A stretch of DNA of 64,000 bases from an uncultured cyanobacterium (GTDB lineage Bacteria > Cyanobacteriota > Cyanobacteriia > Cyanobacteriales > CAWCAG01). A model generated the notes under the pieces. It saw only the letters and a list, made by a program, of their open reading frames with translations. It was not told the origin of the DNA and ran no database searches. The stretch spans positions 672,001 to 736,000 of the forward strand of contig CAWDOD010000002.1 in NCBI GenBank assembly GCA_963803805.1, written 5' to 3'. Position 1 is the stretch's first letter, and each line of letters begins with the position of its first letter. Below are positions 1 to 64,000 of the stretch, in pieces. The position numbers were made by a program, and so were the translations under genes.

Positions 1-239
1 ACTCGATAAGGAGAAATTTCTAGCCACAGCAAAGTAGACTGGGTTGTAGTTTGAGAACTCCTAGGAGAATTTGACAGGGAAGGGCTTTCTGAAGGTGTAA
101 AATCAGGGTTACTCAAGAGTAAGTGAAACCGCTCTCGATCTTTTTGATACAAAGTAGCTGCGGTTTCAAAATTGTACCAAATTGGTAAATCAGTGGAAAT
201 TAAAGACAGACAAATGGGCCTGCGGTGATGGGCCAGCAT
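1..239 (-). CDS. Conserved cyanobacterial hypothetical protein, N-terminal part (runs off window start)
   Basis: Own translation from ATG at 239: MLAHHRRPICLSLISTDLPIWYNFETAATLYQKDRERFHLLL...LLWLEISPYR, open to the window edge; resembles a conserved cyanobacterial protein; not in the ORF track. Confidence 0.65.
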   Translation of the reverse strand, partial: MLAHHRRPICLSLISTDLPIWYNFETAATLYQKDRERFHLLLSNPDFTPSESPSLSNSPRSSQTTTQSTLLWLEISPYR

Positions 240-324
240 GGAGTGTCACGAGAGAGTTAACATAACTAAGATAGCTTTAAAACTCCTTCATTGGCTTTTT
301 TTTGAACTTTTTCGGTTGATTGTC

Positions 325-353
325 TTGCAAAAGCTATTTGTTAGAGATATAAT
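325..353 (+). promoter_or_regulatory. Sigma70-type promoter for tRNA-Asn
   Basis: TTGCAA (325-330), 17-nt spacer, TATAAT (348-353), ~30 nt upstream of the tRNA. Confidence 0.65.
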
Positions 354-382
354 TATAAACTGTTGTCAACTGATAACTACAA

Positions 383-454
383 TCCTCAGTAGCTCAGTGG
401 TAGAGCGGTCGGCTGTTAACCGATTGGTCGTAAGTTCGAATCTTACCTGGGGAG
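383..454 (+). tRNA. trnN: tRNA-Asn (GTT)
   Basis: TCCTCAGTAGCTCAGTGGTAGAGCGGTCGGCTGTTAACCGATTGGTCGTAAGTTCGAATCTTACCTGGGGAG: cloverleaf, anticodon GTT, TTCGAAT T-loop, no encoded CCA. Confidence 0.97.
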
Positions 455-461
455 TTTTAGC

Positions 462-1043
462 TCAATAACCAAAAACAACCTCTAAATCAAGTACAAAGCC
501 TGGTAAAACTTCCTCTCCTGACAAAGTTAAAGGAGATTCTAAAACCTCAAGTTCTTTATTTTGTCGATAAATTTCAACTCGTTTGTTTTTTGCATCAATT
601 AACCACCCCAAAAGCAAACCGTTATCTAAAAATTCCCGCATTTTTTTGTGTAAAGGTTCGGTGTTGTCACTTTTAGAACGCAACTCAATGACAAAATTAG
701 GACAAAGAGGGGGAAAGGTTTCTTGTTGTTCTGGTGTTAGGGCATCCCATTTTTCTTTACTCATCCAAGCTGCATCAGGGGAACGATTGGCACTGTTGGG
801 AAGCTTAAAAGCGGTAGAAGAATTGAAAGCAACTCCCAAACCTGTCTGACGATTCCAAAACCAGAGTTGCCCTTCTAAATCAATATTTCGCTTTCCTGTA
901 TTTCCCCCGGTTGGTGGCATAGTAATTAATTCTCCTGTGGCACTACGTTCCAATCGTACATCTCCATTAGCGATCGCCAGTTGCTCAAACTGTTCTTGGG
1001 TTACTTTAAGAGTCTGGGGAATAATAACGGGAATCGTATTCAT
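462..1043 (-). CDS. Uma2 family (PD-(D/E)XK) endonuclease
   Basis: RLERSATGELITMPPTGG, RSPDAAW, CPNFVIELRS, LGWLID, LSGEEVLPGFVLDL motifs typical of cyanobacterial Uma2 proteins. Confidence 0.92.
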   Translation of the reverse strand: MNTIPVIIPQTLKVTQEQFEQLAIANGDVRLERSATGELITMPPTGGNTGKRNIDLEGQLWFWNRQTGLGVAFNSSTAFKLPNSANRSPDAAWMSKEKWDALTPEQQETFPPLCPNFVIELRSKSDNTEPLHKKMREFLDNGLLLGWLIDAKNKRVEIYRQNKELEVLESPLTLSGEEVLPGFVLDLEVVFGY

Positions 1044-1093
1044 GTCAAAAAATCATTAATTTAGTCTAGGACAACAGCAAAGCCTTACAATAA

Positions 1094-2497
1094 TTAGTTC
1101 CTCGCCACTGAACCTGATGTCCTTCTGGGGCTTGTGGTAACATCTGGTTGAGCAGTCGGTTGATTAAAATGCTCGTAAGCAACGCGGGAAATTTCTTGAA
1201 TTAGTTGTTGGGCGCTAGAATCATTGCGAGGACGTTTCACCATCACTGAAGCGATATAACGCTTGCCACTGGGCATATCCACTTGACCTACATCTGCAAC
1301 TAGAGAACCTATATTACCTGTTTTATGAGCAATAGTTGCTCCTGGCTCTAAACCTTGGGGTAAGAGGCTATCATTAGCTGTCATCTCCATAATATCTAAG
1401 AGGCGATCGCGGGATTTCATCGAAACCAGTTGTCCCCGATTAACCACCGCCATTAAATTAGCTAACTCCTGGGGATTTGTGGTGTTAGTTCCTTCAATAT
1501 CCGGTAAGGGATTGTTAATGATGGTTGCAGTTAAGCCCCAACTACGGAAAAGGGCATTTAAGGCTTCCTTGCCTCCCAAGTGACGGATGATCATATTAGT
1601 AGCTGTGTTGTCACTAATTTCAATCATTTTAGTCGCTACTTCTAAAGCTGAATAGGTAGTTCCTAATTGTTGATATTGTAAATCTCCTGAACCATCCCCT
1701 ATATCACTTTCTTCTAAGGTTAAGGTATCGTTTAAATTAATTTTTCCTGCATCCACATTCTGGAAAAAAGCAACTAAAACTGGAACTTTAATTGTGCTAG
1801 CAGCAGCAAAGGTTTTATTACCTTGTAAATCTACATAATCCCCTGTATCTAAATCCATCAAAAACACCCCAGTATCTAACTGAGAATTAGCTTTGGTAAG
1901 GGCTTCTATTTCTGTTTTTAAAGTAGTAATCTCCTGCCCTAACAAAACCTTAACTTTACTACTAACATTCTCTGCACTTTCTTCTGTTGGTGTTACTGCA
2001 CTTTCTGCGGTAACTTGCCTCGTAGGGTTTACCGTAGAAATGATGGTTCCTACAATAGCGGCAAGACCAATACCTAAAATAAGTAAGCGAATAATATAAA
2101 TTAAAGGTGAAGGAGTTCGTTTAACTTTGCGGCGAGTCTTTTTGGGTATTGCTTTTTTTGGTTGGGAATTCCTTAAAGGTAGACTTGCTGCGGCAGATTC
2201 TCTCATCTGCCGCCTTCTTGCCACTCTTTTAGAAATACTATCTTGCCGGGATTGCCGTTGAGAACGCGGAGGAATCCCTTTGAAATTGGCAGCAGAAGGT
2301 TTTTGACCAACAGCATCAGGGGAGCCACTTCTCCTTCTCTGGCGAAGTTTCCGAGACGATAAACTGGTCACTCGTTCGGTAGGCTGTTTGCGCCCCGTTT
2401 GAGACAATGATCTCCTCGCCCGACTCTGGGAAGGCAAAGATGTCGAATTGTTCAATTTCCTTGACTCAAACGGCCGTGGATTAAACTGTTTGGTCAC
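1094..2497 (-). CDS. Class A beta-lactamase-like serine hydrolase with long basic N-terminus and one TM helix
   Basis: SxxK (ASTIK), SDN and HKTG motifs; TM segment LIYIIRLLILGIGLAAIVGTII. Confidence 0.88.
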   Translation of the reverse strand: MTKQFNPRPFESRKLNNSTSLPSQSRARRSLSQTGRKQPTERVTSLSSRKLRQRRRSGSPDAVGQKPSAANFKGIPPRSQRQSRQDSISKRVARRRQMRESAAASLPLRNSQPKKAIPKKTRRKVKRTPSPLIYIIRLLILGIGLAAIVGTIISTVNPTRQVTAESAVTPTEESAENVSSKVKVLLGQEITTLKTEIEALTKANSQLDTGVFLMDLDTGDYVDLQGNKTFAAASTIKVPVLVAFFQNVDAGKINLNDTLTLEESDIGDGSGDLQYQQLGTTYSALEVATKMIEISDNTATNMIIRHLGGKEALNALFRSWGLTATIINNPLPDIEGTNTTNPQELANLMAVVNRGQLVSMKSRDRLLDIMEMTANDSLLPQGLEPGATIAHKTGNIGSLVADVGQVDMPSGKRYIASVMVKRPRNDSSAQQLIQEISRVAYEHFNQPTAQPDVTTSPRRTSGSVARN

Positions 2498-2627
2498 ATC
2501 TACTACTCCTATTTCTAACTTGCTAGTTGCTAATGGTCAGTTGATAATGGTCAATAGTTGTAGTGGGGGACAGGATTCGCGTAGCGTTGCCGCAGGCTAC
2601 AGTATATTCTTACCCATTACCTATTGC

Positions 2628-3371
2628 CTATTGCTTATCACTCTTCCTCGCCCAATTCATTTGCCGTAGAATCCCCCTCAACATAGCAACCTCCTCTTGG
2701 GTTAAATTCCCTCGATTATACAAGCGGCGAAGCTTTTCCATACGGGCTTTAGCAGTATGGGGATAAAGATAACCTATTTTTAATAATAGGTCTTCTAACT
2801 GTTGGTAGTATCCTTCTAAAACATCTAAGGTAGCAGTGTCAGGATTCTCTGTTGAGCTTGTTTGGTCTTGGCTAGCCAAGTATAATTCGTAACTACAAAC
2901 TGCTACTGCTTGAGCTAAGTTTAGAGAAGGATACTCTGGATTAGCCGGAATGGAGATAAACTTTTGGGCATAATTCAACTCTTCATTACTCAAACCTCGG
3001 TCTTCTCTACCAAATATTAATGCCGAAGCAAGATTTTTGCCCAGTAACCAAGCAATTCCCTCTCTTGGAGTATAAAATTGGTTAGATAAAGCGCGGGAAC
3101 GGGCTGTAGTTGCCATTGCTCTTTGACATCCTTGCAATGCCATAGGTAAACTCTCAACTTGCTGTACTTGTTTGAGAATATCTATACCGTGCATAGCCAT
3201 TTTGCGTGCTTCTAGACTCTGGGCATCACACTGAGGATTTACGAGGATTAGTTGCTGCAAACCCATATTTTTCATTACCCGTGCCACAGAACCAACATTG
3301 AGCGCCCCAGCAGGTTCTACCAAAACAATCCGCACCCCAGCTAATACCATTGATCCTTTATCGTTAAACAT
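2628..3371 (-). CDS. trmJ: SPOUT RNA methyltransferase, TrmJ/LasT family
   Basis: VRIVLVEPAGALNVGSVARVMKNMG, LIFGREDRGLSNEEL, YPSLNLAQAV. Confidence 0.88.
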   Translation of the reverse strand: MFNDKGSMVLAGVRIVLVEPAGALNVGSVARVMKNMGLQQLILVNPQCDAQSLEARKMAMHGIDILKQVQQVESLPMALQGCQRAMATTARSRALSNQFYTPREGIAWLLGKNLASALIFGREDRGLSNEELNYAQKFISIPANPEYPSLNLAQAVAVCSYELYLASQDQTSSTENPDTATLDVLEGYYQQLEDLLLKIGYLYPHTAKARMEKLRRLYNRGNLTQEEVAMLRGILRQMNWARKSDKQ

Positions 3372-3681
3372 CGATCAACATCTTTCCATACTTTTTGCTA
3401 GTTAGCTTCAAATTGAATTAATATTTTCTCTTATTCAGTTACTTGAAATTACGTAATTGATTTTGTTTTTCTCAGGGATTTTCCTGAAATATCTAATTGT
3501 CCCTACCGAGAAACAAATATTTCTGACACAATAAATCAAGGGCAGAACATATCAGGTTTAAATGTGTCTAGCAAATAAAAGATACATAATGTTAATGGCT
3601 AATGGCTATTAAGTTAACGAGCATCTTCAAGCCTACAGGGAGCAGTGGCAAAAGCGCTAACCAAAAATAATCTCATTCTAA

Positions 3682-6600
3682 TTGCTTATGAGCAGCAATC
3701 GAGCGGATATAATAAGGGCCAATATCCTTTTTGTTGACAATTCGTTGCCTGATTTGCAGAATCTGTCCGCAAGATTAATAGAGAAAGGGTATAAGCTCAA
3801 AGAATTTTTTCAGTCAAGTCAGGTAATCGCCGCTATCCATTCTGTGGCTCCTGCTCTAATTTTACTTAAAGCAGGAAAGCCTGGTTATCAAATTTGCCAG
3901 GAACTTAAAGCCGAAACAAACACTAGCAAAGTTCCTGTTATCTTTATTCTTGAAGCCGAGCAATTAAAAGAACGAGAAAAAATTTATAGTAGCGGTGCTA
4001 CGGACTATATCATTACTCCTTTTTTACCAGAAGAACTGTTTGGCCGCCTCGAAAAACAATTACCCTATCAAGAAAAAACCTTACAATATCGTGCGGCTAG
4101 GGATAGTTTACTTAGTAATATTTCTCAGCAATTTATTGACCAAGACTTAGATGTCGCTATTGATTTTGCTTTACAAGCTTTAGGGGAATTTTTAGCAGGG
4201 GATCGCGCCTATGTTTATCGCTATAAAGATGATGCTGATTATATAGATTTGACCCATGAATGGTGTAAAGATGGTATTGATTCTCTCAAGTCTCAATATC
4301 AAAGCGTTTGTGTTAGCGATTATTCTTGGTTGCATAGTAATCTTTTAGAGTTTAAAACTCTCCAAGTTCATAATGTTGCTGCCTTGCCTCCTGAAGCAGC
4401 CCCAGAAAAGGCAGAGTTTGAGAAAAACCAAGTCAAGTCTTTTGTAGAAGTTCCCATGAGTCACAAAGGGATAGTGGTGGGTTTTGTTGGGCTGGAGGTG
4501 ATTGGTGCTTCCCGAAAGTGGAGTAGCGAAGATATAGATTTATTTGAGCGTGTCGGCACTTTAATGGCGATCGCGCAAGCTAGGTATGAGGTTGAGAAAG
4601 CCCTACAAAAGAGTAACAAAAGATACGGCAATCTTGCTGCCAATGTCCCAGGCATGATTTTTCGCGCCAAACTGCTTCGTGATGGCTCTTGGAAATTTAT
4701 TTATGTTAGTTCTGCTTGTCGGGATATTTATGGAGTAGATCCAGAAAAAGCGATTGAAGATGCTAATTTAGTTCTCAGAACTATTTATCCTGATGATTTA
4801 GAAAGAGCCAACGAACTTACTGCTATATCTGCCAAAACTCTAGAACCAATGCACTGGGCAGGAAGAATTTTGGTAGGAGGTAGAACAAAATGGATTCAAT
4901 CAGACTCACGGCCAGAAAAACTGAAGAATGGTAGCATTGTTTGGGATGGTATATTAACAGAAATTACCCAACGTAAGCGAGTTGAAGTTGCTTTACGGGA
5001 AAGCCAAAAAAGATTAGCGGGTATTTTGGATAATGCCGAAGAAGCAATTATTTCGGTAGATGAAGAAAACAAGATCCTTCTTTTTAATCAAGGTGCAGAA
5101 AAGATTTTTGGTTATACAACAGAAGAAATCTTAGGTCACTCTTTAGATATTCTTCTCCCTAAAGCTATTCGGAGTATCCACTCTGAACATATCAATAACT
5201 TTGGTGATTCTCCTCAGCAAGCACGGAAAATGGCTGAACGTTCCGGGAAAGTTTTTGCTCTACGCAAAGATGGCTCCCAATTTCCTGCTGAAGCATCTAT
5301 TTCTAAGTTGCAATTACAAGACGGCAAAATTTTTACCGTCATGCTTAAAGATATTAGTGATCGCCTCAAAACAGAGAAAGCCCTCCGTCAAAGTGAGTTG
5401 AAGTTTCGTAGCATAGTAGAAAATGCTAGGGATATTATTTACTTACTGACCCTAGAAGGAGTATTTTCCTACGCTGCCCCTAATTGGACTGATATTTTAG
5501 GGCATGATGTAGATGAGGTGTTAGGAAAACATTTTGCTGACTTTGTTCATCCCGACGACTTAGAAAAATGCGCTACTTTTTATGCCCAACTCCTAGAAGC
5601 AACAGAAAAACTCGACGGTATTGAATATCGAGTTAAACATAAAAATGGTAGCTGGCGTTGGCATATATCTAACCTTTCAGCAGTAAGGGATGAAGAAGAT
5701 ACAGTACTATACTGCATCGGTATTGCCAGGGATATTAGCGATCGCAAGCAGTCTGAAGCCGAATTGCAACAAGCTAAAGAAGCAGCCGATGCTGCTAACC
5801 GGGCAAAAAGCGAGTTTTTGGCTAATATGAGCCATGAGTTGCGAACACCCCTCAATGCCATTTTAGGCTTTACTCAAGTGATGAACCGCGATCGCAACCT
5901 TACCAAAGAACAAAGGAATAATTTAGAAATTATCAACCGCAGTGGAGAGCATTTACTGTCCTTAATTAACGACGTGTTGGAGATGTCTAAAATTGAGGCA
6001 GGAAGGACAACTTTTAATCCTGGGAGTTTCGATCTCTATCGTTTGCTAGAAGATATTGAAGATATGTTGGAAAATAGAGCTACTAGCAAAGGTTTACAGC
6101 TTCTGTTTGAATTCGCTCCTAATTTACCCCAATATATCAAAACCGACGAGGGTAAATTACGTCAAGTACTCATTAATCTTCTTGGTAACGGTATTAAGTT
6201 TACTGAAGAAGGAGGAGTTTCTTTACGGGTTGGGGAAATTTCTCAAGGTAACAATAATGGTAACGGTAAAATCAGGCTGCGTTTTGAAGTTGAAGATACA
6301 GGCCCAGGTATATCTGCTAAGGAAAAGGAACAGCTTTTTCAAGCCTTTGGCCAAACCGAAACTGGTTGGAAATCTCAACAGGGTACAGGTTTAGGGCTGC
6401 CGATTAGTCGCAGGTTTGTCCAAATGATGGGAGGAGACATTCAAGTTAAGAGCCAATTAGATCATGGTTCAATTTTCACCTTTGATATCCAAGCTAGACG
6501 AGCTACGGCACAGGAAGTTGAACCTGCTGCCCCCAAACGTCAGATTGTTAGTTTAGCACCAGATCAACCTACTTATCGTATCTTAGTTGTAGAAGATCGC

Positions 6601-7236
6601 TGGGCCAATCGCCAACTTCTGTTGAAGTTGTTACTCTCTATCGGTTTTGAAGTTGAAGAAGCTAAGAATGGGCAAGAAGCGATTGAAATTTGGGAAAGTT
6701 GGGAACCTCACCTAATTTGGATGGATATGCGAATGCCAGTTATGAATGGCTATGAAGCATCAAAACGAATCAAAAGTACCACCAAAGGTCAAGCTACAGT
6801 TATTATTGCCCTAACAGCAAGCGCTTTTGAAGAAGACAGAAAGGCTGTTTTATCCATTGGTTGCGATGACTTTTTGCGTAAGCCATTTCGCGAAGAAGTA
6901 TTATTAGAAAAAATTGCTCAGCATTTGGGAGTACGCTATATCTATGCACAAGGAGAAAAAGAGTTTACCAATAGTGACAAATTAGGGGATGGTGAAGCTA
7001 ATTCACAAATAGAACAGTCTATTAGTACTTATCTATCACAAATGCCCCCAGAATGGACAATGCAACTAAAAGAAGCGGCAATTCAAGGTTTTGATGAGCA
7101 GATCCTGGAATTGATTGCAGCTATACCCCCAAACTATAGTTCCCTGTCTCAAGCTTTAGAAGATTACGCTCACAATTTTCGCTTTGATAAAGTAAGAGAC
7201 TTAATTCAACAGATTAATGAAGAACAACCAAGCTGA
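3682..7236 (+). CDS. Hybrid histidine kinase: degenerate REC - GAF - 3xPAS - HisKA/HATPase - REC
   Basis: H-box FLANMSHELRTPLN, N-box LRQVLINLLGNGIKFT, G-boxes DTGPGI/GTGLGL, C-terminal REC LIWMDMRMP; start may be ATG 3688. Confidence 0.93.
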   Translation: MLMSSNRADIIRANILFVDNSLPDLQNLSARLIEKGYKLKEFFQSSQVIAAIHSVAPALILLKAGKPGYQICQELKAETNTSKVPVIFILEAEQLKEREKIYSSGATDYIITPFLPEELFGRLEKQLPYQEKTLQYRAARDSLLSNISQQFIDQDLDVAIDFALQALGEFLAGDRAYVYRYKDDADYIDLTHEWCKDGIDSLKSQYQSVCVSDYSWLHSNLLEFKTLQVHNVAALPPEAAPEKAEFEKNQVKSFVEVPMSHKGIVVGFVGLEVIGASRKWSSEDIDLFERVGTLMAIAQARYEVEKALQKSNKRYGNLAANVPGMIFRAKLLRDGSWKFIYVSSACRDIYGVDPEKAIEDANLVLRTIYPDDLERANELTAISAKTLEPMHWAGRILVGGRTKWIQSDSRPEKLKNGSIVWDGILTEITQRKRVEVALRESQKRLAGILDNAEEAIISVDEENKILLFNQGAEKIFGYTTEEILGHSLDILLPKAIRSIHSEHINNFGDSPQQARKMAERSGKVFALRKDGSQFPAEASISKLQLQDGKIFTVMLKDISDRLKTEKALRQSELKFRSIVENARDIIYLLTLEGVFSYAAPNWTDILGHDVDEVLGKHFADFVHPDDLEKCATFYAQLLEATEKLDGIEYRVKHKNGSWRWHISNLSAVRDEEDTVLYCIGIARDISDRKQSEAELQQAKEAADAANRAKSEFLANMSHELRTPLNAILGFTQVMNRDRNLTKEQRNNLEIINRSGEHLLSLINDVLEMSKIEAGRTTFNPGSFDLYRLLEDIEDMLENRATSKGLQLLFEFAPNLPQYIKTDEGKLRQVLINLLGNGIKFTEEGGVSLRVGEISQGNNNGNGKIRLRFEVEDTGPGISAKEKEQLFQAFGQTETGWKSQQGTGLGLPISRRFVQMMGGDIQVKSQLDHGSIFTFDIQARRATAQEVEPAAPKRQIVSLAPDQPTYRILVVEDRWANRQLLLKLLLSIGFEVEEAKNGQEAIEIWESWEPHLIWMDMRMPVMNGYEASKRIKSTTKGQATVIIALTASAFEEDRKAVLSIGCDDFLRKPFREEVLLEKIAQHLGVRYIYAQGEKEFTNSDKLGDGEANSQIEQSISTYLSQMPPEWTMQLKEAAIQGFDEQILELIAAIPPNYSSLSQALEDYAHNFRFDKVRDLIQQINEEQPS

Positions 7237-8341
7237 TGCTTCACGAGGAGATATTCTTCTTGTTGATGATACCCCCAATAACCTCCGCCTCCTCTCAGTG
7301 ATGCTGAAAAAGCAGGGATATAAAGTCCGGAAAGCTTTAAATGGTCAGATGGCTTTAGATTCAGTAGCAGCTAATTTGCCTGACTTGATTTTACTAGATA
7401 TTAGTATGCCGGAGATGGATGGTTATGAAGTTTGTGAACGTCTTAAAACCCAGGAAGAGACTCGCGAAGTGCCAGTTATTTTTATTAGTGCTTTAGATAA
7501 TGTTTTTGATAAAGTCAAAGCTTTTGAAGTGGGGGGTATAGATTATATTACTAAGCCTTTCCAGGATGCAGAAGTATTTGCTAGGGTAGAAAATCAATTA
7601 CAAATTCAACAACTGCAATTTAGTCTCAAACAAAAAACTAAAGAATTAGAAAAGCAAAATATCTTACTGCAACAAGAAATTTGCGATCGCGAAAAAGTAG
7701 AGAATGCCCTACGTATAGAACAAAGGAAATCAGAAACTTTACTCCTCAACATTTTTCCAGCAGCTATTGCCCAAAAGTTAAAACAGGCACATCAATCTAT
7801 TGCTGAACAATACGAAGAAGTAACTATCCTTTTTGCTGATATTGTCGGTTTCACTCCTTTAGCAGCAAGTATTTCTCCTAAAGAAATAGTTGATATTCTT
7901 AACAAGATTTTTTCTGCTTTTGACCAACTAACTCTAAAGCATGGTTTAGAAAAAATCAAGACCATTGGTGATGCTTACATGGTGGTAGGAGGGCTGCCTA
8001 CACCAAAAAGCGATCATGCTGAGGCGATCGCCCAAATGGCTTTAGATATGCAAGCTTGTATTGGAGATTTTTCTAGGGAGAAAGGGGAACCTTTTCAAAT
8101 ACGTATTGGCATTAATACAGGCCCTGTTGTAGCAGGAGTAATTGGTAAAAACAAATTTATCTACGATTTATGGGGAGATGCGGTTAATGTTGCTTCTCGT
8201 ATGGAGTCTTCAGCAGAACCAGGTAAAATTCAAGTTTCTGCTCACAGTTATGAGTTATTAAAAGGGAAATATAACTTTGAAGAAAGAGGGAAGATTAAAG
8301 TGAAAGGTAAAGGGGAAATGATTAGTTATTGGCTAGTTTGA
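7217..8341 (+). CDS. Response regulator receiver - class III adenylate cyclase
   Basis: REC (DLILLDISMP, KPF) plus cyclase motifs LFADIVGFT, KIKTIGDAYM, YDLWGDAVNVASRMES (Lys/Asp specificity pair for ATP). Confidence 0.93.
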   Translation: MKNNQADASRGDILLVDDTPNNLRLLSVMLKKQGYKVRKALNGQMALDSVAANLPDLILLDISMPEMDGYEVCERLKTQEETREVPVIFISALDNVFDKVKAFEVGGIDYITKPFQDAEVFARVENQLQIQQLQFSLKQKTKELEKQNILLQQEICDREKVENALRIEQRKSETLLLNIFPAAIAQKLKQAHQSIAEQYEEVTILFADIVGFTPLAASISPKEIVDILNKIFSAFDQLTLKHGLEKIKTIGDAYMVVGGLPTPKSDHAEAIAQMALDMQACIGDFSREKGEPFQIRIGINTGPVVAGVIGKNKFIYDLWGDAVNVASRMESSAEPGKIQVSAHSYELLKGKYNFEERGKIKVKGKGEMISYWLV

Positions 8342-8412
8342 AGTAATAGGTAATGGCTAAAAATTAAGTTCTGCTATGGTTAGCAACTAGCAATTAACAA
8401 TTAATTTAGAAA

Positions 8413-9018
8413 ATGTCTTTCAATAGATACAAAAATATCGGTCAGGTGTTGAAGGAATACAGTATTTTTGCCCAGGAAAAAGATTTTCTTCAAGAACAGC
8501 CAATGGTTATTCGAGAAATATTCAAAGAAGAATTAGCTTTTTCTTTGAGAGAGTTTGTGATAGGAGAATCAGAATATGCTGTTTGCGAAACAATTATTTT
8601 TCCTGTTCTAAGAGAAGTTTATAGAAGCTACCGAGATAAATTTACTCTTTGGAGTCATAAAACTATTACTTACAATGAACAGTTATCAGGTCAACCAGAC
8701 TATCTTTTAGCCAAGAGATCGCCGTTAGGTAAAGAAGTATTTGAGCAACCTTTCTTTGTCGCTGTAGAAGCAAAGAAAGATGATTTTATGCAAGGTTGGG
8801 GACAATGCTTAGCAGAAATGATTGCTATTCAAAAAATTAATAAATTACCAGAGGAACAAACTGTATTTGGTATTGTTTCCAATGGGCAAGTCTGGCAATT
8901 TGGGCAACTCACACAAGCCTGTTTCACCAAAAATATCCAAGTTTATATTATTCAAGAATTAGATAAACTCTTTGCTGCTATAAATTATATCTTTCAAGAG
9001 TGCGAACTACAGTTATAA
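8413..9018 (+). CDS. Hypothetical protein with PD-(D/E)XK / HsdR_N-like fold
   Basis: GQPDYLLA...FVAVEAKK...GWGQCLAEMIA...GIVSNGQVWQF pattern of a common cyanobacterial family. Confidence 0.7.
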   Translation: MSFNRYKNIGQVLKEYSIFAQEKDFLQEQPMVIREIFKEELAFSLREFVIGESEYAVCETIIFPVLREVYRSYRDKFTLWSHKTITYNEQLSGQPDYLLAKRSPLGKEVFEQPFFVAVEAKKDDFMQGWGQCLAEMIAIQKINKLPEEQTVFGIVSNGQVWQFGQLTQACFTKNIQVYIIQELDKLFAAINYIFQECELQL

Positions 9019-9090
9019 TCATTGAAAATAATTAACAATTCTACTTTATAGTTCATTAGCTTGGGCTATTTCCCTCTCCCTATCACCCTT

Positions 9091-9459
9091 CTAATTAAAC
9101 ATTGCTTTTTCTTCAATCTGAGCTTTAAGCTCAACTAAAAGGTAGTCAAGTTCAATTTGGGGGAGATTAAAATTTCCATTCAATATAGCATTGTAGGCAG
9201 CAATCTTTTCCCGTATTGAATAACCTTGACCCAAAATAATATCAACAAGCTCCCTTGTTAGGTTAGGCATTTTTGTTATCAACTCATCAATAGAAGCTAA
9301 AATAAGACACTTCTGTTGCTTTATTTGTTCTTGTTTAAAAGCCTCATCTTGGAACCATTGTCGGATAGTAAAAACACCAATATTAAGTTCAAAAGCAACT
9401 TGCTCTTGGGTTTGTCCGGCATTAAGTAAGGCCAGAGCTTGATAAAACTTGATTTCCAT
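9091..9459 (-). CDS. Hypothetical protein with N-terminal helix-turn-helix
   Basis: ALALLNAGQTQEQVAFELNIGVFTIRQW is an HTH pattern. Confidence 0.55.
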   Translation of the reverse strand: MEIKFYQALALLNAGQTQEQVAFELNIGVFTIRQWFQDEAFKQEQIKQQKCLILASIDELITKMPNLTRELVDIILGQGYSIREKIAAYNAILNGNFNLPQIELDYLLVELKAQIEEKAMFN

Positions 9460-9855
9460 AGGTTTGTACCAAAATGCTAGACTTCTTATAAATATAGATA
9501 AAGCAAAATTGAATGTTGAACAAGCGCCAAATCGCTTAAGGTAAATGGCTTACTGGAATAAGGACTCAGGCATTTAATTTATTTGTTAAGGGAGATACGG
9601 AATAAGGTAAGAAGGATGCGAAAACTATCGTACTCTTTGCCGATTTCCTAAATTAAATAATATTTAGCTTTGTCTACAAATTGGATAATGGACAAGCCGA
9701 TTTGCCTCTACTGAATTCTTCTATACTAAAAAAATAGTCAGCATCTATACTTGTAAATTAGCTAACAACCTTTAAAATTAACTATCAAATAAAATAGGGA
9801 CTATTGTTTCTACCCTGCAAGCTCGAAAAATATTACTCTTTAACAAAAAAATATT

Positions 9856-12496
9856 GTGTGGGAATATCTCAAAGTAATTTTCTCCCCTAGCCAGTATATG
9901 CCCCATGGCAACTGCTATTTATGGCAACCTTCTTTAGTTCTGCTCCACCTTGTTAGTGACTTACTAATTGCTGTTGCCTATTTCTCTATTCCACTGTTGC
10001 TAGTTTATTTTGTGTCCAAGCGGCAAGATGTTCCTTTTATGAGGATATTTTATCTGTTTGGTGCTTTTATCATTCTCTGTGGCGTTGGTCACTTATTGGA
10101 AGTTTGGACTCTTTGGCATCCTGCTTATTGGTTGTCAGGAGTAGAACAGGGAATGACAGCATTAGTTTCTTGTTATACTGCTCTTAGAATGGTAACTTTG
10201 TTGCCTCAATTTCTTTCTTTGAAAACCCCTCAAGAATTAGCAGCAATTAATCGAGAATTAGCAAAGCAGATTGAAATTAGTGAGGCAGCGAGAAAAGAAC
10301 AACAAAAAGCTGAACAAATTTTAAAAAATGTTGTGGAAGGAACGGCTTCAGCTACAGGAGAAGAGTTCTTTTTAGCTTTAGTAGAAAATTTGGCTAAAGC
10401 TTTGGATATTCGCTATGCTTTTGTAGCTCAAGTAATTAGCACTGAAGCAGAGAGGTTAGAGAGTCTTGCTTTTTGGGCGGAAAAGGAAATGGGAGAAAAT
10501 TTTGAATATAGCCTCGCTGGTACTCCCTGTGAACCGATTTTTCGCTCCGGCAAACCTTGCTACTACCCTCAAGGTGTGCAAGAACTTTTTCCTCAAGCAA
10601 CAGGGTTAAAAGCTATGGGGGCAGAGAGTTACTTAGGAGTACCTTTGTTGGATGGCAACAAAGAGGTTATTGGCACTCTGTGCATTAATAACAATGCTCC
10701 CTTGAAAAATCCTAAAACCGCCGAAGCGATTATGCTCATATTCGCTGCTAGAGCAGCAGCAGAATTGCAACGTCAAGCAGCAGAGTCGGCTTTGCGTCAA
10801 GCTTATGACGAGTTGGAGACGAGGGTACAAGAGCGTACTGAAGATTTAGTGACAGCTAATAATTTCCTCGCCAAAGAAATTGAAGAAAGAACTATTGCTG
10901 AATCTGCTTTAAAAAAAGTAGAAAGCCGCTTGAAAAGACAGCAAGCAGGATTAGTGGAATTAGCTACCAGCGAACATTTATATGCAGGAGAGATTAATAC
11001 GGCGATCGCCCAAATAACTCAATTAGCTAGTCGTATTCTAGATGTGGAAAGGAGTAGTGTTTGGTTTTTCAATAAAGATCAAGCAGCCATTATTTGTGCT
11101 GATCTCTATGAAAAATCTCCCCATCATCACAGTGAAGGTCAAAAAATAGCCTTAGCTGATTGCCCAAACTATTTTCAAGCTTTGGAACAAGAGCGAATAA
11201 TTGCTGCCCCTGACGTTTATACAGACTCGCGATTAATAGATTTTCAGGAATTTTATTTTAAGCCCCTAAATATTGTCTCCATGCTCGATGTAGCTATTTA
11301 TCTTAAAGGTGAAAAAATAGGGGTTGTTTGCTTAGAACATACGGGGGTAGCAGAAAGAAATTGGACCGTTGGAGAACAGAATTTTGTTAGTTACTTAGCT
11401 TACATGAGCGCTTTAGCCGTAGAATCTCACTATCGCAAACAAGCAGAAGAAGCCCTGCAACAAAAAAATCAGGAACTGATCACTACCCTAAAACAGCTTA
11501 AAACAACTCAAGATGAGCTTGTACAGTCGGAGAAAATGGCTGCTCTTGGCCAGCTTATAGCGGGGGTAGCCCATGAGATTAATACCCCTTTAGGAGCCAT
11601 TCGCGCTTCTTCTAGCAATACAGCTACTGCCTTAGAAGAAGCTTTAGAACGAGATACCCCAATTATCTCAAAAACTTTCTGCCGAAGAGCAAACCATTTT
11701 CTTTACCTTAGTTGATTGTGCTTGGCACAGGCATTCTCAAACAAGTTCCAAGGAAAAACGTCAGTTGAAGCGAACTTTAACTAAACAACTCCAATCACAG
11801 CAGATTGATGAACCTAGGCGTGTTGCCGATACTTTAATAGATATGGACGTTTGGGAAGATATTGACCGCTTTTTACCCCTTCTTAAAGCACCTGAAGTAG
11901 ATTGGACTCTTGAGTTAGCCTATAATTTAGTTCGCTTACAGAGCAACTCTCGCAATATTATTACGGCTGTAGAAAGAGCTTCTAAGGTGGTTTTTGCTCT
12001 CAAAAGCTATGCCCGTTACGATAAAAGCGACCAGAAAAGACTAGTTAAAATTACTGATAGTATTGAGACGGTTTTGGAGTTGTACTACAACCAAATCAAG
12101 CGAGGTGTTGAAGTAATTCAACAATACGATGCTCAATCTCTGCCCTCTATCTGGTGTTACCCCGATGAGTTAGTGCAGGTTTGGACAAACTTAATTCACA
12201 ATGGGATTCAAGCTATGGAAGGTCAAGGTGAGTTAACAATTAGTGTGGTGGAGCAAGCAGAAGATATTGTTGTCAAAGTTACAGATTCTGGTGGCGGTAT
12301 CTCCCCAGAAATACAAGAGCGCATCTTTGAACCCTTTTTCACAACTAAACCCATTGGAGAAGGAAGTGGTTTAGGATTAGATATTGTACGTAAAATTGTT
12401 GATAAGCACAAAGGGCGTATCGAGGTTGATAGTCAGCCTGGAGAAACGACTTTTAGCGTTTTCCTACCCAGACAACAACTGATAACTGAGCATTGA
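9856..12496 (+). CDS. Ethylene-receptor-like sensor histidine kinase (ETR1-type TM domain - 2xGAF - HisKA/HATPase), split by one frameshift near 11650
   Basis: SDLLIAVAYFSIP and FGAFIILCGVGH match the ETR1 ethylene-binding domain; H-box GVAHEINTPLG in ORF 9856-11715; removing one base near 11650 joins it via EIPQLSQKLSAEEQTIFF to ORF 11765-12496 (QVWTNLIHN, GEGSGLGL). Confidence 0.88.
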
Positions 12497-12502
12497 TAAC
12501 TA

Positions 12503-12922
12503 ATGACAGATACCGTAATTTTGTGTGTTGATGATGATGAAGTTGTTCTCGAAAGTATTAAAGAGCAACTGAAAAGGAAATTTGGCAGCAAATACCTTTA
12601 TGAGGTTGCTGATAGCGCAGAGGAGGGGTGGGAAGTTATTGAAGAATTGAGTCAGGAAAACTTGAGAATTGTGATTGTGGTTTCTGACTGGTTGATGCCG
12701 GAAATGAAAGGTGATGAATTTCTGATTAAGGTACATCAGAAATTTCCCAACGTTACTAATATAATGTTAACTGGTCAAGCTGATGAGTCAGCTATTGAAC
12801 GAGCTAAAAAAGATGCTAATCTGTTTTGTTGTTTGTCTAAACCTTGGAGTGAAGCAGAATTAACCGATGTACTGACCTCAGCATTAAAGAAGAATGAGCC
12901 ACCTAGCGATCCTATGCGTTGA
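12503..12922 (+). CDS. Single-domain response regulator
   Basis: ILCVDDD, VVSDWLMPEMKG, MLTGQA, KPW. Confidence 0.92.
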   Translation: MTDTVILCVDDDEVVLESIKEQLKRKFGSKYLYEVADSAEEGWEVIEELSQENLRIVIVVSDWLMPEMKGDEFLIKVHQKFPNVTNIMLTGQADESAIERAKKDANLFCCLSKPWSEAELTDVLTSALKKNEPPSDPMR

Positions 12923-14102
12923 TGACCAAAAAGTTATTTTAGACAGTCTCAAAGAACAGCTAAAGCGTAATTTGAAAGGAATTTATGAGTTGGAAATAGC
13001 AGAAAGCGCAGAAGAAGCTTTAGAAATTCTTGAGGAGTTAACAGAAGAGAGGGTTGAAGTTGCTCTGATTATTTCTGACCAAATTATGCCAGGAATGAAA
13101 GGTGATGAATTACTTATTAAAGTTCATCAACTCTATCCGCAAATTATAAAAATTATGTTAACGGGGCAAGCTGATGCTAGAGCAGTGGGAAATGTGGTTA
13201 ATAAGGCGAATTTATATCGTTATTTAGATAAGCCTTGGGAAGAAACTGACCTGATCTTAACAGTTAAAGAGGCCCTACGCAGTTACAGACAAAATCAACA
13301 GTTGGTAGAACAAAATAAAGAATTACAAAAGCTTAATAGTCAACTTCAACAGCTTAATAACTCCTTAGAAGAAAAAATTGCTGAACGTACCCAAGAATTA
13401 AGCAATGCTAATCTTAAATTAGAACGAAAAATTGCCGAACGCAAAATGGCAGAAACCGCCTTGCGTCTAGCTAGGCAAAGATCTGATAATTTGATTCTTA
13501 ATATTTTGCCTGCTAGTGTAGCGGAAAAGTTAAAGCAGGGTCAGAGTATTATTGCTGAACAATTTGATGAAGCAACTATTCTTTTTGCGGATTTGGTAGA
13601 TTTTACTCGCATAGCCGCTTTTGTTAAGCCTATTGAATTAGTCAATTTGCTTAATCAAATTTTTTCTGAGTTTGATGAACTAGCTGATCAGTATGGTGTA
13701 GAAAAAATCAAGACTATCGGCGATGAATATATGGTAGTAGCAGGAGTGCCAATTCCTCAAGAAAATGGTGCAGAAGCGATGGCCCAAATGGCTTTGGCTA
13801 TGGCTAAGGTGGTTAATAACTATCCGGGTTTGGATAATTTACCTTTAAAAATTCGCATAGGTATAAATACTGGCAAAGTGATAGCAGGAGTAATCGGGCT
13901 AAGAAGATTTAGCTATGATCTTTGGGGAGATGCTGTTAATATTGCTTCTCGTATGGAGTCATCAGGAATTGCTGGTAAAATTCAAGTAACTGTATCTACT
14001 TACCAGAAGTTGAAAGATAATTATATCTTGGAACCGAGGGGAAAAATTGCTATTAAGGGTAAAGGAAATATGATGACCTATTGGCTAGTTGGCAAGAAAT
14101 GA
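12894..14102 (+). CDS. Response regulator receiver - coiled coil - class III adenylate cyclase
   Basis: REC (IISDQIMPG, KPW) plus LFADLVDFT, KIKTIGDEYM, YDLWGDAVNIASRMES. Confidence 0.93.
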   Translation: MSHLAILCVDDQKVILDSLKEQLKRNLKGIYELEIAESAEEALEILEELTEERVEVALIISDQIMPGMKGDELLIKVHQLYPQIIKIMLTGQADARAVGNVVNKANLYRYLDKPWEETDLILTVKEALRSYRQNQQLVEQNKELQKLNSQLQQLNNSLEEKIAERTQELSNANLKLERKIAERKMAETALRLARQRSDNLILNILPASVAEKLKQGQSIIAEQFDEATILFADLVDFTRIAAFVKPIELVNLLNQIFSEFDELADQYGVEKIKTIGDEYMVVAGVPIPQENGAEAMAQMALAMAKVVNNYPGLDNLPLKIRIGINTGKVIAGVIGLRRFSYDLWGDAVNIASRMESSGIAGKIQVTVSTYQKLKDNYILEPRGKIAIKGKGNMMTYWLVGKK

Positions 14103-14191
14103 GATTTGCTAATAGCTAAACTATGGTGTAATCCTATGTCGGCTTTAGCCAAGATAAAAGTAAAACTGTTTATTCTTAATTAAATAGAATT

Positions 14192-14593
14192 ATGCACAAA
14201 AAAACCATTCTTTGTGTTGATGATGAGCGTATCATTTTAACTAGTTTGCGCGATCAACTTACTAATCATTTTGGCAAGCGTTATGAATATGAATTTGCTG
14301 AAAGTGTCGAAGAAGCTTTAGAAGTGATTGAAGAGTTGAATGAAGATGGTGGCGAAATCTTGATGATTGTTTCTGATTGGCTGATGCCGGAGATGAAAGG
14401 AGATGAATTTTTGATTAAAGTTCATCAACGTTTTCCGGAAATTGTTAAAGTACTTCTTACAGGGCAAGCTGATGATGAAGCGATTGAGAGAACAAAACAA
14501 CTAGCTAACCTTCATCGTTATTTACCCAAGCCTTGGGATGAAACTACTTTAATAGATGTTTTAGAGTCAGGGTTAGAGCAAAAAAATGAGTAA
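14192..14593 (+). CDS. Single-domain response regulator
   Basis: ILCVDDE, IVSDWLMPEMKG, LLTGQA, KPW; paralog of 12503-12922. Confidence 0.92.
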   Translation: MHKKTILCVDDERIILTSLRDQLTNHFGKRYEYEFAESVEEALEVIEELNEDGGEILMIVSDWLMPEMKGDEFLIKVHQRFPEIVKVLLTGQADDEAIERTKQLANLHRYLPKPWDETTLIDVLESGLEQKNE

Positions 14594-16064
14594 ACCGGTT
14601 ATTATTTGTGTTGATGATGAAAGAATTGTTTTAGTAAGTTTGCGAGATCAGCTTACTCAACATTTAGGTAACGAATATGAAATAGAATTAGCCGAAAGTG
14701 GTGAGGAAGCTTTAGAGATTTTTGCAGAGTTAGCTGAAGAGGAAGTTGAAGTTCCTTTAATTATTTCTGACCAAATTATGCCGGGGATGAAAGGGGATGA
14801 TTTATTGGTAGTAATTCAGAATCAACATCCCCAAACTTTGAAAATAATGCTAACAGGACAAGCTAGTGCTGAAGCTGTGGGCAAGGCAGTTAACCAAGCT
14901 AATCTCTATCGCTATATTACTAAACCTTGGCAAGCGGAAGATTTGAAATTAACGGTTAAAGAGGCTCTTAATAGTTATCAACAAGAGAAAAGATTGGCGG
15001 AGTATAGTCGTAATCTAGAAGTGAAAGTAGAAGAACGTACTATCGAATTACAACAAAAAAATGAAGAGTTAGCTCAAGCTCTACGGCAGTTACAATCTAC
15101 CCAACAAGAACTTATTCAATCAGAGAAAATGGCGGCTCTTGGTCAACTTATTGCTGGGGTAGCACACGAAATCAATACTCCTTTGGGAGCGATTAAGGCT
15201 TCTATTAGTAATATTGCCAACGCTTTAGAGAAATCATTACAACAACTACCTCAATTGTTAACTCAGCTTTCTGAACAAGAACAGGCAGATTTTTTTGCCT
15301 TAGTTGCAGCTAGTCAAAATAATACTGAACCCCTTTCCTTTCGTACAGAGCGTAAGTTAAAGCGTGCTTATAGACAAGAGTTGGAAGCTCAAAATATTGA
15401 GGATGCTGATACTGTAGCAGCTAATTTAGTCAAGATTGGGTTTAAATACGAACTTGCTCCCTTTTTACCTTTATTAAAATCTCCCTATAAATCTGCGATA
15501 TTGCACACTACCTATAATTTGGCTATGCAGCAAAGTAATAGTGAAAATATTAAATTAGCAGTAGATAGAGCCTCTAAAATTGTTTTTGCATTGAAAAGTT
15601 ATGCCCGCCAAGGACAGACTGGAGAAAAAATCAGAACTCAGGTGATAGAAGGAATTGACTTAGTACTAACTATTTATCACAATCAACTTAAACGAGGAGT
15701 AGATGTAACCAAAAATTATCAGGATATCCCCCCTGTCCTTTGTTATCCAGAAGAATTGAATCAGGTTTGGACTAATTTAATTCATAATGCTATTCAAGCT
15801 ATGAATAATAAAGGCAGATTAGCCATAACTGCTATTGAAGATAATGGTTATGTAGTTGTGCAAATAACTGATTCTGGTTGTGGGATACCTCCTCAAATCA
15901 AAGAAAATATCTTTAAGCCCTTTTTTACCACCAAATCTGCTGGAGAAGGTAGTGGTTTAGGATTGGATATTGTTAGTAAGATTATTGATAAGCACCAAGG
16001 CAAAATTGCAGTAGAAAGTAAGCCGGGATGTACTACATTTAAGGTTTGGTTGCCGATTAGCTGA
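14586..16064 (+). CDS. REC - histidine kinase (hybrid)
   Basis: N-terminal REC, SEKMAALGQLIAGVAHEINTPLG, QVWTNLIHNAIQAM, GEGSGLGL. Confidence 0.93.
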   Translation: MSKPVIICVDDERIVLVSLRDQLTQHLGNEYEIELAESGEEALEIFAELAEEEVEVPLIISDQIMPGMKGDDLLVVIQNQHPQTLKIMLTGQASAEAVGKAVNQANLYRYITKPWQAEDLKLTVKEALNSYQQEKRLAEYSRNLEVKVEERTIELQQKNEELAQALRQLQSTQQELIQSEKMAALGQLIAGVAHEINTPLGAIKASISNIANALEKSLQQLPQLLTQLSEQEQADFFALVAASQNNTEPLSFRTERKLKRAYRQELEAQNIEDADTVAANLVKIGFKYELAPFLPLLKSPYKSAILHTTYNLAMQQSNSENIKLAVDRASKIVFALKSYARQGQTGEKIRTQVIEGIDLVLTIYHNQLKRGVDVTKNYQDIPPVLCYPEELNQVWTNLIHNAIQAMNNKGRLAITAIEDNGYVVVQITDSGCGIPPQIKENIFKPFFTTKSAGEGSGLGLDIVSKIIDKHQGKIAVESKPGCTTFKVWLPIS

Positions 16065-16094
16065 AGATAATTTAACTTCTAGAGGGATAAAACC

Positions 16095-18011
16095 ATGAGC
16101 AAACCCGTGATTATTTGCGTAGACGATGAGAAAGTTGTCTTAGTGAGTCTACGAGATCAACTTGCTCAAAATCTAGGGGATGACTATGAAATAGAACTAG
16201 CAGAAAGCGGTGAAGAAGCTTTAGAAATTTTTGAGGAATTAACCGCAGAAGGTATTGAAGTTCCGGTAATTATTTCTGACCAAATTATGCCCGAAATGAA
16301 GGGAGACGAACTTTTACAAGAGATTCAGCAACAACATCCCCAAACTTTGAAAATAATGCTGACAGGACAAGCTAGTGCTGATGAGGTTGGTAATGCAGTT
16401 AATCATGCTAAATTATATCGCTATATCTCTAAGCCTTGGCATATTGAAGATTTAACTATGACGGTTAATGAAGCTCTCAATAGCTATTTCCAGAAAAAAC
16501 AGTTAGAAAGGTTCAGTAGTCAGCAAAAAGCCTTAATTACTCAACTTAAAGAAAATGAAAGTCGTTTGAATCAGTTTTTAGAAGGAATGCCTGTGGGAGT
16601 TGCTGTTTTAGATGGAAAAGGGCAACCTTATTATACCAACCACAAAGCCCAGGAGCTTTTGGGTCAAGGAGTTTTACCAACTATTCAAACAGAACATATA
16701 CCAGCAGCTTATCAACTTTATAAAGCTAATACTGATTGTCTTTATCCGGCAACAGAATTACCAATTATTCAAGCTTTACAAGGGAAGAGTGTCGTTAACA
16801 ACGATATAGAAATTCACCAAGATAGTAAAGTTATCCCTTTAGAAACTTGTAGCACTCCTATTTATGATAAACGAAAAAACGTCGTTTATGCTATGGCTGT
16901 TTTCCAAGATATTAGTCAAAGGAAAAAAGCAGAAAAAGTACTAGCTGAATATAATCAAACCCTAGAAACTCAGGTTCAAGAAAGAACTTTAGAATTAAAA
17001 CAGAAAAATCAACAATTAGCCACTACTCTCGAAGAACTACATACCACCCAAGAAGAATTGATTCAAACCGAAAAAATGGCTGCTCTTGGCCAGCTTGTTG
17101 CCGGTGTTGCCCATGAAGTTAATACTCCTTTAGCTGCTATACGTTCTTCGGGAGAATATATTGAAAACTTTTTAGTTGAAAATCTAGAAAAGATACCAAC
17201 TTTATGTCAAAAAATACCTTCAGAATATTATGATATATTTGTTTCTTTGTTAAAGGAGTCGAAGCAAAAAAAAATACCCCTTTCTTCTCGTGAAAAGCGT
17301 CAATTAAAAAAACAATTAGCTCACCAACTAAAAGAGTATCAAATTGATGATTATACTAATGTTGCCAATACATTAGTTAATATTGGTGTAGAAGATAATT
17401 TAGAATCTTACCTGCCTTTATTACAGGATAGTAGAGGGGAAATGATTTTAGAAACTGCCTATAATTTAGCTAATTTGCGGAAGAGTTCAACTATAATCAC
17501 CACCGCTACAGAAAGAGCCGCTAAAGTTGTTTTCGCTTTAAAAAGCTATGCTCGTTACGATCAATCGGGAAATAAAAGACAAGCTGATTTAATTCAAGGT
17601 ATTGAAACAGTATTAACTCTCTATCATAATCAATTAAAACAAGGAGTGAAAGTCCAACGCAACTATACCGAAGTTCCCTTGATTTTATGTTATCCTGACG
17701 AACTGAATCAAGTCTGGACTAACTTAATCCACAATGCTCTTCAAGCCATGAAAAATAAAGGAGAATTGATTATTGAGGTAGTTAAGGAAGAAAATCAAGC
17801 GAAAGTTAGCTTTACTGACACAGGAAAAGGGATACCAGAAGATATTAAAAACAAAATATTCAAACCTTTTTTTACTACTAAACCTCCAGGAGAAGGAAGT
17901 GGTTTAGGATTAGATATTGTTAGTAAGATCGTTGATAAGCATCAAGGACAAATCACTTTCGAGAGTGAACAGGGATGTACAACATTTACTGTTTGTCTAC
18001 CAGTTATTTGA
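16095..18011 (+). CDS. REC - PAS - histidine kinase (hybrid)
   Basis: REC nearly identical to the previous gene, PAS (FLEGMPVGVAVLDGKG...AVFQDISQRK), AHEVNTPL, GEGSGLGL. Confidence 0.93.
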   Translation: MSKPVIICVDDEKVVLVSLRDQLAQNLGDDYEIELAESGEEALEIFEELTAEGIEVPVIISDQIMPEMKGDELLQEIQQQHPQTLKIMLTGQASADEVGNAVNHAKLYRYISKPWHIEDLTMTVNEALNSYFQKKQLERFSSQQKALITQLKENESRLNQFLEGMPVGVAVLDGKGQPYYTNHKAQELLGQGVLPTIQTEHIPAAYQLYKANTDCLYPATELPIIQALQGKSVVNNDIEIHQDSKVIPLETCSTPIYDKRKNVVYAMAVFQDISQRKKAEKVLAEYNQTLETQVQERTLELKQKNQQLATTLEELHTTQEELIQTEKMAALGQLVAGVAHEVNTPLAAIRSSGEYIENFLVENLEKIPTLCQKIPSEYYDIFVSLLKESKQKKIPLSSREKRQLKKQLAHQLKEYQIDDYTNVANTLVNIGVEDNLESYLPLLQDSRGEMILETAYNLANLRKSSTIITTATERAAKVVFALKSYARYDQSGNKRQADLIQGIETVLTLYHNQLKQGVKVQRNYTEVPLILCYPDELNQVWTNLIHNALQAMKNKGELIIEVVKEENQAKVSFTDTGKGIPEDIKNKIFKPFFTTKPPGEGSGLGLDIVSKIVDKHQGQITFESEQGCTTFTVCLPVI

Positions 18012-18389
18012 TTTTTAGCAATAATCCTGTTTGGTTGCATAGGTTATTTGTGGAGGCAGTGAGTAGGCAACACCTCAGTAGGGGTTAAAAACTTGATTTC
18101 TTGGATTTTATAAAGGTGCTTTAATCACCGAATTTGGCATCATATAAATTCAGACTATAGATGCAGGTGTTTCTAGAAAGATTCTGCTAATTGTATAACT
18201 TAATTAGTACTTATTGAAAGCTTTTATATAACCTTAGAGAGAAGTCAACTATATTAAACTTATTTAACGTAATACATCGTCAGATAGAAGAATTATTAGG
18301 GTAAAAATTACTAGAATTTAAGGTGATAGCGCAAACAACAACGCAGCGCCAAATAAAGCAGAAATAACCGATAAGGAGTTTAAGATATC

Positions 18390-18572
18390 ATGAGTATCGA
18401 AGATAGAGCAAAAGCAACAGCTAAGAATATTGAAGGTAAAGTACAAGAAGCCGTAGGTGAAGTTACAGGAGATCCTGAAGATAAAGCAGAAGGACAAGCT
18501 AAGCAAGCTGAAGCAGAAATTGAACATTCAGTAGAAAATGTGAAAGATAAGCTTAAAAAAGCGATTGATTAA
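18390..18572 (+). CDS. csbD: CsbD family stress protein
   Basis: MSIEDRAKATAKNIEGKVQEAVGEVTGDPEDKAEGQAKQ; AAGGAG RBS upstream. Confidence 0.9.
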   Translation: MSIEDRAKATAKNIEGKVQEAVGEVTGDPEDKAEGQAKQAEAEIEHSVENVKDKLKKAID

Positions 18573-18669
18573 TCGTTTTTTTAAATTGAAGGGTTGAGTG
18601 AGGAGTTTTCAAGCTCCTTGCTTTATTTTGTATATTGTAAAAGTTATCGTCAATTGAGGAGAAAAAACT

Positions 18670-19047
18670 TTGAATAATGATGCTGAGGTAGCAGCTAAAT
18701 ACACAGAAAAAAATAGCCTTCCTGGAGAAGAAGTGATTACAGAAACTACAGGAATAAGCGATCGCAATACAGGCATTGGCAAAGTATTAGAGGATGTAAA
18801 AGAAAATCATGCTATAAGTGAATCTACTACCGGAGGCGATTTAGATACTAACCAATACCAAGCTTCTGTAGTTGGGGAAGAAGCGATTGGCGGTACAACT
18901 CCAACTCCCGCCCAGAACAATATAGATGAAATGGCAGCTTCGGCTGGGGTAGAAATGAGTGATGTGGAAGCTGTACAAATGAAATCTAAATTAGAAGAAC
19001 GAGATGAAGATCGTTGGGAATTAAATCGTAATTCAGCAGAACAATAG
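18670..19047 (+). CDS. Conserved acidic hypothetical protein (DUF6335-like)
   Basis: TGGDLD...A.VVGEEAIGGTTPTPAQNNIDEM..SAG...KLEERDEDRWELN pattern. Confidence 0.7.
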   Translation: MNNDAEVAAKYTEKNSLPGEEVITETTGISDRNTGIGKVLEDVKENHAISESTTGGDLDTNQYQASVVGEEAIGGTTPTPAQNNIDEMAASAGVEMSDVEAVQMKSKLEERDEDRWELNRNSAEQ

Positions 19048-19359
19048 ATCCCTAAGTAGCGATGCGGCAAAAACAGTGTCGCTATTTTATTAGCTTTTAA
19101 CCTGAACTTGAGATTTGCGACGGCGACAACGTTCAGAACAGTACTTCACTTCTTGCCAACATTTTTCCCATTTTTTGCGCCAAGAAAAAGGGCGATTACA
19201 AACAGGACAGATTTTTGGAGGTAAATTAGATTGGGAATACTGGCGTGCCATTCTTTAAATATAAATGCAGTTTTTTAAACAGAGCCGAATTATGCCAAAT
19301 TCTTGCTTTATGGGAAGATGGATTATAGTTGATTATTAAGAAAAAGCAAAGATTAAATT

Positions 19360-19695
19360 ATGGCAGAGATCCAGTTTTCTAAAGGAATCACTGAAGAAGC
19401 CGTACCTGATGTACGCCTTACTCGCGCCCGCGATGGTGAAAGCGGTACAGCCACTTTCTATTTTACCAATCCTAAAGCCTTCAGTGCTGAGAGTACTGAA
19501 GAAATTACTGGTATGTATTTAATTGATGAAGAAGGAGAGATTGTTACTAGAGAGGTTAAAGGCAAATTTGTTAATGGGCAACCTCAAGGACTAGAAGCTA
19601 TTCATTTAATGAAAACTCAACAGGAATGGGATCGTTTTATGCGCTTTATGGAACGCTATGCTGAACAACACGACTTGGGATTCAGTAAATCATAA
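19360..19695 (+). CDS. psb28: Photosystem II reaction centre protein Psb28
   Basis: [26 protein letters not shown]...[13 protein letters not shown]. Confidence 0.96.
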
Positions 19696-19721
19696 ATTTG
19701 TGTTTGTTGATTCTAGATTAG

Positions 19722-19769
19722 AAACCGGGCAGCTTATATTGTTAATGATGAAAGTTTGTCCGGTTTTTT
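19722..19769 (+). terminator. Hairpin plus T-tract after psb28
   Basis: AAACCGGGCAGCTT...AAGTTTGTCCGGTTTTTT inverted repeat. Confidence 0.55.
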
Positions 19770-19774
19770 CATAA

Positions 19775-20575
19775 ATGAACAACGAATCCCTGAAAAAAGA
19801 GCGCCAATTTCACGATGCTTGGGCTGCGGCTATTGATGTTGAAGGTATTCAAGTAAGAGACTATTTTGAAGCTTGTACAGCCCCTGAAAACCGCTTCATA
19901 GTGAAACATTTAGGGGATGTTCAAGGGAAATACCTCTTGGATTTAGGTTGTGGTGCAGGAGAAAATAGCGTCTATTTCGCTCGTCAAGGGGCTAAATGTT
20001 TAGCGGCAGATTGGTCTGAGGGTATGGTAGAAGTAGCCCTCAAATTAGCTACAAGCAATGGAGTAGAGATTGCTGGTTGCACTGCCAACGCTATGGCTTT
20101 AGAATTTCCTGACGAAACTTTTGATATTGTCTACGCCGCTAATTTATTACATCACATCCCCAATCCTCAACTAGCTCTTCAAGAAATGCACCGTGTTCTC
20201 AAACCAGGAGGAAAAGTTTGTTTCTGGGACCCATTAAAGCATAATCCCATCATTAATATCTATCGTTCTATGGCAACAGAGGTGCGTACAGAAGACGAAC
20301 ACCCTTTGGATATTAGTATTGTTAAAGATTTAGAATCTCTTTTTTCTCAACTTCAATACGATACTTTTTGGTTAGCTACTCTGTGGATCTTTTTGCAGTT
20401 TTACTTAATAGAAAAAATCAACCCTAACCAAGAAAGATACTGGAAGAAGATTATTCTTGAACAAGAAAGGTTAAAACCTCTTTATCAGAAGTTAGAAAAA
20501 CTAGACCAAGTTTTTAAAAAGCTGCCTTATTTACGTCGTATGTGTTGGAATTTAGCAGTGGTAGCAACGAAGTAA
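19775..20575 (+). CDS. Class I SAM-dependent methyltransferase
   Basis: LLDLGCGAG, FDIVYAANLLHHI, RVLKPGG. Confidence 0.9.
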   Translation: MNNESLKKERQFHDAWAAAIDVEGIQVRDYFEACTAPENRFIVKHLGDVQGKYLLDLGCGAGENSVYFARQGAKCLAADWSEGMVEVALKLATSNGVEIAGCTANAMALEFPDETFDIVYAANLLHHIPNPQLALQEMHRVLKPGGKVCFWDPLKHNPIINIYRSMATEVRTEDEHPLDISIVKDLESLFSQLQYDTFWLATLWIFLQFYLIEKINPNQERYWKKIILEQERLKPLYQKLEKLDQVFKKLPYLRRMCWNLAVVATK

Positions 20576-20669
20576 TCTTATTTACTCAAACTCTAGGATA
20601 ATAAGCTTATCTATAGAGAAATATGTGTATATACTCAAATATATGTAAAAATACTGAAAATGCAATACG

Positions 20670-21416
20670 ATGTTTCACACAAGCTTAGTAGGATACTTTC
20701 AGGTTCTTAAAAAGATTGGCAAAGATTATATTATCAGTAAAATTGGGGGAGGACTAGAACGGCTAAGTATAGAAGGATTGAAAGTCAACTCTGACAGAAT
20801 TTTAGCTTACTCTCCAATAGCTCTTGAAATAGGAGAAACCTATTACGGCGAAATTGAAAAGGTTAAAAATCCTATAATCTGTCCGTTGTTTATTCCTTGT
20901 GATACAGTTTATGCCCGCCGTTACACTGTTATTACCTATCGAGCATATAACGATACTTGTGTTCTACGTATAGCAAACAAAAATGAATATGATCCTGCAT
21001 CTCATTACTTTTCCGATAACTTCAGCGAATTCGGACAAGCAATAGATTGTGAATGCCGCAAAAAGCTTTACGAAGGTATAGTAGTTCTCGGTGAAATAGT
21101 TATAAGATTCCCAAGTAAAGCTGCTTTTAAATTTACTACTCAAAAAGAGGACGATTTTGAAGCATTTATCTCCTCTACAACTCCAGAAGATGATGATGAA
21201 ATTAGTGAATTTACTTGTTTCGCAACTTCAAAAGAATATGACTTGTTTGAATCCAAATTACAATCCCTAGAAGAAGATAACTTAATAAAAGAAGATAACT
21301 TGATTGAATCCGAATTAGAATCCCTTCGTAAACGCCTGGAGAATCATAGTTTTGAGTCTGAATTAGAATCCCTTCGTAAACGCTTTGAAAATAATAGCAA
21401 TGAACATGAAGAATAA
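20670..21416 (+). CDS. Hypothetical protein with repeated C-terminal coiled-coil units
   Basis: 248-aa ORF, no motif recognised; EDNLI x2 and ESELESLRKR(L/F)EN x2. Confidence 0.5.
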   Translation: MFHTSLVGYFQVLKKIGKDYIISKIGGGLERLSIEGLKVNSDRILAYSPIALEIGETYYGEIEKVKNPIICPLFIPCDTVYARRYTVITYRAYNDTCVLRIANKNEYDPASHYFSDNFSEFGQAIDCECRKKLYEGIVVLGEIVIRFPSKAAFKFTTQKEDDFEAFISSTTPEDDDEISEFTCFATSKEYDLFESKLQSLEEDNLIKEDNLIESELESLRKRLENHSFESELESLRKRFENNSNEHEE

Positions 21417-21892
21417 GAGCAGTTTCTCAAAGCCTCAATCCTTTCTCTAAAACCTGATCAAAGTTACATTTCTAAGAGAAGTAAATAATCATCAAAGCTA
21501 TCTTTTGTCAATAGGTGCTGAAATTCAATCCTGAAAATAAGTGATTGCTATATAGCTTGTTCTCTTGTGTAATTTCTTCCCTCAAGCTATTTTGTTCAAG
21601 CAAAGTCTCATTCTACGGTGGTTTTCCTAAGTTCAAGATTGTTTTGGGTAGCAAAAACCCCAACTTATCATTATTTATAAATCTTGATTTATTCTATTAT
21701 GAAAAAAACCTCTGTCAATGCCCTATTAAGTCGTTCTTAATATAACTTCATAAAGAGACTAAAAAATTACTGAGGTTTAAATGATTTAAACCCTGACTAC
21801 AAGAAAAGAAAGTTTTGCTTATCAATTTTGACGTTGTTGTCTGTCGTGCCTATCTAGAGTTACGCTGCACCTTTGGGAAATGAGCAACAAGA

Positions 21893-23116
21893 TTATTTTC
21901 TTTGAGAACAATCCAACATCGACTTCAGGCTTAAAGCAAAAACTGCCGTTAATATAGTTAAGACTCCTGCAACCCAAAAAGGAGTACTGTAGCTAATACT
22001 AACCAACAAACCAGCGATCGCAGGGCCAATAGCATTGGACATACTTAGGTAAGAAGAGTTAATACCCATGACTTCCCCCTGTTCATTATTGCTACTATTG
22101 GTTGACAAAATTGAGCTAATTAAGGGCATGGGAAAGGAGTTGGTGATCCCTAATAAACAGAGGAGAATCACAAATCCTGACAAAGTGGGGAAAAAAGGAA
22201 TGAGGATAAAAATTACTGCCCTCGCTGCGATCGCGGTGAAAAGAATATTTGCTAAGTTGAATTTTTCGCTTAAAGGCCCCACTGCAAAAAGCTGAGTGAA
22301 GATACCAACTATACCAATTAAAGCAAACAAAATTGCTAGGGTTTTCGGTTCTTGTTTGAGAACATTAAGAAAGAATGGTTGGAAGGCAAAAGTAAAGACG
22401 GTGAAAGTGAAGCCGCTAAGGAAAGTTAAAATAAATACTCGACCAATTTTCGGTCGTCGTGCAGAGTTGAGGATTTTATCGAAACCGAACATTTGCCAAT
22501 TTAACCGAAACGTCTCTTCCTTTTTTGGTAAAGTTTCTGGCAACAAAAAGATAGTCAGTACCACAGCCAGGGTAGCTAATACTGCCCCGGCGATGAAACT
22601 CATACCCAAGGAAGATACCCCCGGCAGGGTGGGTAAGGTTTGGGCAAAGTAGCTGATAGCGGGGCCTGTGATGAAACCGAGGCGGAAGGCTGCATCAAAT
22701 AAGCCAAAAGCTTTCGGCCTATCTTTAGGGGCGGTGGTGTCACTAATAACTGCCCCAGCAATGGAAGTGTTTCCCCCAGTTAAACCATCTAAAATTCTCG
22801 CCGCAAATAGCAACCAAGCAAAGGCAGCCCAACTAGCTATAAGGTTGGCTAAGACTGTACCGATTAAACTAATAACTAAAAGGGGCTTACGTCCAAAAAA
22901 ATCTGAAAGTCTACCGAGAATTGGTGTGGCTATGAATTGAGAGATAGCATAGGCTGTGGTGAGTAAGCTAGCTTGGAAATCGCTTAACCCAAACTCTTTA
23001 GCATAGGGATAAAGAATCGGAATGATGATAGTGAAGCTAACGGAATTAATGAAGGCAATTAAGGCAACAATCCAGAATTTTAGGGGTAAGTTGAACCTAG
23101 CAGGCAAATTTTTCAA
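21893..23116 (-). CDS. MFS transporter (TetA/DHA1-like)
   Basis: GRLSDFFGRKP motif A, ARILDGLTGGN, about 12 TM helices. Confidence 0.9.
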   Translation of the reverse strand: MKNLPARFNLPLKFWIVALIAFINSVSFTIIIPILYPYAKEFGLSDFQASLLTTAYAISQFIATPILGRLSDFFGRKPLLVISLIGTVLANLIASWAAFAWLLFAARILDGLTGGNTSIAGAVISDTTAPKDRPKAFGLFDAAFRLGFITGPAISYFAQTLPTLPGVSSLGMSFIAGAVLATLAVVLTIFLLPETLPKKEETFRLNWQMFGFDKILNSARRPKIGRVFILTFLSGFTFTVFTFAFQPFFLNVLKQEPKTLAILFALIGIVGIFTQLFAVGPLSEKFNLANILFTAIAARAVIFILIPFFPTLSGFVILLCLLGITNSFPMPLISSILSTNSSNNEQGEVMGINSSYLSMSNAIGPAIAGLLVSISYSTPFWVAGVLTILTAVFALSLKSMLDCSQRK

Positions 23117-23165
23117 GTGCGTAGTAAATGATCAATGTTTAATGATAAATGATAAATGGTATTAG

Positions 23166-25151
23166 TTAATTGTTGAGTTTCTGTTCATCGCTATAAAAAC
23201 GGTAGAAGTAATAACCATCAACAAAAGATTGTTCATCAGCTACGTGGTGGATAATACCTTTTTCAATAAGCATCTGCCCAATTTCCACTGCTTCACTACG
23301 ACTGCTTTGTTGCTTTTCTACAAGCCAATCCACCGCTTCTGAACCCAGAAAACAATAACGATAGCGCTTGAAGCGATAAACTCTATCTTGAATGTCTAGC
23401 CCTTGGTTTCCTCGCATTGCTTTTACTAAAGTTTCTATTTCCCAAGCAGTTAGCTTATCAGGATTATGGTTAATTTCTAATAATGGTTGCTCCCTATTTC
23501 TTTGCTCTAAAGGAGACTCTTGAGGTTCTAGGTTCGGGAAATCGTCTATTTCTGAGTCGAACTCAGAATTATTTTCTTGAGCAGAACTATTTTGAGTTAA
23601 CCAAGTTTTTAGTAATTCCTCTAACGCAGGCGATCGCAAATTCAAGTCTCTTTGAGGGAAAGGAACTTGAATATTATGGCGGCGCAAACTTTCATCAATG
23701 CGATAGTTAAGATCACTTTTAATACGGGGCTGCTTTTGGGGATCTTTTGTCCAAACTAGTAGTTCAAAGTTGAGAGAACTATCTCCAAATTCTTGAAACC
23801 AAACTTCTGGTTTTGGTCTATAAAGTACATCATCGTGGTCTGTTGCTGCTTCTAAAAGTGCTGATTTGACTTTTTTGATATCCGAACCATAGGCAACTCC
23901 TACAGGGATTTTGAGGCGGGTAATTGAGTCACCATGGCGGCGATTAATTACTTCGTTTTCTAGAAAGCTAGAGTTAGGAATAATAATGGCAACTTGATCG
24001 AGGGTTAAAATTTCTGTGCTGCGTGCGCCGATGCGTTTTACGGTTCCTTCCAAGCCATTTATTTCCACAAAATCACTAACTTTAATCGGTTGCTCAATTG
24101 TAATAATAACTCCACTAATAAAGTTATTAATAATGTTTTGTAAACCGAAACCGATACCTACCCCTAAAGCACTAGCAAAAATAGCTAAAGAACTAACATC
24201 CACTCCCCAAATTTGTAAAACTAAAATAACACCAAAAAAAGTAAGTAGATATTGAGTAATGAAACTAATTACTTGTTGTAGTCCTTTGTCAGCACCAATT
24301 TTAGTAAATAGATGGGTTTGTAGTAACTTGATGAAACTACGAACTCCAAACCAAACACCAATTATGAACACCAATAAGAACAACAGTTGGAGAATAGAGT
24401 AAGGCTTGTCTCCTATGGTGATTAGAGGATAAAAGAGAAAGGTAAATATTCTGTAGCGCCAACCTCTGGCTTGAGGGAATATATCAGTAACGTAATAAGC
24501 TGTACTAAACCACAAAGTTATTTGTAAGATCAGCCAAAAAAGTCTCGAACCATTGACAATTGGCTGTCGGGTAGATTGACGAATGTTAATATTTACTAGC
24601 AGTTTTCTTACTTGCTTGGTAATAAAACGACCTAAGAATTTAATCAAAAAATGAACTGTGATCGTGCCAATTAATATTCCTAAGCTTAATAAGAAACCAC
24701 GACGATAATAAGATAAGGTGCGCTCTTCTTTACCTCTTTTTAAAGCTGTTTCAATACGTCTTTGCCAGCTATAAGCTTGAAGCTTGGGAGTTAGGCTACT
24801 AGTTAAATCTCCTTGAGTTACAGTTAAAATATGCTCGTCTTGTTCTTTAACACGAATAACTACAGAACCTTCTTCTTCTACTACTTCAATCTGTACTGGC
24901 TCAGGGGAGTTTACTAATTTATCTAATGCTTCATTAACAAGTTCAGCCCGTTCAAAAGCTGATAAGCTAGCATATTCTTGGACTTTAAACAATTCCTTGC
25001 CGTCTAGCATAACTGGGGCTTTTCCTAAGTTAGGGTTCCAAGGTATTTGAGCTAGACTAGAAGTGGGAAAAACAATTATTAATAGAGTTAGCAAACAAAG
25101 TAATATAAATAACCAAGGTTGTTTGAAAAATCGACTCATATCATTTATCAT
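23166..25151 (-). CDS. mscS: MscS small-conductance mechanosensitive channel with C-terminal DEP domain
   Basis: LGVGIGFGLQNIINNFISG, IIPNS, PFPQRDL; C-terminal GLDIQDR...CFLGSEAVDWL...RSEAVEIGQMLIEKGIIHHV...FYRF (DEP). Confidence 0.9.
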   Translation of the reverse strand: MINDMSRFFKQPWLFILLCLLTLLIIVFPTSSLAQIPWNPNLGKAPVMLDGKELFKVQEYASLSAFERAELVNEALDKLVNSPEPVQIEVVEEEGSVVIRVKEQDEHILTVTQGDLTSSLTPKLQAYSWQRRIETALKRGKEERTLSYYRRGFLLSLGILIGTITVHFLIKFLGRFITKQVRKLLVNINIRQSTRQPIVNGSRLFWLILQITLWFSTAYYVTDIFPQARGWRYRIFTFLFYPLITIGDKPYSILQLLFLLVFIIGVWFGVRSFIKLLQTHLFTKIGADKGLQQVISFITQYLLTFFGVILVLQIWGVDVSSLAIFASALGVGIGFGLQNIINNFISGVIITIEQPIKVSDFVEINGLEGTVKRIGARSTEILTLDQVAIIIPNSSFLENEVINRRHGDSITRLKIPVGVAYGSDIKKVKSALLEAATDHDDVLYRPKPEVWFQEFGDSSLNFELLVWTKDPQKQPRIKSDLNYRIDESLRRHNIQVPFPQRDLNLRSPALEELLKTWLTQNSSAQENNSEFDSEIDDFPNLEPQESPLEQRNREQPLLEINHNPDKLTAWEIETLVKAMRGNQGLDIQDRVYRFKRYRYCFLGSEAVDWLVEKQQSSRSEAVEIGQMLIEKGIIHHVADEQSFVDGYYFYRFYSDEQKLNN

Positions 25152-25200
25152 TTGTTATTGATCATTTATGATTTTAACCAACCTAATTAAGCTCTAGTTA

Positions 25201-25395
25201 TTACTTGTTACCTATTATCTTCCACCTCATAAATTTCAATACCTTACAATGAGGAGAAATTTCTGCTACTACCGAAGCTTTGGTATTGGGAGAAACATTT
25301 TGCTTAGTGGGTTTAGGAATAGAACAGCTAGCTAATAAGCTTGAAAAGAAAAGAATAGTTACAGTAGAAAGTGGTTGAATATTTTTCATCGCCAA
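25201..25395 (-). pseudogene. Probable truncated lipoprotein remnant
   Basis: Signal peptide with lipobox LLASC followed by an early stop; lies in a patch of decayed genes. Confidence 0.35.
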
Positions 25396-25428
25396 GATTT
25401 TCTAGATACTTAGTATTTAAGTTAAATT

Positions 25429-25941
25429 ATGACTAATAACTATAGTGTAGACGAAATAGAAATACTTTCAGACCTTGAGGCAATACGCAACGCCTTGGAA
25501 TGTATATTGGTTCGACTAGTAACAAAGGACTTGGTCAGATATTAAATGAAGTAATAGACAATTCTGTTGAAGAAGCTATTGCTCATTATTGTTCAGAAAA
25601 GCTATAATTGGCGTTACGAAAAAAGTAATGCTGTCACTACTTTGCAAGCACAACCTAACAATAATAGTTATAGCCGAACATCAATTACTTTTAAGCCAGA
25701 TAGAGAAATATTGTGTCAATCTCCTTTTAGTTTGACCACTCTGAAAATGAGATTACAAGAGTCAGCTTATCTCAATGCTAATCTTCAACTTACACTATGC
25801 GATCGCCCCTCTACCGAAGTAAAGATTACTCGTTACCATTATCCTCAAGAAATGCCAGATTATTTATCTCAAATAAATAAAACTCGTCCTCTAATTAATG
25901 ACGAAGTTATCTACATTAAAGTTATCCTAAATAGGATTTAG
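25429..25941 (+). pseudogene. Degraded GyrB-like ATPase-domain gene (frameshifts plus internal deletion)
   Basis: Own translation: MTNNYSVDEIEILSDLEAIR / RLGMYIGSTSNKGLGQILNEVIDNSVEEAIAHYC, then RYEKSNAVTTLQAQP...TSITFKPDREI...RLQESAYLNANL; matches the GyrB N-terminus with the DNGRG/GGLHGVG region missing. Confidence 0.8.
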
Positions 25942-25995
25942 TAGCATAGGTTAGTAGAACTGTTTGAAAAAGAAAGTTAATAAATCTACTCCTCA

Positions 25996-26417
25996 TCAAC
26001 TCTCAGCAAAAACCTGACTAGCCTTTAAATTTAAACCAGGAAAAATCTGGGAAACAATTACATCATCGTTGCGGAATAATTGCTTTTGATACTCATCTTC
26101 AACTAAAGCACAAACTGTAACCGTCGGCTGTTTTGCCCTGCCAATATATTCCCTACCGCCAATACCAAGATAGTCTACAATCCAATACTCTGGCACACCC
26201 AGTAAAGCAGAATCTTCTGATTTACGAGCATAATCATTTTGCCAGTTAGTACTAACAACCTCAACAATTTTCGCCCTAAAAACCCCGCTACTTGTTCATG
26301 AAGTCCTATTGGTTCCATTTCTATCAATTCCCCATCAATTAGTTCATAACAATGTTTATCCCCATACTGCCAGAGAAATTCATTAATAGTTATAAACTTG
26401 CTTGTTGCTTGAACCAT
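25996..26417 (-). pseudogene. Uma2 family endonuclease pseudogene with internal deletion/frameshift near 26265
   Basis: YELIDGELIEMEPIGLHEQVAGFL jumps, in another frame, directly to IVEVVSTNWQNDYARK...GVPEYWIVDY; the PD-containing segment is absent. Confidence 0.82.
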
Positions 26418-26419
26418 TT

Positions 26420-27430
26420 TTAATTTGTACTCCCCCTATTCCTAAAAACCTGCAAATGTCTTTGTGCTTGCTCATAAGCAGTTGTATAACCCTGTTGTTG
26501 TGCCAAAGAAGCAGCTTTTCTTGTATCTTCAATTGCACCTTTGGTATCCCCTAAATAATAACGAGCAATACCTCTATTAAGATAGGCTTCTGTATATTGA
26601 GAATTTAGTCTAATTGCCTGAGTATAATCGGCGATCGCACCTTGAGTATCCCCCCTTTGACGACGTACTACTCCCCGGTTAAGATAAGCTTCATCACTAT
26701 TAGGATCTATACTTAAGGCGCGATTATAATCTTCTAATGCCTCCGAATCTCTTTTTAAATAAAAGTAAGCAACACCACGATTAACATAAGCTTGGGCATA
26801 ATTACTATTAAGACGTAAAGCGCGATTATAATCAGCGATCGCCTCTTGATATTTTCCTAACTGACGTAGTGCCAAACCTCTATTACTGTAGGCTTCAGGA
26901 AAGTTGGGATCTATTTTTAAACCTTGGTTATAATCGGCGATCGCCTCTTGATACTGCCCAGAAAGATAGCGGGCGTAGCCCCGATTAACATAGGCTTGAG
27001 CATAATTACTATTAAGACGTAAAGCACGGTTATAATCTTCTATAGCTCCTCGATAATCCCGTAACTTGCGTCTAGCTAAACCTCGATTATTATATGCTTC
27101 AGTAAAATCAGGATTGATTTTTAGAGCCTGATTATAATCTTTGATTGCCCCTTGATAATCCCTGAGAATATAAAGAACATAACCCCGATTATAGTAAGTT
27201 GGGTAATGCTTGGGATTAAGTTCAAGTACTTGGTTGAAATCTTCAATAGCCCCTCGATAGTTGCCTTGTTGATACTTTTCGATGCCCTTATAAAACAAAT
27301 CTTCTGCATTTCTAGGGGCAGCCGCAACATAAACTGGTAGTGTTTGGGCAGAGGTAGCTAAGGTTACACCACAAATAGCGGTAACAATACTAAAGCTAGC
27401 AATTAATGTATAACTGAGATGTTTCATCAC
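26420..27430 (-). CDS. Secreted tetratricopeptide-repeat protein
   Basis: Signal peptide then ~8 34-aa TPRs (AYxNRG...YxxAIxDYNxAL). Confidence 0.9.
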   Translation of the reverse strand: MMKHLSYTLIASFSIVTAICGVTLATSAQTLPVYVAAAPRNAEDLFYKGIEKYQQGNYRGAIEDFNQVLELNPKHYPTYYNRGYVLYILRDYQGAIKDYNQALKINPDFTEAYNNRGLARRKLRDYRGAIEDYNRALRLNSNYAQAYVNRGYARYLSGQYQEAIADYNQGLKIDPNFPEAYSNRGLALRQLGKYQEAIADYNRALRLNSNYAQAYVNRGVAYFYLKRDSEALEDYNRALSIDPNSDEAYLNRGVVRRQRGDTQGAIADYTQAIRLNSQYTEAYLNRGIARYYLGDTKGAIEDTRKAASLAQQQGYTTAYEQAQRHLQVFRNRGSTN

Positions 27431-27554
27431 TCATCGTGACTAATAACATCTTCAATTATCCCCTTTGAAGCCCTCGATAACATCAAGTTTGCTTTTTACT
27501 TTACTTTTAAAATTGGGATGGTAGGAAAAAAATGTAGCCTCGCCCTATTTTTAA

Positions 27555-27658
27555 CTAGTACTGTATCAGGGTTTATTTTTAGGGATAGTGTTTTTAGTTA
27601 AAAATTCCCCTTTCCCCTTTCCCCTTTCCCCATCAATTTTCAATTGACAGACTACTAG
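27555..27658. mobile_element. Small MITE-like dispersed repeat with CTAGTA ends and (TTTCCCC)n interior
   Basis: Ends CTAGTACTGTATCA / TGACAGACTACTAG are imperfect inverted repeats; a related end sequence recurs at 45790-45850. Confidence 0.5.
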
Positions 27659-27753
27659 GGAAACACAGGCACAAGTTCACAATCAGGGATATTCAAGCAA
27701 GGGCGAAGGCTATAATGCAAGGGCAATTCAGCAGGTTATAGCGTAGTTATGGT

Positions 27754-27975
27754 TTAAACTTTTTCCAGAATTTTGGGTTGCTCTGGTGGGTTTTCTTCTT
27801 TCTCTAACTTCACATCAAAAATAATTTGGTAGCTAACATCAGGAATCAACCGCCGCAAGACTTGCAGGTGTGCTTCTGCATCGTTACGACGACGAAAACG
27901 AGCAAGTACTCGCCACTGTACATCGGCTACAGGTTTGATAATGCACCAAGGGTAAAGCTGTTCAAAATAGGTCAT
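27754..27975 (-). CDS. Conserved small cyanobacterial hypothetical protein
   Basis: MTY..QLYPWCII.....Q..VLARFRRRNDAEAHLQVLRRLIP...YQIIFD pattern. Confidence 0.75.
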   Translation of the reverse strand: MTYFEQLYPWCIIKPVADVQWRVLARFRRRNDAEAHLQVLRRLIPDVSYQIIFDVKLEKEENPPEQPKILEKV

Positions 27976-28079
27976 AATTCATCAATAATTTGAACTTTAG
28001 CCACCTTAATAGAAAAAAAAGCAAAAAGAAATGCCCATCTGACATTTCTTTTTTTACCACTTCATGATATATGCTCATG

Positions 28080-28994
28080 CTACTTGGGAGCGCAAAGTAA
28101 GCTAAATACCTCAGCAGGAATACGCTCAAAATGCTCTAACAAAAAATCCATCAAAGCCAGATTACGTAAATCATCTTTGTTGGGGCGGCGGTAGCTTTTG
28201 CCCCGAGAAAACCAGTGGCGAACTGTAGAAGTAGAACGAGAGCAAACCATCGCTAAGACATCGTGGCTAACTTGCCATTTATTATAAAAATGCTTGGGTG
28301 TCATGGCTAGTTGACATTCGCTGTATAGTTGAATCAATTCCTGCTCTCGTTGGGATAGTTTGCGGGTGGTTGGTTGATTAGGATTGTTAGATTTGTAACT
28401 TCCTGGAGGGGCGTGAAAAGATTGGGATTTACTGATTAAATTAGGCAAATAATCTTCTAAATCTTGAGAAACAATTAGCAGCAAATCTTCTTCCCAAGCT
28501 GTATCTGCAACTACCCAATCAGCACTAGGAGAGTTAACATCTAACCAAATGAGGTAACAAATTCCCCACTGACAATTATGTTTAGCATAAGCATAAAAAT
28601 GACCAATTATCACCCCCCAATCTGAGATATTATTCGGAGACTGCCATTTGACGGAATCTCCTTCTCGATAGCGGGGTTTAGCATTAGCAGGAAAATTATC
28701 TAGGGCTTTAGTTGTTGGTGTAGGGATTTCTAAATTAAGAGCATCTTGGTAAGATTCACTATCACCATAGCGCAGAGCATTAAGATAACTAGTAACTTGC
28801 TTACTATCAAGGTTATTAGCCAAGTCTTCAATCATCATTTTGGCTAAATTTTTAAGCTCTTGTTCTCCAATACTCATTGAGTCTGCATCAACGTAGCTGC
28901 GCAAATAAGACAGCAATTTCTTAACCCCAAAATGATCATTGATTTGCTGATTTTTTCCGTAGCTATTGGAAGTTGTGCTAACTGGTTTTATCAT
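28080..28994 (-). CDS. Hypothetical protein with C-terminal HTH-like domain
   Basis: MTPKHFYNKWQVSHDVLAMVCSRSTSTVRHWFSRGK is an HTH-like segment; AAGGA RBS upstream. Confidence 0.65.
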   Translation of the reverse strand: MIKPVSTTSNSYGKNQQINDHFGVKKLLSYLRSYVDADSMSIGEQELKNLAKMMIEDLANNLDSKQVTSYLNALRYGDSESYQDALNLEIPTPTTKALDNFPANAKPRYREGDSVKWQSPNNISDWGVIIGHFYAYAKHNCQWGICYLIWLDVNSPSADWVVADTAWEEDLLLIVSQDLEDYLPNLISKSQSFHAPPGSYKSNNPNQPTTRKLSQREQELIQLYSECQLAMTPKHFYNKWQVSHDVLAMVCSRSTSTVRHWFSRGKSYRRPNKDDLRNLALMDFLLEHFERIPAEVFSLLCAPK

Positions 28995-29023
28995 GGTAAA
29001 GGTTTCCTTTTGTAAGAAGCCCG

Positions 29024-29113
29024 AAGCCAGCAGAAAGCGCTGTAAACTTGTCTGCTGGCTTTTTGTCTTCAGTTTTTAAGTGCCAACGAATTGAGTTACC
29101 AGTTAATAACTGG
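29024..29113. promoter_or_regulatory. 11-bp stem-loop and palindromic operator-like site between divergent HTH and RHH genes
   Basis: AAGCCAGCAGA (29024-34) pairs with TCTGCTGGCTT (29051-61); CCAGTTA-A-TAACTGG (29099-29113). Confidence 0.5.
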
Positions 29114-29197
29114 GTTGGTGATATGGTTAGATGATGTCTATGACCAATTACTGTAACATTAGTTGGTTAATTCATGGGATTGTGAATTCATTAATTC

Positions 29198-29419
29198 GTG
29201 ATCTCATTGTCAAGAATAGGTATAAAGATAACTGTGGTAACTAAACGTGACGACCCTAATTATGCTCAAGTAAGCGGCTATATTCCTAAAAAGTTAGCCC
29301 TTCGTTTTAAAATTGCTTGTACTTCTAAGCAGACCAGTCAAAGTGAAGCTTTAGAAGAAGCTTTAAAGGAGTGGCTAATGCACAACGCTCCTTCTTTCAC
29401 AGAAGAAGAATTACAATGA
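29198..29419 (+). CDS. Ribbon-helix-helix (CopG-like) DNA-binding protein
   Basis: KRDDPNYAQVSGYIPKKLALRFKIAC...SQSEALEEAL..W; true start probably further downstream. Confidence 0.7.
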   Translation: MISLSRIGIKITVVTKRDDPNYAQVSGYIPKKLALRFKIACTSKQTSQSEALEEALKEWLMHNAPSFTEEELQ

Positions 29420-29773
29420 TTAAGCAGGTATTTATTGTAAGCAAACTCAGCAAGTCAGAATTTATGAAAATATTGATACTAGATAGATAATCTGTATAAA
29501 TAAAGCACTTTTTTGCATTCAACAACATCTCTTTTAAGCATCTCTTCAAACAAAAATACTTGCTTTAATATATGTAATCAAATAGTCAATTCACAGAGTA
29601 TCTTTGCCACGAAAATATCAACTGCTACTGTAGAACAAAAAAAAAGAAAGATTGGTTTAGTTCTAGAATCACCAACTAGAATTTAGTAAAAAAGCCCTAA
29701 ACCCTGATCAAATTCCCCAACACCAAGCACCAAATGATAGGATTATGTTTGCTGCAAATAGGTGAGGCGATGG

Positions 29774-30757
29774 ATGGCAGAAACTCTTTTCTATAATGCG
29801 TTGCGTGAAGCAACCGATGAAGAAATGGCTCGTGACAACACTGTATTTGTCCTCGGAGAAGATGTAGGACATTATGGCGGTTCTTATAAAGTGACCAAGG
29901 GCTTATACCAGAAGTACGGTGAATTAAGAGTATTGGATACTCCCATCGCCGAAAATAGCTTTGCTGGTATGGCTGTTGGAGCTGCCATGACGGGCTTAAG
30001 ACCAATAATTGAAGGCATGAACATGGGCTTTTTGCTCCTGGCCTTCAATCAAATTTCCAATAATGCAGGAATGTTGCGCTATACTTCCGGAGGGAATTTT
30101 ACCATCCCGATGGTTATTAGAGGTCCTGGGGGTGTAGGTCGTCAGTTGGGGGCTGAACATTCCCAGCGTTTAGAAGCCTATTTTCATGCTGTTCCAGGGT
30201 TAAAAATTGTGGCTTGTTCAACTCCCTATAATGCTAAAGGTCTGCTTAAAGCAGCCATTCGGGACAACAACCCAGTATTATTCTTTGAACACGTACTTCT
30301 TTATAACTTAAAAGAAGACTTGCCAGACCACGAATATTTAGTTCCCATTGATCAAGCAGAAATGGTTCGACAAGGTAAGGATGTCACAATCCTCACCTAC
30401 TCCAGAATGCGCCATCACTGCCTACAAGCCTTAAAGACTCTAGAAAAAGAAGGATTTGACCCAGAAATTATTGACTTAATCTCTCTCAAACCTTTTGATC
30501 TAGAAACTATCGGCGCTTCGATCAAGAAAACCCACCGCGTCATCATTGTCGAAGAATGTATGAAAACCGGGGGAATTGGGGCAGAATTAACTGCGTTGAT
30601 CAACGAACAACTTTTCGATGAACTAGATGCTCCTGTGGTGCGCCTGTCCTCCCAAGACATTCCGACACCTTACAATGGAACATTAGAAAGACTAACCATT
30701 ATTCAACCAGAGCAAATTGTTGAAGCAGTCAAGAAAATGGTTGCTTTACAAGTTTAG
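29774..30757 (+). CDS. pdhB: Pyruvate dehydrogenase E1 beta subunit
   Basis: [13 protein letters not shown]...[32 protein letters not shown]; start set at ATG 29774. Confidence 0.96.
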
Positions 30758-30803
30758 ACAGTGAACATTAAACAGTAAACAGCCAACAGTAAAAAGTCAG
30801 TTG

Positions 30804-30866
30804 TTAGCCGTTGTCACAGACTAAACTAGTAACTGTAGGTTATTAGCCATTGTCGTAGACTAAACT
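30804..30866. repeat. Two imperfect 24-bp direct repeats within heptamer-rich intergenic DNA
   Basis: TTAGCCGTTGTCACAGACTAAACT (30804-27) and TTAGCCATTGTCGTAGACTAAACT (30843-66). Confidence 0.6.
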
Positions 30867-30915
30867 GATAACGATAACTGGTAACTGTTTACTGATAACT
30901 GACAAACCACTAGCC

Positions 30916-32319
30916 ATGCAAAAACAAAGTTCCCTCATTGCCTTGATAATTGTCCTCGTCATTGGTGCAATTGTACTTTTAGTGCAATTACCTCTCAATC
31001 TGGGCTTAGACTTGCGAGGAGGGGCGCAATTAACTATTCAGGTCAAACCTACTGAAGATATTAAAGAAATCTCAGAAGAAGACCTAGAAGCCGTTAAGCG
31101 CGTTATGCAAAATCGGGTTAATGCTAGTGGGGTATCTGAAGCAGTAGTACAAACAGCCGGAGGAGATAAAATTCTTGTCCAACTACCAGGGGTTAGTGAT
31201 CCTACTCAAGCAGAAAGAAGGCTTCAAGGGACAGCGCAATTGGAGTTTCGCGAACAACTAGCAGGAACAGAACAAGAATTGCGGGTAGAATTTGCTCTCC
31301 AACAACAACTGGAAGCAGAAATAGAAACACTACAAAAACAGGATGGCAAAGAAGAAGAAATTGCTGAAAAGCAAGAATCTCTCACTCAAACCAGAGAAGC
31401 CATAAATGAGCTTTTCGACACCCCAAAAGTAGAAGGCAAAAACTTAACTAATGCCTTAGCAACTCAATCTCCGAATGGTTTAGGCTGGCAAGTTTCCATC
31501 GCTTTTGATCAACAAGGAGGGGAAGATTTTGCTGAACTAACTAAAAACTTAGCTGGTACAGGGCGTAGTATTGGTATTTTCCTTGATGGGGTTTTAATTA
31601 GCGCCCCTACGGTAGGGGCGCAATATGCTGAAAAAGGCATTGATGGGGGCGGCGCAGATATTACCGGTAACTTTACCATTGAAGAAGCCCGTGACTTAGA
31701 AATTCAACTTCGTGGTGGTTCCTTACCTTTCCCGGTAGAAGTAGTGGAAAATCGCACCGTTGGGGCTACCTTGGGGCAAGATAGTATCAGGCGTAGTGTT
31801 TATGCAGCGATCGCCGGTTTAATCTTAGTATTAATCTTCATGGCAGTTTATTATCGCCTGCCAGGAATAATCGCTGATATTTCCTTAATCATTTACACAA
31901 TTTTGACCCTAGCTTGCTTCACCTTAGTCGGAGTCACCTTAACCCTACCAGGAATTGCCGGATTCATCCTCAGCATCGGTATGGCAGTGGATGCTAATGT
32001 ACTTATCTTTGAACGTACCAGGGAGGAACTCAGGGCAGGTAAAAGTCTCTATCGAGGAGTAGAATCGGGTTTTTACCGCGCGTTTTCGAGTATTTTAGAT
32101 AGTAATGTCACAACTTTAATCGCCTGTGCTGCCCTATTTTGGTTAGGTTCTGGCTTAGTTAAAGGTTTTGCTTTGACCCTAGCAATTGGTGTGGTTGTGA
32201 GTATGTTTACTGCTTTAACCTGTAGTCGTACTCTGTTAATGTTAATAGTCCTCAGTGTGCCAAAAGTTCGTCAAAAACCAGAATTATTTTGTCCAAACTT
32301 AAATGTAGCAACTAAGTGA
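30916..32319 (+). CDS. secD: Protein translocase subunit SecD
   Basis: [44 protein letters not shown]. Confidence 0.96.
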
Positions 32320-32358
32320 TAGGTGACAGGTGATAGGTAATGGGTAGTAGGTGAGTAG

Positions 32359-33319
32359 ATGAAATTTAGTGTTATTAAACGGCAACGTTTGTGGTGGAGT
32401 CATTTCTGCTGTTGCTATGGTCGGTAGTTTGCTGGCGATGGTTGTTTCCTTTAGCCAGTTAAATGCTCCCTTACGCCCTGGTTTAGACTTTGTAGGGGGA
32501 ACTCGCCTACAATTAAGTTTAGATTGTTCTGAACCCCAAAACTGTGAACAAGCAATCGAACCCGGTGAAGTTAGGGAAGTTCTCACAGAAAAAGGACTAG
32601 GGGGAAGTGGTGTTCAGGTTATTGACGAGCATACCGTAGCTATACGAATCAAAGAAAACCTGAGTGTAGACCAACGCAGCGACTTAGAAAAGGATTTAAG
32701 CAAAGCAATTGGTAAATTTGACCCTAACGGCATTCAAATAGATACCGTGGGCCCCACCATTGGTAAAGAACTCTTCGTAGCGGGTTTGCTTGCTCTGATT
32801 GTTTCCTTTTTCGGTATCATTGTCTATCTCAGCTTTCGCTTCAAATTCGACTATGCTATTTTCGCTATTTTGGCCCTATTCCACGATGTCTTAATTACCA
32901 CAGGTGTTTTTGCAGTATTAGGTTTAGTGGCTAATGTTGAAGTAGACAGTTTATTCCTAGTAGCCCTACTTACTATCATTGGTTTTTCTGTCAATGACAC
33001 CGTAGTCATTTATGATCGCGTCCGTGAAACCAGTAGCAAAATGCCCAATGAATCAATCAATGAAATTGTTGATCTTGCGGTTAATCAAACCTTGGGACGT
33101 TCCATCAATACCACATTAACCACCCTACTCCCCCTAGTAGCAATCTTCCTGTTCGGAGGAGAAACTCTAAAATATTTCGCCCTTGCTTTAATAGTTGGTT
33201 TCATTTTGGGTGCTTATTCCAGTATTTTTATTGCTAGTAGCTTATTAGCGTGGTGGAGAGAACTAAAAGGTATCAAAAATATCGCCATTGCAGAAACGCA
33301 AGTTTCCGATGAAGTTTAA
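32359..33319 (+). CDS. secF: Protein translocase subunit SecF (apparent +1 frameshift near 32400)
   Basis: [30 protein letters not shown]; the native-looking N-terminus [14 protein letters not shown] starts at ATG 32359 in a different frame from ORF 32369. Confidence 0.93.
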
Positions 33320-33364
33320 ATTGTTAGACTCTCCCATCTCCTAGTCTCTCCATCTCTCAGCCTT

Positions 33365-33766
33365 CTAGTCTCTGACAACAAACCTCCAGAGGGGATGACT
33401 TGGCCCTGTGGCACGAATCTTTAATACTCCTCTTTCTAAATGTTGCCTTTCCCTGGGGGGAAGACCAATCAAAATATTACGACTTTGCCAGACTAAAACC
33501 GCTGTAGTTAAACCACAACAGAAAGCTACGCAGAGGGTAGCTAGGGGATTGTAAAACAAACCATAGCGCACAGCTACCCAAGTAAAATATTCTCTCCATA
33601 GTTCAATTTCGTAGCGCAGTCCCCAAATACCTAAAACCCCCAAACTTAACCAGGAAATAACGACAATAAGCCATCTAAAATAAACGGTAAGTCGATGCAA
33701 TCTTTGTACTTGCTTAGCAAGTTTGGGGTCAGCTTTAGCAAGAGGAGAAGTATTTTGAGGTTTCAT
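33365..33766 (-). CDS. Conserved cyanobacterial membrane protein
   Basis: QVQRLHRLTVY.RW...YFTWVAVRYGL...VLVWQSRNIL.G...GPSHPLW; two TM segments. Confidence 0.7.
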   Translation of the reverse strand: MKPQNTSPLAKADPKLAKQVQRLHRLTVYFRWLIVVISWLSLGVLGIWGLRYEIELWREYFTWVAVRYGLFYNPLATLCVAFCCGLTTAVLVWQSRNILIGLPPRERQHLERGVLKIRATGPSHPLWRFVVRD

Positions 33767-33853
33767 CGACTAAGCTCCTTCGGGAAAGAATTAGCTAATT
33801 TCAAGGGAGAATTCAGTTAAAATAACATAATCAGCCCTTAAACATCGAAGAAA

Positions 33854-34411
33854 GTGAAGCAGGAGAGAGTAACCGACAAATCAACCTCCCCCTTCTCGCC
33901 AGTTCCTAGTAAGCTGGTCAATAGTCACTATGGTCTTTTGGGACTTCATCCCTCAGCCTCAGTTGTTGATATTCGCCGTTCTTATCGAGAATTAAGCAAG
34001 CGCTACCATCCAGATACAACTGACTTGCCCACAGCAGAAGCCACAGCTAAATTTCAGCAACTCAATGAAGCCTATGCTACCTTAAGCAATCCAGAGTTGC
34101 GATCGCTCTACAATAATAAAATTGGTTATTCTCCCTTCCATGTCATTCAAGCTCCTTTAGAATCACAACAGAGGAAACCATCCCCCAGAAAATGGTCTAA
34201 TTCAGCTTATCTTGACCCCACAGACCGTCCTCTTTCTCCTGGAGAACTATTTGCTTTATTTATCTTGGGTTTAACCTTTGTGGGCTGCTTAATCATCGCT
34301 ATATTTATTGGTTTAACTAGGGGGGATACAGCGCTTCAAGTATCAAACCTTACTAAGATTAACTCTTGCGCCGTTGCTAATTTCCAGACTTTGTTAAAAA
34401 TATTATTTTAA
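33854..34411 (+). CDS. J-domain protein with C-terminal TM helix
   Basis: HYGLLGL...IRRSYRELSKRYHPD...FQQLNEAYATLSNP. Confidence 0.9.
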   Translation: MKQERVTDKSTSPFSPVPSKLVNSHYGLLGLHPSASVVDIRRSYRELSKRYHPDTTDLPTAEATAKFQQLNEAYATLSNPELRSLYNNKIGYSPFHVIQAPLESQQRKPSPRKWSNSAYLDPTDRPLSPGELFALFILGLTFVGCLIIAIFIGLTRGDTALQVSNLTKINSCAVANFQTLLKILF

Positions 34412-34416
34412 AATCA

Positions 34417-34689
34417 ATGCCTACCTTACCTTCTGAAACACCTCTTTATAACCATCCTTTACCAGAAATCGAGCAATGGCTAGCGAACTTAGGCTGCAAG
34501 CAAGACAGAGAAAACTTACATTGCTGGGAAGTAAAACGACCTAGTTGGCAAGCACAGTTGTGTCTCGATGTTGAGGAATTAACTGTCCACTATTTCCCAA
34601 CTGAGGAAGCTGAACAAGATATTACCCGTTCTTTCAAATATTCCCTTAGTCGTGGTGATATAGAATCAGCAGTTTTTTCTGGCCCCTAA
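34417..34689 (+). CDS. DUF3143 family protein
   Basis: LPSETPLYNHPLPEIEQWL...RSFKYSLSRGDIESAVFSGP. Confidence 0.82.
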   Translation: MPTLPSETPLYNHPLPEIEQWLANLGCKQDRENLHCWEVKRPSWQAQLCLDVEELTVHYFPTEEAEQDITRSFKYSLSRGDIESAVFSGP

Positions 34690-34707
34690 CACAAGAAATT
34701 AAATTTT

Positions 34708-34989
34708 ATGGTTCAATCAACGGAACATTGTTACATTATTAAAAATAGTGAAATTCTTAGTGGAGAGCCTATTATCAAAGAAACAAGGACTCCAGTACGA
34801 GCGATTGTGGAAATGTGGCGTATGGGCATTTCCCCAGAAGAAATTCCTCAGCGCTTACCCCATCTAGTTTTATCCCAAGTTTTTGATGCTCTTAGTTATT
34901 ATCTGGATCACCAAGCAGAAATCAATGAATATATTGAGCTTAATCGTATTCCAGAAGAGTTAATTGATCCGAGAGTTCGCAAAGCATGA
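34708..34989 (+). CDS. DUF433 family putative antitoxin
   Basis: ILSGEPIIKETRTPVRAIVE...SPEEI...LSQVFDALSYY. Confidence 0.88.
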   Translation: MVQSTEHCYIIKNSEILSGEPIIKETRTPVRAIVEMWRMGISPEEIPQRLPHLVLSQVFDALSYYLDHQAEINEYIELNRIPEELIDPRVRKA

Positions 34990-35333
34990 GTGATATTTTT
35001 ATTCATGTTTATCTAGATGAAGATATTGATGTTCTAGTTGCAACTCTTTTGCGTTCTCGTGGATTTGAAGCAACTACTGCTCGTCAAGCAGGGCAACTGG
35101 GAAAAACGGATGCAGAGCAATTGGAATATGCTGTTAGTCAACAAAGAGCTATCTTAACCCATAACAGAATTGATTTTGAAGTCCTTGCAAGAGAATATTT
35201 TGCACAAGAGAGGCTGCATTATGGAATTATTATTGCTGTTAGAAATCCGTATCAAGAAATTGTGCAAAGATTACTCACTATTTTGAATAGCACTACAATA
35301 GATGAAATGGAAAATCAACTTCTCTACATTTGA
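34986..35333 (+). CDS. DUF5615 (PIN-like) putative toxin
   Basis: YLDEDI...TDAEQLEYA...RAILTHNRIDF...HYGII; ATGA overlap with the DUF433 gene. Confidence 0.87.
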   Translation: MSDIFIHVYLDEDIDVLVATLLRSRGFEATTARQAGQLGKTDAEQLEYAVSQQRAILTHNRIDFEVLAREYFAQERLHYGIIIAVRNPYQEIVQRLLTILNSTTIDEMENQLLYI

Positions 35334-35363
35334 AAGTTGAGTCGATTCGTAGGTTTTATAACA

Positions 35364-37724
35364 GTGGGAAGAAAAAAACGAAAGAAAAAGAAAAAATCTT
35401 CTACAGAAAATATTAAAACTAAATCAAAAGGTTTTGCTGTTCGTCGTCCTCAAGCAGAATTTACTGGATTTCGTTACTATCAAATGCCCTTACCAGTTAG
35501 GGGAATGTCCCAAGAGAAGACTAATGAAGCAATCCAGAAACTAGGCGGAAAATTTGAGCAGCAGTTTGAAACTTCTCTCGAAAAACTGCGGGAAAAAGCT
35601 CTTAAAGTAGAGCCTTGCTCTCTACTGTCACTTTTTTCAAACTATGATTTGACAACTTCTCCTGGTGTCAATCGTGAGTTTACCGAAGAAGATCCTATTC
35701 TTCAACATCACGTAGAATTCTTACAAGGTTTGCTTCTTCAATATTCACCTGATTCATTCGATTCTACACCAGCCTTACCGGAAGACTTTGTTGAAATTCG
35801 TCAACTTGTTCAGGACGTTACAGAGGGATTTCCAATGAGGCGGTTAGCTGCAACTGACTCATCATTACCTGTAGAGCAACGTCAGCAGATTAGACTTTTA
35901 GAAAGTATTAGAGCAGAGACTCAAGCCATTCGTAATTGGGCATACCCTCAACAAACTAGACGGATAGTTTCAGATTTGTTTTCCAGCTTAGATGATGAGA
36001 TCGAACAAAAAACTGGAGTTAGAATTGCTTATTTAGTTGAAATGTGGTTCAACTTATGTGAGCTTATTGAAGGCAAAATCAACCAGCATCGGAACTTAGT
36101 TTTGTCTGCACTTCGTGCTAAAAATATTAAAACAGTTACCAAAAGATACTATCAAGCTTTCCCTGACTCAAATTTATCCCCGGATGAACTTTTAGATATT
36201 GTAAAAGATAATAACTTAAATCTTGATAACGTAAGAGCTATTCTTTTGGGAGATAGTGATATCAAGCTAAGTGAAATTTTTACATTAACGATACAAGACT
36301 TTGTGGATGCTTATCCACAAACTATTAATCCAAACTTACTAAAAAATGTTTTAACAACTTGGACTTTATCTTTTGGAGATTTATCAAATTTTAATACAGA
36401 GTATTTATTTCTTGGTAATCCTGTTTGGAAAAAACCTCTAATTAAGCTTAATGATAAAACTTATTTTTGTCCGATATTGACACTTTTTTTAAACTATTTG
36501 ACAGAGCTGATGGAAGCTGTCATTAAACCCTACACAGAACTCTATCAAAAATATGAGGAGCGTCGAGGGAAATTTTTGGAAGAAGAAATTTATCGACTCT
36601 TTCATGAAGCTTTTCCCTCGGCTAAAATTTACAGAGGTAGTAATTGGGTTGATCCAATAACCCAAAAGAATTTTGAAAATGATCTTTTAGTTTTACTTGA
36701 TTCCCATTTGCTAGTTGTAGAGGCTAAATCTGGTCGAGTAACAGAAACTACACGACGTGGAGCAGTAGGTAGTCTGAAGAAGATTCTTAAAAGGTTGGTA
36801 GTAGAACCATCAATTCAATCGAAAAGATTTGCTGATTATTTAAGAGATAATCCAGGATTGCACACGTTTAAAAATTACAAGGGAGAAATGAATGAAATTG
36901 ACAATTCAAATGTTCATGAAATAATTCGTTTAAGTGTCACTTTAGAATCTTTAAGTACTATTTTTTGTCGCTCAACTGACTTAAAAGAAGCAGGATTAAT
37001 TCCATCTAATCTACAGATTTCCCCAACTATACTCCTCGCTGATCTGGAAATTATCTTTGAGATTTTGGAGGGAAGCTGTGAGAAACTACATTATTTAATG
37101 AGACGAGAAGAATTTGAGCAGAATGCCGAATATATTGGAGAAGAAATTGACTTGCTAGGCTTCTATCTTGATACAGGATTCAACATTGGAGAACTTGATT
37201 TTAAACATAATACACATAACAAGCTTTGTTTCTCAGGTGCGTCAAACATTTTTGATCCGTTCTTTCTAAAAGAACTTCCTGAAAAAGAAACCCCAAAACC
37301 AAAGCGCAAATTAACAGATTGGTGGAGAAAAATTATTCATAGAATTGAGACCCAGCAGTTTCAGCGTTGGACAGAAGCTGGGTGTATGCTACTTAACTTT
37401 GCTTATAATGAACAACTAGAGTTTGAAAAGAACTTCAAGCATACTAAGAAAGTTGTCAATAAATCTTGGGAAAAACCAGACCACATTAATACCTGTATAT
37501 TGATTAATGAAATAGCGCCAGAACGAGGTGCAGTGGCAGGATTAGCATATAAGCGTCTCAGTAGAGAAAAAAGAAACTTAACAATAGAAAATACTATAGA
37601 GCAAACTATGGATATTTCTGAGGTTAACCAAGTTTTTGTGATTGGAGTAGACGTTGAACATAATGATTACCCCTATACCGTAGGTGGTTATTATCCCAGT
37701 CAAGAAAAAGATAATTCTTGTTGA
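35364..37724 (+). CDS. Large hypothetical protein with central NERD/PD-(D/E)XK nuclease-like motif
   Basis: RGKFLEEEI...ENDLLVLLDSHLLVVEAKSG; start set at GTG 35364 (ORF track starts at 35337). Confidence 0.65.
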   Translation: MGRKKRKKKKKSSTENIKTKSKGFAVRRPQAEFTGFRYYQMPLPVRGMSQEKTNEAIQKLGGKFEQQFETSLEKLREKALKVEPCSLLSLFSNYDLTTSPGVNREFTEEDPILQHHVEFLQGLLLQYSPDSFDSTPALPEDFVEIRQLVQDVTEGFPMRRLAATDSSLPVEQRQQIRLLESIRAETQAIRNWAYPQQTRRIVSDLFSSLDDEIEQKTGVRIAYLVEMWFNLCELIEGKINQHRNLVLSALRAKNIKTVTKRYYQAFPDSNLSPDELLDIVKDNNLNLDNVRAILLGDSDIKLSEIFTLTIQDFVDAYPQTINPNLLKNVLTTWTLSFGDLSNFNTEYLFLGNPVWKKPLIKLNDKTYFCPILTLFLNYLTELMEAVIKPYTELYQKYEERRGKFLEEEIYRLFHEAFPSAKIYRGSNWVDPITQKNFENDLLVLLDSHLLVVEAKSGRVTETTRRGAVGSLKKILKRLVVEPSIQSKRFADYLRDNPGLHTFKNYKGEMNEIDNSNVHEIIRLSVTLESLSTIFCRSTDLKEAGLIPSNLQISPTILLADLEIIFEILEGSCEKLHYLMRREEFEQNAEYIGEEIDLLGFYLDTGFNIGELDFKHNTHNKLCFSGASNIFDPFFLKELPEKETPKPKRKLTDWWRKIIHRIETQQFQRWTEAGCMLLNFAYNEQLEFEKNFKHTKKVVNKSWEKPDHINTCILINEIAPERGAVAGLAYKRLSREKRNLTIENTIEQTMDISEVNQVFVIGVDVEHNDYPYTVGGYYPSQEKDNSC

Positions 37725-37771
37725 ATAGCTTAATGAAAAATTAAGTATGAACAAAGGTGCAAAATAGATTT

Positions 37772-38518
37772 TTATACTTTTCCAAAACGCCTATTGCGGT
37801 TTTGATAAGCCAACAAAGCCTTATGAAACTCCACTCGATTAAAATCGGGCCAAAGGGTCGAAGTCACATAAATCTCTGCATAAGCCATTTGCCACAACAA
37901 AAAATTACTCAAACGCATTTCCCCACTAGTACGAATCAACAAATCAGGATGGGAAAGCTGGGCTGTATAAAGACTTTTTCAAAAACCTCCTCATCAATCT
38001 CTTCTACTTTAAGAGTGCCTTGCTGTACTTGAGAAGCAATTTCCTGGCAAGCTTGAAGAATCTCTTGTCTGCCTCCATAATTAGTCGCCACCGTAAATTG
38101 GATACCTTGATTATTTTTAGTATCTTCCATCGACCGAAAAATTTCTTCTTGCAACGAGTCTGGCAAAGCCCTTAAATTGCCGATGAAACGAATTCTGACA
38201 TCTTCTGTCATCATCTCTGCCAACTCTCGCCGCAGCACTCTTTCAAATAGGGTCATCAAAAAATCCACTTCTTCTAGAGGCCGCCCAGTTTTCCGTAGAA
38301 AAAGCGTAAGCAGTCAAGGCCGGAATGCCCCAATCTCGACAGCAGCGTAATAAATCTTTTAAAACATCCACCCCACGACGATGACCCATAATTCTCGGTC
38401 GTCCTTTACCTTTAGCCCAACGGCCATTGCCATCCATAATTGCTGCCACATGGCGAGGTAGGCGATTTTTATCTAAATCCGGGGGTAATTTTTCTAACAC
38501 ACTTGGCTTGGCAGTCAT
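37772..38518 (-). CDS. uppS: Isoprenyl transferase / undecaprenyl diphosphate synthase, with two apparent frameshifts (~38285, ~37977)
   Basis: [33 protein letters not shown], and in a third frame [25 protein letters not shown]...RRFGKV* ending at 37772. Confidence 0.93.
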
Positions 38519-39435
38519 TTCTTCTTTTTGAAGGTTGTTGACGGAAAACGACGGATACGCTCTAGCAATGCTCGTCCTTGGGAACCCAAAAGGCGACCTA
38601 AACGACCTAGACCAGGAGCCACTGCCTCTCGGTCAACAGCAGGAGAGAACCTTGCTTCCAATAGCTCTTTTAGTTTACTGCTAGTTAATGGTCGGTTTAA
38701 ATTCCTCTTTTCAGCTAGAGATATAGAACCTGTTTCTTCCGAGACAACTATACACAAACATTTTTCCACTCTCTCTGTAATCCCCATAGCTGCTCGGTGG
38801 CGAGTACCTAATTGACGCGAAGCTATACGTTCAGATAGAGGTAAAATAACCCCCGCAGCAGCAATACGAGAACCTCGGACTAATACAGCCCCATCATGAA
38901 GTAAAGTTGAGGTTTGGAAAATAGTTTGCAATAATTCCTTAGAAATTTCCGCGTTGATAATCACTCCAGGAACAGAAAAATCCCGGTCATCGATAGGACT
39001 TCCTGTTTCCACGATAATTAGAGCGCCGGTGCGGTTTTGGGATAATTGTTTGACAGCATCAACAATTTCATCGATGACATTATCTGCTTCTGGTAATAGG
39101 CGGCGGGTAGGTTTTTGGCATAATTGCTTGATGTCTCCCCTCCCTAACCGCTCTAAAAATTGACGAAACTCTGACTGGAAAATAACAGCCATAGCTACAG
39201 AAGAACCAACTACAAGCTTTTCTAGCAAAAAACTCAACAATTCCAGGTTAAGTCTATTACTTACAACTGTAGCTAGCATGAGAATAATTAATCCTCTGAC
39301 CATCCATAGGGTACGACGCTCCCCAATAATTAGGAGAACGATGTAGGTAAGAGCGAGAACCAATCCGATATCAAGGCTATGAACTAGCCAAGACTGAATT
39401 TCCCGGAGGTCAGGAAGCGAACCCGACAAAGGCAT
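38515..39435 (-). CDS. cdaA: Diadenylate cyclase CdaA (DisA_N with 3 TM helices)
   Basis: LLHDGAV and [10 protein letters not shown] motifs; lysA-cdaA-uppS gene order. Confidence 0.93.
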
Positions 39436-39475
39436 TACTTATACTTAAAGTGAAATAATGCTTACACTTACTCCA

Positions 39476-40912
39476 TCAGTGTTGATTGAGTAGTTTATTT
39501 TGAACAAGTCTTTCTGGCAAACAATCTTGCTTAATTAAATCTTGGTAGGTTTCCCTTTGGATAATTAAGTTAGTTTCCCCTTTATACACTAAAACAGTGG
39601 CTGGGCGGGGTAAACGATTGTAGTTAGAAGCCATACTATAGTTATAAGCTCCAGTACCCAGAACGGCGACAATATCCCTGGGTTGGAGTTTCGGAAGAAG
39701 TATATCTTTGATGACAATATCCCCTGATTCGCAATGCTTTCCGGCAATTGTAACAGTTTCTTGAAAAACTGCTGACATTCGGTTAGCAACGACGGCTTGA
39801 TAATCTGATTGGTAAGTAATAGGGCGAGGGTTATCTGACATACCACCATCAACAGAAACATAGGTTCTGATGCCTGGTATTTCTTTACGACTACCAACCC
39901 GATAAGCTGTGACGCAAGCTGAACCAATGAGCGATCGCCCTGGTTCAACAATCAGCTTAGGCAGAGGGATTTGTTTAGCTTGACAAGCTTTCTCCATTGC
40001 TTGGCAAGCTGCTTTGACCCATTCATCAATACTAGGGGGGTCATCTGCTTCGGTGTAGCGAATACCTAAACCGCCACCAATATTCAGTTCTTCAATGGCT
40101 AAACCATATTCCTGGGCTTTCTCTAGCCATTCTACTAAAACCCCAGCTAAATCTTGGTGGGGTTGGCGCTCAAAGATTTGGGAACCAATATGGGCATGAA
40201 GCCCAACACAGTTGAGGGTTGTCTGTTCTTTGAGGAAGCTAAAAACTTTGGGTAATTGATGGGGATCGAAGCCAAATTTGCTGTCAAGATGACCTGTACG
40301 AATATATTCATGGGTATGGCACTCAATGCCAGGAGTGATACGAACCATCACCCGCAGAGGTTTACTCAGTATTCCGGATAGGGAATATTCTTTGGTCATC
40401 TCAGCCAGCATCTCTAACTCAAGCCAGTTATCGATGATGACAGTACAACGATTATCAATGGCTAGTTGCAATTCTGCGGCGGATTTGTTGTTGCCATGAA
40501 AATAAATCTTGGCCGCACTAACCTCAGCTTGTAGGGCGGTGTAAAGTTCCCCGCCAGAAACCACATCCAAACCTAATCCTTCGCTATCAACGATGGCGCA
40601 AATTGCCAAACAACTCCAGGCTTTGGAAGCATAAATAACTAAGGATTCTCCAGGGTAATATTTAGCAAGGGCATCTCGATATTGGCGACAAGAGGCCCTT
40701 AAGGTTTCTTCATCCAAAATATAGAGGGGGGAGCGAAATTGTTCTACTAAACTAGTCACAGAGCAACCGCCAATTTCTAAACAATCTTGTTCATTAACTT
40801 TGGCAGTTAAAGGTAGAAGACTCTGGTTCGGAGAAATCGGTTTTTCTACATCCCTAGCATTAGGTAGATACTGATGTCCAGTTGATTCTAATTGAGGTTG
40901 AGTGGATAACAT
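39476..40912 (-). CDS. lysA: Diaminopimelate decarboxylase
   Basis: YASKA (PLP lysine), HAHIGSQI, EPGRS, KHCESGD, GAYNYSMASNYN. Confidence 0.96.
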   Translation of the reverse strand: MLSTQPQLESTGHQYLPNARDVEKPISPNQSLLPLTAKVNEQDCLEIGGCSVTSLVEQFRSPLYILDEETLRASCRQYRDALAKYYPGESLVIYASKAWSCLAICAIVDSEGLGLDVVSGGELYTALQAEVSAAKIYFHGNNKSAAELQLAIDNRCTVIIDNWLELEMLAEMTKEYSLSGILSKPLRVMVRITPGIECHTHEYIRTGHLDSKFGFDPHQLPKVFSFLKEQTTLNCVGLHAHIGSQIFERQPHQDLAGVLVEWLEKAQEYGLAIEELNIGGGLGIRYTEADDPPSIDEWVKAACQAMEKACQAKQIPLPKLIVEPGRSLIGSACVTAYRVGSRKEIPGIRTYVSVDGGMSDNPRPITYQSDYQAVVANRMSAVFQETVTIAGKHCESGDIVIKDILLPKLQPRDIVAVLGTGAYNYSMASNYNRLPRPATVLVYKGETNLIIQRETYQDLIKQDCLPERLVQNKLLNQH

Positions 40913-41058
40913 ATAGCAATTCTATTGGGAATGTAAATACAGAATTAAACGTTTTAGGAAATAGTCACTTTTTCAATAGGGGCAAGAAATACAGAGTTTT
41001 TGCTCTCAGAGTAAATCTGTCAGATTACAAATAACCAGCAAACGCCCTTGTTTTTTAA

Positions 41059-41658
41059 GTGTACAATTTCAAGGCAATGACTTTATCAGAACTTATTCTA
41101 GAACCCCTCAAACCAGAGCAGCTTTCTTTAGCTGTAGCATTAGATAAGTTATGTCTGGGGGGGCTTTGGAGCTTAGAAGGATATCAAAGGGAGTTAACTA
41201 GCCCCAATAGTCAATTTTTGGTAATTTCGCGTAATTGTTCCCCAACTTCCGAGCAATATTTAATTGGTTTAGGTTGTTTTTGGGCCATCTTAGAAGAAGC
41301 TCATATTACTCTTTTGGCTGTTCATCCTGATTACCAAAATCAAGGCTTAGGACAAATATTATTAATTAACTTACTCAAACAAGCTCGATTTCGTAACCTA
41401 GAACGAGCAACATTGGAAGTAAGAGCAACAAATCAAGTTGCTTTATCTCTCTATCAAAAGTTTGGTTTTCAAATAGCAGGAAAACGCCGAGGATATTACC
41501 AAAAAACGAATGAAGATGCCCTAATACTCTGGCTTAATCATTTGCAAACCAGAGAATTTGCCCAAAAATTGACTATTTGGTCACAAAAAGCCCACCAGCA
41601 CTTAATTTCTTCTGGCTGGATAATAAAAACGCTCCCCACCTCAGCCCATCAAAGCTGA
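41059..41658 (+). CDS. rimI: RimI-type GNAT N-acetyltransferase
   Basis: EEAHITLLAVHPDYQNQGLG, ATLEVRATN..A..LYQKFGF...RRGYY...EDALIL. Confidence 0.88.
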   Translation: MYNFKAMTLSELILEPLKPEQLSLAVALDKLCLGGLWSLEGYQRELTSPNSQFLVISRNCSPTSEQYLIGLGCFWAILEEAHITLLAVHPDYQNQGLGQILLINLLKQARFRNLERATLEVRATNQVALSLYQKFGFQIAGKRRGYYQKTNEDALILWLNHLQTREFAQKLTIWSQKAHQHLISSGWIIKTLPTSAHQS

Positions 41659-41743
41659 ATTTACCCCACAGCAAGAAATTTGCCCTATGCTAGAATCAGC
41701 TTACAAGGGCAAGCAACAAAGCAACAGGTGATGGGAAAAGATC

Positions 41744-44215
41744 ATGTTTGAACGCTTCACGGAAAAAGCCATTAAGGTGATCATGTTGGCTCAGGAAGAG
41801 GCACGTCGCCTGGGGCATAATTTTGTAGGTACTGAGCAGATTCTTTTGGGTCTGATCGGTGAAGGAACAGGGGTCGCAGCAAAGGTGCTGAAATCCATGG
41901 GTGTCAATCTCAAAGATGCTCGGATTGAAGTCGAAAAAATTATCGGCCGCGGCTCTGGCTTCGTAGCAGTAGAAATTCCTTTTACCCCCAGAGCAAAGCG
42001 AGTTCTAGAATTGTCTCTAGAAGAAGCTCGTCAACTCGGACACAACTACATTGGCACAGAACACTTACTCCTCGGATTGATTCGAGAAGGGGAAGGTGTG
42101 GCGGCTAGGGTGCTGGAGAATCTGGGAGTAGACCTATCAAAAGTACGTACCCAGGTGATCCGGATGTTAGGAGAAACAGCAGAAGTGCCTGCTGGAGGAA
42201 GTCAAGGTAGGACGAAAACCCCAACTCTCGATGAGTTTGGTACTAACCTGACTAACTTAGCATCAGAAGGAAAACTCGATCCAGTAGTAGGCCGCCAAAA
42301 AGAAATTGAAAGGGTAATTCAAATTCTCGGACGGCGTACCAAAAACAACCCCGTTTTGATTGGGGAGCCAGGAGTAGGAAAAACAGCGATCGCAGAGGGT
42401 TTAGCCCAGCGCATCGCTAATAATGACATTCCCGATATTTTAGAAGAGAAACGGGTTGTCACCCTTGATATTGGCTTGTTGGTGGCGGGAACTAAGTACC
42501 GAGGGGAATTTGAAGAGCGCCTCAAAAAGATTATGGATGAAATTCGTCAAGCCGGGAATGTCATCCTGGTGATTGACGAAGTACATACTCTAATTGGTGC
42601 AGGGGCCGCTGAAGGAGCTATTGATGCTGCCAATATCCTCAAACCAGCTTTAGCTAGAGGAGAATTGCAATGTATCGGTGCAACAACCCTCGATGAATAC
42701 CGTAAACATATTGAAAGGGATGCCGCCCTAGAGCGTCGTTTCCAACCAGTTATGGTAGGGGAACCAACCGTAGAAGAAACTATTGAAATTCTCTACGGTT
42801 TGCGCGATCGCTACGAACAACATCATAAATTAAAGATTCTTGATGAAGCTTTAGATGCGGCAGCTAAACTTTCTGACCGCTATATTTCTGATCGTTATTT
42901 ACCAGATAAGGCCATTGACTTAATTGATGAGGCTGGTTCTAGGGTAAGACTTATCAACTCCCAACTGCCCCCCGCAGCTAAGGAGTTGGATAAGGAAATG
43001 CGTCAGATCCTCAAACAAAAGGATGATGCGGTGCGGTCGCAAGATTTTGATAAAGCTGGGGAACTGCGCGATCGCGAAATGGAAATTAAAGCAGAAATTA
43101 GGGCGATCGCCTCAGCGAAAAAAGGGGAAGGGGAAGGGGAAGATGCCAACCCCATGGTAGATGCGGAGGAAATTGCTCACATTGTGGCTTCTTGGACAGG
43201 GGTTCCGGTGAATAAGCTCACCGAATCTGAGTCTGAGAAACTCCTCCATATGGAAGATACCCTTCACCAGCGCTTAATTGGTCAAGAAGAAGCGGTGAGG
43301 GCGGTTTCCCGCGCTATTCGTAGGGCTAGGGTTGGTTTGAAAAATCCTAATCGACCTATTGCTAGTTTTGTTTTCTCTGGTCCCACTGGGGTTGGTAAAA
43401 CTGAGTTGGCTAAATCTTTGGCAGCTTACTTCTTCGGCTCTGAAGATGCGATGATTCGCCTGGATATGTCGGAATTTATGGAGCGTCATACAGTTTCTAA
43501 GCTGATTGGTTCTCCTCCGGGATATGTCGGTTATAACGAAGGGGGGCAGTTAACCGAAGCAGTACGCCGTCGTCCTTATACTGTGGTGCTATTCGATGAA
43601 ATCGAAAAAGCCCACCCTGATGTGTTTAATATGCTGCTGCAAATCTTGGAAGATGGTCGTCTTACGGATGCTAAGGGGCGGACAGTAGACTTTAAGAATA
43701 CCTTGCTGATTATGACTTCTAATATCGGTTCTAAGGTGATTGAAAAAGGTGGCGGTGGTTTAGGATTTGAGTTTAGCGACGATTTGGCTGAATCTCAGTA
43801 CAACCGCATTCGTTCCTTGGTTAACGAAGAACTGAAACAGTACTTCCGTCCTGAGTTCCTTAACCGTTTGGATGAGATTATCGTCTTCCGTCAGCTTAAT
43901 AAGGAAGAGGTTAAAGAGATTGCCGAAATCTTACTTAAGGAAGTTTTCGGACGACTTACAGAGCAAGAAATTACTCTGGAAGTCAGCGATCGCTTTAAAG
44001 AGCGTTTAGTTGAGGAGGGTTACAATCCTGCCTATGGTGCTAGGCCTTTACGTCGCGCAATTATGCGTCTTTTAGAAGATGTCTTAGCAGAAGAAATTCT
44101 TTCTGCTCGCATTGGCGCAGGAGATACTGCCTACGTTGATGTTGATGATGATGGCAAGGTGAAAGTAACTGCTAGCGAAACTAAGCGAGATTTGATCGCT
44201 CAAGGTGCTGAGTAA
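41744..44215 (+). CDS. clpC: ATP-dependent Clp protease ATPase subunit ClpC
   Basis: [37 protein letters not shown]; two Walker A motifs ([16 protein letters not shown]). Confidence 0.98.
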
Positions 44216-44239
44216 GTAGTAGCACAACATAGTTAATTT

Positions 44240-44278
44240 AAACAGTGGGAAGTTGGTTGATTTTCCCACTGTTTTTTT
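44240..44278 (+). terminator. Intrinsic terminator after clpC
   Basis: AAACAGTGGGAA...TTCCCACTGTTT stem followed by a T-run. Confidence 0.75.
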
Positions 44279-44322
44279 ATGAATCTTTTCGGGTTAATGT
44301 TAATAATTACGAGGCTAAACTT

Positions 44323-44616
44323 ATGACTCCAAACCTTAAAGCTGCGATCGCAGCCATTAAACCACTTTCACCTGTAGAGCGTCAGCAACTGCTACAAATT
44401 CTTAACCAGGATATTCCAAATCCTGACTACCAAGCTGATTTGGTAAACCTCAGTAGCCAATTTTGGCAAGGTGTTACTTTAAAGCAATTATGCACTAATC
44501 AAACACCCAAGACCATTTTTAATATCAAAGATTTAGCTGCTGATTTTTGGATAGAAGAGGATTCCATAGAAGATTTTCTGGTTTTTCTTCGACAACAACG
44601 ACAAGAAGCCATTTAG
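44323..44616 (+). CDS. Small hypothetical protein (possibly antitoxin-like)
   Basis: MTPNLKAAIAAIKPLSPVERQQLLQIL...DFW.EEDSIEDFL.FLRQQR; ATG 44323 with GAGG upstream. Confidence 0.6.
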   Translation: MTPNLKAAIAAIKPLSPVERQQLLQILNQDIPNPDYQADLVNLSSQFWQGVTLKQLCTNQTPKTIFNIKDLAADFWIEEDSIEDFLVFLRQQRQEAI

Positions 44617-44657
44617 CTAAAGCTCTATACTGAAAGTGAGCTTCTAGGACAAATTAC

Positions 44658-44972
44658 ATGACAGCAGTCATTTCAGAACATATTGACATTACCCCAGGCG
44701 TATGTGGTGGTAAACCACGTATTGCTGGACATCGGATTAGAGTACAAGATATTGCTATTTGGCACGAACAGATGGGAATGTCTCCTGATGAAATTGTCTC
44801 GCGCCATCCTAGTATTACTTTGGCAGATGTCTACGCCGCCTTAGCTTATTACCATGACCATTTTGAAGAGATTAGAACAGCCATTCGAGAAAGTGAGACT
44901 TTTGTGCAGAAGTTGCAAGAAACTATTCCTTCTAAAGTACAGCAGAAGTTAAGAGGCACAATAGTCCCTTGA
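44658..44972 (+). CDS. DUF433 family putative antitoxin
   Basis: HIDITPGVCGGKPRIAGHRIRVQDI...GMSPDEI...TLADVYAALAYYHDH. Confidence 0.9.
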   Translation: MTAVISEHIDITPGVCGGKPRIAGHRIRVQDIAIWHEQMGMSPDEIVSRHPSITLADVYAALAYYHDHFEEIRTAIRESETFVQKLQETIPSKVQQKLRGTIVP

Positions 44973-45052
44973 TTAGTGAAATAGTGCGGGGATTAGTTTT
45001 GATTTGGGAAGTATTAAAGCAGCAAGAGATTTTGCTAGATTGTTTGTTATAG
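44972..45052 (+). pseudogene. C-terminal remnant of a DUF5615-type toxin
   Basis: Own translation ISEIVRGLVLIWEVLKQQEI..., resembling the last helix of DUF5615 proteins, directly after the DUF433 gene. Confidence 0.45.
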
Positions 45053-45059
45053 CCAGCGA

Positions 45060-45470
45060 ATGAGAGATAAATTTCACAATGCTGTAAAACACGGACTAGA
45101 AAAGGATGGCTGGACAATTACTGATGATCCTCTGAGGATTAGGTCTGGCCGAGTTGATATGCAAATAGATTTAGGGGCTGAGAGATTACTGGCAGCAACA
45201 AAAGGAAACGAAAAAATTGCTGTTGAGATAAAAAGCTTTACCAATCCATCTAATATTTCTGAGTTCCATACGGCTCTGGGACAATTTTTAAATTACCAAG
45301 TTGCTTTAGAAGAGCGTAACTCAGAATTTAACTTGTTCCTAGCAGTACCGATTGGCACATTCAGAACTTTCTTTAGCTTGCCATTTGTGCAAACGGTAGT
45401 TAAGCGTTTCCAACTTAGTCTCTTGGTTTATGACCCATCCGAAGAGGTGATTTTAGAATGGAAAAAGTAA
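45060..45470 (+). CDS. xisH: XisH family protein
   Basis: DKFHNAVK..LEKDGWTITDDP...IDLGAE...KIAVEIKSF...FHTALGQFLNY. Confidence 0.92.
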   Translation: MRDKFHNAVKHGLEKDGWTITDDPLRIRSGRVDMQIDLGAERLLAATKGNEKIAVEIKSFTNPSNISEFHTALGQFLNYQVALEERNSEFNLFLAVPIGTFRTFFSLPFVQTVVKRFQLSLLVYDPSEEVILEWKK

Positions 45471-45793
45471 TCCAATATCGCCAATATATTAAACAACTTT
45501 TGAGGGATTATGCCAGTAAAAGTCCATCTGATCAAGATGTGGAAACTGCATTAATCTTTGACTCAGATCATGACCATTATCAAGTTGTTTACACAGGCTG
45601 GAAGAATCGCCAACCAATGTATGGTTGTGTTCTACACTTCAGCATCAAAAATGCCAAAATTTGGATACATCATGATGGCACTGAAATTGGTTTTGCTAAC
45701 GAATTTGTTAAGTTGGGAGTACCGAAGAGCGATATTGTACTAGCATTTCAAGAACCTGCTATGCGACAATACACTGATTTTGCAGTGGGCTAG
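45458..45793 (+). CDS. xisI: XisI family protein
   Basis: YRQYIKQLL...IFD..HDHYQ....GW...YGCVLH..IKN.KIWIHHDGTE.G.A.E....GVPKSDIVLAF. Confidence 0.92.
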   Translation: MEKVIQYRQYIKQLLRDYASKSPSDQDVETALIFDSDHDHYQVVYTGWKNRQPMYGCVLHFSIKNAKIWIHHDGTEIGFANEFVKLGVPKSDIVLAFQEPAMRQYTDFAVG

Positions 45794-45894
45794 TAGTTTG
45801 TCAATTTTCAATTGACGGGTAAGGGGTCAAGGGGAAAGGTTAAGGGAAATGAAGAATTTAGAATTATTACCCCATTTTGGATTGTGCCTTTATT

Positions 45895-46104
45895 ATCTCT
45901 GTTGCGGAACGATTCATTTGCCATACAGTATAACTAATACTTATTACTTAGCCATTCATTCCTGTTACGGAGCCATTCATTTGACTTACTATATAATTCA
46001 TTCTTATTACGCAATGATTCATTCATAATACGGAATGATTTATTTGACTTACGGAACGATTTATTTGACTTAATGTATAATCAAATCTTATTACATAACT
46101 AATT
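45895..46104. repeat. Tandem array of ten degenerate 21-bp units
   Basis: Period 21 without indels, consensus about ATTYKWxTTACGGAAyGATTC, e.g. ATTTGACTTACGGAACGATTT, ATTCCTGTTACGGAGCCATTC, ATTCTTATTACGCAATGATTC. Confidence 0.85.
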
Positions 46105-48108
46105 ATTTTTCTTACTGAACCATCTTTTCACTAAAGACAATAGCCTATCTCTCCAATTCTCTACTTTCCCCATCCTCCTCAGAAGGGAAGCCAAATTATT
46201 CCGAGTAGCCACCGTATTGGGATGATTTTTACCTAAGACCTTTTCACATAACTCTAAAGCCTGTAGTAAAAAAGGTTCAGCCTCTTCGTACCTCCCTTGG
46301 TCATAGTAGAGTACTGCCAGGTTGTTAACACTGGTTGCTACATGAGGGTGTTCTTCTCCCAAGAGTTTTATTCTTAGGTATAAGGCTTGTTGATACAAAG
46401 GTTCAGCCTCCTCGTACTTCCCTTGGTCATTGTAGAGTAATGCCAGGTTATTGACACTGCTTGCCACATGAGGATGGTCATCTTCCAGAAGTCTTCTTAA
46501 GGCTTGTTGATACAAAGATTCAGCCTCCTCGTACCTCCCTTGGTTATCGTAGAGTAATGCCAGGTTGTTGAGACTGGATGCTACATCAGGGTGGTCATTT
46601 CCTAGGAGTTTCTTTCTTAGGTCTAAAGCTTGTAGATACAAAGGTTCAGCCTCCTCGTACCTCCCTTGGTTATCGTAGAGTAATGCCAGGTTGTTGAGAC
46701 TGGTTGCTACATAAGGGTGGTCATTTCCTAAGCGTGCTTTGGTTTTTTCTAAGCATTGTTTTCTATGGGGTAGTGCCTGTTGATAAATACCTTGCCCTTC
46801 GTAAAAACGAGCCATACCCACAAAAGGCCAAATTAAATCTTCATCCTCGACAAATTCAGTCCAACTTGCTAAAACCTCTCCTAAATGGGGAATTGCCCCC
46901 GTAAACTTGGCTACATCTTCTAGGGTTGTTGTCTCAGGTATCTCCTTCGCTACAGCCACCATCACCTTACAGAAACTCTCCTTCAACCTCGCACAACCCT
47001 CCAACTCCCCTAACTTCTCCCGCAAAAACTCATGAATCAAAGAATGAAGTTCATAACTCCCTTTACCCTTCCTTTGCAACAAACTAGCTTCCAACAAAAC
47101 CTCATCCCGGATATCTTCCAACTCCTCCTTATCCTCATTCGGTAAACAACTCTCCACCAAACCCCAAGCAAAAGGCGCAACAGCAAACACACTCAACAAA
47201 CAAGCCACCTCCTGGGCAGACTCATTTAACTCCTGCCAACTCAACTCAAAGGCTGCCCTCACTCCCCTTTTTGCCGTCATATCTCCTGGGATTTTCGTCA
47301 ATGCCCTCTGGCTTAACTTCTTCTGTTGCAAACGCTGTTGCATCTCCCCCAAAGATAAATCCTGCTTCCCCTTGAGATAACGCCCCACCAACTCTATCCC
47401 TAAAGGCAAATATCCCAACCACTCACAGATTCTTTTAGCTGTTTCCCTTTCCCTATCTATCCTTTCTTCTACCTCTACCAAAAACTCCAACAACTCCAAA
47501 GCCGCAGCTTCTGTTAATACCTGCAACTCCAAATTGGTAAAGCCTGCGGTTAAACCCTGTTGCCTGGTGGTGACTAAAACCTTAAATCGATTTTCTGTGG
47601 GTAAATAGGGACGGAGGTTTTTGAAGTTAATTACATCGTCCAAAATTAATAAAACTTCCCCAGGAAACCAATTATCCCAGCAATATTGCACCTGGGTGGT
47701 TAAATCCACATCCTTGGGAATGTTTAACTTTCGGTAAGTTAACCCTAATTCAATAATCTGTGCTGGTAAGTCCTTATCCCTGACATCTAACCAACAAATA
47801 CCCCCAGGATAGGTATTCTCTTCCCGATATTGATAGGCATATTGAATAGCTAATTCCGTTTTGCCAATACCCCCCATCCCCGTAACGGCAGTGATGGCAA
47901 CCTTTTCCTTTTCCTGTAATTCTTGGTGTAGGGTTTTTAATTCTTCTTTTCTACCGACAAACTTAGCAGTAGGGAAAGGAATAGAGAAAGGAGGTTTACT
48001 TTCCTTTTCGGGGTAATTATATTGATGAATTTCCTGCTTGATGTTGCTATTAACCGCCTTACCAACACCAGTAAAGTTTTTGATCTCGTCCCCTTGATTT
48101 TCTGCCAT
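46099..48108 (-). CDS. NLR-like STAND protein: short N-terminal motif - NB-ARC ATPase - 42-aa TPR repeats
   Basis: FVGR..EL, Walker A GMGGIGKT, Walker B LLILDDV, LVTTR, GYLPLGI, YELHSLI; kinesin-light-chain-type TPRs HPxVAxSxNNLAxLYxxQGxYEEAE. Confidence 0.92.
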   Translation of the reverse strand: MAENQGDEIKNFTGVGKAVNSNIKQEIHQYNYPEKESKPPFSIPFPTAKFVGRKEELKTLHQELQEKEKVAITAVTGMGGIGKTELAIQYAYQYREENTYPGGICWLDVRDKDLPAQIIELGLTYRKLNIPKDVDLTTQVQYCWDNWFPGEVLLILDDVINFKNLRPYLPTENRFKVLVTTRQQGLTAGFTNLELQVLTEAAALELLEFLVEVEERIDRERETAKRICEWLGYLPLGIELVGRYLKGKQDLSLGEMQQRLQQKKLSQRALTKIPGDMTAKRGVRAAFELSWQELNESAQEVACLLSVFAVAPFAWGLVESCLPNEDKEELEDIRDEVLLEASLLQRKGKGSYELHSLIHEFLREKLGELEGCARLKESFCKVMVAVAKEIPETTTLEDVAKFTGAIPHLGEVLASWTEFVEDEDLIWPFVGMARFYEGQGIYQQALPHRKQCLEKTKARLGNDHPYVATSLNNLALLYDNQGRYEEAEPLYLQALDLRKKLLGNDHPDVASSLNNLALLYDNQGRYEEAESLYQQALRRLLEDDHPHVASSVNNLALLYNDQGKYEEAEPLYQQALYLRIKLLGEEHPHVATSVNNLAVLYYDQGRYEEAEPFLLQALELCEKVLGKNHPNTVATRNNLASLLRRMGKVENWRDRLLSLVKRWFSKKNN

Positions 48109-48192
48109 TGGCTTTAGATGATTAAGTAATGGTTTTTCCTACACCCCAATGGTTTCAATCCACTTATTCTAACCTTGAAAAAATCAACCATT

Positions 48193-48494
48193 TGTAGGGG
48201 CGACCCGTTGATATCAACCTGGCTACTGACAAATCAATTACATTGGGTCGCCTGCACCACCAATAATTACTGGTCAGGGCGACCCATTATATTGAGGGGT
48301 GGGTGACTAAAACAAGGAAAGCGGGTCGCCCCTACATATCACTAATTTTTTGATTTTTACCTTGACATTCAAGACAATCATGGTGGGCAAAGAAATCAGT
48401 TTTGATTTACACCCAATCGTTTGATATTAATTTGCCTACCCTACCAAGAACTTTAAATTCTTGTTCCCCCAGAATTGGGGGTTAGGGGGCAAAA
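48193..48494. repeat. Cluster of REP-like palindromic repeats
   Basis: TGTAGGGGCGACCCG (48193-207) / CGGGTCGCCCCTACA (48322-36) with inner partial copies at 48244-54 and 48275-86; GGTGGGCAAA / TTTGCCTACCCTAC (48382-48444); TTCCCCCAGAATTGGGGGTTAGGGGGC (within 48461-94). Confidence 0.8.
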
Positions 48495-48503
48495 CGATCA
48501 AAT

Positions 48504-48932
48504 TTATTCTACCTGTTTAACTTCCTCAGCCTCCGAAGCAGGCAACCCAGGTAATTCAATCTCAAACTTATCTGATAACTCTAAAACATTATTAGTAAAA
48601 TCCGTTGCCGTCGCCACCGCACCACTAAGGGGCATCGAAACTGCTAAAAGTGCTGCCAAACCAGCCTTGAGCTTAAAACGCTTCTTCTTCTCATCAGGAT
48701 TATTCACCTGTTGTTGTAAATCTTCTAAATGACTTTCTGCTTCTTCCCTTTGTTCGTCAGGAAAACTCTTAGCTAAATTAGATAACGAATCAATTAAGCG
48801 AATAATCTCAGCTAAATCCTGTTTCTCATTCTTATTGATGTTGTTTAAATTCTGAGTAACTGTCCCCCCTGAAACTTTACCAATACCGACAAAGTCCTGA
48901 ATTGTATCCCCAGAAGAATTTTTGTTAACCAT
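48504..48932 (-). CDS. Small protein: N-terminal motif shared with the adjacent NLR, plus a helical domain with a hydrophobic segment (candidate effector)
   Basis: ATG 48932 preceded by AGAGGA; GDTIQDFVGIGKVSGGTVTQNLNN then helices and LKAGLAALLAVSMPLSGAVATA. Confidence 0.75.
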   Translation of the reverse strand: MVNKNSSGDTIQDFVGIGKVSGGTVTQNLNNINKNEKQDLAEIIRLIDSLSNLAKSFPDEQREEAESHLEDLQQQVNNPDEKKKRFKLKAGLAALLAVSMPLSGAVATATDFTNNVLELSDKFEIELPGLPASEAEEVKQVE

Positions 48933-49000
48933 AACTATCCTCTTTACTTGCGATCGCACTGGTTAAATTCATTCTAAAACTTTTAAGAAGCGGGTTTTTC

Positions 49001-49651
49001 TTAACCGGATTTGATATTATTTCCTAATCTCTTCAAAACCCTTAACACCTCATAAAGCTCATTTTGCAGAGGTAAAAGGGAAAAAATACGAGAAATATCA
49101 TATTGCGGTGTTCCCTGACGACTTAATTTCAGAAAGAAGAACTCTCCCCCGTTAGTTGCTATAGCAAACACTGGCTTTTCCCTATCAGGACTAGCCATCA
49201 TATAAGCTAAAGTTTGAGGAATTGCTAGATCAAGGTTAACTTCTTTCCCTTTAGATTCTAAAACAGCTATCCATAATCCTTGAGATACTACTAAAAAATC
49301 AACTCTCCCTCGTAAAACTTCATCAGAAACTTCGCTTTTAGCCACAGATGTACTAACTTCAACCGCAACTTCTCCTTGCATCTGAAACGGAGGATCATAA
49401 AAACCAGCTAATTCTAATAAAGGTGATAAAACTAGTAAGTTAACTAAACTTTCAGCTAAATTACCGTTCGCTCTATGATAGCGATATCTAGCTTTAATTC
49501 TGTCTAAAACGGCTTTTTCTGCCTCAGTTAAAGCGGCTAGATTTTGCTGCCATTCGGTAAAAAAGTCAACATCAGCACTACGAACTAAATTAAAATGCCG
49601 CTCTGCTTCTGCAATAGTGGTAATTCTTTTGGTAATTGCTGTTTGAGCCAT
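49001..49651 (-). CDS. Type I restriction enzyme HsdR_N-like (PD-(D/E)XK) protein
   Basis: LSPLLELAGFYDPPF, LRGRVDFLV, VLESK, AIPQTLAYM, TNGGEFFFLKL. Confidence 0.8.
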   Translation of the reverse strand: MAQTAITKRITTIAEAERHFNLVRSADVDFFTEWQQNLAALTEAEKAVLDRIKARYRYHRANGNLAESLVNLLVLSPLLELAGFYDPPFQMQGEVAVEVSTSVAKSEVSDEVLRGRVDFLVVSQGLWIAVLESKGKEVNLDLAIPQTLAYMMASPDREKPVFAIATNGGEFFFLKLSRQGTPQYDISRIFSLLPLQNELYEVLRVLKRLGNNIKSG

Positions 49652-49705
49652 TGGGATTAAAGATAAACTCTACTGGTATAGTTTCCTAGAATATCTTTAT
49701 TTGGA

Positions 49706-50209
49706 GTGGTGATGGTGCTACGAGACGAGCCTTTAGATTGGGAAGTTAACGGAGAAAAACAGTTCTTACCAGTTTATTACCAAGGTGAAATTGTTGGTTT
49801 CTTACAACCGGAATATGCTAAACAGGTTGTGAGATTTTTTAACGAGGAGATTCGGCAAAATAAAGCCTTAGAAAAAGCCTGTCGTGACCTAATTATTGAG
49901 CGGGGAGGGGATTTAAGGGAAGTATCTGAGTTGGCAAAAAGTTATAGAAATCAAGTGGAAAGACCGAAATATGGTACAAAGGCGATCGCAATTCTTTTAA
50001 GAGAGAGGCAAAAAGAACTAGATGTAAGTAAGAAGGACTTTATTCGCTTTTGCGATTCCTACAAGTTATCCTTAGATGATCTTAAGGATATTTACAGCGA
50101 CAAAGAGATTAAGGATAGTTCTATTTTGCCCTTAGCTCGTATCTTAGGTAAAACCCCTAGAGAGGTAAAAGTAGTCCGAGATGGTTGTCCCCCGGAAGAA
50201 GAAATTTAA
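49706..50209 (+). CDS. Conserved cyanobacterial hypothetical protein
   Basis: 167-aa ORF; RPKYGTKAIAILLRERQKELDVS..DF.RFCDSYKLS pattern; no function recognised. Confidence 0.65.
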   Translation: MVMVLRDEPLDWEVNGEKQFLPVYYQGEIVGFLQPEYAKQVVRFFNEEIRQNKALEKACRDLIIERGGDLREVSELAKSYRNQVERPKYGTKAIAILLRERQKELDVSKKDFIRFCDSYKLSLDDLKDIYSDKEIKDSSILPLARILGKTPREVKVVRDGCPPEEEI

Positions 50210-50329
50210 TCTGTTTGCGATAAATAATTGTTCGGCTTGCGGTTGTAGTAGAGAATCATTGATAACTGCTCACCGATACAAAACGTTTATAATTATTGAA
50301 AACCGTTAGTAATTTATTCCTATTAATCT

Positions 50330-52327
50330 TTGCTGGCTCTATTCAAAAAGCTCCAAGAAGCAATAGTCCACTGGTGGTCAGATTTCACCCTTCAAACTCG
50401 CTTAATGGCGGCGGGAACTTTGGTGGTGTCATTAATTATGAGTGGTTTAACCTTTTGGGCTGTTAATACCATTCAGCAGGATGCTCGACTTAATGACACT
50501 CGTTTTGGTCGAGACTTGGGACTTTTGTTAGCTGCCAACGTTACACCTTTAATTGCTGATCATAATTTAACAGAAGTTGCTCGTTTTTCTAGCCGCTTCT
50601 ATAGCAGCACTTCCAGCGTCCGCTACATGATTTACGCTGATCAAGAAGGTAAAATTTTCTTTGGTATTCCTTTTTCTGAATCAGAAGTTAAGAATTCTTT
50701 GGCTATTAAGCGCAGCATCGAACTTCCGGACAATTACGTCAAAGACTCTACCTTACCTATGGTAAGACAACATCTCGTTCCCAATGGAGAAGTTACTGAT
50801 GTTTTTGTTCCTCTTAACCAAGATGGTGAATATTTAGGGGTATTAGGATTAGGAATTAATCCTAATCCTACGGTAGTAGCTTCTTCTAATTTAACTAGGG
50901 ATGTGACTATTGCTGTTTTTATATCTATTTGGGCAATGGTTATTTTAGGAGGAGTGTTTAATGCCCTAAATATTACTAAACCAATTAAAGAATTATTATT
51001 AGGGGTGAAAAATATTGCTGCTGGTAATTTTAAGCAACGAATTGATTTGCCATTAGGAGGAGAGTTAGGCGAGTTAATTTACAGTTTTAATGAAATGGCA
51101 GAAAGATTGGAGAGATACGAAGAGCAGAATATTGAAGAGTTAACAGCAGAAAAAGCCAAACTGGAAACTTTGGTTTCTACAATTGCTGATGGCGCAGTAT
51201 TAATAGATACAGATTTACAGGTTATGTTGGTCAATCCTACTGCCCGAAAAATCTTTGGCTGGGAAGGTAAAGATTTAATTGGTAAAAATGTCCTCAAAAA
51301 TTTGCCGGCCGACGTAACAGTTAAGATTACGGAAACTCTCTATAAACTTGTTGCTAGTGAGCAAATTAACAAACAAGATTCAGAAGCTGAATCCCATTTG
51401 GAAAGAGAAGGAAGTGAGTTTCGGTTAACCTTGAGTGAACCGACTCAACGAACTGTTCGCATTCTTTTAACCAAAGTACTTAATCAATATCGGGAAAGTA
51501 TTAAAGGTATTGCTATGACAGTTCAAGATATTACCCGCGAGGTAGAACTAAATGAAGCTAAAAGCCAATTTATTAGTAATGTTTCCCATGAATTAAGAAC
51601 CCCTTTATTTAATATAAAATCATTTATTGAAACCCTCCACGAATATGGAGACGATTTAACAGAGGTTGAACGCAAAGAGTTTCTGCAAACAGCTAATCAC
51701 GAAACCGATAGATTAACTCGTTTAGTTAATGATGTCTTAGATTTATCTCGCTTGGAGTCTAATAAAGTTTATAACTTAGAACCTGTAAATCTAGCTCAGC
51801 CCATCGAACAAACTTTGCGTACTTGCTATCTTAATGCTAAAGATAAAGGTATTGAATTAAAGCAAGAAATAGAGGATAATTTGCCGGCCGTAGCTGGTAA
51901 TTATGACTTAATTCTTCAGGTTTTAGCTAACTTAGTCGGTAATTCTCTGAAGTTTACAGAATCAGGTGGGAAAGTAGTGGTTCGTGCTTACCAACTAATT
52001 AATAATCTCGACGCTTGTGATTCCATTCCCAAAGTACGAGTGGAAGTTTCTGATACTGGCACAGGTATTGATACTGAAGATCAACAGTTGATTTTTGATC
52101 GCTTTTTTCGAGTTGAAAACCGCGTTCATACTTTAGAAGGCACAGGCTTAGGACTATCAATTGTCAGAAATATCATTGACAAACACCATAGCAAAGTTCA
52201 CTTAGTTAGTGAAGTAGGAGTAGGTACAACTTTCTGGTTTGATTTAGTAGTTTATCAAGCCCATATAGATACCGGAAGTGGAGAGGTAGGGGCAGTAAGG
52301 CTAGTAGAGGGGTCAAGATTGTCTTAG
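50330..52327 (+). CDS. nblS: Sensor histidine kinase NblS/Hik33 (TM-HAMP-PAS-HisKA-HATPase)
   Basis: WWSDFTLQTRLMAAGTLVVSLIMSGLTFWAVNTIQQDARLNDTRFGRDLGLLLA, SNVSHELRTPLFNIKSFIETL, RVENRVHTLEGTGLGL. Confidence 0.93.
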   Translation: MLALFKKLQEAIVHWWSDFTLQTRLMAAGTLVVSLIMSGLTFWAVNTIQQDARLNDTRFGRDLGLLLAANVTPLIADHNLTEVARFSSRFYSSTSSVRYMIYADQEGKIFFGIPFSESEVKNSLAIKRSIELPDNYVKDSTLPMVRQHLVPNGEVTDVFVPLNQDGEYLGVLGLGINPNPTVVASSNLTRDVTIAVFISIWAMVILGGVFNALNITKPIKELLLGVKNIAAGNFKQRIDLPLGGELGELIYSFNEMAERLERYEEQNIEELTAEKAKLETLVSTIADGAVLIDTDLQVMLVNPTARKIFGWEGKDLIGKNVLKNLPADVTVKITETLYKLVASEQINKQDSEAESHLEREGSEFRLTLSEPTQRTVRILLTKVLNQYRESIKGIAMTVQDITREVELNEAKSQFISNVSHELRTPLFNIKSFIETLHEYGDDLTEVERKEFLQTANHETDRLTRLVNDVLDLSRLESNKVYNLEPVNLAQPIEQTLRTCYLNAKDKGIELKQEIEDNLPAVAGNYDLILQVLANLVGNSLKFTESGGKVVVRAYQLINNLDACDSIPKVRVEVSDTGTGIDTEDQQLIFDRFFRVENRVHTLEGTGLGLSIVRNIIDKHHSKVHLVSEVGVGTTFWFDLVVYQAHIDTGSGEVGAVRLVEGSRLS

Positions 52328-52408
52328 GAAATCCCAATTTCTAATTTACTAGATGGGAGAAGCCTTAGGCCAATAATTTCTAATTTTTAATCAATACTGT
52401 TACCCCCT

Positions 52409-52846
52409 CTAATGATTGTGGCTATAAGCACCAATTTCCGGGTTAAAAGCTGTTACTTCCTCCTGTACATCTAAACCCATTTTTAAGAGCATAGAATAGA
52501 GGACAGAATCAATATTTAAACGTAAATAATCAGTCGTTATTTCTAAAGGAACGTGGCGATTTCCTAAATGATAAGCTGCTTGTAATAAATCGAGATGGTT
52601 TTTGCCTCTAACCGTCATAACTGGTTCCGGTTGTGCCTCAATGCGAACTACTATATCTTCTGTTTCTGAGAGTAATAAGTCTCCGTCTTGCAATACTGTA
52701 CCTCTAGGCAACCTTAAATACAAAGATTGACCATCAGGCAACTCAAAACGATGGCGAGTTCGAGTGCGCTTTTCTGCTGTGAGGAAAAGAGTTATAGCCG
52801 CAGTGATATTTTTGGTAGATGGTAATTTTTGTGTGAGTGTCAGCAT
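52409..52846 (-). CDS. ureE: Urease accessory protein UreE
   Basis: LPRGTVLQDGDLL, AAYHLGNRHVPLEI, FNPEIGAYSHNH. Confidence 0.93.
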   Translation of the reverse strand: MLTLTQKLPSTKNITAAITLFLTAEKRTRTRHRFELPDGQSLYLRLPRGTVLQDGDLLLSETEDIVVRIEAQPEPVMTVRGKNHLDLLQAAYHLGNRHVPLEITTDYLRLNIDSVLYSMLLKMGLDVQEEVTAFNPEIGAYSHNH

Positions 52847-52950
52847 CGATCATTAATCATTAAATTGTAGAAATAGTAAAATCCCCAGAGATCAATCTCT
52901 AGGGATATATTATCTCGTAAACTCTTTATTATCTCTACCTAATTCTTAAT

Positions 52951-53793
52951 TTAAGCTTGTTGCCACATCTGCTTAATTTTGCCTGGTAAAAAATCACTTA
53001 TTTCTGCTACTCGTTCAGAGGATAATTCATCTTTCGTAGCAGCAAAAACAGCTTTAATTACTTTTTCTCCATTAGTCCCTTTCGGCATTCCACCTTCTTG
53101 TTCAACCCGGAAGATAAAAGTATCTTCATCAATTTTTAAAGGGGGGCGAATTTTGCTTAACCAAGAAACAAGGGGATTCTCATCTTGCCACAACTCAGAA
53201 ATTTCTTTTTGCAAAGTTTTATCTGCTGTGGGTTCTATTTCTTTGTTTAACTCTGAAGCGACTTTTCCGGCTGCTTCTGTAGTCATCATATCCCGCATAG
53301 TACGGTAGACTACAGTAGCCATGTCACGGGCATCGTAAATATCTTCTAATTCCCCTTTGAGCATAATTTTTTCTAAAAAGGGTGTATTTTGAGTTGCCAT
53401 TAGTGTACTAGGTCCTTTTTCTAAAGATTCGGGAGGATTTTGGGACATTTCTTTAAGGATTTTCTGCCCTTTATCCGTTAATTGGGCTTGTTTAAATCTA
53501 ATTAAATGGGGCAAGGGGCCATCTGATGCACCCAAGGTATTAGCGACGCGGAAGTCGATTTCCTCAGAGTCAATCAGATCGGGAACATCTTCTTGGTTTG
53601 CATAGGCGTTACCTTTAAACTCAGCATCGATATATCCTTTTTGATTGAGATAATCGAGATGACCGAGGAAATCAGCTACACTGAGGCGACGACCAGTAAA
53701 ATCTGTAGCTTGAAAGTCAATTTCTTTTCCTTCACTTCCACTGATTTTCTTCAGCAGGATATACATAACATCGTCTTTTAAAGCAATAGGCAT
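52951..53793 (-). CDS. DUF2267 domain-containing protein
   Basis: C-terminal YDARD...VYRTMRD...VIKAVFAATKDELS.ER..EI..FLPGKIKQMW. Confidence 0.72.
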   Translation of the reverse strand: MPIALKDDVMYILLKKISGSEGKEIDFQATDFTGRRLSVADFLGHLDYLNQKGYIDAEFKGNAYANQEDVPDLIDSEEIDFRVANTLGASDGPLPHLIRFKQAQLTDKGQKILKEMSQNPPESLEKGPSTLMATQNTPFLEKIMLKGELEDIYDARDMATVVYRTMRDMMTTEAAGKVASELNKEIEPTADKTLQKEISELWQDENPLVSWLSKIRPPLKIDEDTFIFRVEQEGGMPKGTNGEKVIKAVFAATKDELSSERVAEISDFLPGKIKQMWQQA

Positions 53794-53957
53794 AAATTTA
53801 TTATTTGACTATTAATAGCAAAGCGATTCCAGGTTTGTTGTAGGTTTGGCAATATTCGCTTTACATTTATTAATATAAAAACTTTCCCCACCCTTATAAA
53901 TCTACTTTCAGAACAATATTGTTCTATATCTTAAGGTAGGGATTGAGTTGTCACTTG

Positions 53958-54884
53958 TTACTTATTTCTTCTCCGATTACGGGGCATTCCTTGTTTTGCC
54001 CTTGCTTGTTCACTAACTCGCATGGCATTATCATCTGGTTCAATAGTTGAACCAAATCTGCGGGCATAAACTTGAGTGAATTCCGCCCCAAAGAAGAGGA
54101 TTTGTGCTGAATAATAAACCCAAGCCAGAAGCACAATTAAAGAACCTGCTGCGCCGTAAGTAGAACCAAAACTGCCCCTTCCTAAATAGAGTCCGAGGGC
54201 AAATTTACCGATAGTGAAGAGTAAAGAGGTAATAATCGCCCCAGTCCAAACATCACCCCACTTAATTTTTACATCCGGTAAGTATTTATAAATGACTGCA
54301 AATAGTGAGGTGATTACAGCAAAAGAAATGATGAAGTTAAAAATTTGCCAAATAAAGTCGCCACCAGGAAGGATATTACTCAGGTAATGACTCAAAGCAG
54401 ATAAAACAGCACTCACCAACAAAGAAACTAACAACAAAAAGCCAATACCGAAAACAGCAGAAAAGGATAGTAAGCGCTTTTTAATAAAATACTTAACCCC
54501 TCTTCCTGGTTTTGCTTGCACTTCCCAAATTGTATTTAAAGCATCTTGGAGTTGAGCAAAAACACCGGAAGCCCCAAAAAAGAGAACCACAACACTAATC
54601 AAAGAAGCAATACTACTTGTATCAGGTTTATTAGCATTATTAATGGCTGCTTCAATTACTTCTGCCCCTTGATTCCCCACTAAACCTTGAATTTGCCCAA
54701 CTATTTCTCCCCTCGCTGCTTCCTCCCCAAAAATTGCTCCGGCAATCGCAATCGCAATTACCAATAAAGGGGCAAGGGAAAAAACTGTGTAGTAAGCCAA
54801 CGCCGCAGCTAAACGAGATGATTTATCTTCTTGCCATTCCTGGAATGTTTCTTTAAGTAGGGGAAAAATATCCTTAAGTTTCAC
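53958..54884 (-). CDS. YihY/BrkB family inner membrane protein
   Basis: AAALAYYTVFSLAPLL, LNTIW, YGAAGSLIVLLAWVYYSAQILFFGAEF. Confidence 0.92.
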   Translation of the reverse strand: MKLKDIFPLLKETFQEWQEDKSSRLAAALAYYTVFSLAPLLVIAIAIAGAIFGEEAARGEIVGQIQGLVGNQGAEVIEAAINNANKPDTSSIASLISVVVLFFGASGVFAQLQDALNTIWEVQAKPGRGVKYFIKKRLLSFSAVFGIGFLLLVSLLVSAVLSALSHYLSNILPGGDFIWQIFNFIISFAVITSLFAVIYKYLPDVKIKWGDVWTGAIITSLLFTIGKFALGLYLGRGSFGSTYGAAGSLIVLLAWVYYSAQILFFGAEFTQVYARRFGSTIEPDDNAMRVSEQARAKQGMPRNRRRNK

Positions 54885-55153
54885 TTTGTTGAGGCTCTCA
54901 ATTTTTGGTAAATATCCAGGGCAGAATAGTATTATTACCGCTTAGAGCATTTATTTCATCTTGCTCAAGAAACAAAGTTTAATCTCGGATTTCAGCCAAA
55001 AGAAATATATAGTGGTTCCTAGTCTAATAAAAATTCTCCCTCCTTTCTTTTTGCTTTGTTTGTTTCTTTGATTTAGGAGAAAAGGAAAGGCACTCAATGA
55101 CTTAAACCAGGTTTTACTCCTACGTCTTGCAGTAGATTATCTCAGTGGGGAAG

Positions 55154-55304
55154 GGGAGCATCTCAGTTTTGCAGAAATAGTTTGTCTGTGAAGTTAGCTA
55201 TTAGCTGTTAGCTGTTAGCTTTAAGAATACATTTCTTGCTGCTTCAGTGAAGCTAATATCAAGTTGACGGCTAAAGCCTGTATTTACCAATTTGAGATGC
55301 TCCC
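55154..55304. mobile_element. 151-bp MITE with 12-bp terminal inverted repeats and 9-bp target-site duplication
   Basis: GGGAGCATCTCA (55154-65) / TGAGATGCTCCC (55293-304); GTGGGGAAG at both 55145-53 and 55305-13. Confidence 0.88.
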
Positions 55305-55596
55305 GTGGGGAAGCAACTATCCCTCTTCTGTTACTTTCCGAAAACAAGAGTCATTTCTGATTTCTGGGGCTTATATATATTACGCGATCGCCAGCTTTTT
55401 TCTAACTCAAAATTCTTGTGGGCAGCAAAATCACCAAAATCAGATGAGTAAACTCTGTATCCTTTAGTATAGCTCTTGTACAGAAAGTTCAAATAACAGG
55501 AAAAACAGGAATTTGATAGAAGAGGAATATAGTCACTCTTTCAATAGGATTTGAGATTTTTTCCTCAGTTTTATAAGGGCATTTTATAAACCGGAT

Positions 55597-56268
55597 TTGG
55601 TATCAAGCATGAAATTAAGAGCAAAGCATCGTCACTATACCTGGATACAACAGTCTAAGTTATTAGTGATAGTTTTATTTACTATTTATCTACCAGCAAT
55701 TTTTCTAATTATTTACCTTAAGCTGAAAACAGGGGTTTCTATTAATTCTCTCACTTACAATCCTGTTTCTCTCCTGCCCGTCCCCTATTATTACGGTTTC
55801 ATTTCTAAACTTGGTGTGCTTTTTTGGTCTTTAACCACAGGTATTTGTCTGTTTGCTGCTTCGGTTTTAACTCAACCTACAATCAGAAAAACTATTCCCT
55901 ACTTCTTCCTTGCCTCTGGCTTAATAACCTTATTATTGTTAGCCGATGACTTTTTCTTGCTCCATAATATAGCAGTGGCTCTATTAGGTTGGACAACGAA
56001 AAACATATACTTAGGCTACGGTATACTTATTATCACTTATTTATTAGTGTTTAGAAAGTTCTGGTTACAGACTGAATTTTTGCTCTTGATTTGCTCTTTA
56101 ATCTTTTTTGGAACTTCTATTGTTTTTGATTTATTGCAAAACTCTACCCACTTTTATGGTCGTTCTTTTTTAGAAGATGGAGCAAAATTTTTAGGTATTC
56201 TCAGTTGGTTTGTTTATCATGTAAGGGTGTCTTTTCAACAAGTAAAAGCATTTATCATTTATCATTAA
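55597..56268 (+). CDS. Multi-pass membrane hypothetical protein
   Basis: About 6-7 hydrophobic segments; YYGFISKLGVLFW, LLLADDFFLLH, FLEDGAKFLGI; start may be ATG 55609. Confidence 0.7.
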   Translation: MVSSMKLRAKHRHYTWIQQSKLLVIVLFTIYLPAIFLIIYLKLKTGVSINSLTYNPVSLLPVPYYYGFISKLGVLFWSLTTGICLFAASVLTQPTIRKTIPYFFLASGLITLLLLADDFFLLHNIAVALLGWTTKNIYLGYGILIITYLLVFRKFWLQTEFLLLICSLIFFGTSIVFDLLQNSTHFYGRSFLEDGAKFLGILSWFVYHVRVSFQQVKAFIIYH

Positions 56269-56342
56269 ACATTTACCATTTTGTATAACTATCTTTTGCC
56301 ATAGGCTAAACTGATTACTTATTACTTGTCTAGTTATTTACT

Positions 56343-57005
56343 ATGAGCGTAAACCATCTTACTCAAAAATACTCTTCTGGTAGTTTAATTTCTCCTTGCC
56401 TTCCTTTTGAACAATTGAACCTCAAAAAGCCGGTTAAATTAGGTATTATGGCTTCGGGGAGTGGTAGTAACTTTGCTGCTATTATGGAGGCTATTCAAGG
56501 GGGAAAATTAAACGCTCAAGTACCCGTCTTAATCTATAATAAGCCAGCAGCGAAGGTTGCTATAAGAGCCGCTAACTTTGATATTCCTAGTGTACTCCTC
56601 AACCACAAAAAATATTCTAGTCGTGAAGCTTTAGATCAAGCAATTGTTGAAACGTTTCAGGAATATCAAGTGGAGTGGGTTGTGATGGCAGGTTGGATGC
56701 GGGTGGTTACTCAAGTACTTATAGACGCTTTTCCAGACAAACTTATTAATATTCACCCCAGTTTATTACCCAGTTTCCGTGGCTTAAAAGCAGTGGAACA
56801 AGCAATAGCCGCAAAAGTAAAAGTTGCTGGTTGTACAGTACATTTAGTACGCTTAGAAGTAGATAGTGGGCCGATTTTAATTCAAGCAGCAGTTCCTGTT
56901 TTGCCAGATGATACCCCAGAAACTCTCCACGCCCGTATTCAAATTCAAGAGCATAAAATATTACCCCAAGGGATAGCCTTAGCAGTCAATTCAGAAAGCT
57001 ATTAG
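56343..57005 (+). CDS. purN: Phosphoribosylglycinamide formyltransferase
   Basis: MASGSGSNF, MAGWMR, INIHPSLLPSF.G, GCTVH...VDSGPI. Confidence 0.96.
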   Translation: MSVNHLTQKYSSGSLISPCLPFEQLNLKKPVKLGIMASGSGSNFAAIMEAIQGGKLNAQVPVLIYNKPAAKVAIRAANFDIPSVLLNHKKYSSREALDQAIVETFQEYQVEWVVMAGWMRVVTQVLIDAFPDKLINIHPSLLPSFRGLKAVEQAIAAKVKVAGCTVHLVRLEVDSGPILIQAAVPVLPDDTPETLHARIQIQEHKILPQGIALAVNSESY

Positions 57006-57019
57006 CTATTTTAGATGAA

Positions 57020-57637
57020 TCAAAAAGATGACTTTCTAATTTGTTTTCGGTAAAGTAATTCAAGACGACCGCCATATTTTTGGATTAACCCTAACTGACG
57101 GCGATATAAACTGCGAAAAAGATTAGCAAACAAGAGGGTAACAATAGCCACTAATAATCCTACAGCAGTAGTAATTAAAGCATCGCTGATCCCCGAACTA
57201 ACCCCTGTAGTATTCGTAGCAGTAATATCGCCAATTTTAAGAGCAGAAAAAGCTTCAATTAAACCTAAAATTGTCCCTAATAAACCTAGCAAGGGGGCAA
57301 CAGCAATTATAGTCTCAAAGACAGTATTAAAGCGCTTCAGCATAGGGAGTTCACTTTGTGCCGCAGTTTCCAAGGCAAGCCTAAATTCTTCTGGTGTCGG
57401 GCTATCTAACTCTAAAGCCCCTAAAAAAATACGTGCTATGGGTAAATAACTGTTTTGCTGAAGTTTCGGTAAGGCAGCTTGAGGATTGTTTTGATAAAGG
57501 TAAAAAAATTCTCCTAAGATACGATTTTGTTTTTGTTGAATCTTTAACCAAAAAATAATCCGCTCCAAAATCAGGGCGATTCCAATTAAAGAAAAGGCAA
57601 TTAAAGGTACGAGGACAAGTCCACCAAGGGATAACAT
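57020..57637 (-). CDS. exbB: MotA/TolQ/ExbB proton channel family protein
   Basis: ALILERI.FW, IIAVAPLLGLLGTILGLI, GISDALITTAVGLLVAI. Confidence 0.88.
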   Translation of the reverse strand: MLSLGGLVLVPLIAFSLIGIALILERIIFWLKIQQKQNRILGEFFYLYQNNPQAALPKLQQNSYLPIARIFLGALELDSPTPEEFRLALETAAQSELPMLKRFNTVFETIIAVAPLLGLLGTILGLIEAFSALKIGDITATNTTGVSSGISDALITTAVGLLVAIVTLLFANLFRSLYRRQLGLIQKYGGRLELLYRKQIRKSSF

Positions 57638-57723
57638 TCAGTTGTCAATGAGCAGTTATCAATGATTAATGATGATCATTGCTCGGTTGTCAATGATGTC
57701 TGGCAGCAGCGACAAGCCGAACA

Positions 57724-57769
57724 ATTATCAACTATCAATTATCAACTATCAATTATCAATTATCAATTA
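57724..57769. repeat. Short tandem heptamer repeat (A[T/C]TATCA)n, STRR-like
   Basis: ATTATCA ACTATCA ATTATCA ACTATCA ATTATCA ATTATCA. Confidence 0.8.
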
Positions 57770-57781
57770 ATTGACAAATCC

Positions 57782-58573
57782 CTACCCTGTTTTTGGTATT
57801 CTCTCTATTTGGGCGTAGCCACTAAAAACTAGATTTTGCCCCTGGGTTTCTAGGCGATTTAATCTTAAATTTACTCCATCTAGGTTAAAGCGGTCGAGAT
57901 CCACCATGTTATTTAGAACATCGGCCAAATTATTTGTCAATATTTTGGATATATCCTGTAAATCTTCTGGTACAGCCTCTGTTTCAAATTGAGGATCTTG
58001 AAAAAGAATGCGCCGCCGTTTCGCAATTGCCAAGGTACAGCTTAAACTAACGGGTACTATACGGTTAGGTAAATGAGATTTAGCAAATAGTTTGAGTCTG
58101 TTTTTGGGCAATAACTTTATTTCCACATCGGTAAAGGAAACAGGTTCACCTCCTGATAATTCGGTAAAACTAGGAGAATCTAAATTCTCTAAACGCTTCC
58201 TAACTAAATCGGCGCGGAAAGCCTTGTTGATATCTCCTTGAGTCAATTTAACTGAAGCGATCGCCTGAGTCGGCTGTTTTAAGGAAAGCTGCCCTTTAAG
58301 GACAGAGCCAAAATCAATAGAGACAGCATCGGTTTCAAAGGACATTTCCTCGGTACGGAAGTCCCCACGAATTACCAAACCTCTACCACTCATCTTAAAG
58401 CTGTCGATACTACCCTGTAATAACTTGCTAGAAGGATTACAGCGTACTTCGACATCCACTGATTCACTCTGAGTAAACAGGTGGCGAATTGTGTTGCTAG
58501 CAACGTTATTAAGGATATTTTCTCCCCAATCTGCACTTTTGTTGTTGTTGGAACCAATAAAGCCACCAAGCAT
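57782..58573 (-). CDS. DUF2993 / LmeA-like protein
   Basis: DWGEN.LN.VAS.TIRHLFTQSESVDV.VRCNPSSKLLQGSIDSFKMSGRGLVI conserved cyanobacterial pattern. Confidence 0.78.
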   Translation of the reverse strand: MLGGFIGSNNNKSADWGENILNNVASNTIRHLFTQSESVDVEVRCNPSSKLLQGSIDSFKMSGRGLVIRGDFRTEEMSFETDAVSIDFGSVLKGQLSLKQPTQAIASVKLTQGDINKAFRADLVRKRLENLDSPSFTELSGGEPVSFTDVEIKLLPKNRLKLFAKSHLPNRIVPVSLSCTLAIAKRRRILFQDPQFETEAVPEDLQDISKILTNNLADVLNNMVDLDRFNLDGVNLRLNRLETQGQNLVFSGYAQIERIPKTG

Positions 58574-59272
58574 AAGGCTATAAATTTAGCTATTTGTTCT
58601 TGTTCTTTTGTAACAAAATATTAAGGATACAGCAATCCAACCTGTGACAGAGGAGAAGAATAAGAGCAAATATTCTCAGAAGCTTGGTATACAAAATTAG
58701 CAGAAGTTGTCACATAAGTAGTGTATACACGGGTATGGCAGTTTTAAGTTCCCTAAAGTACAGTCTAAACTCTAGTTTTTACCCTTTTGCTAATCTCTAA
58801 TTGTGATGTGAATACTCTGTTTTTTAAATTAAGATATTTTCTTTGAATTTCCAAACCAATGAACAATGTATTTACTAAAAAGTTTAAGAAGATTTGTTAA
58901 AGAAGAATTTTGATTTTTGTAGATAGAAATCCTTAAATTTTGGTAGCAAATTCTGAATTTCTCAGACTTTATAATTACTAGCAATTTTTAAATAGATATC
59001 TTTGAACATGATAAATACTTAGTGATTTATACTTTGCCTTCGCAAATCATCAATCACAAAATCAATTAAATGATTTTACATCAGCAAAATTGGCCTCGAA
59101 TTTTCACTTACTGAGGAATAGATTTTTTTGTTTTAAGAGTAAAAAGCTTTTCCGGAATCGTCTTAATATAGCTGTGGACTAAAGTAAAAGATTAACCTCT
59201 TGCTAGTATTTTGAGGCTTTTTCTATACATCTAACGAATCATAAGATAGCGTTTTTCGGGATAAACAAAGTC

Positions 59273-60412
59273 ATGTCCTTAACTAACTTTGCAATTGTTG
59301 AAACTACCCTCAGAGAAGGAGAACAATTCATAGAAGCTAATTTTTCTTTAAGAGATAAAATAGAAATTGCTATAGCTTTAGATAGCTTTGGTGTGGAATA
59401 TATTGAGTTGACATCTCCCTACGTTTCTCCTCAGTCCCGTAAAGATTGCAAATATATAGCTAAGTTAGGTTTAAAAGCGAAAGTATTAACCCATATTCGC
59501 TGCCACTTGGAAGATGCTAAAGTTGCTTTGGATACAGAAGTTGATGGGATCAATATTTTCATTGGTACTTCTTACTTATTGCGTCAATTTAGTCATGGTA
59601 AAAGTATCCAAAATATTATTGCGATCGCCACAGAAGTAATTGATTTTATTCATAATCAGAGTCCTAAAACAGAGATACGTTTTTCGACAGAAGACTCTTT
59701 CCGAAGCTCTATAAATGATTTACTAGATGTTTATCTTGCTTTGGATAAGTTGGGTATGATTAAACGCTTTGGCATTGCTGATACTGTTGGTGTAGCGACT
59801 CCATACCAAGTATGCCAACTAGTCAAAACTTTGCGTCAGTATTCCTCAACTGATATTGAGTTTCATGGTCATAATGATACAGGTTGTGCTATTGCCAATA
59901 GTTATGCTGCCCTGGAAGCTGGGGCTACTCATATTAATACAACTGTGCTAGGTATTGGTGAGCGCAACGGTATTACCCCTTTAGCAGGGCTTATAGCCTG
60001 CCTCTATGCCCTTGATCCTCAAAGATTGAGACGTAAATATAATTTATCTCAAATTCCTACTTTGCATAAATTCGTAGCTGATAAAATTGGAGTAGAAATT
60101 CCTTTCAACCATTGCATTGTTGGCAAAACAGCTTTTAGTCACAAAGCTGGAGTTCATACTAAAGCAATATTAAATAATCCTCGTACTTATGAAATCCTCG
60201 ATCCTGGAGATTTTGGTTTGCAGCGATCGCTGTTGATTAATCATCCTCTGACAGGAAAACACGCCGTTGCTCAACGTGCTGCTCAATTAGGATTAAAATT
60301 AAACCAAGCACAAATTCAGGCTTTGACTAGTAAAATTAAGAGCCTCACAGATTTGAATCGTCTAACAACTGAAGAGGTGGATAATATCTTAGTTTCTCAA
60401 GACAGTAATTAA
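59273..60412 (+). CDS. Homocitrate synthase, Lys20/21 (fungal/Thermus) type
   Basis: [10 protein letters not shown]...[86 protein letters not shown]. Confidence 0.88.
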
Positions 60413-60707
60413 GGCTAAGCTGTTACTCATTTAAAAGACATATTGTCAAGTTAACTAAGAATAAACTGTAGTTGTCTATTTACCCATTACCCATTGGTGA
60501 CAAGTTAAGCTGTTATTCTATTGGTCAAATGTTTTTAGCTCTTAGCTTTTTAGCTATCAATCTATCCCCATAGTTTCACCTTACCTTGACTGTCAATCCC
60601 TTTTTTACCAATGGATACAAGCATTTGCTTGACAACGGCTATACTTCCTTAACTTGTTACAAATGCCCATTACCTCCCTCCCATAGGTGAGCTAAATACC
60701 TGACAGC

Positions 60708-60986
60708 TTATCTGGAGGCGCTACCACCCTTAGTAGAATTACTTCCTCTACTTGGCTCCCCATAGGCAGTTAAAGTTTTTTCCTCTAGATTTTCTGCATT
60801 AGAGTCAGGCTGGCTTATAACATTGGGTGAGTCATCTAGTTGAGCAGAATTAGTATTGCTAAAATCAGAGTAATCTACATTCCTACTCAAGGTATATTTA
60901 TTTTGCCTTTCTGCTGCCAAAGCAGTTGTGCTGCTCAAGACAATAATCAGAATAAGTATTAATATTTTCATTTTTTTCTCCTCCAT
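60708..60986 (-). CDS. Small secreted hypothetical protein ending in RGS...GGSASR
   Basis: Signal peptide MKILILILIIVLSSTTALA (ATG 60971 possible) followed by a polar low-complexity tail. Confidence 0.55.
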   Translation of the reverse strand: MEEKKMKILILILIIVLSSTTALAAERQNKYTLSRNVDYSDFSNTNSAQLDDSPNVISQPDSNAENLEEKTLTAYGEPSRGSNSTKGGSASR

Positions 60987-61601
60987 TTCGGCAAATTGAA
61001 AATTTAAAAATTTTTAGTAAGTTGGGCTTTGGTTACTTCCTATCTACTAACAATGATATAACGGGAAGTTATTTGTGAGTAAGAAAAAAGCTCCAACAAC
61101 CAACTTAATAATCAAGAATTTGCTTTCTCAAGTTGCTGTTGAAAACAGTATATAGCCATTATTAGCTGAAGCAAGCAACTATAAGAAAGTTTCAAAAAAA
61201 ACTATTTTTATCTCTAGAAACAAAAAACGCTATCAAAAACAAAAACTTGAATTTCCGAGTTTTCCCTGAAGATCGATACTGATAAACCAGCTTTTTACCC
61301 TGTTTTGTTAAAGTTTTCTCCCTTTGACTATTTGTTTTCTATAAAGACGAACTGAGAAGCGAATAGCTGAACTAAGATATTCCTTTTGTTATTGCGTTTA
61401 TATACTTGTTTATTTATCAAGAAAGGAAAAATCTTATGGTCACAATAGTTGAATGTACGCACATTTTTTACTGACAACACCAAACTAGCTAAGATAGAGA
61501 AATGGCTTCTATCTCAACACAGTTAGGCAGTAGGGAGATTTTTCTTACTTAACAGGGTTTGTAACTTGTTTCAAGGATTTTCGTAACATTTCTTAACAAA
61601 C

Positions 61602-62889
61602 TTAGTTGCTTTCCAAAGGCATCTTTTCTTTGAGGCGCTTAATTTGGGTTTGGAAATAAGTCTGGTTATATCCTAAAGAACTGGCAATCGCCAAAGCATT
61701 TTCGTAAGCTTGCAGCGCACTTTGATAATTTTCCTGTTCTAGATAAATTTTAGCCATCTTCTCAAAAGTTTCCATACGGCTGTAATCGTTATAGCCATAG
61801 TTGTCGATCTTCAGGAGTTCTTGATAAATTGTGAGCGCCGCTTCTGGCTCATCATTCTCGTAATAAAGTTGAGCTAGTTTTTGAAAAGCTTGACTAGCCG
61901 CATCAAATTGTTGAATTGCCCAAGCCGCTTGAAAGGCTTCTTGATAACTTTGACTAGCCGAATCAAGTTGTTCTAGAACTCTATAAGCATCACCAAGGGA
62001 AATTTTCAAACTTGCCAACTTTTCATATTTTTGATTAGCAAGATAAAGTTGTTCCAATTGCTTTTGAATAGCCAATTTTTGGGCTGATAACTTGTCTTGT
62101 TCGTAAATATAAGCCAGGTTTTCTAAGTAAGCTATTTCTTGATTCGTATCTGATTCTTGTTGTGCCAAAGAGAGCAAATCTTGATAGGTATTAGCAGCTT
62201 GACAATAATCAAACCAAGCTAAATGGAAGTTGCCAAGGATATTTAAAGCTGCTTTTTCTGTCTCAATATCTCCAGCTTGTCTGGCATTAGCGAGGATTTT
62301 TTCATAAATATTTAAAGCTTGTCCGGGAGCTTTCACTTGTTCATAGGCTTTACCCAAAGCTTGAAGTAAATCAGGGCTAAGATCACCTTCTTTTTCTACT
62401 TCTGCTTGGATTATTTCTAAGCGTTCAGTAATTATTTGTACATCCTGTTTACGATTTTCTTGAAAAGCAATTTCTCCCACTCTTCCTAAAGCTTTGATTT
62501 CTTCTAAACGGCCAAACTCTCGCCAAACCCTTAATTCTCTATACCAAATTGTAAAAGCTTCATCTTTGTTTCCTGCCCTCAACTCTGCCTTAGCTTGGAC
62601 ATCTAAATCATTCAAAGCGGCGGCAATACGTTTACGTTCTAAAGGGCTAAGGGGGCGTTCTATGGCAGGATTAGGTAAAAGAGGATTCTGTTGTGGTAAT
62701 TTCGAGGGGATTAAGTTCTTCTTCACTTCTTTCTTGTTCTTGATAACGGCGTAAATCTGCTCTTTGAGAACTTTCGTAATTAATGGCAGGATGAATAGGA
62801 CACGAAGTAGTTTCTTGTGCTTTAGCCGGAGATATTTCTAGGGTGATCGCTAAAGTTAGTAGGGCTAGAGTGAATTTTTTATCAACCAT
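61602..62889 (-). CDS. Secreted TPR protein, apparent +1 frameshift near 62687
   Basis: Signal peptide in ORF 62671-62889; removing one A gives ...NPLEITTTDPLLPNPAIERPLSPLE, in frame with the TPR ORF 61602-62726. Confidence 0.8.
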
Positions 62890-63105
62890 TATGAATTTCA
62901 GTTGTCAGTTATCAATAATATTTAATGACAACCGTAACCCTAACAATGTTCAATATTTCCTGTTCAACATGGCTTTTAGTCTAGGCGATCGCATCTTAAA
63001 CCTAGTAATTATCTGATTTTGACTTTTCCCTATTCCCTATTCCCTGCTCCCTAAAATTTAGTATTATAAAAGATTGTATCTCCTAGAATCATTAAGGAAA
63101 AAGCT

Positions 63106-63342
63106 ATGTCCCGCAAATGCCAACTAACTGGTAAAAAAGCTAATAATGCTTTTGCTGTCTCCCACTCCCATCGCCGTACCAAAAAGCTCCAAAATGCCAA
63201 CCTGCAATGGAAGAGAGTTTGGTGGCCAGAAGGTAAACGTTGGGTTAAATTGAAACTTTCCACCAAAGCAATTAAAACCTTGCAGAAAAAAGGTATTCAA
63301 GCCATGGCTAAAGAAGCGGGCATCAATCTTAATCAACATTAA
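63106..63342 (+). CDS. rpmB: 50S ribosomal protein L28
   Basis: [37 protein letters not shown]. Confidence 0.97.
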
Positions 63343-63768
63343 AAGAATAGGGAACCGGGAATAGGCAAGCAATACCCCAAGAAAAAAATGCTCCCTATCT
63401 CCCCATCTCCCTACTTCCCCATCTCCTCACTTATAACTAAAGAAAGAATTATACCCAAGTATGATAGGTTTCCTGGATAAGCTGGGCAAGCTATTGGCAG
63501 CAAAAAATTAACCAATTTGTTTGTGGAGGAAAGCTCATTTTACTGACCCAATACTCCCAAATACTTTATTAATCTAAAAAAAAACTCAATCCCTAACCTA
63601 AATTAAATTCGGCAGGTGAAGTATAGAGTTAAGTTGAGCATTTTCTTGAATCTATTTTAGAAATTGCCCTTCTTGATCTCTTCAAATCAAATCTGGCCAA
63701 AATTCTCTATAACTTAAATTTTCTATTTACTAATTACCTAATTTCTTAAGCTTGATAGGAAAGCTACT

Positions 63769-64000
63769 ATGCCACGTAGGAAAAAGAAAGTCAACTTTCT
63801 CAAAAAACTCTTGAAACAAACAGCCAATTGGCTTGCCCGTCGCCTGCGACTTACTACACCAAAAAGTCGTTCTTCTACTAAAGCAGGTTTTGTTTTACCC
63901 ACTGTAGTGATGGTGATGTTGGTAGTCGCTTTGCTGACTACTACTATTATGATTCGCTCTTTTGATAGGAGCAAAAATGCTAGTAACTATCGGGTTGATC
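63769..64000 (+). CDS. hpsA: Hormogonium polysaccharide protein HpsA-like, N-terminal part (runs off window end)
   Basis: Own translation MPRRKKK...KAGFVLPTVVMVMLVVALLTTTIMIRSFDRSKNASNYRVD: prepilin-like G|F site and HpsA signature; not in the ORF track. Confidence 0.82.
   Translation, partial: MPRRKKKVNFLKKLLKQTANWLARRLRLTTPKSRSSTKAGFVLPTVVMVMLVVALLTTTIMIRSFDRSKNASNYRVD

Follow-up and report, generated by a model that had tools for sequence, protein, structure and literature searches.

A putative NLR sensor and a small four-helix bundle protein with a shared N-terminal tag in a cyanobacterium

Described amyloid-type pairs and the layout of the locus

Amyloid-type signalling from an immune receptor to a cell-death executioner has been described in fungi and in animals (RHIM) and, of late, in bacteria as well. 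In the fungal NWD2/HET-S and NLR/HeLo pairs, the N-terminal motif of the NLR templates the motif of the partner, and the folding frees a hydrophobic helix from a helical bundle into the membrane. These pairs belong to another kingdom than the locus described here, their motif is C-terminal to HeLo, and they have neither a sequence relationship nor a specific fold relationship to the four-helix bundle (4HB) of the present small protein.

The Bell/NLR pairs with the motifs BASS1–10, as described in the accessible part of Dyrka et al. (10.1101/2020.01.06.895854), likewise consist of an effector-less NB-ARC/TPR receptor and a collinear small helical partner in a cyanobacterial host, and in them, too, the N-terminus of the NLR and the partner have in common a motif some 25 residues long in which G/N/Q and hydrophobic residues abound. 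In these published pairs the partner motif is C-terminal, whereas in the partner found in the window (the whole stretch of 64,000 nucleotides analysed) it is N-terminal (residues 8–31) and precedes the globular domain, a difference already pointed out in the earlier note. Also the spacing differs, as 57% of the collinear pairs in that account are at most 10 bp apart and the window pair is separated by 395 bp. Compared with Bell by description, the window partner has no Pfam, NCBIfam or PDB match, and of its four helices the third is the hydrophobic one. According to the same text the screen compared Bell C-termini with NLR N-termini only, and the layout of the window pair would therefore lie beyond its reach. 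Compared with BASS1–11 by description, the window tag and the partner domain would be new, and the layout is unusual.

The Bab/Agp pair of E. coli (BASS11; Ibarlosa et al., 10.1101/2024.11.07.622273) is, in the accessible part of that study, the one bacterial pair of this type for which an antiphage function has been demonstrated. There the sensor encoded next door switches on a small helical protein that targets the membrane, via a short amyloid motif present in both, an arrangement that the window pair would resemble. Bab has its motif C-terminally and its hydrophobic helix N-terminally, while in the window partner the tag is N-terminal and the hydrophobic helix the third.

The NLR gene and the small gene are adjacent and co-oriented (Table 1), and the open reading frames and coordinates earlier given for both were borne out.

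Table 1. Positions in the window of the two genes, their parts and the adjoining features.
Feature	Position	Strand	Description and basis
NLR-type STAND gene	46099..48108	-	669 aa; N-terminal tag, NB-ARC, TPR array; without effector domain
TPR sensor repeats, about residues 431-632	46213..46818	-	Pfam TPR families; TPR_12 E 1.4e-66
NB-ARC domain, residues 54-266	47311..47949	-	Pfam PF00931, E 5.6e-19; genome search: C2:719311-719949
NLR-side motif, residues 6-29 (GDEIKNFTGVGK...)	48022..48093	-	BLASTP E 7e-5; genome-unique regex; profile E 1e-17
218-bp repeat-bearing stretch in the 395-bp spacer	48157..48374	.	inverted repeats GGGCGACCC/GGGTCGCCC
Small partner gene	48504..48932	-	142 aa from ATG; N-terminal tag and C-terminal four-helix bundle (4HB)
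4HB domain, residues 34-122	48567..48833	-	AlphaFold2 models
Hydrophobic helix 3 of the bundle, residues 81-102	48627..48692	-	candidate membrane-inserting segment; Kyte-Doolittle
Partner-side motif, residues 8-31 (GDTIQDFVGIGK...)	48840..48911	-	BLASTP, regex, profile; conserved in P0002-P0005
PD-(D/E)xK/HSDR_N-like gene, 216 aa	49001..49651	-	co-oriented, 69 bp upstream of the small gene; system membership uncertain

The Pfam boundaries leave 53 residues ahead of the NB-ARC domain of the NLR (about 45 in the earlier note), and the protein has no effector domain. Among the ten NB-ARC open reading frames of the genome, the window NLR is the only one that lacks an effector and the only one with under 60 residues ahead of NB-ARC (96–506 in the remaining nine); it is also the sole one of the ten with an N-terminus matching a neighbouring open reading frame (E 2.6e-5). 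The DNA of the TPR array contains an internally conserved tandem repeat (46271–46730; period 126 bp, 3.8 copies, 84% matches). One relative of the NLR (P0007) is 79% identical and 817 aa long, compared with the 669 aa of the window protein. A more distant NLR (35% identical) has a trypsin-like domain (Trypsin_2) at the position where the window NLR bears just the tag. A profile search with the NLR alignment yielded from the genome contigs only this 35% relative and an unrelated TPR match, and from the metagenome contigs nothing.

The repeat-bearing stretch in the spacer has three partial, diverged copies at other places in the genome, which suggests that it is probably an inserted element. Terminator-like hairpins were not more frequent in the spacer than in shuffled sequences. 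An 847-nt contig of a relative about 90% identical bridges the two genes, with a 3' portion of the former (small) and a 5' portion of the latter (NLR); as window and contig stem from one study, the contig is not independent. Neither the NLR motif codons nor the 218-bp stretch aligned at ≥ 80% with this bridging contig.

The shared N-terminal tag

BLASTP aligned residues 6–36 of the NLR with residues 8–38 of the small protein without gaps (11/31 identical, 18/31 positive, E 7e-5), whereas every other segment between the two proteins had E ≥ 1.1. The claim that the two proteins share an ungapped motif at the same N-terminal position and no other similarity was thus confirmed. A six-frame search with the regular expression GDx[IVL]xx[FYW]xG[IVL]GK found two sites in the whole 5.3-Mb genome, namely those of this pair. 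With a profile of six motif instances, just this pair was significant among the 401 genomes of the class (E 4e-21 and 1e-17), the next match having E 0.028. In the same 401 genomes the profile thus gave no significant instance in unrelated proteins and no further adjacent pair of an NLR and a small gene, the co-occurrence for which the earlier note had proposed to search.

The tag is conserved in the relatives of both proteins and is, judged from these searches, lineage-restricted. A literature search for the motif strings found no paper in the library covered. A complex prediction with two copies each of NLR residues 1–48 and partner residues 1–40 scored 0.02, which is evidence neither way.

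The four-helix bundle and its relatives

The helical domain and hydrophobic helix postulated earlier for the small protein were recovered by AlphaFold2, which placed four helices at residues 34–54, 59–77, 81–102 and 107–122 (bundle pLDDT 76–91); residues 1–31 had pLDDT below 50, the tag being predicted as disordered in the monomer. The hydrophobicity of helix 3 is membrane-like: its best 19-residue Kyte–Doolittle mean is 1.66 in the window protein, and across the 4HB family the median is 1.79, with 81% of the values at least 1.6 and on average 0.3 charged residues. Close relatives of the small protein are 84–92% identical. Those named P0002–P0005 begin at the position equivalent to the ATG; an alternative GTG start at 48959 would add nine residues. 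A profile search with the alignment of the small protein found no related loci in the genome or metagenome contigs.

No Pfam or NCBIfam family matched the small protein. The best hit of the 4HB profile among PDB sequences had E 0.39, Foldseek against PDB gave only generic four-helix bundles (best E 0.11), and in a wide VIA-align comparison the best Z was 12.4 (YicC), which is within the range common for helical bundles. Pfam TCAD2 (PF19971) was considered as the identity of the domain on the basis of an atlas cosine of 0.90, but this was not supported, as hmmscan gave no match (E ≤ 10, nine members); TCAD2 was not found in 151 genomes of the class or in the control genomes either.

The 4HB profile detected 347 representative relatives at E ≤ 1e-3, and the family was present in 70 of the 401 class genomes searched. 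In 144 of the 150 matches listed the domain ends at most 30 residues from the C-terminus. The 81 relatives longer than 260 aa comprised 43 pentapeptide-repeat proteins, 16 with LRR/Roc/COR, three with AbiTii, one with wHTH and 18 without family; NB-ARC or NACHT was found on none of the 81. Also among the large neighbours of other 4HB loci (open reading frames of at least 300 aa within 5 kb, 30 of 70 scanned), none carried NB-ARC or NACHT. Family-wide, the 40 residues ahead of 4HB show an excess of G, N, Q and T and a deficit of L, which is partly the bias that the accessible part of Dyrka et al. (10.1101/2020.01.06.895854) reports for BASS motifs.

Several of these contexts agree with the earlier proposal that the partner domain acts as an effector. 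In the bacterial Roc-COR 'AP-GTPases', conflict proteins whose C-terminal effectors vary, the C-terminus is described as the effector position (Kaur et al., eLife 2021, PMC8195603), and in many LRR-Roc-COR proteins of this kind the 4HB of the small protein fills this slot; the domains that the accessible part of that paper names for AP-GTPases do not include 4HB. The sensor in the window is a STAND ATPase, in contrast to the Roc-COR GTPase of these proteins. In addition to the three AbiTii–4HB fusions, PDC-M14B, a PADLOC model for a candidate phage-defence system, matched the small protein with its C-terminal part (model positions 159–269 of 275, E 1.4e-7), and a complete PDC-M14A+B pair of another cyanobacterium (L023) has 4HB at its end. 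The window protein is without the N-terminal approximately 160 residues of PDC-M14B, and no PDC-M14A was present among the neighbours scanned, so that it shares the domain with PDC-M14, not the system. A literature search for PDC-M14 found no paper in the library covered.

Sharing of a terminal motif was also seen with Roc-COR. Among 20 loci that have a short 4HB gene, eight show a match (E 1.4e-7 to 1e-3) between the residues preceding 4HB and the C-terminus of an upstream open reading frame, and in four of the eight this frame proved to be an LRR-Roc-COR protein or a fragment of one. Split Roc-COR/4HB operons that include DUF6883 and DUF4926 genes were found, as was the shared motif 'HQxGxGDNxxGDxVxGxK'. 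Fused Roc-COR-4HB proteins occur too, and retain the N/Q/G-rich stretch. From these comparisons, the logic of coupling through a terminal motif appears to recur with another sensor, Roc-COR. In six Roc-COR/4HB motif pairs the identity within pairs was 71, compared with a shuffled mean of 72.5, and 95% of 720 permutations reached 71. The window tag and the Roc-COR tag could not be joined into one family, as hhalign gave a probability of 0.3% and aligned only SGDxI.

Proposed mechanism and alternative explanations

That the NLR and the small protein are a sensor and an executioner coupled by their shared tag has about an even chance of being correct; that the coupling proceeds by amyloid-like templating is a tentative proposal. 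The NB-ARC/TPR protein would be the sensor; from the established behaviour of STAND/NLR proteins, its TPR array would bind the trigger and NB-ARC would drive oligomerisation. The sensor carries a presumably disordered tag of about 30 residues rich in G/N/Q/V/I, and the small protein the same tag; on oligomerisation the clustered sensor tags would come together in an ordered, beta-rich structure, which would recruit, and probably template, the tag of the partner. The bundles thus brought together might open and free the hydrophobic helix into the membrane, and the attack on the membrane would lead to cell death or arrest (abortive infection). The earlier reading of the locus as an amyloid-type pair is partly supported, by the effector-less NLR, the motif unique to the pair, the effector-like partner domain and the trypsin-like domain of the 35%-identical NLR; against it stand the 395-bp spacing, the confinement of the tag to the lineage and the lack of an NB-ARC or NACHT neighbour at the other 4HB loci examined. 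So far, searches in bacteria have set NLR N-termini against Bell C-termini, and if the pair functions as proposed, the principle would extend to an N-terminal tag on the executioner and to a different helical membrane domain.

The two proteins might also be coupled without amyloid, the tag being a short docking element (for example by beta-strand augmentation or in a small hetero-oligomer) through which the oligomerised NLR would recruit the 4HB protein in stoichiometric amounts, on the principle of the EAD adaptors and without self-propagating templating. Such docking seems unlikely, even though all evidence from genomic context suits it as well as it suits templating. Homotypic coupling of core NTPases with separate effectors through EADs is described in the accessible part of Kaur et al. 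2020 (PMC7159879), the NLR-side tag is rather charged, with 3 K and 2 E over 26 residues, and the N/Q/G-rich stretch is kept in the fused Roc-COR-4HB proteins, where templating in trans is needless. The EADs of that account, however, are small globular, mostly helical domains with many copies per genome, whereas the present tag has about 25–30 residues, is predicted to be disordered and occurs in two copies. Also the composition of the partner-side tag (65% Q/N/G/V/I, 8% K/P/L) resembles the bias published for amyloid signalling motifs, as far as the accessible text describes it.

It is improbable that the genes are independent and the shared N-terminus is left over from an old duplication or recombination at the locus, such as capture of the 5' end of the neighbour by the NLR gene. 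The 395-bp spacing, the confinement of the motif to the lineage and the absence of an NLR neighbour from all other 4HB loci examined would fit such a relic. The same holds for the second half of the NLR motif, which has drifted in the window (AVNSNIKQEIHQ vs VSGGTVTQNLNN) and contains 3 Lys: by manual count, only 4 of the 15 residues 18–32 are identical to those of P0007. The first residues of the NLR, on the other hand, are identical to P0007 at 15 of 17 positions, compared with 79% overall. The core motif codons of the two genes are about 65% identical (24/37 bases, manual count) and show synonymous differences, which indicates that the match is old and has been kept at the peptide level. 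Furthermore, an effector-less NLR requires a partner, and the sharing of terminal motifs recurs independently in the Roc-COR/4HB loci.

Both the coupled pair and the Roc-COR loci would find a place in a broader reading, which is possible and distinctly speculative: an undescribed cyanobacterial executioner module made up of an N/Q/G-rich beta-prone segment and, behind it, a C-terminal 4HB with a releasable membrane helix. The module would be driven either in cis, when fused to Roc-COR, pentapeptide-repeat proteins or AbiTii, or in trans by self-templating tags, with the STAND NLR of the window through N-terminal tags on both proteins and with Roc-COR elsewhere through a C-terminal tag. If this were true, amyloid-type signalling would gain a new effector class, a reversed topology and Roc-COR (LRRK2/DAPK-like) sensors. 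The unannotated 4HB family is a link between NLRs, Roc-COR GTPases, pentapeptide-repeat proteins, AbiTii and a candidate system of PADLOC, and with its spread and linkages it offers a definite candidate effector, open to experimental testing, for several conflict systems of cyanobacteria that are still orphans.

It is quite improbable that the 4HB protein, by way of the tag, anchors the NLR to the membrane or holds it in check as a regulator (for instance an inhibitor or guard), with the output elsewhere, e.g. in the upstream PD-(D/E)xK-like gene: a simple C-terminal anchor would be plausible with pentapeptide-repeat proteins as the commonest 4HB partners, the fold is a generic four-helix bundle without a specific match and the nuclease-like gene is co-oriented and close by, but 4HB stands in the Roc-COR slot where TIR, caspase, trypsin and similar effectors occur according to the accessible part of PMC8195603, it is attached to AbiTii and PDC-M14B, and the nuclease-like protein is without the tag (regular expression search) and has a Pfam match under the cut-off. 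This match, to HSDR_N, had E 1.9e-5 and 25.0 bits against a cut-off of 25.1, and PADLOC PD_DExK matched with E 5.5e-5. The family names earlier given to the neighbourhood hold, HSDR_N as a borderline case and DUF433, XisH and XisI clearly.

Gene pair and its shared tag

The NB-ARC/TPR STAND protein (NLR) and its upstream neighbour (small protein) are encoded by co-oriented genes separated by a 395-bp spacer, and both ORFs lie where the earlier note had placed them (see table). Pfam assigns residues 54-266 of the NLR to NB-ARC and residues from about 431 to 632 to a TPR array. As NB-ARC starts at residue 54, the NTPase domain is preceded by 53 residues (about 45 in the earlier note) and a Pfam effector domain is absent, in keeping with the proposed effector-less NLR. 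Among the ten NB-ARC ORFs of the genome, the NLR alone has fewer than 60 residues ahead of NB-ARC (96-506 in the other nine), and no other has an N-terminus resembling a neighbouring ORF.

The gapless N-terminal motif, said to be all that the two proteins have in common, was recovered by BLASTP as the one significant segment (NLR residues 6-36 against small protein residues 8-38, 11/31 identical, 18/31 positive, E 7e-5), the remaining segments all having E ≥ 1.1. A regex search of the 5.3-Mb genome in six frames matched the core GDx[IVL]xx[FYW]xG[IVL]GK at these two sites only. The profile search proposed earlier was run with six instances of the tag: both window tags, three taken from the small protein's close relatives and one from an NLR relative. 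In a search of 401 genomes from the class, it detected the two window sites (E 4e-21 and 1e-17), and the best match elsewhere had E 0.028. The sharing of the tag exceeds chance.

Positions of features in the window and in loci (L) of other cyanobacterial genomes (G)
Feature	Position	Strand	Remarks
NLR gene	46099-48108	(-)	ORF, 669 aa
TPR-coding tandem array	46271-46730		126-bp period, 3.8 copies, 84% matches
Repeat-bearing stretch	48157-48374		218 bp, in spacer; four GGGCGACCC/GGGTCGCCC inverted-repeat copies
Small gene	48504-48932	(-)	ORF from ATG, 142 aa
Alternative GTG start, small gene	48959		nine residues more
Helices of four-helix bundle	residues 34-54, 59-77, 81-102, 107-122		AlphaFold2
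XisH/XisI pair	45060-45793		adjoins NLR gene
DUF433 gene	44658-44972
Unannotated ORF	44245-44616		123 aa, without Pfam family
PDC-M14A and PDC-M14B, L023 (G021)	6218-7604		complete pair
NLR relative, L074	2981-6877		cyanobacterial MAG
DUF4926-like and 4HB ORFs, L021 (G033)	5760-6470		same as L006 1492-2202
Roc-COR gene and 341-aa ORF, L056 (G339)	8899-12658, 14098-15120		Roc-COR gene interrupted by the ORF

The closest NLR relative, P0007 (79% identity), has 817 aa and is 148 residues longer. It keeps the tag, with 15/17 identical over the first residues, while residues 18-32 differ (4/15 identical) and are nearer to the small protein's tag than are those of the window NLR. The internally conserved TPR array differs in length between the two; such variation in repeat number is typical of the sensor arrays of NLRs. 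One other relative was found in species-representative genomes (L074, 35% identity), an all-in-one protein that combines Trypsin_2, NB-ARC and TPR and is directly preceded by a Trypco1 gene; the effector domain of this relative, Trypsin_2, occupies the place where the window NLR bears the tag alone.

An 847-nt contig, about 90% identical to the window, was found in a sediment-metagenome run belonging to the study from which the window likely stems. Because it holds part of each gene (3' for the small gene, 5' for the NLR gene), with 277 nt between them vs 328 nt in the window, the adjacency of the genes is maintained in a relative; the intervening stretch, including the NLR motif codons, gave no alignment at ≥ 80%. 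The 218-bp stretch in the spacer, of which the genome contains three other copies, all partial and diverged (71-79% over 84-144 nt), is probably a small mobile repeat. Hairpins resembling terminators showed no excess over shuffled expectation in the spacer.

The four-helix domain and its settings

The earlier suggestion of a helical domain with a hydrophobic helix was borne out in AlphaFold2 models, for which a first run with 9 aligned relatives and a second with 47 gave agreeing results. Residues 1-31 are predicted to be disordered (pLDDT below 50), and the C-terminal part to form an up-down four-helix bundle (4HB; block pLDDT 76-91). Helix 3 (LKAGLAALLAVS...) is membrane-like, with a best 19-residue Kyte-Doolittle mean of 1.66; among the 150 family members listed the median is 1.79, 81% reach at least 1.6, and the mean number of charged residues is 0.3. 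None of the Pfam and NCBIfam models matched the 4HB, no relative was found among solved structures by sequence, and fold comparison gave generic four-helix-bundle matches only.

Judged by its sequences, the 4HB is a real family: among 1.84 billion cluster representatives its profile matched 347 at E ≤ 1e-3 and 232 at ≤ 1e-10, and 70/401 class genomes had matches. In all 150 relatives listed the domain lies within 60 residues of the C-terminal end, and in 144 of them it stops within 30. The 81 relatives longer than 260 aa among the matches listed carried pentapeptide repeats (43), LRR, Roc or COR (16), AbiTii (3), a winged helix (1) or no Pfam family (18), and NB-ARC or NACHT in none. Complete LRR-Roc-COR-4HB proteins of 918-1026 aa were present in three genomes. 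Also the PADLOC phage-defence candidate PDC-M14 contains the domain, as the C-terminal end of PDC-M14B. In L023, PDC-M14A (zinc-ribbon-like, 151 aa) and PDC-M14B (315 aa) matched the PADLOC models with E 3e-51 and 1.7e-49, and the small protein of the window covers only the C-terminal part of the PDC-M14B model. The unannotated family ties together NLR, Roc-COR, pentapeptide-repeat, AbiTii and PDC-M14 contexts.

Tags in Roc-COR operons

Twenty loci with short 4HB ORFs and three further loci included 22 ORFs bearing the domain, of which 20 had a pre-domain stretch long enough for comparison with neighbouring ORFs. In 8/20 this stretch resembles the extreme C-terminal end of an upstream ORF (E 1.4e-7 to 1e-3). 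The shared element is 'HQxGxGDNxxGDxVxGxK' in six of the eight loci, the N/Q-rich segment itself in L055, and another motif, carried by a 117-aa ORF, in L063. Among the motif-bearing upstream ORFs at loci other than L022 and L064, Pfam identified four as LRR-Roc-COR proteins or pieces of them. In L060 the motif is on a 272-aa ORF without Pfam family, downstream of a Roc-COR ORF. The usual three-gene operon, with abutting or overlapping genes, consists of an LRR-Roc-COR protein ending in the motif ('HQxGxGDN..GDK'), DUF6883 (111 aa) and a DUF4926-motif-N/Q segment-4HB protein, and recurs in L061, L060, L064, L062 and L022. DUF6883 and DUF4926 resemble a small two-gene cassette placed between sensor and effector.

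The motif is absent from the fused Roc-COR-4HB proteins; its presence where the covalent link is absent would, on these sequences, be as expected of a coupling tag. Pair-specific co-evolution was not detected in the six motif pairs (within-pair identity 71, a value reached by 95% of 720 permutations, vs a shuffled mean of 72.5). The window and Roc-COR tags were not demonstrably related (hhalign probability 0.3%). Compared with the sequence further upstream, the 40 residues ahead of the 4HB are family-wide richer in G (9.7% vs 5.1%), N (12.7% vs 6.7%), Q and T, and poorer in L (4.2% vs 12.0%), a composition partly resembling the bias that Dyrka et al. report for bacterial amyloid signalling sequences (BASS).

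In L021, over a stretch equal to one in L006, the DUF4926-like and 4HB ORFs are in-frame with one stop codon between them, unlike in other genomes, where DUF4926-motif-4HB is one fused protein; the gene may have become a pseudogene, the stop codon may be read through, or the sequence may be in error. In L056 the Roc-COR gene upstream of the DUF4926-4HB gene is split by a 341-aa ORF, which is present twice at the locus and looks like an insertion sequence.

Readings of the pair and its neighbourhood

The most likely reading, held with moderate confidence, is that the NLR and the small protein act as sensor and executioner. A trigger would be sensed through the TPR array, oligomerisation would proceed through NB-ARC, and the clustered N-terminal tags would then form an ordered beta-rich assembly recruiting the same type of tag on the small protein. 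Juxtaposition or destabilisation of the bundles might free helix 3 into the membrane. That the tags act by amyloid-like templating is a tentative proposal, drawn from analogy, composition and predicted disorder.

Among known systems, the Bell/NLR BASS pairs (Dyrka et al.) and the Bab/Agp system (Ibarlosa et al.) come closest. The amyloid NLR-pair reading of the earlier note stood in part: an effector-less NLR, a neighbouring co-oriented gene for a helical partner and a shared motif of about 25 residues are like those systems, although the spacing is 395 bp where 57% of the published collinear pairs have ≤ 10 bp. The place of the partner-side motif and the partner domain differ. The hydrophobic helix is third in the window protein and first in the Bell domain, and the partner-side motif is N-terminal, a placement rightly noted as unusual, since such motifs are described at the N-terminus of NLRs or the C-terminus of effectors (PMC12261475). 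Because the BASS screen of Dyrka et al. was confined to Bell C-termini, this layout was outside its reach. The N-terminal tag of the partner and its unannotated 4HB domain go beyond the known amyloid-pair scheme.

Non-amyloid, stoichiometric docking through the tag is an unlikely alternative to templating. Still less probable is that the tag is a functionless duplication relic: the two DNA stretches coding for the motif core agree at 24/37 bases (about 65%) with synonymous differences, so the match is old and maintained at the peptide level. Least probable is a 4HB protein acting as anchor or regulator, with output perhaps from the upstream PD-(D/E)xK-like gene, as the domain is C-terminal on Roc-COR proteins and so occupies the effector site of bacterial LRR-AP-GTPase-COR proteins, for which Kaur et al. 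(PMC8195603) describe at least 24 domains, TIR, caspase and trypsin among them.

At three loci unrelated to one another a XisH/XisI pair directly adjoins the 4HB-bearing gene or, as in the window, the NLR gene; the other two are L019 (G056), with a fused Roc-COR-4HB gene, and L021 (G033), where the Roc-COR/4HB operon is split. The XisH/XisI pairs may be defence-island companions, or there by chance, XisHI being common in cyanobacteria. The DUF433 gene comes after the 123-aa ORF, and the two are possibly a toxin-antitoxin-like pair.
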